DNA of 64,000 nt, from positions 188,140 through 252,139 of the forward strand of contig WRAS01000001.1 in the NCBI GenBank assembly GCA_009780065.1, written 5' to 3'. A program made the translations under genes and the position numbers. This DNA is from Bacillota bacterium. Its GTDB lineage: Bacteria; Bacillota; Clostridia; Christensenellales; UBA1242. Shown here in pieces: positions 1 through 64,000 of this stretch. Each line of letters opens with the position of its first letter. The first letter of the stretch is position 1. The notes under the pieces are model-generated. The model ran no database searches. It saw only the letters and a program-made list of their open reading frames with translations, and was not told the origin of the DNA.

Positions 1-1368
1 TAATGACGCTCGCATTGCATTGTGTCCGATAACCTTTTCCAAGTCCACGAACAACAACATCCCACGGACATATGTCATAAAGACATACTCGTACTGGTTG
101 GAAAATGCGTGCAATTCACGGTTCATATTGGTGTTCAATGTGCCGCCCACACCATGTACCAATCGTGCAAATGTTGCAAAGTTATTACGGAATGTGTTTA
201 TGTAATCCGTACGATTAATACCAAAGTCGGGGTTTTCATCATAAAACAAAAGCGTTGAAAACTCGGCAAGTCCTTCGTCTATCCATGCGGTTCGAACCTG
301 GTCATTACCGATTATTCCATACCACCATTGATGCGCGATTTCGTGAATAATGACACGGTCTATTTCTTCGCGTTCGGTTATTTGGGTGCTTATAAAAACT
401 ATTTCCCCGAACTCCATACCACCATGCAGAAAGTCTGTTTGCACGACACTGAGTTGCTTGTACGGATAACGAACAAACAGTCTGGAAAACGTCCTAAGCG
501 AGCGTATGCTGGTTTCCAGGCTTCTCAGAGGGTCTACATCGTCCAGGAAATAGTAATTAACCGCAACACGATCCACAATTCGTGTCAGTGTTTCAAAGTG
601 CGGAGACAACGACGCAGCCCAATCGCGAATAGCGTAACTGCGTACAGTTGTTGTGCGTGTTGTGTCCGTGGTTTGTTCGCGGATTACCACACCGCTGGAC
701 GCCATTATGTATTTGCTTGGCTTGGTTAGTGTAACGTTAAAATTATGCAATGCGTTAAAAAATGGATCCCCATTATAACTGTATGTATTGGTCATCCATG
801 TCCCCTCATCAAATATTACGGGCACGGGGTAAAAGTTTCCCAAATTAACCACACGGTCTGTGTATCCAAGGCGATGTGCAATATTCGCTAGTTGAACAAC
901 ATAATCGATTTCAATGCGCGTGGTTTGATTTGGCAACAATGGCTGCGGCAACATTACCGCCAACACGTTTGCGTCATCCCCAATTATGTTGGGAATGCTT
1001 TGTGCACCACTGACCGCCACACGTGTTACGTTGATGTGTCCGAAACTGCGACCGTCGGGGAAGGCGGTTGCAATCTCGCCATCGGACACTGGCGGAAACA
1101 GTGCACCCTCGCGAAAGGCGTTTGCAAAAATATGGAACTTGATGGTGTTCTTTTCATGTGTGGAGCGGTTACGGTATTCCACCACTTGATTCGCGGTTAA
1201 TGTTCGTGACTCGCGGTCATATGTTGCAACTATGGTTATGGTGTCGCTGTTCCGTGCTGCAATCCGCAGTGGGTCATCATATTGCAATAACAAAACAACA
1301 GATACGGTTAAGATAACGCAAACCATCCCAAGTGCAATCGCCGACAAAATTCTTTTTTTCTTTGACAT
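1..1368 (-). CDS. M1-family (gluzincin) zinc aminopeptidase with N-terminal membrane anchor; C-terminus lies outside the window
   Basis: Absent from the ORF track because no stop codon falls inside the window. Manual reverse translation from ATG (1368-1366) gives MSKKKRILSAIALGMVCVILTV... and stays open to position 1. HEIAH (331-345) is followed 18 aa later by the Glu of WIDEGLAEF, which is the HEXXH-X18-E signature. Confidence 0.85.
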   Translation of the reverse strand, partial: MSKKKRILSAIALGMVCVILTVSVVLLLQYDDPLRIAARNSDTITIVATYDRESRTLTANQVVEYRNRSTHEKNTIKFHIFANAFREGALFPPVSDGEIATAFPDGRSFGHINVTRVAVSGAQSIPNIIGDDANVLAVMLPQPLLPNQTTRIEIDYVVQLANIAHRLGYTDRVVNLGNFYPVPVIFDEGTWMTNTYSYNGDPFFNALHNFNVTLTKPSKYIMASSGVVIREQTTDTTRTTTVRSYAIRDWAASLSPHFETLTRIVDRVAVNYYFLDDVDPLRSLETSIRSLRTFSRLFVRYPYKQLSVVQTDFLHGGMEFGEIVFISTQITEREEIDRVIIHEIAHQWWYGIIGNDQVRTAWIDEGLAEFSTLLFYDENPDFGINRTDYINTFRNNFATFARLVHGVGGTLNTNMNRELHAFSNQYEYVFMTYVRGMLLFVDLEKVIGHNAMRASL

Positions 1369-1470
1369 AATTATTGTTATGAATTAGTGTTGTGCGGGTA
1401 TTACATTTCCCGTCTAATTTAAACAAAATATGTCAAAATCCGAAAAAGGCTTTCGTGAAAAAATATTTGT

Positions 1471-1839
1471 ATGAAAAAGATTGCTTTTGTTATATTACCG
1501 CTGTTTATTTTGGTGGCAAGTATCCTTAGTGCTTGCGGCCGTGCACAAGATTACCACATGCGGTTTGATATCGACAAAAATAACTATTGGGAGTTTCTTA
1601 ATATAACCATCGTCCATGTAAATCCAATCGTAGGTACACGGTTGCAATTTTTTCCAGAGACGACCAATACCAACTTTCAAAGCGTAGTTGTAACATACAC
1701 AATATTTACCAGCAACAGCGCAATCCATCCAGACACACGTCTTGTCTTATTGACATCTGATGGACGGGGGCAGACGTATGCATGTCACCAGGCATTACCA
1801 CGGATTGTTTCAATTCGCGGGGTGATACAGTTCACATGA
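1471..1839 (+). CDS. small lipoprotein, function unknown
   Basis: The N-terminus MKKIAFVILPLFILVASILSAC has a signal peptide and a lipobox (LSAC). Confidence 0.6.
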   Translation: MKKIAFVILPLFILVASILSACGRAQDYHMRFDIDKNNYWEFLNITIVHVNPIVGTRLQFFPETTNTNFQSVVVTYTIFTSNSAIHPDTRLVLLTSDGRGQTYACHQALPRIVSIRGVIQFT

Positions 1840-1870
1840 CAAAACCAGACAAAAGTGTCTATAATAGAAT

Positions 1871-2977
1871 ATGAAAGAAATTTACTTTGATAACGCCGCA
1901 ACAACGCGAATACGACCCGAGGTTTTGTCGGCAATGAACGATGCCGAAGGCGGGTTGTTTTATAATTCATCCGCTATGTATGCGGGTTCTGTTAAATCAC
2001 GCAAAGCCATTGAACAGGCAGGTGATATTGTTTTGTCACGTCTTACAAAACGAAAGACTGGCAATGTAATATTCACAAGTGGTGCTACCGAAGGCAACAA
2101 CATTGTAATCTTTGGAAAGATGACCAACCCACGCCAACATATGGTGGTTCTGGCGGGCGAGCATAGTTCAACATACGCACCCAGTGTCTATTTAAAAAAC
2201 AACGGTTACGAGGTCGACTATATACCACTGAAAAAAAATGGTGTTGCTGATTTAGACACATTGACACGGTTGATTCGTCCAAACACCGCACTGATCGTAT
2301 TCGGATACGTCAACAGCGACACAGGTGTAATCCAACCCACAGCCGACATCGTAAAAATTGTGAAATCCATAAATCCAAAAGCACATGTGCATTGTGATGT
2401 GGTGCAGGGATTTTGTAAATTTGACTTTGATGTGATGGATCTTGGTCTGGATTCGGTGGTCGTCAGTGCCCACAAAATATACGGCCCCAAAGGTGTGGGT
2501 GCACTGTGGCTAAAAAAGGGTACAACACTAAAACCAATTATGTACGGTGGCTCACAACAAGAATATCGCCCAGGTACCGAGAATAATTCAGATATCATAG
2601 GCCTTGCCCAGGCAATAAAACATTTTGATACACAATCGTCATATATGCATGTGAAAAAACTACAAGACCGATTACTGTCTGGTTTACCGCGTGGATGTTC
2701 AATTAATGGTGATGCATCTAATCCGTATATTACAAACATCATGTTGCCTAATGTATTCGGTCACACCGTTATGAATGCGTTGTCTTCGCGTGGCATCTAT
2801 GTTGGTCTGGGTTCGGCATGTTCGTCAAAAGCGGCGAAAAACCGAACTTTGATCGCAATGGGTATTCCCGAAAATAAAACAAAAAATGTAATACGTGTCA
2901 GCTTCGGCATATATAATACACTGGACGAGGTCGATATTTTCCTAGACGAATTGGAAAATATTCTTAAATCGTATTAA
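1871..2977 (+). CDS. cysteine desulfurase (class V aminotransferase, NifS/IscS type)
   Basis: 368 aa. Contains FTSGATEGNN, the PLP-lysine motif SAHKIYGPKGVGALW and the active-site Cys loop GLGSACSS. Confidence 0.88.
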   Translation: MKEIYFDNAATTRIRPEVLSAMNDAEGGLFYNSSAMYAGSVKSRKAIEQAGDIVLSRLTKRKTGNVIFTSGATEGNNIVIFGKMTNPRQHMVVLAGEHSSTYAPSVYLKNNGYEVDYIPLKKNGVADLDTLTRLIRPNTALIVFGYVNSDTGVIQPTADIVKIVKSINPKAHVHCDVVQGFCKFDFDVMDLGLDSVVVSAHKIYGPKGVGALWLKKGTTLKPIMYGGSQQEYRPGTENNSDIIGLAQAIKHFDTQSSYMHVKKLQDRLLSGLPRGCSINGDASNPYITNIMLPNVFGHTVMNALSSRGIYVGLGSACSSKAAKNRTLIAMGIPENKTKNVIRVSFGIYNTLDEVDIFLDELENILKSY

Positions 2978-3071
2978 ACGACAAAAAAATAAATTGACAC
3001 AAATATTAAAAAATGATTATATATTCACATATCAACTAGCTAATAATATAGCTAAATTTAAAGGAGGTATA

Positions 3072-3758
3072 ATGAAAAAACTTTACAAGATTAGTTTGGC
3101 TGTGATGTTACTCGTCCTGGTACCTGTGGTTCTTGCAGGTTGTGGCGGGGTATCACGCAGCGGTAATTGGAGGACGTTCCAACTGGATACGCCTGCACCA
3201 ACGGTTTCAGGTGTGTTAACAGCAACAGCCGGAACACAAACGATCCAAACTGTGCAACGTTTTCAATTCGCAGACCACAGTAACAGATTCGGACACACAA
3301 GGCAGACAAATGTAATAGGTGTCGAGAGAATTACAAGAACAGTTATTACAAGAACTACAACAGAAGGAACTACAACAGACGCAACAGAAACTACAGTCAC
3401 ATACGTGCTAGTCTCTATCGCAGTTCACACAGACAAAATTGTTACCACAGCAGCCCCAACAACTGTTACCATTGTAAATGGCACAACAGAGGCTGGCGAA
3501 AACAGATACCATGCCGTACCTAGTTGGTCTGTATCATACTTGGTAAACACACCAACAACAACACATCCACAAGCAGAACAGGTTGCAACACGCTTCGTAT
3601 CATCATTTGGAAGACCAGCTGCTGGAACTACAATTGCTGCAAACCGTGAACTTCAAATTGACCAGAATCTTGTAATAAACTTTACCGTACGTGACGTACA
3701 AGGTGAAGAACAAGAACTTTCATTCACATTCGCACTAAACCGCGCGAACTTTAGTTAA
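3072..3758 (+). CDS. Thr-rich lipoprotein, function unknown
   Basis: The internal ATG at 3072 is preceded by AAGGAGG. MKKLYKISLAVMLLVLVPVVLAGC has a lipobox. The mature part is Thr/Val-rich (TRTTTEGTTTDATETTVTY). Confidence 0.65.
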   Translation: MKKLYKISLAVMLLVLVPVVLAGCGGVSRSGNWRTFQLDTPAPTVSGVLTATAGTQTIQTVQRFQFADHSNRFGHTRQTNVIGVERITRTVITRTTTEGTTTDATETTVTYVLVSIAVHTDKIVTTAAPTTVTIVNGTTEAGENRYHAVPSWSVSYLVNTPTTTHPQAEQVATRFVSSFGRPAAGTTIAANRELQIDQNLVINFTVRDVQGEEQELSFTFALNRANFS

Positions 3759-3783
3759 TTTAAAATTTAAAGGAGAAACATTA

Positions 3784-4296
3784 ATGGACAGAAAATTAAT
3801 TCTAAACGTATTGTTCGCGGTGGCTTTGTTCTTTGCGATTCAAGCCCTTGTTAACAATACGGTAACGCAAATTTGGAACCTTGATCCAAGAAATTTCAGA
3901 ACGGGTACACCATGGTACCGTCACATGATTCAAGTATTCTACTGGCTAAGTATTCTTGCCTTTGCTGCTACAGTTATTATTAATGCAATTATCGCGTTCT
4001 GCAACAAAGCAGAAAAGAGCCGTAAATTGCTGTGGATAATTTCATTGGCAAGTATGGCATTCGTATTGTTGCTCGTCTTGGTTGCTCGTTTCACAATCCC
4101 AGTATCTGGCGTAGAAGTGAACCCTGCACCATTCCTAGACGGCGGTCTGTACACAGCATTCCGTGGCGTGGCATTTGCATTCCTTATCCCAGGTTTAATC
4201 ATGACATTCATCGCAGGATGCATGATGGGCTGCTGCAAAAAGGGTGAAGGCGAGAAGCAGGCAAAAGAACCAAAACAAGTAAAAGAAAATAACTAA
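3784..4296 (+). CDS. integral membrane protein (about 4 TM), function unknown
   Basis: 170 aa with four hydrophobic segments and a lysine-rich tail. An AGGAG site lies upstream. Confidence 0.6.
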   Translation: MDRKLILNVLFAVALFFAIQALVNNTVTQIWNLDPRNFRTGTPWYRHMIQVFYWLSILAFAATVIINAIIAFCNKAEKSRKLLWIISLASMAFVLLLVLVARFTIPVSGVEVNPAPFLDGGLYTAFRGVAFAFLIPGLIMTFIAGCMMGCCKKGEGEKQAKEPKQVKENN

Positions 4297-4320
4297 TCTC
4301 GTGAAAGTACAAAATAAAAA

Positions 4321-4346
4321 GGAAGCCGTAATGCGCTTCCTTTTTT
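4321..4346 (+). terminator. rho-independent terminator
   Basis: GGAAGC (4321-4326) pairs with GCTTCC (4335-4340), followed by T6. Confidence 0.7.
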
Positions 4347-4373
4347 AAATATGGTTATGGTATAATTAAAATT

Positions 4374-4655
4374 ATGGAACAAGAAGGAAAAGTAGGGCCA
4401 GTCACCAGATGTGGATTAGTTAGTGGCGGGAAAATTATTTATGGCAAGCAAGAAGGTGTAAATGTAAGGGAAAGTGAGAAAAAGATTGGACGGCTTAGAA
4501 AAGAAATAAAAGACGCCACGAAGGCGCGTAAAGATTTCATTTCATACGGCGAAGGAAATCAAGTATTAAAGATTGATGAAACAATCAATGCATTGCAAAG
4601 GGAAATTGTGCGTATTCAAGAAACTATTGAATCTAGCCGTGAAAAGGCTGATTAA
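4374..4655 (+). CDS. hypothetical 93-aa charged/coiled-coil protein, possibly leaderless
   Basis: ORF track. No SD. The extended -10 TGgTATAAT (4358-4366) ends 7 nt before the ATG. Confidence 0.4.
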   Translation: MEQEGKVGPVTRCGLVSGGKIIYGKQEGVNVRESEKKIGRLRKEIKDATKARKDFISYGEGNQVLKIDETINALQREIVRIQETIESSREKAD

Positions 4656-4711
4656 ACAAATTTCTCTTGACAGTTGGGTTAATAAGTATTATTCTAAATT
4701 CAATCCATAAG

Positions 4712-4735
4712 TGGGCAGGGCATGCCCATTTTTTT
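4712..4735 (+). terminator. rho-independent terminator in the rimP-nusA-infB leader (candidate attenuator)
   Basis: TGGGCA (4712-4717), loop GGGCA, TGCCCA (4723-4728), then T7 (4729-4735). Only 22 nt, containing the SD, separate it from the rimP ATG. Confidence 0.7.
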
Positions 4736-4757
4736 AGCCCAAATGAAAGGAGGTATC

Positions 4758-5222
4758 ATGAACAAAGCCCAAAAGGTACGAGAGTTATGTCAGCAAACTG
4801 TGGAAAACATGGGTTATGAATTGTATGATGTAACATACAAGAAAGAATCGGATGGGATGAATCTGACACTGCTGATTGATTGTCCGAATGGAATTGTTAT
4901 TGACGACTGCGAACGTGTCAGTCTTGCAATCGAACCAATTATCGATGATGCAAATGTAATCGAGGATGGGTATAACCTTAATGTGGCTTCTATTGGTTTG
5001 GATCATCCGGTAAAGGACGAACGTGATTTTATACGCAATCGTGACAAAGAAATCGAAATTACGCTGTACGCCCAAATCGGTGAAGGCAAAAATAAACGTA
5101 AACATCTTGTCGGGAAATTGGTATCTTGGACAGAGAATGACGTAACAATTATCGAGGATGATAAAACATTGACATTGGAAAGAAAATCAATCGCCAGCAT
5201 CATCCCACACATAAAGTTTTAA
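4758..5222 (+). CDS. rimP: ribosome maturation factor RimP
   Basis: The ATG at 4758 follows AAAGGAGG. The size and the position directly upstream of nusA fit RimP, as does NLTLLIDCPNGIVIDDCERVSLAIEPIID. Confidence 0.85.
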   Translation: MNKAQKVRELCQQTVENMGYELYDVTYKKESDGMNLTLLIDCPNGIVIDDCERVSLAIEPIIDDANVIEDGYNLNVASIGLDHPVKDERDFIRNRDKEIEITLYAQIGEGKNKRKHLVGKLVSWTENDVTIIEDDKTLTLERKSIASIIPHIKF

Positions 5223-5247
5223 CAAAAATTAAAGGAGATATAAAATT

Positions 5248-6330
5248 ATGGTAAGCAAAGAGTTTTTCAGCGCATTCCGACAAATAGCGGACGAGCGCAA
5301 TATGACCGAGGAAGAGGTTCTTAACGATTTCCAAGAGTCTTTTGTACCTGCATTGAAAAAAATGTACGGCGAGGGCAGTAACGTTCGTGTGGAACTAAAT
5401 CCCGAGAAAAACAGAATCCGTGTGTTCGCATATAAAACTGTAGTAGAAGAAGTCGAGGACTGGGATCGTGAAATTAGTTTGGAAGAAGCCCAAGAAATTA
5501 AAAAGAGCCACAAAGTAGGTGACTTCGTAGAAACAGAATTAAACTTGAAAGAATTTGGTCGTGTTGCTGCAATAACAATGAAACAAGTTATGGCACAAAA
5601 AACACGCGAGCGTACGCGTCAACTTGCTCTTGATGAAATCAATGCACGTGCGGATCAAATCGTTACCGCAAAAATTACAAAGATTGATCGCGATACGTAT
5701 CACTTGGAGATTCCAGGTTCAAGTTTAGAGGGTATCTTGAATGTTCGTGGGCAAATACCAGGTCAGAATTATAAAGAAGGTGATTTCCTTAAAGTTTACA
5801 TCAATCCGGTATATGATGACCGTCGTGGTGAGATTTACGTGACACGAAGCACGCCGCAATTTGTTCGTGCGCTGTTCGACCTGGAAATTCCAGAAATCGG
5901 TCGCGGCGAGGTTGTGGTGAAAGCAATCGCACGTGAGGCGGGTTACAGAACAAAAATCTGTGTTCACAGTGAAATTGAAAACATCGACCCAATCGGTGCA
6001 TGTGTTGGGAACAAAGGTTCACGTATTCAAACCATTATGCAAGAAATTGGGCCAGAGAAAGTGGATCTAATATCATGGAGTGCGGATCCACTTGAATTCA
6101 TTGCTGCTGCATTGTCACCGTCACCAGTTCTGCGTGTAGAGGCAAAAGAAGGCGAGCAACGTGCACGCGTAATTGTGCCAAACGATAAACTAAGCCTTGC
6201 AATAGGGCGCAGTGGTCTTAACGTACGTCTTGCGGCAAAATTGACTGGGTGGAAGATAGACGTGTTGTCCGAGGAAAAAGCAGCAGAACAAGACGCAATG
6301 AACACCGAGGACTTTGTACTTGGAAGTTAA
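5248..6330 (+). CDS. nusA: transcription termination/antitermination factor NusA
   Basis: 360 aa with an S1-like region and KH regions (IDPIGACVGNKGSRIQ, LSLAIGRSGLNVRLAAKLTGWKIDV). Confidence 0.95.
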   Translation: MVSKEFFSAFRQIADERNMTEEEVLNDFQESFVPALKKMYGEGSNVRVELNPEKNRIRVFAYKTVVEEVEDWDREISLEEAQEIKKSHKVGDFVETELNLKEFGRVAAITMKQVMAQKTRERTRQLALDEINARADQIVTAKITKIDRDTYHLEIPGSSLEGILNVRGQIPGQNYKEGDFLKVYINPVYDDRRGEIYVTRSTPQFVRALFDLEIPEIGRGEVVVKAIAREAGYRTKICVHSEIENIDPIGACVGNKGSRIQTIMQEIGPEKVDLISWSADPLEFIAAALSPSPVLRVEAKEGEQRARVIVPNDKLSLAIGRSGLNVRLAAKLTGWKIDVLSEEKAAEQDAMNTEDFVLGS

Positions 6331-6331
6331 G

Positions 6332-6595
6332 ATGGAAAAAGAACGAATTTGTTGTGTGTGTAGACTAAAAGCACCCGCAAGTGAAAGAATTCGCATAGCA
6401 CGTGAAAAAAAGCCAGACGGCGGATATAAATATTTCGTGGATAGGGTTGGTAATGCAAATGGGCGCGGATGTTATTTGTGCTCGTCTTGTATTGATACTG
6501 CAATAAAGAAAAAAGCAATTAACCGAAGTTTCAAGGCACAGGTATGTCAGGAGATTTATGACGAATTAATAAACATCCAAAAGTCATTGCAATAA
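6332..6595 (+). CDS. ylxR: YlxR/RnpM family (DUF448) RNA-binding protein
   Basis: RICCVCRLK ... GRGCYLCSSC pattern, and the conserved position between nusA and infB. The track start at 6314 is TTG; the ATG at 6332 is more likely. Confidence 0.85.
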   Translation: MEKERICCVCRLKAPASERIRIAREKKPDGGYKYFVDRVGNANGRGCYLCSSCIDTAIKKKAINRSFKAQVCQEIYDELINIQKSLQ

Positions 6596-6616
6596 ACGTA
6601 TGTTTCATATATAATA

Positions 6617-9286
6617 ATGTTTATGCAACAAAATTCGGCCAAACAGGCAAGTGGAAAACTTGACAATATTAAAACCATTACGGAACATCTTCCGCACGTT
6701 TCTGAATTGCTTTCGCAATGTCGTGAATCCAGAAGCAAATTGGAATCCTTGCTTTCCCATCTTAAAGGTGCGTCCGCACAGATAACATCTTCGCGTGAAG
6801 AGGCTAAGCGTCGTGCAGAAAAAGAGGCCCAGTTTGCCGATCTGATTAAACAGCGTGAGGAAGAGCGTCGTATTGCCGAAGAAAAGGTAGACCGAAAAGC
6901 CGAAGAATTAAAAGCCAAGAAAGAAGAAAAAGCAGCGGCAATTAAAAAAGAGCCAGCCAAACCGCAACCACAGCAAACTCCTGTTTCACAGCCACAGCCA
7001 CAAGTACAAGAATCAAGACCGCAAACGCGCGAGTTTACACCAAACCGACAATTCCAACCAAGAACCGACTTTCAACCACGTCCTGCACAAAACCGAACAT
7101 GGACACCACAACAATCCAGTGGTGCATATGGTCGTGGCTTGGCGCGCGAAGGCGGACAAATGCGTCCAGGAGGCGCACCGTTTCAAAGGCCAGGGGGCGC
7201 GCCATTCGGACAGAGACCGGGCGGACCTGGGCAAAGACCATTTACACCACGTCCAAGTGGTGCGGGAGGTGCCGCGGGTGCAGCCAAACCACCTACCGAG
7301 CGCTTTGTTCCAAAGACAGACACACATGCTACCAAGAGCAAGAAAACAAAATTCGACGGTGAGAAAAGTTCAGGTATGGACAGACGCAGTCTTCTTCGCC
7401 GTGGTATAATCGAAGAGCAAGACATAGAAGAAAGAATGTTGACAAGATTGTTTCGTACAAAAAAATCCAAGGAGAACAGCGACAAGGCATCGACGAAACA
7501 AGACAGCAATATTATAAAAATTACAACTAACACAATCACCGTGAAAAGTTTATCCGAAAAAATTGGTAAAACTGCGACCGAGATTATAAAGCAACTTATG
7601 GTGCTTGGCGAAATGTGTACAATAAACAGCAGCATCGATTTCTCGACAGCTGAACTGGTTTCTGCCGAGTTCGGTTTCCAACTTGAACTGCATGCGGATA
7701 AAACATACGAAGAGCAAATGAGTGACCGCCACAAAGGTGCTGAAGACGAAAAAGAATTGGTGGCTCGTCCGCCTGTTATTACCGTTATGGGTCACGTTGA
7801 TCACGGTAAGACAACATTGCTTGATAACCTAAGAAAAGCCCGTGTGGCTGCGTCCGAGTGCGGTGGTATTACACAGCACATCGGTGCATACCAGGTTAGT
7901 TTAAAAGGCAAAAAAATTACGTTCATAGACACACCGGGTCACGCGGCATTTGACAAGATGCGTGCACGTGGTGCAAAGATAACCGACATCGCAATCTTGA
8001 TTGTTGCGGGGGACGATGGTGTTATGCCACAAACGGTCGAGGCAATCAAACATATCCAAGGGCAAAACCTGCCAATGATTGTTGCGGTTAACAAAATGGA
8101 CAAGAAAGAGTTCGATATTGAACGTGTGAAAACACAATTATCTGAACATAACGTTGTGCCGGAAGAATGGGGTGGTAATGCAATTATCGTGCCAGTCAGT
8201 GCTCAGGCGGGAACCAACCTTGATAAACTTCTTGAAATGATTCTTCTTGTTGCCGATATGAACGGATATAAGGCAAATCCAAACAAAGAAGCCAGCGGTT
8301 CAATCTTGGAGGCCAAGTTGGATAAAACTCGTGGGCCTGTTGTTACTGTGCTTGTTCAATCTGGAACACTTAAGGTCGGGGATACATTGCTTGCGGGAAC
8401 CACATATGGTAAGGTTCGTGCAATGACAGACGAGGCCGGGAAAGAGGTTCGCAAGGCCCGCCCATCTACACCAGTACAAGTTCTAGGTTTCAGTGACGTT
8501 CCAAAAGCGGGAGACGCTGCGTATGTGGTGGATGAAAAACTAACCAAGCAGGTTGTTGCTGAGCGTCGTGATAAAGAAAAAGTTAAAAAGACAAAATGCT
8601 TCAGCACTACCGAAGCCGACAATGCATTTGATGCAATGACCGAGGCCGAAAAGACTCCGCTTAACCTTATTATAAAGGGTGATGTTGCGGGTTCTCTAGA
8701 GGCTATTATTCAAACAATTAACACAATTACAAGTGATGAAGTTGCCATCCATGTTGTATCTAGTGGGGTGGGTGCGGTAAACGATAACGACGTGTCTCTT
8801 GCTGATGTGACTGGTGCGCGTCTAATTGCGTTCAGTACAAAGACAACACAAACCGCAAAACAAATTGCGAAAAAACAAAAGGTTCAAATTCACGAGTTCG
8901 ATGTTATATATCAAATCTTTGACTTTGTAACCAACGAGATGGTTAAATTGTTCAAGCCAAAATACGTGGATAAATACCATGGTCGTGCCGAAGTGTTACA
9001 GGTATTCCGCTCGTCCGCGGTTGGACTTATCTCTGGTTGCCGTGTGACGGATGGAAAGATTCTGCGTAATACGCGAATTCGACTTGTTCGTGGCGGTGAA
9101 CAAATCGGCGAGTATAAACTTGAATCATTGAAAATTAAATCCAACGATACGAAAGAGGTTGCTATTAACCATGAATGTGGTATAAAGTTAGAAGGCAATG
9201 TACTTACCCAGGTCGGTGATATATTGGAATGCTATGGTCAAGAACAACTTCCGATTATGTATAACGGAAGAAAATACGAATTCTAA
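6617..9286 (+). CDS. infB: translation initiation factor IF-2
   Basis: GTPase motifs GHVDHGKTTLLD, DTPGH and NKMD. The N-terminal part is low-complexity and P/Q/G-rich. Confidence 0.97.
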   Translation: MFMQQNSAKQASGKLDNIKTITEHLPHVSELLSQCRESRSKLESLLSHLKGASAQITSSREEAKRRAEKEAQFADLIKQREEERRIAEEKVDRKAEELKAKKEEKAAAIKKEPAKPQPQQTPVSQPQPQVQESRPQTREFTPNRQFQPRTDFQPRPAQNRTWTPQQSSGAYGRGLAREGGQMRPGGAPFQRPGGAPFGQRPGGPGQRPFTPRPSGAGGAAGAAKPPTERFVPKTDTHATKSKKTKFDGEKSSGMDRRSLLRRGIIEEQDIEERMLTRLFRTKKSKENSDKASTKQDSNIIKITTNTITVKSLSEKIGKTATEIIKQLMVLGEMCTINSSIDFSTAELVSAEFGFQLELHADKTYEEQMSDRHKGAEDEKELVARPPVITVMGHVDHGKTTLLDNLRKARVAASECGGITQHIGAYQVSLKGKKITFIDTPGHAAFDKMRARGAKITDIAILIVAGDDGVMPQTVEAIKHIQGQNLPMIVAVNKMDKKEFDIERVKTQLSEHNVVPEEWGGNAIIVPVSAQAGTNLDKLLEMILLVADMNGYKANPNKEASGSILEAKLDKTRGPVVTVLVQSGTLKVGDTLLAGTTYGKVRAMTDEAGKEVRKARPSTPVQVLGFSDVPKAGDAAYVVDEKLTKQVVAERRDKEKVKKTKCFSTTEADNAFDAMTEAEKTPLNLIIKGDVAGSLEAIIQTINTITSDEVAIHVVSSGVGAVNDNDVSLADVTGARLIAFSTKTTQTAKQIAKKQKVQIHEFDVIYQIFDFVTNEMVKLFKPKYVDKYHGRAEVLQVFRSSAVGLISGCRVTDGKILRNTRIRLVRGGEQIGEYKLESLKIKSNDTKEVAINHECGIKLEGNVLTQVGDILECYGQEQLPIMYNGRKYEF

Positions 9287-9305
9287 ATTTTAGGGGGTAA
9301 ATTTT

Positions 9306-9653
9306 ATGAATGTAAAAATCCAAAGAACAAACAGTGACATCTTGCGCATACTAAGTGTGGCTATTCGCGATAAGGTACGTGCGGATTTGGGTAATGTAAC
9401 TATACTTAGCGTAGATACCAGTGCGGATTACGCTTTTGCGCGGGTATTCGTAGAAATCCAAGGAGACGAAACCGAAAGACAACGTGCACTTGCAGAACTA
9501 GAACGTGCCGGCGGATTTCTTAGAACAGAAATTGCATCAAGGGTAAAGTTAAGACAAACACCACAGTTAAGGTTTTCATTGGATCGCGGTCGTGATAATG
9601 CTAATCGTGTGGAAGAATTATTGAATCAAATAAATTCAGGAAACAAGGAATAA
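9306..9653 (+). CDS. rbfA: ribosome-binding factor A
   Basis: 115 aa, directly after infB. Ends with the typical LRQTPQLRFSLD. Confidence 0.9.
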   Translation: MNVKIQRTNSDILRILSVAIRDKVRADLGNVTILSVDTSADYAFARVFVEIQGDETERQRALAELERAGGFLRTEIASRVKLRQTPQLRFSLDRGRDNANRVEELLNQINSGNKE

Positions 9654-9671
9654 AAACTAATAGGATGTGTC

Positions 9672-10700
9672 GTGGACAAAACGAATTTTAGAAACCTGCA
9701 TGCGATGATTATCAAGGCAGAATCAATTGCAATATCAATGCATGTTCGTCCCGATGGTGACTGTATTGGTACGGCAGAAGCCCTTCGTTTGGCTCTTGTC
9801 GACATGGGTAAAAAGGTGGATGTCTTTACGGACGGCCAAATTCCGTCTCATTTTTCGTATCTAGATGGAATAAAAAAATTCAGACAATGCAAGGTCGATG
9901 AATGGTGTAGTTCATGTGCAGCGGGTTCAAAAAAGTCAAAGGCAAAATATCTATATGATCTGATGATAATAATTGATACAGGTGACGAGCACCGGGTGGG
10001 TGCGTGTCAGGAACTTAAATTCAGATGCAGGCGTGTTGTTGTGTTTGACCATCACCTTAACCCGACCATCGATGCAGATCTAATTGTGTCTAACCCAACG
10101 CGTGCAAGCGTGGGCGAGATGATGTTTGAATACTTTCGCAAACATAAAATTAATATCACCAAACCAATGGCAGAGGCGTTGTATACCGCCGTTTCCAGTG
10201 ACACAGGCTGCTTTTTATTTCCAAACACAACTGCATACACACACGAGGTCGCTAGTGAATTACTTAATATCGGTATAGACGTCGCAAATATCAACTATTC
10301 AAACTTTCGTGTTTATGATCCAAAGACTCTAAAAGGACTTATGGAGGTTTTGCGTCGCATTCAATTTATTAATAAAGGAAAAATTGCGATAACATACCTT
10401 GATCGAAAATTGGTTAAAAAATATGACTTTAACCATGATGAAAGGCACAGATTTCAACGCTACGCATCAGATGCCAGTGGAGTAATGGTAAGCATTTTTT
10501 TAACAGAACAAACAAGAGACTCCTTCAACGTCAGTCTTCGAAGCCACGGTGATGTTAATGTCGCAAGCGTGGCTGCGGATCTTGGTGGTGGTGGGCACAA
10601 AAACGCAAGCGGTCTGACAATGGAAGGCAAGTATAAAGATGTCATAAAGAAAATCGTGGAACGCGTAGAAAAGGAACTTAAGTTGACAAAAAGTCAATGA
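9672..10700 (+). CDS. nrnA: DHH/DHHA1 phosphoesterase (NrnA-like oligoribonuclease/pAp phosphatase)
   Basis: GTG start. Motifs HVRPDGDCIGT, IIIDTGDEHR, VVFDHH and GGGGHKNASG. Confidence 0.85.
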   Translation: MDKTNFRNLHAMIIKAESIAISMHVRPDGDCIGTAEALRLALVDMGKKVDVFTDGQIPSHFSYLDGIKKFRQCKVDEWCSSCAAGSKKSKAKYLYDLMIIIDTGDEHRVGACQELKFRCRRVVVFDHHLNPTIDADLIVSNPTRASVGEMMFEYFRKHKINITKPMAEALYTAVSSDTGCFLFPNTTAYTHEVASELLNIGIDVANINYSNFRVYDPKTLKGLMEVLRRIQFINKGKIAITYLDRKLVKKYDFNHDERHRFQRYASDASGVMVSIFLTEQTRDSFNVSLRSHGDVNVASVAADLGGGGHKNASGLTMEGKYKDVIKKIVERVEKELKLTKSQ

Positions 10701-10710
10701 GGACATATAG

Positions 10711-11367
10711 ATGGATGGTATATTAATTATAAATAAACCAAAAGGAATCACAAGTTTTTTATACATGAAAAAGGTGCAACGAAAACTTGGGATTAAAAAA
10801 GTTGGACATTTGGGAACATTAGACCCGAATGCCTGCGGGGTGCTTGTCCTTTTGTGTGGGCGGGCGACTAAACTGAATGAAAAACTTAGTGGACAGACCA
10901 AGACTTACCAGACCCTTTTACCATTCGGTGTCACCACAGACACAATTGATTCGGAAGGACAAATCATCGCAACAAGTGAAGTCATTCCAACCAAAAAACA
11001 AATAGAAAAAATATTGCCAGAAATGGTGGGGGACATTGAAATAGAAGTGCCGAAATTTTCTGCAGTCCATATCAATGGACGTAGAGCATACGACTTGGCA
11101 AGGAAAGGAATTGATTTCACTCCACCTAGGAAAGTGGTAAAAATCGAGCGTTTTGAACTGTTAGAGCAACGTTCAGAGAATGAATTCTTTTTTGAGATTG
11201 AATGTCAAACGGGTACATACATTCGGTCGCTTGCACAATTGATTGCCGAGAAACTTGGCACGGTTGCATATTGTGCCGAAATAATTCGGACGAGAGTTGG
11301 AGATTCTAGAATAGAAGATGCCAAGGGCTTGGAAGACGTTACAATAGAGGATATGGTTGGGATATGA
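10711..11367 (+). CDS. truB: tRNA pseudouridine(55) synthase TruB, short form (catalytic domain only)
   Basis: GHLGTLDPNACGVLVL contains the catalytic Asp motif. The protein is 218 aa. Confidence 0.9.
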   Translation: MDGILIINKPKGITSFLYMKKVQRKLGIKKVGHLGTLDPNACGVLVLLCGRATKLNEKLSGQTKTYQTLLPFGVTTDTIDSEGQIIATSEVIPTKKQIEKILPEMVGDIEIEVPKFSAVHINGRRAYDLARKGIDFTPPRKVVKIERFELLEQRSENEFFFEIECQTGTYIRSLAQLIAEKLGTVAYCAEIIRTRVGDSRIEDAKGLEDVTIEDMVGI

Positions 11368-12341
11368 GTACAAATATTACAAGTGTTTTTGAGGAATTAA
11401 AGAAGCATAAGAACATCGGCAATAAGATCAAACTAAGTGAGAACAAGCAATCATTAGAGATAGAGTTCCATGAATTTTTGCATGTAACTATATTTGATGA
11501 AGGTCAGGAATACACCATAAATACAAAGGAAACGCATTGGCATCTTGATACCGATGACGAAGTGATAAAGAATCTGACTGAAATAGCAGATGGCGATATT
11601 GTGTTTATTAAAAACATGGGCTTCTTTTCACAGGGAATAAAAGTTATAACGAGAGATGAAATGGAAACAATATTTGGTAAGTGGTCATTCGGAAGAAAGA
11701 ATCAGCGAATTTATACTGGCAACATGATTTTCAAGCGAGAGAAAGAAGAGCATTTTGAGTGGAAACTTATATCAACAAACCCTTTGGTAGAATCAGAAAC
11801 ATATTTAATTCCACGAAATGAATTAACAAGTACTGTCAGTTATGAATTTCAAAAAGGCAAATACAAAATTGTGATGAATAGTAAAAGTAGGCTTGCTGAT
11901 TCATTGTTTCTTTATGAAGATGACCTTGAAGAACTTATGCCATTTGCATATTTTATCGAGGATTTTGATCCGTATGGAGTTACATATTTGGATGAAAAAA
12001 GCGGTGGCAAATTCGTGAAATATTTGCGCGAGTTTGCTAAATTGCTGGAAACTGGGAATAGTGTAATTCAAATAGTCGAAGAATTAGATTTTTATGATTC
12101 ATCGAAAGATTGGCCGATGGATGAGGAAGCAAAACAGAATATGTTAAAGGGTAAAGGGTTCTTCAAGTATGGTAACTGGACAGAAGAAAAAATCTCGCAA
12201 ATGCTGATTGATAGTAAAAGATATCACGAAGAGAATTTAAAATCACTTGACCCAGTTAAGTTGCAAAAAACTGCAATTGTGTTAGCCGACTGGATAGAAG
12301 AACAGTTAAAAACTGGTGTGGTTTCTATACTAGGAATTTAA
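11364..12341 (+). CDS. hypothetical cytoplasmic protein, 325 aa
   Basis: ORF track. The start overlaps the truB stop (ATGA). I recognise no motif. The segment is AT-rich. Confidence 0.6.
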   Translation: MSTNITSVFEELKKHKNIGNKIKLSENKQSLEIEFHEFLHVTIFDEGQEYTINTKETHWHLDTDDEVIKNLTEIADGDIVFIKNMGFFSQGIKVITRDEMETIFGKWSFGRKNQRIYTGNMIFKREKEEHFEWKLISTNPLVESETYLIPRNELTSTVSYEFQKGKYKIVMNSKSRLADSLFLYEDDLEELMPFAYFIEDFDPYGVTYLDEKSGGKFVKYLREFAKLLETGNSVIQIVEELDFYDSSKDWPMDEEAKQNMLKGKGFFKYGNWTEEKISQMLIDSKRYHEENLKSLDPVKLQKTAIVLADWIEEQLKTGVVSILGI

Positions 12342-12386
12342 CTTGCTGTGTCGTACGGGACTTCTCAAGTTATTAATAAACAGTTT

Positions 12387-12644
12387 TTATAAGATGTCGA
12401 CATCGTTATCATACTTGTTGTTACCTCGAACAATACTCGATATAGCAAATATAACCATAAACAACCCAAGTCCGCCAATGATAAACCCAAATATCTTAGC
12501 CCCAACTGAATAATTATAAAACCCAAAAAAGATTGTGATACCACCAAAAAGCATATTCAAAAGCCCGACAATCAACTGTATCGTCGCGCCAAATCGCGTT
12601 TGACCATTGCCAAAAATAAATACCCCGCCGATTGGAATAAACAT
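12387..12644 (-). CDS. small Gly-rich integral membrane protein
   Basis: MFIPIGGVFIFGNG...GGITIFFGFY...FIIGGLGLFMVIFAI gives 3 hydrophobic segments. The internal ATG at 12644 was chosen because the track start at 12722 overlaps the next gene. Confidence 0.45.
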   Translation of the reverse strand: MFIPIGGVFIFGNGQTRFGATIQLIVGLLNMLFGGITIFFGFYNYSVGAKIFGFIIGGLGLFMVIFAISSIVRGNNKYDNDVDIL

Positions 12645-12693
12645 GACTTTAATATGTGCAAGTTTCTGGTAACTATGTGTTATAATAAATTTT

Positions 12694-13548
12694 ATGAACA
12701 TAAGATTTGGACCAAGTGGCAACGATAAACTATTCTACGAAAGCGGTTACAAAAGCACAACCCAAGCCCCAAAATGGCTGCGCGAGGTTGTGGGTCTAGA
12801 TGCGTTGGAGATAAGTTTTGGTCGCGGCATCCGTATGTCGGTGGATACCGCAGCCAAAATCGGTGATGAGGCCAAGAAATATGATATAGAAATTTCTGTG
12901 CACGCACCATATTATATAAACTTGGTCAATAGTGAGAATTTCGATAAAAATTATAGATGGATTGAACAAAGTTTGATTTTGGCAAAAGCAATGGGCGGTA
13001 AACGCGTTATTGTTCATCCGGCGTCGCAAGGGGATTACGAAAGGAAAGAGGCACTTAGGATAACTGCGGATAATCTTGCACGGGTTATAAATAAATTGGA
13101 TGAAAATGGATATAATGATTTTCTATTGTGCATCGAAACGATGGGAAGATATTCTAATATAGGAAATGTTCAAGAGATTTGTGACCTTTGCAAAATCGAT
13201 TCGCGCATTGTTCCCACATTGGATTTCGGGCATATTAATTGCCTGTTGCAAGGCGAACTTTCGCGCAATCCAGAAAAGTTTTTTGAAATAATGGATTTTG
13301 TCGAGTTGCAAATTGGTAAAGAAAAAATGAAAAACATACATATTCATTTCAGTGCAATTGTGTACAGCGATAAAGGCGAGCGCCATCATACGATTTTATC
13401 TGACACACAATGGACAATCCCTTTTGAACCCCTTGGAAAGATTTTAAAAGATAAAAAATTGACTAATGCAATTGTAATTTGTGAAAGCGAATATATAATG
13501 GCGCAGGACGCGAAAACCCTTAAAAACATATTTGAAAGTCAAATTTGA
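12694..13548 (+). CDS. nfo: endonuclease IV family protein (AP endonuclease family 2 TIM barrel)
   Basis: ISVHAPYYINLVN, RVIVHPAS, LCIETMG, LDFGHINC and IHIHFSAIVYSDKGERHH line up with metal-ligand blocks of Endo IV as I recall them. Confidence 0.75.
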   Translation: MNIRFGPSGNDKLFYESGYKSTTQAPKWLREVVGLDALEISFGRGIRMSVDTAAKIGDEAKKYDIEISVHAPYYINLVNSENFDKNYRWIEQSLILAKAMGGKRVIVHPASQGDYERKEALRITADNLARVINKLDENGYNDFLLCIETMGRYSNIGNVQEICDLCKIDSRIVPTLDFGHINCLLQGELSRNPEKFFEIMDFVELQIGKEKMKNIHIHFSAIVYSDKGERHHTILSDTQWTIPFEPLGKILKDKKLTNAIVICESEYIMAQDAKTLKNIFESQI

Positions 13549-13593
13549 TACCAGATATGGTATATTTCTATAATGTCGACCCCCTAATTTCGT

Positions 13594-13645
13594 TTGCAAG
13601 TTTTTTACATTTATGTTTATAATAGATGATATAGATTTGTATAAT
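13594..13645 (+). promoter_or_regulatory. candidate promoters of the giant gene
   Basis: TTGCAA (13594-13599), 18 nt, TATAAT (13618-13623). A second extended -10, TGTATAAT, lies at 13638-13645. GGAGG lies 7 nt before the ATG. Confidence 0.4.
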
Positions 13646-13690
13646 GGAGTGAATTAGGTTTTTTACCAAAGAAACACCAAGGAGGAATTC

Positions 13691-16600
13691 ATGGATAGAC
13701 GTACAAAAAAGCGTGTCGTGGCGGGCGGTCTTGTCGCTGTTTTGCTGTTATTGGGGATTGCCATGTTCGCGATGTTCGGACAAACGTTCACGGTTTATTT
13801 TGACCCTGGTACAGGCGGTGTTTTACAATACGAAGGCAGACGAATGGAATCTATCGAGGTCAGTCCACGTAACCCGCGTCGAATTGCTGGATATGTACCG
13901 GTGCATCAGGACGGAAAAATATTCGAGGGGTGGCGTTTGTCCGCAACCGCAACAACGAATATTTATGACACCGCGAATATAAACGAATCTCGCACCCTTG
14001 TTGCATATTGGCGGAATGCAGAATTCGCAGCAAGATTGCACGTCAATGGTGTTCATGTGCGGACTGTTCCATTCTTTTCTGGGGATGCGTTCGCAACCCT
14101 TAACACACAAACAAATGATTGGATAATACCAAATACTGATTACTTCACATTTCATGGGTGGAGTTTTTATGATTCTCGCGGTAATGAGATGGAATTGCGC
14201 CGTATCCCAACGGGACAACCAAACGCAGGCGAGTGGAACATTCGTCAGGTTGGCACAATAAACCCACCGCAATTAATTAACGACGACAACCCATTCCGTC
14301 CGCAAACCTTTGGTAATATTTTTCACGCGATTTTAACCTATAATCCTGTTGGTTTACATTTTCACACCAGTCCAAATTTGGCGACCCGAATCACTATGGA
14401 CATAGATGGTCAGTTTGGCGATACAGCATTCGTCGCGGCACCTGGATTTACCAATCAAAGTCAAATAGACAACTTTGTGGGCTGGAGACTCGCACGCCAC
14501 ACAGAGTTAGAGGGCTTTTCGCCAAATGGTGGTCACTTGCCAATACCTGCAAGACATTTGCACCAATTTGATACATTGACAAATTCCTTTACAACCATTG
14601 AAAGATTTAACAATGCACCCGCAAACACTCTTGCGCAAGATGCTCAAATCCAAATGGCACGTCTTAACGAAATTTTCAATAGAACATACAAACCAGGCGA
14701 AGCCTTTGAAATAGACCCATTGTTGTTCTATATCTCAACACGTGGATTTTCGATTAACCACACACTGGGTATTCATTTCTTGCCTGTATTCGGAAGTGAT
14801 CTTGTACCCGACGCCGGAAACAACGACCAGTTATTTTTCCTTCGTGATGACAGGATCCCAGGGATGGAGAGATTAGTTCAAGTAACAACCACCTCTGGTG
14901 ATGACATACCTGCATTTCTGCAAGGTGGTCAAATTTCATTTACTGATGTTGGTATCGTCGGCGGAAGAATGCTGGCGGGTTTTTCATTTACAAACGAGGG
15001 GATTATCCACACCATTCCAACGCATGCAAATCTTCCGGTAAATGACTCGCGATTGACCCAAAACGGTTCCAACTTGTTCACAATGATTTGGCAAGATGCC
15101 CCAGGCCAGAATGTGGTCGTTAATTTTGACTTTGGAACTGAACATGGTTCAAACCTTATATTCATTGGACAAGGTGCAGGCTTTATATCTTCACAAGATG
15201 TTATTAGTCAACTTGGAACAATCATCGCACGACCAGGTGATTTCGTAATAATGCCAAGTACATCTATGTTCGGTGTGCCGGGGATGACATTCGGACACTG
15301 GCAAGCCGAAGATGGAACAATCATCGGTGGTGCGGGTGCACCATTCCAGGTAAATTCTGGAACATATCAAATTACCGCTGTTTGGATTAATAACCAATCT
15401 ATGTTTGCGTTTAACCTGAACGGTGGACGCCCAGGCCCAGACTTTAACCCAGACCCAGGTCAAATGACCATAACAGTTAACCAAGCAGGTCAACAATTGG
15501 CGCAAATCCCAACTGGTCGACCAATTCGTTACGGATACGAATTCACAGGTTGGCGTATAGAGGGCGGAGTTTCAACATTACTTCAGCCAGGTGCAAACAT
15601 TCTTGTAACTGCACGTCGCCAGATTCTTGTTGCACAATGGACACCTATGGCAGTGTCTGTTCACCTTGAATTCAGTTTTGTTAACGTCGGACTTGGTCAA
15701 GTTGCAACCCCAGCCAACGTTCAACGCGCAACATTGACGCTTAACGTGCCGTTTGATTCTTTTATTCAACTTCCACGTATTTCAAGAATAGGTGACGCAC
15801 TTTCCAACCTTGGCGCGCCATTGGCGGTCAGAAACCTTGCAAACGCATATACAGATGCTGTACAGCATGTTGGTTGGCACTTTGCAGACAATCGCGTCGG
15901 TAGCAACAGCCCAATAACAATACTGCCAGAAGAGCGTATCCACATTAACGAAGCCTTTGCAATTAGAAACACCGGTAGTACCAGTGACACGGTTCTTGCA
16001 ACAAGCGGTGTTCGCGCAACCGACCTTAAAGCCGGTCTTCAACGTGATGTACAGATAATTGACTCTGTAGGTAGTCAGGTAACCGGTTTAGATGCATTTA
16101 GGTTGGAAACCCAAACATGGGAAGGTGGATTCTGGGATGTTATGGGTAACACCCCTGTTCTTAACACACAAAACGATAGACGAATAACTCGTACAGACAT
16201 GCTTGCAAGATTGGATGCACGTACGGGCATAACATATAACAGATACCGCCAACACATGATGACACATACTTTGGCTGGTTTCATTTACTTGCCAACAACT
16301 CAGGTGGGGGCACTTGGGCTTACAACCGCTACAGGATGGCTGAACGCATTTAACCCTGCAACTGGAACGTATGATGGTGCTACAACCGCCCCATTTGTTC
16401 ACAGATTTAACGCGCAAGGTGTGGTTTATCTTCCGGCACCTATGGAACACATGACATTATTCTTGTTGTGGCAAAGAAATGCAATCGAGATTCGTGTATT
16501 AGACAACACACATAACTTGATGTCTACTGTACAGTCTTATCACAACGATAACCGTGACCATGCCCAACTTGATGGAACTTTCTTCCAAAGTTTTGTGAAT

Positions 16601-19600
16601 GCATTGCCGGTGACAGAAAGATTTTCGCGCTGGCAGGTTACATTCTTCTTTGAATTTCCAAATGGTAACACATATTCACGAAATGTTGGAAACCTTGAAG
16701 AATGGTTGTTTGCAGGTGGTCACGCATCCATAATTCAACCTAACGTCGGCGGTGCAAACCCATTAAACCTTACATCGCATGTACACAGAATTGACGTTAG
16801 ACTGGTTGTACAAGACCTAAATAGCCTTATTGTCCGTGCCTCACACGAGGGTGAACATCACGGTGTAATACGTGACCCGCTACCGGCCCAGATATATGCA
16901 GATGGTGGTTCCGTATTTAATATTACGTCGCTAAGAACTGGTACACCAAGTATGACAATTGAGTTTGGTGTATGTCGCGTACTGGCACAGCAAATTCAAC
17001 GTGCAAGTTCGCAACGTATCGTCGCCTACAGTACCAACGCTGGTGATAACGCAAGATTCCAAGCCAACCAGGCTAACCCAGGGTTCTTGGGACATGTCTT
17101 CCTTCCAGGCCAGCAAATTAACTTGTTCGTAACACCTGTTGCCACTTTCGGTCACTCGCCTTCGTGGATTAGCGGTGGATTTATACCAGGTCAAAGTGTT
17201 GCACAAATTAACGCAGATTCTCCAGGCACATTGATACTGCACCCAATATTTGCTCAGGTCGAATATTCCGTATACATTAACTTTGACGCCGATGCATCAT
17301 TTAACCCATCTGCAATTCCAGGTGGGATGGGTAGTCTTGTAACCGTAAATAACGGGGTAGGACAAATTGCAATACCAGGTTCATTTACACAATTCCAAAA
17401 CTTTGTTCTTAACACACCAAGTTTCGGGGTAGGTCCAGGTATTCAACTGTGGGATGCAATAAGAAATTCAAGAATGGGTCACTACATAGACACTACCACT
17501 CCTCCTGATGCGGTGGTAAACCTAGGTGTAAGAAACCAAGCCAACCAAATTATTCCACGACACAGTCTTAACCACAGCGTGGGAATGTCCTTTACACAAG
17601 GTGCAGGCAGTCTTTCCGCAATCAGCATGAACTATGCCACTGGTGAAAATTTTGATGAGATTCACCTATATGTGCTTTGGCGCGTTCAAACTGTCAACGT
17701 CAGATTTGAAATATGGCGCGACGGCAGTTATCAAACAATCGCAACTGTAAACAGACCATTTGGTGAATCACTAACATTGCACAACGGACAACCGTTCATT
17801 AACGAACGTCGTGGTTTCCAACTTACCGGTTGGAATGTAATGGGACGTGCTGCGCCATTAATCGGCTCTCATTTCGCCCTTAGTGTCAATGTTATGTTGG
17901 ATGGGAATATAAACCCAGGATCCATAGACATTAGCGAGATGCCAATTTCACCAGGTAACCATAGGGTGCGCGAGGTCGTATTCCGTGGCTTCCACCAAGG
18001 TCATCAGGTTAACCAGATTCAGGTTGTATTACACGACTGGGACTTTGGACACACCGAAATTGTATACTTGGATAACTATGATTTGACCAACCCTTTCCGA
18101 CAAAACGTTGGTAACCCGTTCACATTACAGTCATTTACTGGAACTTGGATTGTGGGGGGGGACCCAGTTTGGATAACAAGACAAATACACACACTAAGTT
18201 GGGGACCTGCGCGTTTCGGTGACAGGGTATTCCTAGACTTTGATAGCCAGAACTTCACTCAGTATCTTCTTGATCCACTTACTGGTAACCGAATAATCCC
18301 GAATGAAAGTTCAGGTCGTTTGTTAGAATACTGGTTCTGGCGCGATGGGAATGGCGTTGAACGCCGACTAGAACGTTGTCCAGAGGGCGGTCACTTTATC
18401 CGTTTGGATGATGACAGCATGCTTAACGCACTGGGAACTGCGTTCGCGGTACCTGGTCTATTGCAAATCTTCCCTCGTTTCTCGGATCCATCAACCGGAT
18501 TATTGGACATAACCGGTCTTCGTGGTACATCAAACATTGAAATCGGAACGAATGCGGGGGACCTTCAAAATGTTGAAGACATGGAAGAATTAATCCGTGA
18601 ACACATTATACGATACACTACTGACTTTGCGGCAATTACACCATTGAATGGTATGACTTTGGAATACACAATTGGTTCACCAACCGGAATCAATTTGTAC
18701 CAAGAATTTATCCATAACCCAGGAACGGTAGACAACCGATTCATCCGTTGGGGATGGGAGATGGTGGGTTTCTACGCCTATGTAAACAATGGTGACAGAA
18801 ACGAACCATTAACGCGCGAAGAATTCCGCGTGGGCGATACATTAACTCACACATTCTTGATACCAAACAATGTTACCCGACCTTCACCACTGGTAATTCG
18901 ACCAATTTGGGAACCAATTCCATTCGTCGCGGTTATTGAATCCGGTGTTCCAGGCGGCACATTGCCAGCTGGCGTGACATGGGGTACAAACTTTACTGTC
19001 CGTGGAACTTCTGGGATGGGTGGTGTTTATGACACACTTGATGGATTCTTTGGTTCCACGATTAACCTCCCATTGTTGAATGTTAACGGGAACTTTGATT
19101 TCTGGCACACTGATTTCGTACACCGTGCGACTCCAGCATCTCCAATATTGATTGAAAACGTTGTTTCTTGGGCTAACTTTGAAAACTTCCTCGTTGCATG
19201 GGATCGTGAAACCATAGAAGCCGCGGTTTTTCACCCAAGCGGCAACTTCTCGCGTGACACACTTGCTAGGTCAACTTGGCCACGAATTTACTTCCGCGGT
19301 ATTTGGGATGTAACGGCAAACGTAACCGTTAACCACAATGTCGTAATGCCGAACGCAGCGGGTGTATTGCAAACACATGCGGTTGCATTGAATCCACAAT
19401 ACGACACACAAATTCAAAATGTAATTGCTGCACGTAACCCAAATACATTTATTACATCTACGTTCTCGTTAAGACCGGACGTTGTACGTGTAGAGGTTGG
19501 TACCAACCAATACGTATACCGTTATGTCACCGAGACCGTTCCAACGTTGGGACAACAACTTCCATCTAGTTTCCGTCTGCCAAGTCTCGAACACATGTCA

Positions 19601-22600
19601 ATCGAACTTAGCAACCTTGGGATTGCAGAAAACCTATATGGTATGCAGTCACGCGGATGGTTCCATACTAATCTGGATGCGGCAAACCGCATTGGTAATG
19701 AAAACGATGTGTTATGGTTCAATGGACCGGTACATGGTACCCGTCATACTGCGTTCAGCGCATTTGCACCAGCATGGACTGCACCTAGAAATATCACCGC
19801 GCCTGGTTCTACAACCGCACTTGCAACTGTTAACTTGTTCTATGTATTTGAATTTGTAACAGGGCACATGTATTTCGACCTAAATGGTGGTCTAGTCGGC
19901 GGCAGCCCAAGCGCAGCCCGTGTTGCGGTCACCCAAAATGACCAAGTCAACATGGCAAACGCGAGCCAGTTCCCAATACCAACACGTGAAGGTTACATTT
20001 TCCAAGGTTGGGAATTCGTGGGTGGTCGTCATGTAATCGGTGGCACCATGACACTTGTAACTAACTACGGGCCGGCGGTAAGAAATGGTATCTTGACTGG
20101 TTATACTGGTTATGGCAATAATGGTTCGCCTGCATTTATTGAAAACGCAGGTCGTCGATATGGCGCACATACAGGGAACCTGTTCACCGTAATGTTTGTA
20201 CCGCATCCAGATGACTTTGTCGATGTTGGTATTCGCTCGGTTCACCAAGACGGTATGGCAATACAAATGCGTGCGGTCTGGGTAGACAGATTCGTTCCTG
20301 TGGTCTTCCACGATGCATATGGTAACCCTCTTGGTTCACCTTTCGCAGGTATCCAGGTTCGCGAAGCACACGCAATCGGCAACCCAACCCAAAACACAGA
20401 CTTCTACAATGCTGTATTTGCAAATGATGCACCTGTACCAACACGTATCGGTCACACATTTGCTGGATGGTACCGTGTCAGAACAACCCGTGTTGTCAGT
20501 GCTCAGGTTCTTCCAATATTGACCCAGGCAGACTACAACACATTCCTTGCGGCACATGCAATCAACGCGGGCAGTTTCGTCACACCAGGCGCCCAGGTAT
20601 TCAACCTGTACGCGCGATTTGTTCCGAACTATGTCCAATTCTCGTTCAACCTTGTGGGCGAATCATTACCTGGCAATGCAACAATTCCTAATACGGCCTC
20701 ACTTCGTTATGGTCAAATGCATGCCAACGTGCTGCCAGACCCAACCGTATTTACAATTAACGATGCAGGGTTTGAACTTGTTGGTTGGACAACCGACCCT
20801 AACAACCCACTTGCACCTACATTCGACCCACGTATTACAAGGAACTTGTTCCTTCACGATATCAACAGCGGAAACATGTCTGCTGGTGGTTACTTCTCGA
20901 TGAACGTGGCAACTCCAATGGGAGACTCTAACACACAAAGAACATCGATGGTATCTACAACCGTCTATCCAGGTACATATGTGTTTAATTTAAACCTGTA
21001 CGCAGTATGGCAAGCCAACTACATCACCGTGACATATACCTCTGGTCTAGGTCAAGGTAGCGATGTGATACACACAGGATTCTTGTTCTCTGGAAATATC
21101 CGTAACGCAGTTGGTGGCGAAGGTGCCGCAATCGTGGGACCAGAGCGCGTCGGTTACAGACGTTTCGGTATGATGATTATTGATGATGCTGGTTTCCAAC
21201 GTCCTGGACATAACTTCCTTGGGTGGCGTGCACTTGACCGCCATGAAAACGCATTTACCGAAGGTCCTCTTGCCAACCGTATATTCTTCCCAGGCGAATT
21301 TATCCCAAGTATCCGCGAAAGTATTTACATGGAAGCAATTTGGGTGGCGCAAGGTCCAAATATGACCCAGTTAACAACAATTCCTGCATTACCAGGTGTA
21401 TCCATACTGTCTATGCCAGCACCAGGTGGTGGAATAAATGCCAACTTCTTTTACATGGGCGGGCGTATTAACACACACGCTAATATTGTTCTTATACCAC
21501 GTGGTTTCACAGTAATGCCGCGCGAGTCAATCACATTGACAAACAATAACGTAATTCACGTTGGTCTGCCAACTGCACCTACACGTGCAAATATGTCAGC
21601 AGCAGGGTTACGACTAGAATCCGGTGCGATTGTCGCACACGGTCTGCGAACACTTTACGTAAACGACAGTCTTATTGGTGTAACACGTGATGGTACGAAC
21701 TTTGTCAACTCGCGTGGTAGCCTTGTCTATAACATCGTCATGGCACCGGTTGTGCGTGACCTTAACGGAAGACACTGGGGTCGTGGAATATTCCGCGAAT
21801 ACATCGTAATGCAAGGTAACTTGATTGTGGATGTTGCACCAAACAACACCATCAGCAACCTTCGCTATGTGGGGCGTTCCACAAAATATGCTTACGAGGA
21901 ATCAATTAACAACGTAGGTATGTTGTTCACCCGAACACACAACGAAAACCTACAACAGATTGGTGGTGCGGTGCGTGAACTTGTTGCTGTACCGGGTGCA
22001 TGGGGTAATGGTAACGGTATCAATAACACAACATTGATGAACGTCCAAAGAATCCGAAGTAACGCATTCTTGACATTCACAGGCTGTCACGAAACTGATT
22101 ACGCAACTGATCTTACATTTGACGCACGTTGGTTGAATCTTCAATACGATCGTCATGCATTCTTCCACACTGTATTTGCAAACATGCACTTTGCGGGAAC
22201 AATGCACCACGAGTTTATCAGTGGCTTCAACCCATTCCTTATAGATGTACAGATTGCTACAGATAGTCATGGTATAGGAAACTACGCTGCAAGTAGAATT
22301 ACCGTTGTACCTTATAACACAGTTGTCAGAGGAGGGTGCTGGAATTGCAGTGGGCATAGTAGTAACAATCCACATAACGGTTTATGGGCTATTACAGTTG
22401 CTGGAACTGGAGGAACTCCGCCAAGACCTATCTTAGGTTGGGATCAATCTATTTACAGTCAAAATTGGCAGTATCTTGTGTATATTTTCGGTATGCCTGA
22501 ACCTATTACAGGTGGTGGCGCTGTATGCGAGGTATGCGCTATAGGGAGTTCTCACTTTACTATTTTCACAGGAACAGCAATTGCCACGGGTCCTATGATG

Positions 22601-25006
22601 CACTACGTTATAAACGATTATGCATTTTATAACTTTACACATTTACCTTGGGAAAATGCTGTATTGAATTTTAGGTTTGATGCATGGGGCGCGCTTATAG
22701 GGAATCTTAGATTTGAATACTTTGGTGCGCCAATTTTTGGGACCCGTGGAATCATACATGTTCCAGACGCTTATTGGTCTAGTGCTCAACCCTTCGGCAT
22801 AAATCCGTTGATGACAATACCACCACTTAATATTCAAATTGACTGGCAAGTTTTCAGTGAAGTCACTCTTGATTTTATGTCATTGTTTGGTGTGCGTGAT
22901 TGGGGTAATTGGCTTTTACAACAGTTTACATTTAATAACATGACAACAAGTGTAACTGGACCAGAAAACCGTTTTCCAATATTTGTTAATAATTACTCCT
23001 GGCTCAGATCGACGCATGGACAGCAATTGGTCAACGGAACCAGTCGTTTCCAACCAATATTTACACATGCACAATTCGCAGTAGGTGAGACAACAGATAG
23101 TCAAATGCAACAAGCTGCAACAATTTATTTTGGTGAAACACTAACTTTCCCTAGCATGTGGAATTTCAGCAATGACGTAGGTACTGCACCTTATTATGCA
23201 AAACGTGAAGCAGGCTACACCTTCGTCGGATGGAGACTAAATCTTACACCAGAGCAGTCCAGTTTCATCGCCGGAAGTCCAACGCACCTAATGTTTGCGC
23301 CAGGAGAAACACGTCGACGTGGATTGGAATTCAACGATACAACAATTGCTCTTGATGGTGGAACACGCTTCTTTGCGGTGTGGCGAAAGGTTCTTGTTCA
23401 ATTTGATGGACGATTATCGGATGACGACCAAGACAGATTTGCTGCAGAACTATTCACCGATATAGAGGTTTACATTGTTGAACGCGATGGCCTAAACAAC
23501 CCATACCGTGGTGACCGTGTTGGTCTGTGGGATATTCGTCTGTCTACACCAGGCACAGAGATTTTCATGCCTGGTCACACGCACACCTTCATAGAGGGTG
23601 TAAGCAACAGGCGAATGACTTTCACCGGTTGGATTTCGTACAGCGATCTTGGTGATAACTTGGGGTACTGGAACTACAATAATAATTTTGCGGGTCGAAT
23701 TCTACCGGATGGGTTTGCTATATTCGAATTGGGAACTACGGTCACACGATTCCATGCACTATACGATTATTCCAACGTGGAAATTGCAAATCAAAGTGGT
23801 ACATTCACCGTAACTGGATTTACTACGGCTGCAAACTACAATGTAACTAACTACGTGTCTGTTCCACATGCAGTCTACCACCAGGGTTTCATGCATCCGG
23901 TCACGCACATTGCACCACGCGCATTCTTTCACGAAACTGGTATTACACAAAGCATCCGTCTAAGTGACAGCATCCGTGTAATAGGCAACCAAGCATTCGA
24001 ACGCACAAATGCAGGGGAGGTAGCAGTCGGCTGGCTGGATGGTACATCTTGTCATGGACTACATTTCAGTGGTTTCCCTCATCTTGTTGAAGTTGGTGAG
24101 ACACTTGTAATTGGTACAAATGCATTTGCATACAACTATAACCTTGGGGGGGCTGCTCAAACAAGAACGGAATACCTTAATGTGTCTTTGAACCTTCCAT
24201 GGTATACAACATCTATCGGTCATGGTGCATTCCGTGAAACACGTATTCATCGCGTATGTTTTGGTGGATTTGGTGGAAATATATCTAGCCTTCAATATAT
24301 TCATGACAGTGCATTCGAGGGCGCGCGTGGACTTTCCCATATTGGTACATTCCCATCTACACTAAGACACGTTGGTGAACACGCATTTACGCACACACAA
24401 ATTGGTGGACCAGGCAATCCTGGCTTCACCACCCAAAACGTACCGGCATCGTTCCAATTCCACGACCAAAGCAACATACTGTTTGTGGGTCAGATATCCG
24501 GTTCACCGAATGGACGTGCGTATGTTGCGGTGAATGGTCACCTTACGCGCGTATCACAATTGGATGGATTAATTACATTGGTTGTATATGCAACTGGTAA
24601 TATTAACCCAACATTTGACCTTGAATCCCTTGTGGTCGGGCAATTCGTGGTATCCGACATTGGTCACAACGCATTCGCACACCACAGACACTTACAAAAT
24701 ATTATTTTGCCAGAGAGCATTATGGGAAGACAAGTTCGTGTAGGCGACAGCGCATTCGCATTCATGCGTGCACCAAATATCAATATTTTTGTGGGTCACA
24801 GTTCAAGTGCATTCTTTAACTCGCCACCTGTAAGCACCAATGCCTTCCGTAATGCGCCGTTGACAGCCACAATCCGCCTTGTGAATATCACAGGTGCGGC
24901 AGGCAGTCGCGTATTCACGAACGGTAGCCAAAGTCTCGCAGAATGGCAGACCAGTTTCCCAACGCCAACAATTAGAATTCTGTTCACAACAAATTGGCAA
25001 GGATAA
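13691..25006 (+). CDS. giant (3771 aa) membrane-anchored surface protein with Listeria-Bacteroides-type repeats and C-terminal BspA-type leucine-rich repeats
   Basis: Single uninterrupted ORF. N-terminal anchor VVAGGLVAVLLLLGIAMFAMF. At least 12 degenerate repeat signatures: GYEFTGWRIEGG, GYIFQGWEFVGG, GHTFAGWYRV, GFELVGWTTD, GHNFLGWRAL, GYTFVGWRLN, each closed by LYARF, LYAVWQ or FFAVWRK. The C-terminal LRR units are IGNQAFERT, IGTNAFAYN, IGHGAFRET, IHDSAFEGA, VGEHAFTHT, IGHNAFAHH and VGDSAFAFM. Confidence 0.9.
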   Translation: MDRRTKKRVVAGGLVAVLLLLGIAMFAMFGQTFTVYFDPGTGGVLQYEGRRMESIEVSPRNPRRIAGYVPVHQDGKIFEGWRLSATATTNIYDTANINESRTLVAYWRNAEFAARLHVNGVHVRTVPFFSGDAFATLNTQTNDWIIPNTDYFTFHGWSFYDSRGNEMELRRIPTGQPNAGEWNIRQVGTINPPQLINDDNPFRPQTFGNIFHAILTYNPVGLHFHTSPNLATRITMDIDGQFGDTAFVAAPGFTNQSQIDNFVGWRLARHTELEGFSPNGGHLPIPARHLHQFDTLTNSFTTIERFNNAPANTLAQDAQIQMARLNEIFNRTYKPGEAFEIDPLLFYISTRGFSINHTLGIHFLPVFGSDLVPDAGNNDQLFFLRDDRIPGMERLVQVTTTSGDDIPAFLQGGQISFTDVGIVGGRMLAGFSFTNEGIIHTIPTHANLPVNDSRLTQNGSNLFTMIWQDAPGQNVVVNFDFGTEHGSNLIFIGQGAGFISSQDVISQLGTIIARPGDFVIMPSTSMFGVPGMTFGHWQAEDGTIIGGAGAPFQVNSGTYQITAVWINNQSMFAFNLNGGRPGPDFNPDPGQMTITVNQAGQQLAQIPTGRPIRYGYEFTGWRIEGGVSTLLQPGANILVTARRQILVAQWTPMAVSVHLEFSFVNVGLGQVATPANVQRATLTLNVPFDSFIQLPRISRIGDALSNLGAPLAVRNLANAYTDAVQHVGWHFADNRVGSNSPITILPEERIHINEAFAIRNTGSTSDTVLATSGVRATDLKAGLQRDVQIIDSVGSQVTGLDAFRLETQTWEGGFWDVMGNTPVLNTQNDRRITRTDMLARLDARTGITYNRYRQHMMTHTLAGFIYLPTTQVGALGLTTATGWLNAFNPATGTYDGATTAPFVHRFNAQGVVYLPAPMEHMTLFLLWQRNAIEIRVLDNTHNLMSTVQSYHNDNRDHAQLDGTFFQSFVNALPVTERFSRWQVTFFFEFPNGNTYSRNVGNLEEWLFAGGHASIIQPNVGGANPLNLTSHVHRIDVRLVVQDLNSLIVRASHEGEHHGVIRDPLPAQIYADGGSVFNITSLRTGTPSMTIEFGVCRVLAQQIQRASSQRIVAYSTNAGDNARFQANQANPGFLGHVFLPGQQINLFVTPVATFGHSPSWISGGFIPGQSVAQINADSPGTLILHPIFAQVEYSVYINFDADASFNPSAIPGGMGSLVTVNNGVGQIAIPGSFTQFQNFVLNTPSFGVGPGIQLWDAIRNSRMGHYIDTTTPPDAVVNLGVRNQANQIIPRHSLNHSVGMSFTQGAGSLSAISMNYATGENFDEIHLYVLWRVQTVNVRFEIWRDGSYQTIATVNRPFGESLTLHNGQPFINERRGFQLTGWNVMGRAAPLIGSHFALSVNVMLDGNINPGSIDISEMPISPGNHRVREVVFRGFHQGHQVNQIQVVLHDWDFGHTEIVYLDNYDLTNPFRQNVGNPFTLQSFTGTWIVGGDPVWITRQIHTLSWGPARFGDRVFLDFDSQNFTQYLLDPLTGNRIIPNESSGRLLEYWFWRDGNGVERRLERCPEGGHFIRLDDDSMLNALGTAFAVPGLLQIFPRFSDPSTGLLDITGLRGTSNIEIGTNAGDLQNVEDMEELIREHIIRYTTDFAAITPLNGMTLEYTIGSPTGINLYQEFIHNPGTVDNRFIRWGWEMVGFYAYVNNGDRNEPLTREEFRVGDTLTHTFLIPNNVTRPSPLVIRPIWEPIPFVAVIESGVPGGTLPAGVTWGTNFTVRGTSGMGGVYDTLDGFFGSTINLPLLNVNGNFDFWHTDFVHRATPASPILIENVVSWANFENFLVAWDRETIEAAVFHPSGNFSRDTLARSTWPRIYFRGIWDVTANVTVNHNVVMPNAAGVLQTHAVALNPQYDTQIQNVIAARNPNTFITSTFSLRPDVVRVEVGTNQYVYRYVTETVPTLGQQLPSSFRLPSLEHMSIELSNLGIAENLYGMQSRGWFHTNLDAANRIGNENDVLWFNGPVHGTRHTAFSAFAPAWTAPRNITAPGSTTALATVNLFYVFEFVTGHMYFDLNGGLVGGSPSAARVAVTQNDQVNMANASQFPIPTREGYIFQGWEFVGGRHVIGGTMTLVTNYGPAVRNGILTGYTGYGNNGSPAFIENAGRRYGAHTGNLFTVMFVPHPDDFVDVGIRSVHQDGMAIQMRAVWVDRFVPVVFHDAYGNPLGSPFAGIQVREAHAIGNPTQNTDFYNAVFANDAPVPTRIGHTFAGWYRVRTTRVVSAQVLPILTQADYNTFLAAHAINAGSFVTPGAQVFNLYARFVPNYVQFSFNLVGESLPGNATIPNTASLRYGQMHANVLPDPTVFTINDAGFELVGWTTDPNNPLAPTFDPRITRNLFLHDINSGNMSAGGYFSMNVATPMGDSNTQRTSMVSTTVYPGTYVFNLNLYAVWQANYITVTYTSGLGQGSDVIHTGFLFSGNIRNAVGGEGAAIVGPERVGYRRFGMMIIDDAGFQRPGHNFLGWRALDRHENAFTEGPLANRIFFPGEFIPSIRESIYMEAIWVAQGPNMTQLTTIPALPGVSILSMPAPGGGINANFFYMGGRINTHANIVLIPRGFTVMPRESITLTNNNVIHVGLPTAPTRANMSAAGLRLESGAIVAHGLRTLYVNDSLIGVTRDGTNFVNSRGSLVYNIVMAPVVRDLNGRHWGRGIFREYIVMQGNLIVDVAPNNTISNLRYVGRSTKYAYEESINNVGMLFTRTHNENLQQIGGAVRELVAVPGAWGNGNGINNTTLMNVQRIRSNAFLTFTGCHETDYATDLTFDARWLNLQYDRHAFFHTVFANMHFAGTMHHEFISGFNPFLIDVQIATDSHGIGNYAASRITVVPYNTVVRGGCWNCSGHSSNNPHNGLWAITVAGTGGTPPRPILGWDQSIYSQNWQYLVYIFGMPEPITGGGAVCEVCAIGSSHFTIFTGTAIATGPMMHYVINDYAFYNFTHLPWENAVLNFRFDAWGALIGNLRFEYFGAPIFGTRGIIHVPDAYWSSAQPFGINPLMTIPPLNIQIDWQVFSEVTLDFMSLFGVRDWGNWLLQQFTFNNMTTSVTGPENRFPIFVNNYSWLRSTHGQQLVNGTSRFQPIFTHAQFAVGETTDSQMQQAATIYFGETLTFPSMWNFSNDVGTAPYYAKREAGYTFVGWRLNLTPEQSSFIAGSPTHLMFAPGETRRRGLEFNDTTIALDGGTRFFAVWRKVLVQFDGRLSDDDQDRFAAELFTDIEVYIVERDGLNNPYRGDRVGLWDIRLSTPGTEIFMPGHTHTFIEGVSNRRMTFTGWISYSDLGDNLGYWNYNNNFAGRILPDGFAIFELGTTVTRFHALYDYSNVEIANQSGTFTVTGFTTAANYNVTNYVSVPHAVYHQGFMHPVTHIAPRAFFHETGITQSIRLSDSIRVIGNQAFERTNAGEVAVGWLDGTSCHGLHFSGFPHLVEVGETLVIGTNAFAYNYNLGGAAQTRTEYLNVSLNLPWYTTSIGHGAFRETRIHRVCFGGFGGNISSLQYIHDSAFEGARGLSHIGTFPSTLRHVGEHAFTHTQIGGPGNPGFTTQNVPASFQFHDQSNILFVGQISGSPNGRAYVAVNGHLTRVSQLDGLITLVVYATGNINPTFDLESLVVGQFVVSDIGHNAFAHHRHLQNIILPESIMGRQVRVGDSAFAFMRAPNINIFVGHSSSAFFNSPPVSTNAFRNAPLTATIRLVNITGAAGSRVFTNGSQSLAEWQTSFPTPTIRILFTTNWQG
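18154..18161 (+). repeat. G8 homopolymer inside the giant gene
   Basis: tgtGGGGGGGGaccc, coding IVGGDP. Confidence 0.95.
24146..24152 (+). repeat. G7 homopolymer inside the giant gene
   Basis: accttGGGGGGGctg, coding NLGGAA. Confidence 0.95.
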
Positions 25007-25017
25007 AAATCAAAAGA

Positions 25018-25059
25018 ATCAAGGACTTGCATTTAAAAATGTAGGTCTTTGATTTTTTT
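25018..25059 (+). terminator. strong rho-independent terminator after the giant gene
   Basis: ATCAAGGAC (25018-25026) pairs with GTCTTTGAT (25045-25053) with one G-U. The inner pair is TGCATTT/AAATGTA, followed by a T6 run. Confidence 0.8.
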
Positions 25060-25109
25060 AAATAGACCTATATCGATTATTAAATATTTAAATAGTAACG
25101 GAGATAAAA

Positions 25110-26057
25110 ATGAGTAAGATGATAAAAAAATTATCGGTAATTGCACTTTGTCTATGTATGTCGATTTTTGTCGGTGGATCTATGATGGCAAGTAATGTAC
25201 CAAATGGCAAGGTATCATGTCCACCAGATACACAATACGAACAGGAATGCAACGTCAAAGTGAACGATGAATATGAAAATATTTTTATATGCAAAACTTG
25301 CGGCGATGAATTAATTATGATTGAATCATTTGGACATGAAACCAGAACCCTGCGCCAGCGTCTAAGAGGTTTTGTTATACGTGTCACGGACTGGGCAAGA
25401 ACAAAATGCAACCCAACTCCACCAATACAATGCCCGCCGTGCGAGGTCATTGTGTGCGATACATGTAAAGAGCAAGAGTGTATCTGTATCATAGTTGTTC
25501 CGCCAGTGTGTGACAAATGCAGCGAAGAAAAATGTGTCTGTATAATTCCGCCGGTTTGCGATGTGTGTAGCGAGGAAAAATGTATCTGTGTTGTGACACC
25601 ATCTGGCCCAGCAAATGGAACATACGTACCTGCGTTGGATATGCTTGCGGATGCTGTTGTGCAACATGCAAGGCAAATATTAATTGCCGCTGTTTCCACA
25701 GATGCTGATTTATTCTGGATAGAAGTTTTCAGCAATATGATTTACGCCGAACATTTTGATCTCAATACATTCAACAGTGCGAATGATTTTTGGAACGCAT
25801 ACGAGGAATTCATTACTGGCGAACTTGCAAATTTAATTACTCTTGAAATTAATGACGACGTTATTCAAATATCTGTCGCAGAAGGTAATGGTATTATTCA
25901 AGACGCTCTTGGCTTGACAGACATTTCAATTAACACAACATTCACGGTCGAAGAAGAGGGTATTGTGGAATTGGATGGCTATGATATTTATATTGCCTAT
26001 GATGCGGGTATCTTTGTTATTACTTTTGTATGGGGAACGGTTACGTTTTTTATTTAA
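25110..26057 (+). CDS. secreted Cys-rich repeat protein with hydrophobic C-terminus, function unknown
   Basis: Signal peptide MSKMIKKLSVIALCLCMSIFVGGSMMA. 19 Cys fall within about 150 aa, including PPVCDKCSEEKCVCII and PPVCDVCSEEKCICVV. The protein ends GIFVITFVWGTVTFFI. Confidence 0.7.
   Translation: MSKMIKKLSVIALCLCMSIFVGGSMMASNVPNGKVSCPPDTQYEQECNVKVNDEYENIFICKTCGDELIMIESFGHETRTLRQRLRGFVIRVTDWARTKCNPTPPIQCPPCEVIVCDTCKEQECICIIVVPPVCDKCSEEKCVCIIPPVCDVCSEEKCICVVTPSGPANGTYVPALDMLADAVVQHARQILIAAVSTDADLFWIEVFSNMIYAEHFDLNTFNSANDFWNAYEEFITGELANLITLEINDDVIQISVAEGNGIIQDALGLTDISINTTFTVEEEGIVELDGYDIYIAYDAGIFVITFVWGTVTFFI
25434..25596 (+). repeat. intragenic tandem repeat encoding the CxxC...CxC module
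   Basis: Two 48-nt units (25501-25548 and 25549-25596) are preceded by a longer degenerate copy (25434-25500). Confidence 0.8.
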
Positions 26058-26087
26058 TAACTTGTTTTTTTGAAGAACTATATTTTT

Positions 26088-26112
26088 ACCGCCTCATTCG
26101 TAGGCGGTTTTA
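26088..26112 (+). terminator. rho-independent terminator
   Basis: ACCGCC (26088-26093) pairs with GGCGGT (26104-26109), followed by a T-rich tail. Confidence 0.65.
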
Positions 26113-26119
26113 ATTTTAC

Positions 26120-26683
26120 ATGATACAATCATTCATGCAAATAATATCCGGCAGGTTCAGGGGAAAAAGACTAACCCCACTTTGCGACAAAACGACACGC
26201 CCAACCACGAATCGTGTTCGTGAGAATATCTTTAATCTTGTATCTGCAAAGGTTCGTGGGGCAGTGGTCTTGGATCTGTTTGGAGGGACGGGTGCATTCT
26301 CGGCAGAATGTCTCAGCCGCGGCGCAAAAAGCGTCATTGTGAATGATATCGATTCGCATGCGGTTGCGATTATCAAACAAAATACCGCTCTTTGCAAGAC
26401 ACATGATATCAGCATTTTAAACATGGATTATATAGATGCATTGAACAAATTAAAGTTGAAAGGGTATGTCTTTGACCTTGTTTTTTTGGATCCGCCTTAT
26501 GAAACGGACTTTGGTTTGTCTGCGATAAACTTTCTTGTAAAAAATGATATGCTTGCCCAGAATGCTATAATTGCATTTGAAACCGGGCAAAACATAATAT
26601 ATATAGAAGAATTTGATATTAGGTCGCGAAAGTATGGTCGCGCATGGGTTCATATCTTGGCTAGAAAACCAGCCAAAGCATAA
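26120..26683 (+). CDS. rsmD: 16S rRNA (guanine966-N2)-methyltransferase RsmD
   Basis: TRPTTNRVRENIFN, LDLFGGTGAFSAE and VFLDPPY. Confidence 0.9.
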   Translation: MIQSFMQIISGRFRGKRLTPLCDKTTRPTTNRVRENIFNLVSAKVRGAVVLDLFGGTGAFSAECLSRGAKSVIVNDIDSHAVAIIKQNTALCKTHDISILNMDYIDALNKLKLKGYVFDLVFLDPPYETDFGLSAINFLVKNDMLAQNAIIAFETGQNIIYIEEFDIRSRKYGRAWVHILARKPAKA

Positions 26684-27581
26684 TAGCAGCAATAACAGAA
26701 AAAATTGTATGAGTTGCTTTGTACCCAAGGTAAAACCAAAATGACATGCCAAACTTTTTGAAAAAGATGAATCCCTGCATTCCCACACAAATTCCGCCGA
26801 ATGCCAGAATTGCGGTAGGAATTAAAATTGTCCCAAGTGGTGTGAACATGTTTTGATATGTGCTGGCACGAAAAATACCTGCCGTCATTTCCAGTGTGGA
26901 CGAAATTATGGTATCAAGTACAGGGGATAAACTCATAAGTAAATCTAGTTGACTGCCTATTATAAAAAAAATCATGATAAGTCCGCCTACTGCAAAAATA
27001 CCTTGGATGGCGGATGTTAGTGCACGTGAAATCACATCTGGAATGTCAATTTGTTCGGTAGGAGGGGAGATTTGTTTATTGAAAAACGTGCGAATCCTTC
27101 TATATATAAGGCATTTGTACAGCATTCCATTGACCAATGCACCTATAATAATCGCAATAAAAATCTTTATTCCTAATGTTGTATTGGAAAACAAAATTGT
27201 TCCTATTGTTGCGATTACGAAAATAGGGCTGGGTGTGCTTGTAAATGTGGATGTCAAGATCGCATCTTTTTTTGATATTTCCCCTTTTTCATACAGTTCG
27301 CTTAAGATTTTTGCGCTGGTGGGGAAACCACTTAGAACACTGAACAGCCATATTGGTACGATGCCAGCGCGCGTGTGTAATCGAAAAATCTTGGATTCCA
27401 CCATTAATCCGGATATAAAGAAAAATGGGAATAATACGGGCAACACATTAAACACAAACAGTGTCAAGCCACGCCTGCCCGCATCAATAAACCCAGGCAC
27501 GTTTAAAAAGCAAATTACAATAAATGCTACACAAAAAAGAAAAAGTACACACTTTTTCATATTCAAAACTATTGTGTCCAA
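26661..27581 (-). CDS. polytopic membrane protein, YlbJ-like (nucleoside-recognition/Gate domain type)
   Basis: 306 aa, highly hydrophobic. In B. subtilis, ylbJ lies near rsmD (ylbH). The assignment is by context and composition only. Confidence 0.5.
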   Translation of the reverse strand: MDTIVLNMKKCVLFLFCVAFIVICFLNVPGFIDAGRRGLTLFVFNVLPVLFPFFFISGLMVESKIFRLHTRAGIVPIWLFSVLSGFPTSAKILSELYEKGEISKKDAILTSTFTSTPSPIFVIATIGTILFSNTTLGIKIFIAIIIGALVNGMLYKCLIYRRIRTFFNKQISPPTEQIDIPDVISRALTSAIQGIFAVGGLIMIFFIIGSQLDLLMSLSPVLDTIISSTLEMTAGIFRASTYQNMFTPLGTILIPTAILAFGGICVGMQGFIFFKKFGMSFWFYLGYKATHTIFSVIAAIMLWLVF

Positions 27582-27629
27582 GCCATAAAATATGTTACAA
27601 TTGGCGAATATGTATTAAAGGAGAAATCT

Positions 27630-28442
27630 ATGGAAGTAAAACAAGAAAAAGTAAAAAGGGAAAAGGTAAAAAAGGAATTGTATCCGATACTGGAATTCGA
27701 CCCGATATCCAAACCAATTGTGGAACCAAAAAATTACGAAGCATTCTTTGAAAAAAGACGCGGAGTTAAACGTTGCGTGTTTACGTATTTCACCGATGTT
27801 ATAGATGACCTAGAGCGCACATTAAAGGTCAACCAAGTGTTCCGTATCCGAACCGAAGGTTATCGTCCGCGCGTGTACGAAATGAAAGTCGGGAATGAAT
27901 ATATCTACGTTCTGCCTATGCCTCTTGGTGCGCCGCAGGCTGCGCGGATGTTGGAAATCCTTAGTGCTCAGGGTATTAAAAAATTTATGGTATGCGGTGG
28001 TGCAGGGACACTTAACGATGCAAAAACCAAGGATTATGTCTTGGTTCCAACGGTGGCAGTACGTGACGAAGGAACCAGTTATCATTACTTGCCGCCAAAA
28101 CGTGATGTTAAGATGAACCCAAGTGTTATAAGGAAAATCATACAAACTCTTATTGACGAAGGTGTTGACTATGCAAAGGTAAAAACATGGACAACGGACG
28201 CATCTTTCCGTGAAACAGTGGACATAGTTGAAATGCGAAAGAAAGAGGGTTGTGATGTAGTTGAAATGGAATGTTCCGCTTTCCTTGCAGTTGCCGAGCA
28301 CAAAAAACTCCTGTGTGGGCAACTTTTATATGCGGCCGACGTTGTTTGCAAAACTGGCTGGGATTACCGCGATTGGCACACTCGTACTGATCAACGTCTA
28401 AAGTTATTTGATTTGGCGGTTAAATGCGTCATGAAACTCTAA
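27630..28442 (+). CDS. nucleoside phosphorylase (PNP/UDP family 1)
   Basis: LGAPQAARMLEILSAQGIKKFMVCGGAGTL and VVEMECSAFLAVA. Confidence 0.75.
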   Translation: MEVKQEKVKREKVKKELYPILEFDPISKPIVEPKNYEAFFEKRRGVKRCVFTYFTDVIDDLERTLKVNQVFRIRTEGYRPRVYEMKVGNEYIYVLPMPLGAPQAARMLEILSAQGIKKFMVCGGAGTLNDAKTKDYVLVPTVAVRDEGTSYHYLPPKRDVKMNPSVIRKIIQTLIDEGVDYAKVKTWTTDASFRETVDIVEMRKKEGCDVVEMECSAFLAVAEHKKLLCGQLLYAADVVCKTGWDYRDWHTRTDQRLKLFDLAVKCVMKL

Positions 28443-28520
28443 TCGGTTTTTTTCCAGAACTCTTGCAATGTAATGAGTATTTGTGGTACAATAGTTCATC
28501 AAAAAAATGGAGATAACATT

Positions 28521-28886
28521 ATGCGACAACTTGAAGAATTTTTTCAAAAGAAAATCGGTGTAATTGATACGGGTGATGGCCGCTACGCGATAAAGTTTCC
28601 GATGTATAAGATCGAAGGCGGTCTATACGAGATTTACCTTATACAAAGAAATGGCGCGTTTAGTTTGAGTGATGAAGGTGCAACATTGGCCGAATTGGAT
28701 AAAATATTCGAATTGAAAGAGCCAGATGTCATCAAAAACCTTGTCGCAATATTGCGCCAATACGGATGTAAAAAGGTCGGGAATGCATTCCAAATTGAAT
28801 GTACACCAAAAGACATCCACATTAAACTCAGTTATCTTATCCAAGCAATCTCGTTCATGCTTAATATGAAAATTTTTTATGTTTAA
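28521..28886 (+). CDS. hypothetical protein, 121 aa
   Basis: The ATG at 28521 has GGAG upstream. I recognise no motif. Confidence 0.5.
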   Translation: MRQLEEFFQKKIGVIDTGDGRYAIKFPMYKIEGGLYEIYLIQRNGAFSLSDEGATLAELDKIFELKEPDVIKNLVAILRQYGCKKVGNAFQIECTPKDIHIKLSYLIQAISFMLNMKIFYV

Positions 28887-28890
28887 TTGA

Positions 28891-28916
28891 AAAGGGCCCA
28901 AGAGCCCTTTTGTTTT
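28891..28916. terminator. bidirectional terminator between convergent genes
   Basis: AAAGGGC pairs with GCCCTTT (28891-28910). It is flanked by A-rich sequence on one side and T-rich on the other. Confidence 0.75.
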
Positions 28917-28960
28917 GCCCTAGGAATTATTCACGATAATTCCGGATAAATGATAAATCA

Positions 28961-29965
28961 TTACGTACTATTTTTATCTTTATCCGTACTCTGAGACCTC
29001 TGAAAATTTTCGCGCATTTGAAGAAGGTTTGTTTTACGCTGACCTTCTTCGTTTTGTGATTTCTTGTCAAGATGTGATTGATAATTGTGTTTACAATGTT
29101 CAATCCAATCTTTATCAGACATTGCATTTCGCTCGGATTTTGACGTTTGCTCGATTTGTTTATTGGTGTTTGTTTTTTGTGTATCTAATGCATTTAACTC
29201 GTCCATTAGGTTGCCTTGTTTTTTGCGTAATAACTGTATACGTTCTTGAAAGAAATCTGACTTGATGCTAAGTTTCATAGTCGAGGCATCTTCGGCACTA
29301 CTAACTTTTTGCGAGCCATTTTTTTGCGTTCCTGTCATAGGGTCTAAAATTTGCCATTGCAGTTCAAAGTATTTTTCGCCAGTTTGTTCATTTTCAATTT
29401 CCACAACGCGAAAATTAAATGTTACCCCAGCCAATTTTTCAGTCTCTTTTGGTCCAATTTTGATGGGGGAGGGTATGGACGCCTTTTTTTCATCTTTTTG
29501 ATCCACATCAAGGATAGACGTAGTTACAATTGTTGAAGTCTCTTGCAATAAATCAAGTGTGCTGCGACTTTGATGCGTGACAGAATCTTTTTGATGTGAA
29601 AGTTCTGTCATTGTTCCTTTTGCCTCTTGGATTTCTTTTTTCATATTTTCCACAAGAGTGTACGATTGTTCCAATTTATCGATATATTGCCCCATAGTAA
29701 AATCCGGACCTTCTTGCGAATTTGCAATTTCTCTAACAATCATCAATTGTTGTTGTGGTGGCATTTTTGACATATCCATTTCCATGGGGCGAAAGAACTC
29801 TACGGCTATATCAAAGATTTGCTTTGCTGTTTTATCATGTGTGTGCGGATCAACATGAACAAGGAATTCTGTGAACGCACTTCTTATGTCTTGATTGCTG
29901 GGCATCAAATCTTTCCCTGACGTTGTTAAGTAATTCATTAAAATTGTTTTTGCAGACTGACTCAT
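28961..29965 (-). CDS. hypothetical soluble protein, 334 aa, Q/K/E-rich
   Basis: ORF track. No TM segment, signal peptide or motif that I recognise. Confidence 0.6.
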   Translation of the reverse strand: MSQSAKTILMNYLTTSGKDLMPSNQDIRSAFTEFLVHVDPHTHDKTAKQIFDIAVEFFRPMEMDMSKMPPQQQLMIVREIANSQEGPDFTMGQYIDKLEQSYTLVENMKKEIQEAKGTMTELSHQKDSVTHQSRSTLDLLQETSTIVTTSILDVDQKDEKKASIPSPIKIGPKETEKLAGVTFNFRVVEIENEQTGEKYFELQWQILDPMTGTQKNGSQKVSSAEDASTMKLSIKSDFFQERIQLLRKKQGNLMDELNALDTQKTNTNKQIEQTSKSERNAMSDKDWIEHCKHNYQSHLDKKSQNEEGQRKTNLLQMRENFQRSQSTDKDKNST

Positions 29966-30065
29966 GTATTGATTTTATCATCACAGAATATATTTTAGCA
30001 AGAAAGTATTTTCCAGAAAAAAATAAAAAAGCAATAATAAAAGAAAAAGCATGATACAATAACGG

Positions 30066-31433
30066 ATGACTTATGAAGAATATCTTGCCAGTTTTTTAAC
30101 TATAACGCGCGAACCAACTTTGGATGTAACCAAGTTTTTTATGCAACGTTTGAATAACCCTCATCAAAAATTTAAATCTGTACATGTCGCGGGTACCAAT
30201 GGCAAGGGCAGCGTTGTGGAAACATTGTACTCGATTTTGCAAGTTGGGGGATATAAAGTCGGCAAATTTATCAGCCCGTATCTAATCGAATTTAACGAGT
30301 ACATCAGTATCAATGGCACAAACATAACGGACGAAGAAATCAACGAGTATATCGAAATACTAAAGCCATTGGTAAACGAATACCAGGATAAATATGGGAA
30401 AGATGCCGTCAAACATTGGGATATTTTGACATCTATGGCGTATATGCACTTTTCAAAACATCGTGTAGATATTGCAATAATCGAGGTTGGAATGGGAGGT
30501 ACCTGGGATTCCACCAATGTTATAACACCACTGGTGTCTGTGATTACTAAAATTCATTTTGACCATAAAGAGGTTCTTGGCAATACGATTCGCGAAATTG
30601 CTGCAAACAAGGCTGGTATCATAAAGCATACTGTACCAGTTGTAACAGGTAACCACAAAACGGCATTAACGGTAATAGAGGAACGTGCACGTGCCATGAA
30701 TTCACCAATAATCCGCGTATTATCAAAAGATGCAACCGCAAAAAATTTCAGACACAATCAACCAATGACAATCCGGTACAAGGGCAAGGAATACCATATT
30801 AAATTAAAGGGAAGGCATCAGGCGGTGAACACCGCACTTGCGCTGGAGGCATTGTTTATTTTGGAGAACATGGGTTTTCCAATTGGAAAAGAAAAAATTG
30901 ATGCCGGGTTGTTAAACGTATCACACCCAGCACGGTTCGAGGTAATCAGCGACAAACCAATCGTAATTTTTGATGGTGCACACAATGCAGACAGTCTTCG
31001 CGGATTCATGGAATTGATTCGTGATTACTATAAGTTAAAGCCAAAAAATAAACTGTTTATCATTGCAATGCTTGAGCGAAAAGATCCGGACGAGGCTATG
31101 GCAGAACTTGCCAAACGCCTCCCGCGAAACAGCACAATCGTTTTTACATGTGGTGTCAATGTGACACATGAAAAAGACTCTGGAACCCAGAATGATTCGT
31201 CACGCGAATTCCATTCGGCGCAAACATTGCAGCAGTCGTATCTTAAATTCGATAAAAAACACAAACAAACTGGAAATGGTACGTCAGAAAGACGTGGTCA
31301 TTCCACAACCAAGTGCATGGACTTTTGTGATATACTTGGATTGGTAACAAAAAATCATTTCCCAGAAACATGCATTTTTATAATTGGGTCATTTAAAACA
31401 TACAAAACAACAAAGGAGGTACTATGCCGATAA
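30066..31433 (+). CDS. folC: folylpolyglutamate synthase/dihydrofolate synthase
   Basis: Mur-ligase P-loop VHVAGTNGKGSV. Also EVGMGGTWDSTN and DGAHN. Confidence 0.9.
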   Translation: MTYEEYLASFLTITREPTLDVTKFFMQRLNNPHQKFKSVHVAGTNGKGSVVETLYSILQVGGYKVGKFISPYLIEFNEYISINGTNITDEEINEYIEILKPLVNEYQDKYGKDAVKHWDILTSMAYMHFSKHRVDIAIIEVGMGGTWDSTNVITPLVSVITKIHFDHKEVLGNTIREIAANKAGIIKHTVPVVTGNHKTALTVIEERARAMNSPIIRVLSKDATAKNFRHNQPMTIRYKGKEYHIKLKGRHQAVNTALALEALFILENMGFPIGKEKIDAGLLNVSHPARFEVISDKPIVIFDGAHNADSLRGFMELIRDYYKLKPKNKLFIIAMLERKDPDEAMAELAKRLPRNSTIVFTCGVNVTHEKDSGTQNDSSREFHSAQTLQQSYLKFDKKHKQTGNGTSERRGHSTTKCMDFCDILGLVTKNHFPETCIFIIGSFKTYKTTKEVLCR

Positions 31434-32164
31434 TTACTAAACTAGAGGCACAAAAAAATAACAAAGACAGATTATCTGTTTTCGTGGATAACGAATTCTT
31501 CTGTGGTATTACACTGGACCATGCGATTAAATATAATATCGTGACAGGGAAAGAATTAACCGAAGCGGAACTTGCATTGTTACTTAGTGAAAGTGGCGAG
31601 AACGATTTGTACCTAAAGGCACTTGGATACATATTAAAAAGCCCGCGCACAGAACGCGAAATAACCATTTATTTATACAAAAAAGATGCTAGTTCAGAAA
31701 CAGTCGGCAAGATAATTGAACGCCTTAAAACCATGAACTATATCAATGACGAGGCCTATGCAAAAATGTTTACCGAACAAAAGAGTGGAAAACTTGGTAT
31801 TGGTGCAATTAGAAGCAAATTGACATTTCGTGGAATTCATATGGAGATTATTGACCGTTCCTTAGACGAAGTTGAAAATCAAACGCAAGATGAATTGGCA
31901 CAGGCAGTTGCAGAAAAATATATGCGCAACAAAGATCGTGATCCAAAAACACTGCAAAAGTTATATAGACATCTTGCCAGTAAAGGTTTCGATTTTGAAT
32001 TATGCTCGCGTGTTGTGGAAGAACAAAAAAAAGATGTTACCGAGGACATGATGAACGAGTATCGTGACAAGTGGGAAGAACTGCGCCAGGCAAAACTGGA
32101 AATGAAAAAACGCAAAAAGGAACTGAAAGACCTTAAGAAACAAATACTGGAAAGTGGTGAATGA
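31424..32164 (+). CDS. recX: RecX family regulator
   Basis: Three-helical repeat pattern: ALGYILKSPRTEREITIYLYKK and IERLKTMNYINDEAYAKMF. Confidence 0.85.
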   Translation: MPIITKLEAQKNNKDRLSVFVDNEFFCGITLDHAIKYNIVTGKELTEAELALLLSESGENDLYLKALGYILKSPRTEREITIYLYKKDASSETVGKIIERLKTMNYINDEAYAKMFTEQKSGKLGIGAIRSKLTFRGIHMEIIDRSLDEVENQTQDELAQAVAEKYMRNKDRDPKTLQKLYRHLASKGFDFELCSRVVEEQKKDVTEDMMNEYRDKWEELRQAKLEMKKRKKELKDLKKQILESGE

Positions 32165-32517
32165 TGAAAATAGGTATAGATATTCAAGATGTATCACGAA
32201 TGAAAAAAATTAAAGATGATAATATTAATCGTATTTTTTCACCTTCCGAGATTGAATACATCACCAGAAAAAATAATTCGCCGCAAACAATGGCGGGATT
32301 GTATGCGGCAAAAGAAGCATTCATTAAAGCATCTGGAATTCCCGTCGGCCACAATAAACTAAAGGATATCGAGATTATTCACACACAACAGGGGGCACCA
32401 TGCTATAACATCTTGGATGAAAATATCGGGAATGTTATGATGACATATGAACTTAGTATAAGCCACACCAAAAACACTGCAGTTGCGGTTTGTGTCGCAT
32501 TAAAGGCACAAAAATAG
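32161..32517 (+). CDS. acpS: holo-[acyl-carrier-protein] synthase
   Basis: IGIDIQDVSRM, AAKEAFIKA and LSISHT. Confidence 0.9.
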   Translation: MMKIGIDIQDVSRMKKIKDDNINRIFSPSEIEYITRKNNSPQTMAGLYAAKEAFIKASGIPVGHNKLKDIEIIHTQQGAPCYNILDENIGNVMMTYELSISHTKNTAVAVCVALKAQK

Positions 32518-32550
32518 GAAAAATCCAACTTTATCCGTATATATGTTCAT

Positions 32551-34311
32551 ATGACGAATAATTGGAATGATTTTGTCGAACAGGTTAAACTTGCCAACAA
32601 TATCGTGGGTGTGACAAGCCGTTATATCCAATTAAAGGCAAAGGGTCGTAACCATTGGGGTCTTTGCCCGTTTCATCATGAAAAGACACCCAGTTTCGCA
32701 ATAAACGAAACTGGTCAATATTATAAATGTTTTGGGTGCCATCAAAGCGGGAATGTTATCAGTTTGGTCAAACAATTGGAAAGCACGGACTTTATGGGCG
32801 CAATAGAATTCCTTGCAAAATGGGCGAATCTGGAAATGCCAAAGGTTACAAGTGATCCGGAATATTCAAAAAAGAAAGAAAAAAAAGAACGGGTTTTGGA
32901 AATCTTGGAACATGCCCGAAAGTTTTATTGTGACAATCTTTACAAATCGGACGAGCGTGCAAAGGGTGTATTAAAATACCTACACGACCGTGGTATAAAT
33001 GATGAACTGATCAAGACATTTAATATTGGGTTATCCAATGATTGGGATGCTATGGTTAATTTGTTAAAGAAAAAAGGCTACAGCGAACAAGACCTAATAG
33101 ACGCAGGTGTTGCCGCCAAGAGCGAAAAGGGTCGTGTCTATGACGCGATGGCTGAACGTATTACATTTGCGATTTTTGATATATACAATTCATGTATTGG
33201 ATTTACAGGCAGAACTCTAAGTAAAGAAAAAGATGTTGCTAAATACCGCAACACAGCCCAGACAATTGTCTTTGACAAATCTAATCTTGTGTATGGTGTG
33301 GATGTCTTGAAAAAAAACAAACTAACAAATTTTGTAGAGAACCTCATAGTTGTCGAGGGGAACGTAGACGTCATTACATTGGTTGGGGCAGGTTTTCTGA
33401 ATACTGTGGCATGTATGGGGACCGCAGTAACGCAATTCCATGCACGCATATTCAAACGGTTCTCGTCCAATGTTTATATGTGTTTTGATGGCGACGAAAG
33501 TGGTAAAAAAGCCACGCTTCGTGGCGTGGATATTTTGGCAAACGAAGGCTTGAATGTTCGCGTGGTTTCGCTTCCAAAGGACACCGATCCAGATGACTTT
33601 ATACAAAAAAATGGGAAAGAGGCATTCTTGGAATTACTACATGATGCAAAGCCTCTTATTGACTATAAACTGGATTTCATTCGGGAATCATCTAATCTTA
33701 AAGATAACCTTGGCAAAGCGGAATATCTTAAACGCGCGGTCGAGGTATTGAAACCCCTGAAAAATACACCCGAATTGGAACTGTATACGCCAAAGGTTGC
33801 GCAAACTGCAGGTGTTTCCACAGACACAATTGAGCGTTCTATAAACGATGGTATTGCCAAGAAAAAGGATTCGCCAAAGCCAGAAGCCCAAGTGCCAAGG
33901 ACCCCAAGTGGTGACAAATATACAAAGGCAGAAAATTACGTATTGCATTTGCTCGTCAGTGGTGATAAAATTCTTGATATTGATTTGGTACTGGAATTTG
34001 AATTTGGAAATAACTTTTATAATCGTCTTGTAAAGCGAATTCATGATTATAAAAAGAGTGGTAAGGAGTTCAAAGTTGGATATATCCTAGACGACTTGGA
34101 TGACGAAGAACGGGCACTGATAGACGTCTTGCTGGCAGGACAAGAAATGTTAGGAGAGACCGAAAAGTTAAAGCATATGCAAGGTTGTATCGAAACGCTG
34201 AACGAGGCTAAATATCTAAAGCAGCGTGATGAACTGATGCGACAATGGAACGAAACGCAAGATGCAAAAATACTAGTACAGATTAACGAACTGAAAAAGA
34301 GGAAGGTGTAG
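32551..34311 (+). CDS. dnaG: DNA primase
   Basis: Zinc finger CPFHHEKTPSFAINETGQYYKCFGCHQSGNV. The TOPRIM region contains VVEGNVDV and DGDESG. Confidence 0.95.
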   Translation: MTNNWNDFVEQVKLANNIVGVTSRYIQLKAKGRNHWGLCPFHHEKTPSFAINETGQYYKCFGCHQSGNVISLVKQLESTDFMGAIEFLAKWANLEMPKVTSDPEYSKKKEKKERVLEILEHARKFYCDNLYKSDERAKGVLKYLHDRGINDELIKTFNIGLSNDWDAMVNLLKKKGYSEQDLIDAGVAAKSEKGRVYDAMAERITFAIFDIYNSCIGFTGRTLSKEKDVAKYRNTAQTIVFDKSNLVYGVDVLKKNKLTNFVENLIVVEGNVDVITLVGAGFLNTVACMGTAVTQFHARIFKRFSSNVYMCFDGDESGKKATLRGVDILANEGLNVRVVSLPKDTDPDDFIQKNGKEAFLELLHDAKPLIDYKLDFIRESSNLKDNLGKAEYLKRAVEVLKPLKNTPELELYTPKVAQTAGVSTDTIERSINDGIAKKKDSPKPEAQVPRTPSGDKYTKAENYVLHLLVSGDKILDIDLVLEFEFGNNFYNRLVKRIHDYKKSGKEFKVGYILDDLDDEERALIDVLLAGQEMLGETEKLKHMQGCIETLNEAKYLKQRDELMRQWNETQDAKILVQINELKKRKV

Positions 34312-34314
34312 CAG

Positions 34315-36156
34315 ATGGGATTGTTTTCCAGAAAAAAGAAAGAAGAAAAAAAAGTTGAGCAACCAACAAACACGCCAAAACAAATAGAGCCCGTAGCACA
34401 AGAGCCGGTGATTTCGCCGACACCAGAAAAAAAACAGCCAACCAAAAAAGTGACACCAGTAAAAGAGGCAAAAGTTGGAACAAAAAAAACTGATACAAAG
34501 CATGCTGCGAAACCAACCTCAAAAGTAAAACCAGTTCAAAAAACCACCCCAAAGAAAGAAACAAAAAAGCCAGAACCCAAGGTTGAAACAAAACCTGTGG
34601 TAAAAATTGTTGCAAGGGTAAAGGTCGAAGAATCTCAATTACCTGTTGCTAAAAAACCGGAAACAAAAGTTAAAAAGAAAGTTGCAACGAAACCTGCTAC
34701 CAAGGCAAAACCATCAACCGCAAAAAAACCGATAGCAAAGATAGCAGAGAAAAAGGCCCCAGTAAAACAATCTGTCAAAAAGGTGGAAGTCAAAAAAACA
34801 GAGAAGATAACAGAGAAAAAAGTTACAGAAAAACCAATGCCAAAAGCACCGATTAAACAAGTTGAAAAGAAAGCCCCAGTCAGAAAGGTACCCGCAAAGA
34901 AAGAGGTCTCAACTAAAAGGGTCGAAGTCCAAAAAACCGAAGATAAGGTACAAACGGCAATTGCAGAAAAGCCTGTTGAAATTGCAACGCCAAAACCAGA
35001 AAAAACAAAAAAGCAAACACCAGTCAAAGAAGAAGTGAAGCCAGTTATAGAGGAAACAAAAAAGAACGAAGCAAAAGATGGCGAGGTCGAATTTTCCAAA
35101 CCAGAAATTGAATATTTGTTACACCGCTTTATTGAGACGGGTACCAAATATGGTTTCGTTAATGAAGACAATATGTACATGAACTTTGTCGAGGCAGGTG
35201 CCAGTGCCGATGATGTAGATCTTGCAATCGAAGAAATAAAACGCCAGGGCATCTTTGTAAAAAAATCAAGCGAACTGGAACCTGGTAAAGGCGAAGACGT
35301 AGAAAAGATAATAGCCGCCAGCAGCGTGGACGACAGTGTCAAAAGTTACCTCCGTGAAATTGGGCGTCATCCATTGTTAACGGTGGAAGAAGAATCCGAG
35401 GTCGCCAAGCGAATGGCAGAGGGTTGTGAGGAGGCAAAAGTACGCCTTAACCAAGCCAACCTGCGTTTGGTTGTGCACATTGCAAAGCGTTATACAAACC
35501 GAACCAGTTTACAATTCCAAGACCTTATCCAAGAGGGCAACATCGGGCTTATGCGTGCGGTGGAAAAATTTGACTACCGAAAGGGTTTTCGATTTTCAAC
35601 ATACGCAACATGGTGGATTCGACAATCTATAACACGTGCAATGGCAGACCAAAGCCGTCTTATCCGAATTCCGGTACACATGGTGGAAACGATAAACAGA
35701 TTGTTAAAAGCCACAAGATTATTGCAACAAGAAATGGGTCGCGAACCCACCACCCAGGAACTGTCAAACCACCTTGGAATGACCCCTGAAAAAATCGAAG
35801 AAATTCGCCGTATCAGCCAAGACACAACCAGTATCGATTCGCCCCTCGGCGAAGACGGGGACGGTGTAATTGGTGACACAATTGCGGATACCCAAATCGA
35901 AGACCCAGCCAGCCGTGCCCAAGGTCTAATGTTAAAGGAACAATTGCTTGCGGTTATAAATGGACTCACCCCACGTGAACAAAAGGTTATTCGTTTGCGT
36001 TATGGAATCGACGACGGCAAACCACGGACACTGGAAGAGGTCGGTAAAGAATTCCGCGTCACCCGTGAACGTATCCGTCAGATCGAGGCAAAGGCACTAA
36101 GAAAACTGCGAAACCCTATGCGTATGCGAAGATTAAAAGATTTTATAGAGGAATAA
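34315..36156 (+). CDS. rpoD: primary RNA polymerase sigma factor (sigma-70/SigA) with a Lys-rich N-terminal extension of about 270 aa
   Basis: [49 protein letters not shown] and [20 protein letters not shown]. The N-terminus is K/P/E/T/V low complexity. Confidence 0.95.
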
Positions 36157-36173
36157 AAACTATCCAAAAATAC

Positions 36174-36200
36174 TTGACTTAATATATATATATATATACT
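36174..36200 (+). promoter_or_regulatory. candidate promoter whose spacer is a TA dinucleotide repeat
   Basis: TTGACT (36174-36179), a 15-nt spacer made almost entirely of TA repeats, then TATACT (36195-36200). Confidence 0.45.
36182..36198. repeat. (TA)8 microsatellite
   Basis: 17-nt perfect alternating run, atatatatatatatata. Confidence 0.95.
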
Positions 36201-36234
36201 TTCCCTAAATTCTAATTTTAGGAGGGAAAGATAG

Positions 36235-36660
36235 ATGACATTCAAAGAGATCCAAAAAGAACTTAAAAATGGTATATATTCTGGATATGAAATTCAAATA
36301 GCAAAGGAGGTAATAGATTTAATTAGTGGCAAAGCTGTTTTTGAGGGCAGCAGGTATTCAACATTATGTAAATTAAATTTAACCGAGAACACAAAAGACC
36401 AAGCAATCGCAGTGTCAATTGCCGAGAAATTAAAATTACTTCCGATGAAACTCAGACTAATGTTTGATAGTCATTTTGAACAAGAAGCAGATAATATGCA
36501 ATATTTTATTGCAAAGGAATCATCCAAAGATGCAATCGAGACTGGAAACCAAGCGGATATTGAAAATGTACAGATACAACACAGACGTCTTGCAGACTTT
36601 GAACTGGCAAACGAATCTGTTAGAAAGAAAAGAGAACCATCGCAAGATGTTGAAAAATAA
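36235..36660 (+). CDS. hypothetical protein, 141 aa
   Basis: ORF track. AGGAGGG lies 8 nt upstream. I recognise no motif. Confidence 0.55.
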   Translation: MTFKEIQKELKNGIYSGYEIQIAKEVIDLISGKAVFEGSRYSTLCKLNLTENTKDQAIAVSIAEKLKLLPMKLRLMFDSHFEQEADNMQYFIAKESSKDAIETGNQADIENVQIQHRRLADFELANESVRKKREPSQDVEK

Positions 36661-36672
36661 TAAACAAAAGAG

Positions 36673-36703
36673 TCACTTACATCGTAAAGGAAGTGATTTT
36701 TTT
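36673..36703 (+). terminator. rho-independent terminator
   Basis: TCACTT (36673-36678) pairs with AAGTGA (36691-36696), followed by T7. Confidence 0.55.
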
Positions 36704-36761
36704 GTACATCAATTTTCCCAGCAATATTGACTTTGTGGGGTGTTTTTATATATAATTATAA

Positions 36762-39031
36762 ATGGAATTAGCCAAAAAGCGTGCCATTTCAGATGTCCAA
36801 AATTCAAAAGGAAAGTTGAATAATGTCATACTGGCTGCGCTGGTTTCTGATTTGCAACGCGGGCCATACGAACCATTGGCAGTAGGGGTTTTGGCAGGCG
36901 CGTTATTGGAAGAAATCCCAGATATAAATGTTTACATTAGCACAGTAAGGCAGAGTGACATTCAAAATTTTGTTAAAATGTGTTCACTGTTGGATCCAAC
37001 TACAATTGGTTTATCAATCCCACAAGGAACCGCAGATATCGCAAAATCAATATTAGACAAAATTCATGGAAAAACAAACGCAGCCATCGTTGTTGGTCAC
37101 GCGATCCCAACCAGAGGTAACGATCTTGCACAAGAATATCCAGACATAACGCCAATAAAAGGTTGGGGCGAAAACCAACTGGTAAATATTGTTCAAAAAA
37201 GACTTGGGCGCGAACCAATAGAGGACAAAGGTAAATCATATGTCCCTGTAAGAGTTGGCGAACCAAATGAATACATAAGACGAATCGAAGCAAGCCGTGG
37301 ATGCAATTACGGTAGGTGCTTTTTTTGTACGCGCCCGGATGATACTCATTCACCAAAATGGAAACCCGTGGACTTGGACGTCATTCGTAAACAACTGGAT
37401 GAATTAACCGAAATGGGCGTAACATCATTTGCTTTTACTGACGAGGATTTTGCTGGCAACCCAAAACAAATCCCGGAATTGACGAACTTGCTTGGGCAAT
37501 ATAACTTTAAATTTTCGTCTGCAATGTGTGTGGAAACAATTATTCCAATAATCCAGGACAAAGACAAATCCGTGCCGACCAAATAAAAGATTTGGCAAAT
37601 GTTGGTTTAAGTCAGGTATTCATGGGTGTCGAATCGTTCGTTGAAACACAACAAAAGCGATACAACAAACATCTTCATGGTGGCAGGCAATCATGTACAG
37701 ATGCAATAAATCTTCTGACCCAATCAGGTGTTGATATTGAAATGGGATTAATTGTATTTGACCCAAAATCTACAAAAGCTGAACTTGCCGAAACTGCTAA
37801 TATTTTGCTGGGGGGGGGTGACCTATATAAAGCCCTTGACCATCCATTCAGTAAACTTAAACTTGGTGAGGGATCGTTGCTCGCACAAAAATATGATTTG
37901 GGCAAAGAAAAATTGTCATATAATACACTAAACTATGACTGGGAATTTGAAGACGCCGAAGTTGGGGAGATATACAAAAAATGTAACGATTGGTTCAGAC
38001 CACTTCACCCGTCATATTCTTTGGCGCGCTCTTTGATTCGTTCATTGCCTGATGATGAAAATGTCCGTGAACAACTTGCGTCACAAATGTCAAAAATAAG
38101 ACAACAATTTGTACTTTTGTTGCAATCATCAATTGAAAAAGATGATAACGAATTTAAAAGTTATTCAGAATCTGCAAAACAGGTTGTAATAAATGCACTG
38201 AAACTAATTGGTAATATTGCACGTACCAGTGGACTGTTTGATACACAAAAAACACATATTCAATTGGAGCAAAGTCTTAAAAACTTAAGAACAGAACCAG
38301 AAAAGAAAAAGAAACCAATCTCCATGACAGATTTTGGATTTTCGGTTGAAGGTTGGGAAACAAAACAACAAAAACTACAAGAAAACAATCTACCACACCA
38401 AAATAAACTCTGTGGTGATTTAAATGATTTTGTTGCAAACCCAACCTCGATATTGGATGCGCTTAAACGCGAAGACTATTACAAAGGCAAGTTTTATCTG
38501 AAAATCATCAAAGCAAGCGGCAGCAACAAGAAGATAGTCGGCGATCAAAATGATGTGATAAACTTTGCAATACAAAATTTTGAACCCGGTGACCAGTATG
38601 AAATAATGGCGGCACTTGAAAGCCAAATTGGTGCAATCGCAATAAAAAAGGATGATGTATATCTGGAATTTGGTGAAACAGATGCCAGCTACTTTGGCCT
38701 AGACAAAGTAAAACACAGTTCGCCAGATGCAACTATCCACCTTAGTAATCCCAGTGATGCCAATCTTCTGCAAAATGCAACCACTTTCAGTGAATCAGAC
38801 ATGGTAATGTTCACAGAGTTAATTACCCAGTATCTGCCAACCAAGCAGGGAATAAGATACAAATCAGACGAAGACAATGGAATCGAGCACTATGCAATCC
38901 CGCACTATTACGAAGCAATGCTTTACCAAAATAATAATGAAGAATGGCAAGTATTATTTAGCGACATGTCCAAAGATCAACATTATGCCGGTGTCAATTA
39001 CGAGGCACATCGCCAAAACGACAGGGCATAA
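36762..39031 (+). pseudogene. B12-binding-domain-like radical SAM protein split into two overlapping ORFs by a frame change (36762-37586 and 37526-39031)
   Basis: ORF1 has a Rossmann-like N-domain, then RIEASRGCNYGRCFFCTRP, then FAFTDEDF. ORF2 is offset by -1 and continues the rSAM barrel with IKDLANVGLSQVFMGVESF and VDIEMGLIVFDPKST. It then has about 300 aa with no motif I recognise. Confidence 0.7.
37810..37818 (+). repeat. G9 homopolymer inside the radical SAM gene
   Basis: gctGGGGGGGGGtgac, coding LGGGD. Confidence 0.95.
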
Positions 39032-39088
39032 ACACTTTTGTTGCAGTTGTTAAAAGGTTGTGCTAAACTGTGTGATTGAGAGGTAAAA

Positions 39089-39793
39089 ATGATAAAAGCA
39101 TTACTGGATTATCAGGAAAAGGAAAAAGAAAAACTGAACATAATCGCAACCGTCGAAGGTGGCAAGGTCAAACGTGAATTGGACGAGGCAATGCGTATTT
39201 TTGAAAATGCAAAAAACGCGTCTCTTGCATTGGATGAGGAATCCAAGCAACTCGTGTCCACTGTGGAAACTTTGAAAAAGGAAAATGCTACTGCAGTCAA
39301 ATCAATGGAAGCCCTTGTAAAGGGCGCAAACAATGCAACAGACGAAGAAAAAATCAACGAACAAATTTCCGAGGTTTCAAAATTATTTAACAAGGTTGCG
39401 GGGATGGAAACCCAACTTGGCGATATTATTCGAAAGATAAACGACAAAAATGCAAAGTTCGAAATCGAGGTTGCAAATTTGAAAAAAAGCCAAGGCGCAA
39501 TCAAAACATTACAGGAACAATATGCAAAACAAAAAGAAAAAACCGACGAAATGATAAAGCCAATTGATGCCGCATTGAAAAAATTGGAACCATCTGTGGA
39601 TGCGAAACTGTTGGAAAAATATAAAAAAGCCAGGTTGTCCAGTCGCGCGCGTGCGGGCGACGTTGTTATCCGTTTGGTTGGGAATAACTGTGGTGCATGT
39701 CATTTCGAAATACCATTGTCCATGATTCACAAAATCACAACAGACGGATATATTTCGTGCGAGGAATGTGGAAAAATAATTTACAAAGCTTAA
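39089..39793 (+). CDS. coiled-coil protein with C-terminal C4 zinc ribbon (COG1579/DUF164 type)
   Basis: A long coiled coil is followed by NNCGACHFEIP...ISCEECGKIIY. Confidence 0.75.
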   Translation: MIKALLDYQEKEKEKLNIIATVEGGKVKRELDEAMRIFENAKNASLALDEESKQLVSTVETLKKENATAVKSMEALVKGANNATDEEKINEQISEVSKLFNKVAGMETQLGDIIRKINDKNAKFEIEVANLKKSQGAIKTLQEQYAKQKEKTDEMIKPIDAALKKLEPSVDAKLLEKYKKARLSSRARAGDVVIRLVGNNCGACHFEIPLSMIHKITTDGYISCEECGKIIYKA

Positions 39794-39815
39794 AGCATAA
39801 AGTGGGGACAATGAC

Positions 39816-57857: not shown

Positions 57858-59112
57858 ATTTGATGAACCATCTAGGCAGGAAAGAGTCAAAAAGGAAAAG
57901 CGTGTCCGTGAAAAGAAGGCACGTGTTGTTAACTATGAAAAGATAATTACGACTGTTTCTCGATTTCGTCCTCGTTACATGAATTTGCCAATACTGGTTT
58001 GTGTATTGGGTCTAAGTACGTTTGGCGTAGCAATGGTTTACAGTGCCAGTCATTATAACGCAACCATTTATTTCAATAATCCATATTACTTTTTTACAAG
58101 CCAGTTAATCGGTCTGGTTCTTGGGATTGTGGGCCTGTCGCTAACATACCACTTGGATTATAAAATTTATCGCCGCTTTGCTTTGCCAATTTTAATTGGG
58201 GCGGTTGTGTTATTGTTGTTGGTGTTTATTCCGGGACTGGGAATTGAACGTCTTGGCGCACGTCGTTGGATAGGGGTAGGTGGTTTTTCCATGCAGCCCA
58301 GTGAAATTGCAAAGTTCGCATTCATAATCTTCGCAGCCAGCGTAGCCAGTGGCAAATTTTCAAAGAAGACAGACACAGAAATAAATATAGAAGAAACCCC
58401 AAAAATGCAACTAAACTTAAAACAACTGTCGCTAATATTGCTTGCGGGTGGGGGAATGTGTGGTCTAATATTATTGCAACCCAATCTGTCTATCGTTATG
58501 ACATTAGGTGCAACCATGTTTGCGTGTTTGTTTCTTTTTGGTGCGAAATCCAAACATCTTGGGATGCTTATGATTCCAGTTCTGGTTGCGGTACCCATTA
58601 TGTTAATTGCGGAACCTTATCGTATCAGTCGTCTTGTTGCATTCGTGGATCCATGGGAAACACCAAGAGCCGAGGGGTTTCAACTTATCCAGTCTTTGTT
58701 TGCATTGGGTAACGGTGGTTTGTTCGGGGTTGGATTTGGTAATTCGACCCAAAAATACATGTTCTTGCCATTCAGTGAAAGTGACTTTATTTTCAGTATA
58801 ATTGGCGAGGAATTTGGTTTGATAGGAACCTTGATTTATCTGTTTGTACTTGGGTTTCTTATAACGAAAATTTTTGCGGTAGCGATGAAAACCAAAGATA
58901 CTTTTGGAAAGTTCGTTTGTTTTGGTATCGGGATTGTAATATTTATCCAAAGTGCACTAAACATCGCGGTGGTAACTGGTTCTATTCCTCCTACTGGGTT
59001 GCCGTTGCCATTTATCAGTTTCGGCGGGACTAGCCTTGCCGTATTTATGAGTGCCGTGGGTATTGTCCTTAATATTGATAAACAGAACAAAAGGATTGAT
59101 ATTTCACCATAA
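57850..59112 (+). CDS. ftsW: SEDS-family peptidoglycan glycosyltransferase FtsW/SpoVE
   Basis: About 10 TM segments. Contains QPSEIAKF, SDFIFS and PFISFGGTS. Confidence 0.9.
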   Translation: MIKFDEPSRQERVKKEKRVREKKARVVNYEKIITTVSRFRPRYMNLPILVCVLGLSTFGVAMVYSASHYNATIYFNNPYYFFTSQLIGLVLGIVGLSLTYHLDYKIYRRFALPILIGAVVLLLLVFIPGLGIERLGARRWIGVGGFSMQPSEIAKFAFIIFAASVASGKFSKKTDTEINIEETPKMQLNLKQLSLILLAGGGMCGLILLQPNLSIVMTLGATMFACLFLFGAKSKHLGMLMIPVLVAVPIMLIAEPYRISRLVAFVDPWETPRAEGFQLIQSLFALGNGGLFGVGFGNSTQKYMFLPFSESDFIFSIIGEEFGLIGTLIYLFVLGFLITKIFAVAMKTKDTFGKFVCFGIGIVIFIQSALNIAVVTGSIPPTGLPLPFISFGGTSLAVFMSAVGIVLNIDKQNKRIDISP

Positions 59113-59137
59113 TGACATAATCAAAATACACTAATAT

Positions 59138-60421
59138 ATGATGAAATACATAATCGAGGGTGGTAATCCATTGGTCGGAACCATCCGTATCCAAAGCGCG
59201 AAAAACGCATGCCTTCCGATAATCGCAGCCACAATTTTGACCAAAGGCAAAACTATACTGAGAAACGTACCCAAAATAAGTGACATAGATAATCTTTTGT
59301 TTATTCTGTCTGGTCTTGGGTGCAGAGTTCAATGGAAGGATGGCGACCTATATATAGATACAACTAATATTAGTTATAATGAAATCGACGCAGAGGTTGC
59401 AAAAAAAATCCGTGGTAGCATCTTTGTTTTGGGATGTCTTGTTGCCCGATTTAAACAGGCTCGTTTGCCATATCCTGGGGGGTGTGCAATAGGTGCGCGT
59501 CCAATTGATATTCATGTAGAGGGATTTAAAAAAATAGGCATCAAAGTTCGTGAAGCCCGTGACTATATTGACTGTTCGGCTAAACGCATAAAAGGCGGAG
59601 TTGTGTATCTGGATTTCCCAAGTGTGGGTGCCACGGAAAACATAATAATGGCGGCTGCCTTGGGTAACACTACAACCACAATAATTAATGCTGCAAAAGA
59701 GCCAGAGGTGACCGATCTTGTACGTTTCTTGCGTTCATGTGGTGCATGCATAAATGGCGAAGGCACAGACACAATCACAGTAGCAGGCGTGAAAGAACTG
59801 CAAGGTGTGGATTATATCCCAATCCCAGATAGAATAAATACGGCCAGTTATATGCTGGCTGTGGCGACCGTAGGTGGGAATGTAGTATTGGAAAATGTGA
59901 TTGCCGAGCACAATGCAAATCTGATAGAAAAACTGAAAGCAGATGGTTGCAAAATTGAAACTAAAAATAACAATCTGCAGATTATCAAAGACAAAAACCA
60001 AATCACAAGGAAACGAAATACATCTATGCAGACCAGCCCATATCCAGGCTTTTCCACGGACATTCAAAATCAATACATGGTATATCGAAGCACTGTGTCT
60101 GGATTAACCACAATAACAGAAAACCTATTTGAAAACAGATACAGCATTGTGCCTCAATTGCAAAAATTGGGTGCAACCATATGTGTAAAAAATCGCGTTG
60201 CAACTGTAACTGGCGGCAGCGAATTAACCGGGGGTACGTGTGAAAATCCAATGATTGTAATACCAAATGATTTGCGTGGCGGGGTGGGATTGGTAATTGC
60301 GGCACTTGCATCTCGTGGTGTTACAATTGTGGAACGTGCTGACTTGGTAAAGCGCGGACACGAGTCAATCGAACGCGATCTTGGGAATCTTGGTGCAAAT
60401 ATAATATTAAAAGTTCAATAA
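59138..60421 (+). CDS. murA: UDP-N-acetylglucosamine 1-carboxyvinyltransferase
   Basis: KNACLPIIAA. LPYPGGCAIGARPIDIH contains the catalytic Cys. Confidence 0.95.
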   Translation: MMKYIIEGGNPLVGTIRIQSAKNACLPIIAATILTKGKTILRNVPKISDIDNLLFILSGLGCRVQWKDGDLYIDTTNISYNEIDAEVAKKIRGSIFVLGCLVARFKQARLPYPGGCAIGARPIDIHVEGFKKIGIKVREARDYIDCSAKRIKGGVVYLDFPSVGATENIIMAAALGNTTTTIINAAKEPEVTDLVRFLRSCGACINGEGTDTITVAGVKELQGVDYIPIPDRINTASYMLAVATVGGNVVLENVIAEHNANLIEKLKADGCKIETKNNNLQIIKDKNQITRKRNTSMQTSPYPGFSTDIQNQYMVYRSTVSGLTTITENLFENRYSIVPQLQKLGATICVKNRVATVTGGSELTGGTCENPMIVIPNDLRGGVGLVIAALASRGVTIVERADLVKRGHESIERDLGNLGANIILKVQ

Positions 60422-60486
60422 TAACTATTTACAAACCATACATATTCGCTTGCCAATTTTCCACTTTGACGCTATGCTAGGTTATA

Positions 60487-61338
60487 ATGGCAAACAGAAG
60501 ACTTATTGCTGTTCTTATTGTTTTTATTGTCCTGGCAGGGGTAATGGTTGCTGGGGGCACGATTTTCCGTGTTCGTAACATTGAATTGTCGTTTGCTAAC
60601 CAACTGGATTACATTGAAAATGAACAAGAGACTTTATCCAATCTTCGTTCCAGCATCAACTCGGTTCACGGGAATAACATACTTTTCAACGTGGACAGAA
60701 ATTTTATAACCGAAACATTGGAATACGCCGACTTTCGTGTGCGTGTCACAAATATCGAGGTTCGTTTTCCAAATATTCTGCGAATAACTGTGCGCGAACG
60801 TTATCCTGTGTTTGAATTGGATCTTGGGAACCGCCAGATGATTTTTGACAGTCAATTCCGCTATGTAACATCTGAAAGACGGGGTACCGCGCCACTGATA
60901 GAAATTCCAGTTGGTATGGCACCCACAGATATTGACGAACTGGAGCGCGGTGGGTTCATATTTGACCTTGAAATGGAACAAAGTACACGTTTGAAATTCG
61001 AAAGAAAGCGTGACATAGCGGACCTTTTTTGGGCGCGAAATAATTTCGAAGACAGTATCAACAACCTTTTCGAAACAATTGCATTCGAGGCGGTGGGTAC
61101 ATATACATCCGGTCCAAACGTGGGTATGCCAAGATATGTGATGATTCTGGACAGACGGGACAGCCCAACCATAATTGAAATCATAGGAATCCGTGATCAA
61201 GATTTGTTTCGTCAAAAATTAACCAAAGTGTGGTTTGTAATGGAATATCAAATGCACCATTTCCCCGGTCTTTACAGGGTATACTATAATAACGGTAATA
61301 TCCAGGTTCTATCCCCACCGCCTTTTGGAGGTCAATAG
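60487..61338 (+). CDS. ftsQ: FtsQ/DivIB-like cell division protein
   Basis: N-terminal TM (LIAVLIVFIVLAGVMVAGG), then a POTRA-like RVRNIELSF. It lies between murA and the ftsA-like gene. Confidence 0.65.
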   Translation: MANRRLIAVLIVFIVLAGVMVAGGTIFRVRNIELSFANQLDYIENEQETLSNLRSSINSVHGNNILFNVDRNFITETLEYADFRVRVTNIEVRFPNILRITVRERYPVFELDLGNRQMIFDSQFRYVTSERRGTAPLIEIPVGMAPTDIDELERGGFIFDLEMEQSTRLKFERKRDIADLFWARNNFEDSINNLFETIAFEAVGTYTSGPNVGMPRYVMILDRRDSPTIIEIIGIRDQDLFRQKLTKVWFVMEYQMHHFPGLYRVYYNNGNIQVLSPPPFGGQ

Positions 61339-62412
61339 ATGAAAGTCTTTCAAAAGAGAGCATGGGTACTTTGTTTTGACTCTGATAAAGTTATTGTTGC
61401 CTTTGCACACTCTGGGATTAATAATACGTTTCAAATTCGCGCTCGCTCTGAAACAGACTTTGGTGGTATTGTGAATGGTGAATTCGTAGACACGCGCGAG
61501 GGTCTAGAACACGCCGTACAAACCACTATTTACGATGTTGTCAGGGCTACGGACTCGCGCCTTGATAAACTATGTATAGGCGTTCCTGATGTCTTTTGCG
61601 AGGTCAAGACCCATGATACATTTATCCAATTCGATCGCCCAAGACGAATCACAAAAAATGATGTGAAAAAGTTGCATGCCCAAATCCCGGGCTATAACAA
61701 CGCGATTCGTACGTCGCATTTATTTTATCGTTTGGATGATGGTAACCCCGTAATTGATGCAATTGGTGGGGTAGCGTCTAAATTATCTGTCAATACTAGT
61801 TTTATTCTTGCCGAGGGCTATTTCACCGCAAATATCTACCAGGCAATCAAAGGCCTGCCGTTTAATGACATTGAATTCGTTCCCACCGCACTTGCAAAAT
61901 TACTATATTTAATTGACGAGGAAATTCGCGACAAAACATGCCTATTGATTTCTGCAGACGCATTCTCCACCAGTGTGGCGCTTGTTTGCGGTGACGGTAT
62001 ATTAAACTTGAACACATTTGATATTGGTTACATGCACGTATTAAACGACCTTTGTGTGGTGAAAGACATAGACCACATTATCGCAACTAACCTGATTAAA
62101 AATGCGATCCTTAGTGTCGATAAAAAAGATACGGACGTATATGTCTTGGACGACAAAAAATATTCAGCACCGCTTGTGGACGAAATAATTAAGGCACGGC
62201 TTATGGATGTCGGTGACATGCTATTCTCAATCATGCCGCGCGAGCAAATGCCGGTATTTATAACAGGCAAACTTATCAACGAAATAAAGGGCTCTCGCGT
62301 ATTCCTTGCGCGCCACATCGGTGTGCACTTAGCCACGGTTAATAATCCATTAGGAACGGGGGACGAGGAACTCTCGGCGCTGGTACACCTTGCGTTCAAA
62401 AGTGAAAGATAA
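61339..62412 (+). CDS. FtsA-like actin-fold protein with degenerate nucleotide-binding loops
   Basis: Collinear with B. subtilis FtsA as I recall it: GIVNGEFVDTREGLEHAV, ITKNDVKKLHAQ, CLLISADAFSTSVALVCGDG. The Gly-rich phosphate loops are not conserved. Confidence 0.6.
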   Translation: MKVFQKRAWVLCFDSDKVIVAFAHSGINNTFQIRARSETDFGGIVNGEFVDTREGLEHAVQTTIYDVVRATDSRLDKLCIGVPDVFCEVKTHDTFIQFDRPRRITKNDVKKLHAQIPGYNNAIRTSHLFYRLDDGNPVIDAIGGVASKLSVNTSFILAEGYFTANIYQAIKGLPFNDIEFVPTALAKLLYLIDEEIRDKTCLLISADAFSTSVALVCGDGILNLNTFDIGYMHVLNDLCVVKDIDHIIATNLIKNAILSVDKKDTDVYVLDDKKYSAPLVDEIIKARLMDVGDMLFSIMPREQMPVFITGKLINEIKGSRVFLARHIGVHLATVNNPLGTGDEELSALVHLAFKSER

Positions 62413-62418
62413 TGTTAA

Positions 62419-64000
62419 TCAGGCAATTTGACCGTGTATAACAATTCGACTTGCCCCGACCCAAGTTCCATAGGACGAGGTTATATTCAATCTTATTGTG
62501 TTAGTGACTATGTCATTAACGTGAACAATTGTCCTGGCACGATCAGAATTTACAGCAGTAAATGGCGAGCCAAGCGGAATAGCACTTGCCCCTGTTGAAA
62601 ATTGTGCGTTTCGTGTGCGGTTATTTGCGGTGGATGTTCCATTGTAAAAATCAATTCTTGTTATCCTAATAAAATAATTTAAGGTTACTTGAATCCAACC
62701 AGTTGTTGCGTTGACACTCCATTCGCTGGTAAAATTGCCATTGAATGCATTGTACAAAGCATATGGGGTAGTGTAAGTACCAAAAAGAACCCCGTGATTA
62801 TTACTAATAATGCCACTTGTGAAGACTGGTGCCTGCCATGGTAATGGACCATGCTGGGTTGTTGTTGCGTGAATTACGATTCGACTTGCCCCGATCCAAT
62901 TTCCGTAGGACGATGTCACGGTTAATCTAACGAGGTTCGTCACAACATTGTTGACATGGACAATGGTTCTTCCACGATCTGCATTCACTGCGGTGAATGG
63001 TGCACCCAATGGGGTGCCTGCCCCTGCTGTAAAATGTGCGTTTCGTGTACGATTATTATAATTGGATGTTCCATTGTAAAAATCAATTCTGTTGATTATT
63101 ATGTTGTGGTTTAAATGCAATTGAATAAAGCCACTGGTTGCATTGGTACTCCACTCGCTGGTTAGGTTTCCATTGAATGCATGGTGTAAATGATACGGGG
63201 CAGTGGCGGTGCCTGCAATTTGCCCGTTACTGGTCAAAACTGGTTGGTTCCATCGTTGCGGTGTTGGCAATGATACGGGTGTATGACCAACAGTTCGTGC
63301 GAACATGTATAACATTGTGGCGGTTGCGTCCGTTGCCATCGGTAACAGTGCCCGTGCACCCTGAACCCTGTTGTTGTGTGAGACATTCCCGCGTCCGCCT
63401 ACGGATGAATAAAATGGGAGTGATCGGGCGGCAACTGAGCCTGCTAAATAATATGCGGCAAGTGCATGTGTAGGTCGTGCAAGATAATCACTTGCCCGAA
63501 AGGTATTCATAGATATTTCCCTGGCACCCAAAATACCGTTGCTGATTTCCGATTGTGCCACACCTTCGAAATTTGTGTGGTTTGTAAACATTGTTGCGAT
63601 GGAAATCAAACTCTGTATCGTTGATATACCCAACACAAAAAATATTGGATTTAATAACAACAAAGCAATAGGCGTGGCAATAAGCAAAGCAGGGTATCGA
63701 AACGCCAAGACAAGAACCGTGAGGTGGAAATCAACTTCGAATGACGTTAATTGGTCCGCATGTACCGCCGACGCCAAATCCGTCAAAAAATGTGACGCCT
63801 TGCCCAAATAATTAAAGGCCTGGGAGTGGCGCCCTTCGTTATAGCGTTCAACAGCCCAGTCAAAATAATCTCTTGCCCTTGTTCGTGCATTTATTCCCGA
63901 ATCAAAGGTATTACGGAAATAATTCATGCGGTTATTTGGATTATAAAAATGGCGATTATTCAAACCAATGCCCGCGATATTTGGCTGGGTTTCGTGGAGG
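62419..64000 (-). CDS. zinc phospholipase-C-like protein with two C-terminal discoidin-like modules; N-terminus lies outside the window
   Basis: The track start at 63963 is TTG and the frame stays open to 64000 (...LHETQPNIAGIG-LNNRHFYNP). NRHFYNPNN, FNYLGKASHFLTDLASAVHAD and NHTNFEGVAQSE resemble C. perfringens alpha-toxin zinc-ligand blocks. Two modules of about 138 aa follow. Confidence 0.75.
   Translation of the reverse strand, partial: LHETQPNIAGIGLNNRHFYNPNNRMNYFRNTFDSGINARTRARDYFDWAVERYNEGRHSQAFNYLGKASHFLTDLASAVHADQLTSFEVDFHLTVLVLAFRYPALLIATPIALLLLNPIFFVLGISTIQSLISIATMFTNHTNFEGVAQSEISNGILGAREISMNTFRASDYLARPTHALAAYYLAGSVAARSLPFYSSVGGRGNVSHNNRVQGARALLPMATDATATMLYMFARTVGHTPVSLPTPQRWNQPVLTSNGQIAGTATAPYHLHHAFNGNLTSEWSTNATSGFIQLHLNHNIIINRIDFYNGTSNYNNRTRNAHFTAGAGTPLGAPFTAVNADRGRTIVHVNNVVTNLVRLTVTSSYGNWIGASRIVIHATTTQHGPLPWQAPVFTSGIISNNHGVLFGTYTTPYALYNAFNGNFTSEWSVNATTGWIQVTLNYFIRITRIDFYNGTSTANNRTRNAQFSTGASAIPLGSPFTAVNSDRARTIVHVNDIVTNTIRLNITSSYGTWVGASRIVIHGQIA
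62422..63252 (-). repeat. intragenic tandem duplication (two discoidin-like modules, 62422-62838 and 62839-63252)
   Basis: Both modules start W(N/Q)(Q/A)PV(L/F)TS and end SSYG(N/T)W(I/V)GASRIVIH. The similarity is visible at nucleotide level. Confidence 0.85.

Follow-up and report, generated by a model that had tools for sequence, protein, structure and literature searches.

The window, by which we mean the whole 64-kb stretch of DNA analysed, carries two overlapping open reading frames that both resemble parts of a radical SAM (rSAM) enzyme. This raises the question of whether the two frames are the pieces of a single gene and, if so, how that gene came to be broken and what its intact product would have done. 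The two frames are the following:

36762-37586, plus strand: ORF1, 274 aa, NCBI MCL2569752.1, 'radical SAM protein'
37526-39031, plus strand: ORF2, 501 aa, in the -1 frame, NCBI MCL2569753.1, hypothetical FWE16_00925

ORF1 encodes a cobalamin (Cbl)-binding domain, the Fe-S cluster loop and the GGE motif, followed by five out-of-frame codons and a stop. ORF2 overlaps it by 61 nt, begins with a GTG 'start' that has no SD sequence, and encodes the remainder of the rSAM barrel, a helical bundle and a partner domain. Against the Pfam Radical_SAM profile (PF04055), ORF1 alone scores 28.8 bits and ORF2 alone 14.8 bits, both below the cut-off of 29.5, whereas joining them raises the score to 45.6 bits, with profile positions 2-164 of 166 covered. 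Because the joined sequence passes this profile and the halves do not, the barrel must continue across the frame break. In addition, one base added near 37566-37569 produces an alignment that runs without gaps through the junction, both with the intact homologue P0002 and with the rSAM protein of locus L007. ORF1 and ORF2 are therefore pieces of one radical SAM gene. A preliminary description of this DNA had already proposed a single gene split by a 1-nt offset, with a barrel spanning the break, and was right on both points; its length of about 775 aa for the joined protein has to be corrected to 756 aa. We consider it likely that the locus represents one 756-aa fusion of an OxsB-like rSAM enzyme with a partner protein, inactivated by a 1-nt deletion, the intact form of which would have served in nucleotide remodelling. 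The locus had also been called AT-rich, which is true only marginally (39.1% GC against 41.1% for the window), and a reading of the rSAM gene as a compositional island is unsupported; only the 141-aa gene upstream, at 33.6%, is clearly lower.

Once repaired, the protein divides into the following parts, the domain identities of which are established:

36819-37256, plus strand: cobalamin-binding Rossmann-type domain (residues ~20-165)
37269-37801, plus strand: radical SAM partial TIM barrel (repaired residues 170-347), interrupted by the frameshift
37302-37328, plus strand: CX4CX2C [4Fe-4S] cluster motif RGCNYGRCFFC (C181-x4-C186-x2-C189)
37808-38260, plus strand: C-terminal helical bundle (repaired residues ~350-500, ~150 aa), from alignment and profile
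38321-39031, plus strand: fused partner domain of an orphan family (repaired residues ~521-756, ~250-260 aa)

The closest solved structure is by far that of OxsB. The family profile matches OxsB in the PDB with an E value of 2.3e-64 (221 bits), the next PDB match standing at 3.5e-13, and OxsB is the sole PDB match of the window protein alone (E 4.5e-14). Foldseek, run on the AF2 model, places 5ul3, 5ul4 and 5ul2 at the top (E 6e-23, TM 0.48-0.50), with CysS behind at 4.5e-12; these entries (PDB 5UL2/5UL3/5UL4) are structures of the Bacillus megaterium enzyme. On these profile and model comparisons, the family is clearly OxsB-like. The N-terminal domain had been described as B12-binding, and this assignment is confirmed: family profile positions 58-170 align to residues 153-267 of OxsB, within its Cbl domain, Pfam PF02310 is precomputed on five homologues, and the AF2 model shows a beta-alpha Rossmann pattern at pLDDT 84-94. 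Foldseek returns a local match to the corrinoid protein 1y80 as well, and the downstream Cbl motif reads G83-x-S85-x-P87 (37008-37022). An N-terminal Rossmann-type Cbl-binding domain with a Gly-x-Ser-x-(variable) motif places the protein in class B, and cobalamin binding is predicted from sequence and model.

The catalytic motifs follow the same pattern. The CX4CX2C spacing is kept in 10/10 homologues as well as in L007 and L038; it had been noted as a departure from the canonical motif, which it is, yet it is no novelty, as OxsB, the cobalamin-dependent rSAM enzyme of oxetanocin-A biosynthesis, has the same motif (PMC9204698). R191, two residues past the cluster motif, is the equivalent of Arg323 of OxsB. 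The SAM motifs comprise T226-D227-E228 (the GGE motif, 37437-37445), E291 (ribose, 37631-37633), K303 and I331; of these residues, T226-D227-E228, E291 and I331, together with the cluster cysteines C181, C186 and C189, align with OxsB residues named in PMC9204698. Beyond the barrel, the C-terminal half had been regarded as wholly unrecognisable, and this view has to be revised: its first ~150 aa form an OxsB-type helical bundle, and the rest is a separate orphan domain. The bundle is common to all family members, profile positions 383-521 corresponding to OxsB residues 533-678 (OxsB domain IV), and the AF2 model shows long helices at residues 399-489 with pLDDT 75-89.

What broke the gene can be approached through three features near or beyond the junction:

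37527-37529, plus strand: Cys256 codon TGT, a position that is Arg in 10/10 homologues, in the L007 rSAM and in OxsB (Arg399)
37566-37569, plus strand: likeliest site of a 1-nt deletion (gac aaa^tcc; homology bounds 37551-37570)
37810-37818, plus strand: G9 tract, read as Gly-Gly-Gly (GGG codons) in frame with ORF2

Restoring one A at the deletion site gives ...PIIQDKDK-IRADQIKDL..., equal in length to P0002 and L007 at this point. The frameshift is established, and a 1-nt deletion here would leave the GGE motif on one side of the cut barrel and the ribose, Lys and GxIxGxxE SAM-binding motifs on the other. Judged by comparison with the homologues, R256C, 13 codons before the break, probably adds a second damaging lesion. 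The present gene would most likely give rise to no active enzyme, and it appears most likely to be a recently inactivated accessory gene. Decay is favoured because three assemblies agree, no slippery site is present and R256C constitutes a second lesion. Where the choice between decay, assembly error and switch had been declared undecidable, the sequence data narrow it towards decay.

One alternative is a sequencing or assembly error, in which the organism's gene would be intact and the missing base a consensus artefact. The NCBI MAG, an ENA MEGAHIT contig (ERZ27257297) and a JGI metagenome contig (3300010369) share one identical sequence, so that three different pipelines arrived at the same base string. 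However, the three assemblies are 100% identical over 13-17 kb and therefore probably stem from one sample or population, not from independent read sets; they may share reads, and a systematic read error may then lie behind the deletion. An error would also suit a lesion of one base in a short A run, in a gene that has a near-consensus promoter and keeps every family-invariant residue but Arg256. Indeed, R256C apart, the window protein deviates from family-conserved columns at 10/80 positions and the intact P0002 at 11/78; since this deviation is no greater than that of an intact homologue, decay, if real, must be very recent. Against an error, the 'k141_' contig names point to a MEGAHIT short-read assembly, in which one-base indels seldom arise at an A3 run. 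Moreover, no other gene is split in the densely packed 64-kb window, where even a 3771-aa ORF with G8 and G7 tracts is intact. On balance, an error appears distinctly unlikely, and decay remains the preferred reading.

A functional product could still be made if the break were bridged by a programmed -1 ribosomal frameshift, or if the enzyme were deliberately split into two chains. The -1 offset, the 61-nt overlap and an ORF2 that is otherwise fully open and well conserved are in keeping with such a design. However, no X XXY YYZ slippery heptamer occurs within 37511-37586, the downstream RNA is as stable as shuffled sequence (z = 0.0), and no run is long enough for transcriptional slippage. 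The GTG of ORF2 is not preceded by an SD, and the break lies inside the barrel, between SAM-binding motifs. A single frame is found in 10/10 homologues and in the rSAM genes of L007 and of the 11 strong GTDB loci (L009-L019), which answers the earlier question of whether orthologs are intact. Bridging or splitting is barely credible.

The G9 tract suggested a further explanation, that of a phase-variable gene switched by changes in tract length. Long G tracts slip readily, this one lies inside the coding sequence, and the loop that it encodes is one residue longer than in every homologue. However, the tract is in frame with the conserved sequence downstream, and the stretch from the break to the tract reads correctly in the ORF2 frame. 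As the tract lies ~245 nt after the break, a change in its length could not restore the ORF1-ORF2 frame. Nor does the number of runs of G8 or longer clearly exceed chance (three found against 1.1 expected, with 16/100 shuffles reaching three), and a G9 switch is very improbable. The tract that had been pointed out is thus real, but its tie to the frame break is not, and a recently decayed gene remains the reading that we retain.

The region upstream of the gene contains two features:

36235-36660, plus strand: 141-aa gene MCL2569751.1, the upstream neighbour (33.6% GC, with an SD)
36727-36756, plus strand: sigma-70-type promoter TTGACT-N18-TATAAT, 11/12 consensus matches

The promoter is the best site in 36100-39200. 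Its TATAAT box ends 5 nt before the ATG of ORF1, which has no SD upstream, and this spacing implies a leaderless or near-leaderless mRNA, as predicted from sequence. A leaderless-type promoter before the start codon had been described correctly; it is nothing special to the rSAM gene, since several other genes in the window share the same layout. The 141-aa gene had been put forward as a possible constant companion of the rSAM gene. No homologue of its product occurs in any of the related loci, the plasmid protein search and PADLOC returned no match for it, and it is rejected as a companion of the rSAM system; it is a neighbour only.

A different protein qualifies as a companion, namely the domain to which the enzyme is fused. 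This domain is homologous to three stand-alone proteins, P0014 (263 aa), P0012 (275 aa) and P0013 (247 aa), the latter two being collinear with it in the alignment. The genes for P0012 and P0013 lie directly upstream of rSAM genes and overlap their starts by 14 nt and 4 nt, respectively, and the rSAM proteins so encoded are the two closest relatives of the window rSAM (42-43% identical). Because the partner is separate, adjacent and overlapping in these two closest relatives, the window gene can be read as a fusion of enzyme and partner, and the fusion itself is established. It amounts to Rosetta-stone evidence that ties an orphan protein family to an rSAM enzyme; on the strength of gene order and fusion, the rSAM and partner proteins are held to work together, and they are probably in physical contact. 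A defined pair, such as P0002 and P0012, is now available to enzymologists.

P0014, the closest homologue of the partner domain, is encoded between fhs and leuS with no adjacent rSAM gene, an observation that counts against the partner link. It was also the only protein recovered by an exhaustive HMMER search of 1.84 billion representatives (E 8e-22, 35% identity), and the partner family has four known members only. Two metagenome scans, one based on the partner alignment and the other on the sub-clade rSAM alignment, found no relatives, and a word-indexed search with the partner domain was empty. Profile searches of Pfam (E up to 10) and the PDB with this domain gave noise only (AvrM_N, DUF2205 and an ETS domain at E 0.37). 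The 422-aa tandem-repeat protein P0015, in which five repeated stretches matched, was set aside as repeat-driven, and no profile supports a PPDK_N/ATP-grasp-like reading of the 'G.I....D..Y.E' stretch of the partner. Structure prediction of the C-terminal ~300 aa, which had been recommended, succeeded for the helical bundle (pLDDT 75-89). It gave no fold for the partner domain, for which AF2 on the 4-sequence alignment reached an unusable mean pLDDT of 37 and the full-length model stayed below 50.

The substrate, product and biological role of the intact enzyme can be approached by analogy with characterised enzymes and through the neighbourhoods of its relatives. The cassette of L007 has CBASS and a gene of the PLD family next to it, P0011 belongs to a Tn7-like cargo that also carries WYL, N6_Mtase and pPIWI_RE genes, and P0004 adjoins Cas2/Cas4 and is accompanied by a dCMP deaminase and a nucleotidyltransferase. 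A copy in Herpetosiphon is flanked by a NACHT-EAD7 protein and a resolvase, and of the relatives on IMG/VR contigs one is next to an MccF-type S66 peptidase and another is close to a capsid gene. Neighbouring genes in the family also include AAA_33, APH and PRK kinases, an inositol monophosphatase (IMPase), a pyrophosphatase (PPase), a second deaminase and an ABC exporter. Within this nucleotide and defence theme, the association with defence islands is anecdotal. The wider family is scattered among Actinomycetes, Chloroflexi, CPR (candidate phyla radiation) bacteria, archaea and phages, and over mobile elements and surroundings that resemble defence islands. In PADLOC-DB 2.0, the only similarity is one of 20.5 bits to PDC-M51A over the cluster loop, which is not a real match, and four homologues and the partner protein are without a match there; a search of phage DNA found no match, and plasmid protein searches found distant rSAMs only. 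In the literature, no paper was found that links phage defence with OxsB or oxetanocin; the one joint mention was a citation only.

From the analogy with OxsB and AlsB and from these neighbourhoods, we infer that a small molecule resembling a nucleotide is probably what the intact enzyme remodels. The reduced cluster would cleave SAM to yield a 5'-deoxyadenosyl radical, which would abstract a hydrogen from the nucleotide-like substrate, and cobalamin would assist the rearrangement. The partner domain could act in the role of OxsA or AlsA, capturing or processing a labile product, and the pathway would end in a modified nucleoside or nucleotide that serves in antagonism or in defence against phages.

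We regard it as somewhat unlikely that the intact enzyme is instead an ordinary class B rSAM methyltransferase, or a Cbl-dependent rSAM whose substrate is not a nucleotide but, for example, a glycan, lipid or peptide. Characterised Cbl-dependent rSAMs are mostly methylases (PMC13331322), and the family has Pro87 on the lower face of cobalamin where OxsB has Asn186, a position that a review describes as a hotspot for tuning the chemistry. Weak NCBIfam similarities to PhpK, ArsL, CUAEP and MJ_0865 point in the same direction. The CPR clade, located beside GT4, sulfatase-like, HAD and CysD/CysNC genes, appears to lie within an envelope or sulfation cluster, which would suit a non-nucleotide substrate. 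However, the match to OxsB is stronger by ~50 orders of magnitude than the match to any methylase, with the same ranking in Foldseek, the OxsB-specific CX4CX2C motif and Arg323-Glu363 pair are conserved, and no NCBIfam model comes near its cut-off. Against a non-nucleotide substrate, neighbouring genes are rich in nucleotide-type kinases, phosphatases and deaminases. Nucleotide remodelling therefore remains the reading that we prefer.

A more specific proposal is that the rSAM enzyme and its orphan partner, adjacent and translationally coupled in two relatives and fused here, form an unrecognised two-component system that makes a toxic or chain-terminating nucleoside analogue from a cellular nucleotide. 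We regard this proposal as speculative and rather unlikely. If true, the system would parallel the viperin type of chemical defence against phages, but with a dependence on cobalamin, and would be a source of new antivirals resembling oxetanocin, and the wider family would be a reservoir of related chemistries, each set by its own partner enzyme. Should the products be nucleoside analogues, the family would bear on both antiviral natural products and bacterial chemical defence. The window copy itself is probably dead, and its value would be that of a pointer to the family, not of a working system.

Several known systems invite comparison. The likeness to prokaryotic viperins (pVips), rSAM enzymes that produce antiviral nucleotide analogues, is conceptual only: the window family likewise consists of rSAMs that occur sporadically in defence-island-like surroundings and may turn a nucleotide into something toxic. 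pVips have no specific sequence relationship to the window family, lack a Cbl domain and carry CX3CX2C. The best NCBIfam similarities are to ArsL (NF040542, RCCLKC-tail rSAM), the CUAEP-tail rSAM (NF040546) and PhpK (TIGR04479), at 26-76 bits over the Cbl/rSAM core. The curated cut-offs (450-600 bits) are 6- to 20-fold higher, the window protein has neither an RCCLKC nor a CUAEP tail, and its family belongs to none of these three. TokK, CysS and TsrM, which are structurally characterised Cbl-dependent rSAMs, share the general class B architecture and the SAM-binding motifs; outside the Cbl-dependent enzymes, the AprD4-type diol dehydratase comes nearest. All are much more distant than OxsB (profile E values against the PDB of 3.7e-10 for CysS, 8.9e-06 for TokK and 0.0023 for AprD4; Foldseek 1e-11 to 1e-12 for the group), carry CX3CX2C and perform methyl transfer or dehydration. 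The lower-face residue is Trp in TokK and Arg in TsrM, in contrast to Pro in the window family.

OxsB remains the principal point of reference, together with AlsB (AlbB), its homologue of albucidin biosynthesis. To our knowledge, these are the only characterised ring-contracting cobalamin-dependent rSAMs, and no natural oxetane nucleosides are known beyond the two that they make; oxetanocin is an antiviral nucleoside. OxsB has the same domain order as the window protein, from Cbl Rossmann domain through rSAM barrel to C-terminal helical bundle. Its R323/E363 pair, formed by the Arg past the cluster motif and the GGE Glu, corresponds to R191/E228, and its ribose Glu (E436), SAM-carboxylate Lys (K448) and GxIxGxxE Ile (I474) are identical to E291, K303 and I331, as are Gly182 and Ser184 of its downstream Cbl motif (G182-x-S184-x-N186) to their counterparts here.

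The differences are equally clear. Identity over the core is just 17-18% in the Foldseek alignment, and domain I, the N-terminal domain of the four-domain OxsB architecture, is absent from the window family, whose proteins start about 20-40 residues ahead of the Cbl domain; since OxsB residue 153 is matched by profile position 58, the N-terminal ~95 residues of OxsB are left without an equivalent. Asn186 of OxsB, which holds the water that serves as lower axial Co ligand, is replaced by Pro87 (GxSxP), invariant in 11/11 family sequences, and His325-Lys326 of OxsB is not conserved, so that the chemistry may differ from ring contraction. OxsB requires the physical presence of OxsA, and AlsB that of AlsA (PMC13331322). 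These partners are an HD phosphohydrolase (OxsA) and a biotin-synthase-like rSAM (AlsA), neither type of which occurs among the scanned neighbours of any family member. The need for a second protein is matched in the window family by an orphan domain of ~250 aa, adjacent or fused to the enzyme, and the window copy is fused and frameshifted. The locus points to an uncharacterised sister family of OxsB, which lacks domain I, places a Pro under the cobalt and has different partners.

The two overlapping open reading frames of this locus, which NCBI annotates as separate entries, overlap by 61 nt and are laid out as follows:

36762-37586, + strand, ORF1, 274 aa, NCBI MCL2569752.1 (ORF list and raw sequence)
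37526-39031, + strand, ORF2, 501 aa, -1 frame relative to ORF1, NCBI MCL2569753.1 (ORF list and raw sequence)

Scored against the Pfam Radical_SAM profile (166 positions, threshold 29.5 bits), each half falls below threshold, ORF1 with 28.8 bits over profile positions 2-68 and ORF2 with 14.8 bits over 91-164, while the joined sequence reaches 45.6 bits over 2-164. Judged by sequence, the two ORFs are pieces of one radical SAM (rSAM) domain, and the barrel runs on across the frame break, as the preliminary description had proposed. Through the break region, the closest intact homologue, P0002, reads ...AMRVETVVPYDDNLKIQRKEDIQRLASSGLKLVFLGVESF and the intact rSAM of locus L007 reads ...ALRVETIIPNDSKLKAKRICDIKKLVDSGLKLAFIGVESL; in the window, frame 0 gives ...AMCVETIIPIIQDKDK and frame -1 gives IRADQIKDLANVGLSQVFMGVESF. 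One base inserted within 37551-37570 gives exactly the length found in the homologues and an alignment without any gap, which makes the lesion a 1-nt deletion. The simplest repair is an extra A in gac-aaa^tcc (37566-37569), and the reconstructed protein has 756 aa, not the 775 or so first estimated. The GGE motif lies on the ORF1 side of the break and the ribose, Lys and GxIxGxxE motifs on the ORF2 side, so that formation of the SAM site by either fragment alone is predicted to be impossible.

An assembler artefact could produce such a break. However, the DNA of the locus is identical base for base in the ENA MEGAHIT contig k141_2648740 (253 kb) and the JGI metagenome contig Ga0136643_10000252 (57 kb), both of which show the same two gene calls as NCBI. 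No other split gene is found in the 64-kb window either; an assembler artefact is therefore unlikely. The three assemblies are identical over 13-17 kb and probably share one sample, so a systematic error in the reads is possible, though improbable. Programmed frameshifting was rejected: the ORF1/ORF2 overlap holds no X XXY YYZ slippery heptamer, the RNA downstream of the break folds no better than shuffled sequences (z = 0.0), no Shine-Dalgarno (SD) sequence precedes the GTG of ORF2, and all rSAM homologues, checked for intactness, are single-frame. The G9 tract noticed earlier is present (37810-37818), but it is a bystander: it is in frame about 245 nt 3' of the break and cannot repair it. 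Runs of such length are not clearly more frequent than expected by chance. The only other long G runs in the window, G8 at 18154-18161 and G7 at 24146-24152, lie in a single intact, unbroken ORF of 3771 aa (13691-25006).

Apart from the deletion, the gene is well kept. At columns conserved in at least 9 of 10 homologues (n = 80), the window protein deviates at 10/80, compared with 11/78 for the intact P0002. One further change is conspicuous: Cys256 (TGT, 37527-37529), 13 codons before the frameshift, replaces an arginine that 10/10 homologues share with the L007 enzyme and OxsB (Arg399), the cobalamin (Cbl)-dependent rSAM enzyme of oxetanocin-A biosynthesis. On sequence grounds, this close pair of lesions in an otherwise well-kept gene suggests recent inactivation, and the window copy most likely represents an accessory gene that died only recently.

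The rSAM gene is preceded by this promoter:

36727-36756, TTGACT-N18-TATAAT, 11/12 consensus matches, ending 5 nt before the ATG

As the preliminary description stated, the ATG lacks an SD. SD-less starts with a TATAAT-like box a few bases upstream recur at several other window genes, including dnaG; with the rSAM gene counted in, this layout is seen at the genes starting at 1871, 6617, 12694, 32551, 36762, 45892 and 59138. The leaderless layout thus looks like a habit of the genome, not a peculiarity of the rSAM gene, and leaderless transcripts may be frequent in this Bacillota MAG. The locus, described as AT-rich, is only slightly so (39.1% GC, against 41.1% for the window); the upstream 141-aa gene is lower, at 33.6%. 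That gene has no Pfam match and no homologue in any related locus or plasmids, and is a bystander and not the conserved companion that had been envisaged. Further upstream, RpoD (34315-36156) carries a Lys/Pro/Glu/Val-rich low-complexity N-terminal extension of ~270 residues before its conserved sigma-70 regions. Downstream, an ATP-dependent DNA ligase (39816-41114, DNA_ligase_A_M + OB_2, 432 aa) lies between a zinc-ribbon/coiled-coil gene (39089-39793) and rpoZ (41180-41386). Beyond it, tandem paralogous genes of 159 and 160 aa (41479-41958 and 42473-42955), separated by a very AT-rich stretch (27-30% GC), encode signal-peptide-like N-termini and, after these, ~55 residues that are nearly the same in both; a 974-aa Peptidase_M64 gene (42965-45889) follows closely.

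Searching 5.8 billion proteins gave, besides ORF2 itself, 10 homologues of 508-563 aa, P0002 with 43% identity and the others with ~25-31%. All 10 carry R-[IV]-E-A-S-R-G-C-x4-C-x2-C. No NCBIfam model came near its cut-off, the best (ArsL, CUAEP-tail, PhpK) giving 26-76 bits against 450-600. The family profile matches OxsB (5UL2/3/4) with E 2.3e-64, the next structure following at 3.5e-13; profile 58-383 corresponds to OxsB 153-498 and a helical bundle, 383-521, to OxsB 533-678. Searched alone against structures, the window protein matches only OxsB (E 4.5e-14). For the repaired protein, AF2 gives a confident model of residues 20-460 (pLDDT mostly 70-92), and Foldseek places the three OxsB entries on top (E 6e-23, TM 0.48-0.50), with CysS and AprD4 behind.

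The C-terminal half had been considered unrecognisable. This no longer applies to residues ~350-500, which alignment, profile and AF2 model identify as the helical bundle common to the whole family and OxsB. The homologues end after this bundle, while the window protein runs on for ~260 residues. This tail has no relative in Pfam or PDB, and fold prediction gave no usable model. HMMER, run exhaustively over 1.84 billion representatives, returned only the tail itself, P0014 (263 aa, 35% identity, E 8e-22) and one repeat protein. The latter, P0015 (422 aa), consists of about six near-identical 70-residue repeats, five stretches of which matched (E 2.5e-10); the match looks repeat-driven and was rejected. 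The tail also matches P0012 (275 aa; pairwise E 5e-5), whose gene lies directly upstream of that of P0002 and overlaps its start by 14 nt. In locus L007, P0013 (247 aa), which is homologous to P0012, reaches 4 nt into the start of the 494-aa rSAM. The four-way alignment is collinear (hhalign E 1.9e-4), with LP, F..N, INF, G, D..Y.E, L....H, YYE and F.D shared. Since the tail is homologous to separate proteins encoded beside the rSAM in relatives, the window gene is an enzyme fused to a partner that is separate and translationally coupled in the two closest relatives. The rSAM-partner link is strong but not universal: P0014 is a stand-alone gene (L008 1517-2308) flanked by fhs and leuS, with no rSAM gene on its 2.8-kb contig, and the partner family may also exist independently. 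The partner-domain HMM matched none of the other fetched loci.

Among GTDB species representatives, 11 loci give strong full-length matches (L009-L019, E 1e-58 to 7e-35), in Nonomuraea (two), Actinomadura, a Thermoplasmatales archaeon, Chloroflexia (two), Herpetosiphon, Polyangiaceae, Anaerolineales, Woesebacteria and Microgenomates; 16 further loci give weaker, partial ones. Neighbourhoods vary. The L007 cassette adjoins a CBASS pair (SMODS + SAVED) and a PLD-family gene; a Tn7-like element carries the homologue P0011 as cargo, along with WYL, N6_Mtase and pPIWI_RE genes; P0004 follows Cas2/Cas4 and precedes a dCMP deaminase and a nucleotidyltransferase; and the Herpetosiphon copy lies between a NACHT-EAD7 protein and a resolvase. 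Elsewhere, the neighbouring genes encode AAA_33 or APH kinases, inositol monophosphatase, pyrophosphatase, a second deaminase or an ABC exporter. Three IMG/VR contigs likewise carry relatives. In L037 (9-2098), genes for an S66 LD-carboxypeptidase (MccF-type) and a YpsA SLOG protein come after the rSAM gene; MccF-type S66 peptidases are immunity enzymes against peptidyl-nucleotide antibiotics. In L039 (1567-2520 and 6001-7200), a few kb separate the rSAM gene and an HK97-type capsid gene. One CPR cluster (HAD, GT4, PRK/uridine-kinase family, sulfatase-like, rSAM) is kept across Woesebacteria, Microgenomates and two metagenome contigs:

L003 4128-12462; L004; L017 2044-7566; L019 1913-7356, CPR rSAM cluster

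In L003 and L004, CysD-like, CysN/APS-kinase (CysN/C) and TauE genes follow the rSAM, which points to a possible connection with adenine-nucleotide (APS/PAPS) or sulfation chemistry.

OxsB and its albucidin homologue AlsB contract the sugar ring of dATP or dAMP in two rounds of 5'-dA radical chemistry assisted by cobalamin, and need OxsA and AlsA, respectively, in the case of OxsB as a physically present partner (PMC13331322, PMC7074753). By analogy, the intact window enzyme would most likely have acted on a nucleotide-like small molecule by Cbl-assisted radical chemistry, its product most likely being handled by the fused partner domain and possibly serving antagonism or phage defence. PADLOC holds no model for the rSAM-partner family, and no literature link between OxsB or oxetanocin and phage defence was found. 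The value of the family lies mainly in a defined enzyme-partner pair for biochemistry.

The comparison with OxsB extends to individual residues (OxsB numbering as in PMC9204698). The cluster motif RGC-NYGR-C-FF-C (37302-37328) is indeed CX4CX2C, but it is no departure, since OxsB has the same spacing (C313/C318/C321, PMC9204698; window C181/C186/C189). Also equivalent are Arg323 (R191), the GGE motif A361-D362-E363 (T226-D227-E228), the ribose-motif Glu436 (E291), Lys448 (K303) and Ile474 (I331). The proposed N-terminal B12 domain holds, its profile aligning to OxsB and its downstream Cbl motif G83-x-S85-x-P87 corresponding to OxsB G182-x-S184-x-N186; under the cobalt, however, this family has an invariant Pro where OxsB has Asn. 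OxsB His325-Lys326 is not kept, and the N-terminal domain I of OxsB is absent. The family revealed here is thus of the OxsB type, but it lacks domain I, carries GxSxP and has a novel partner.
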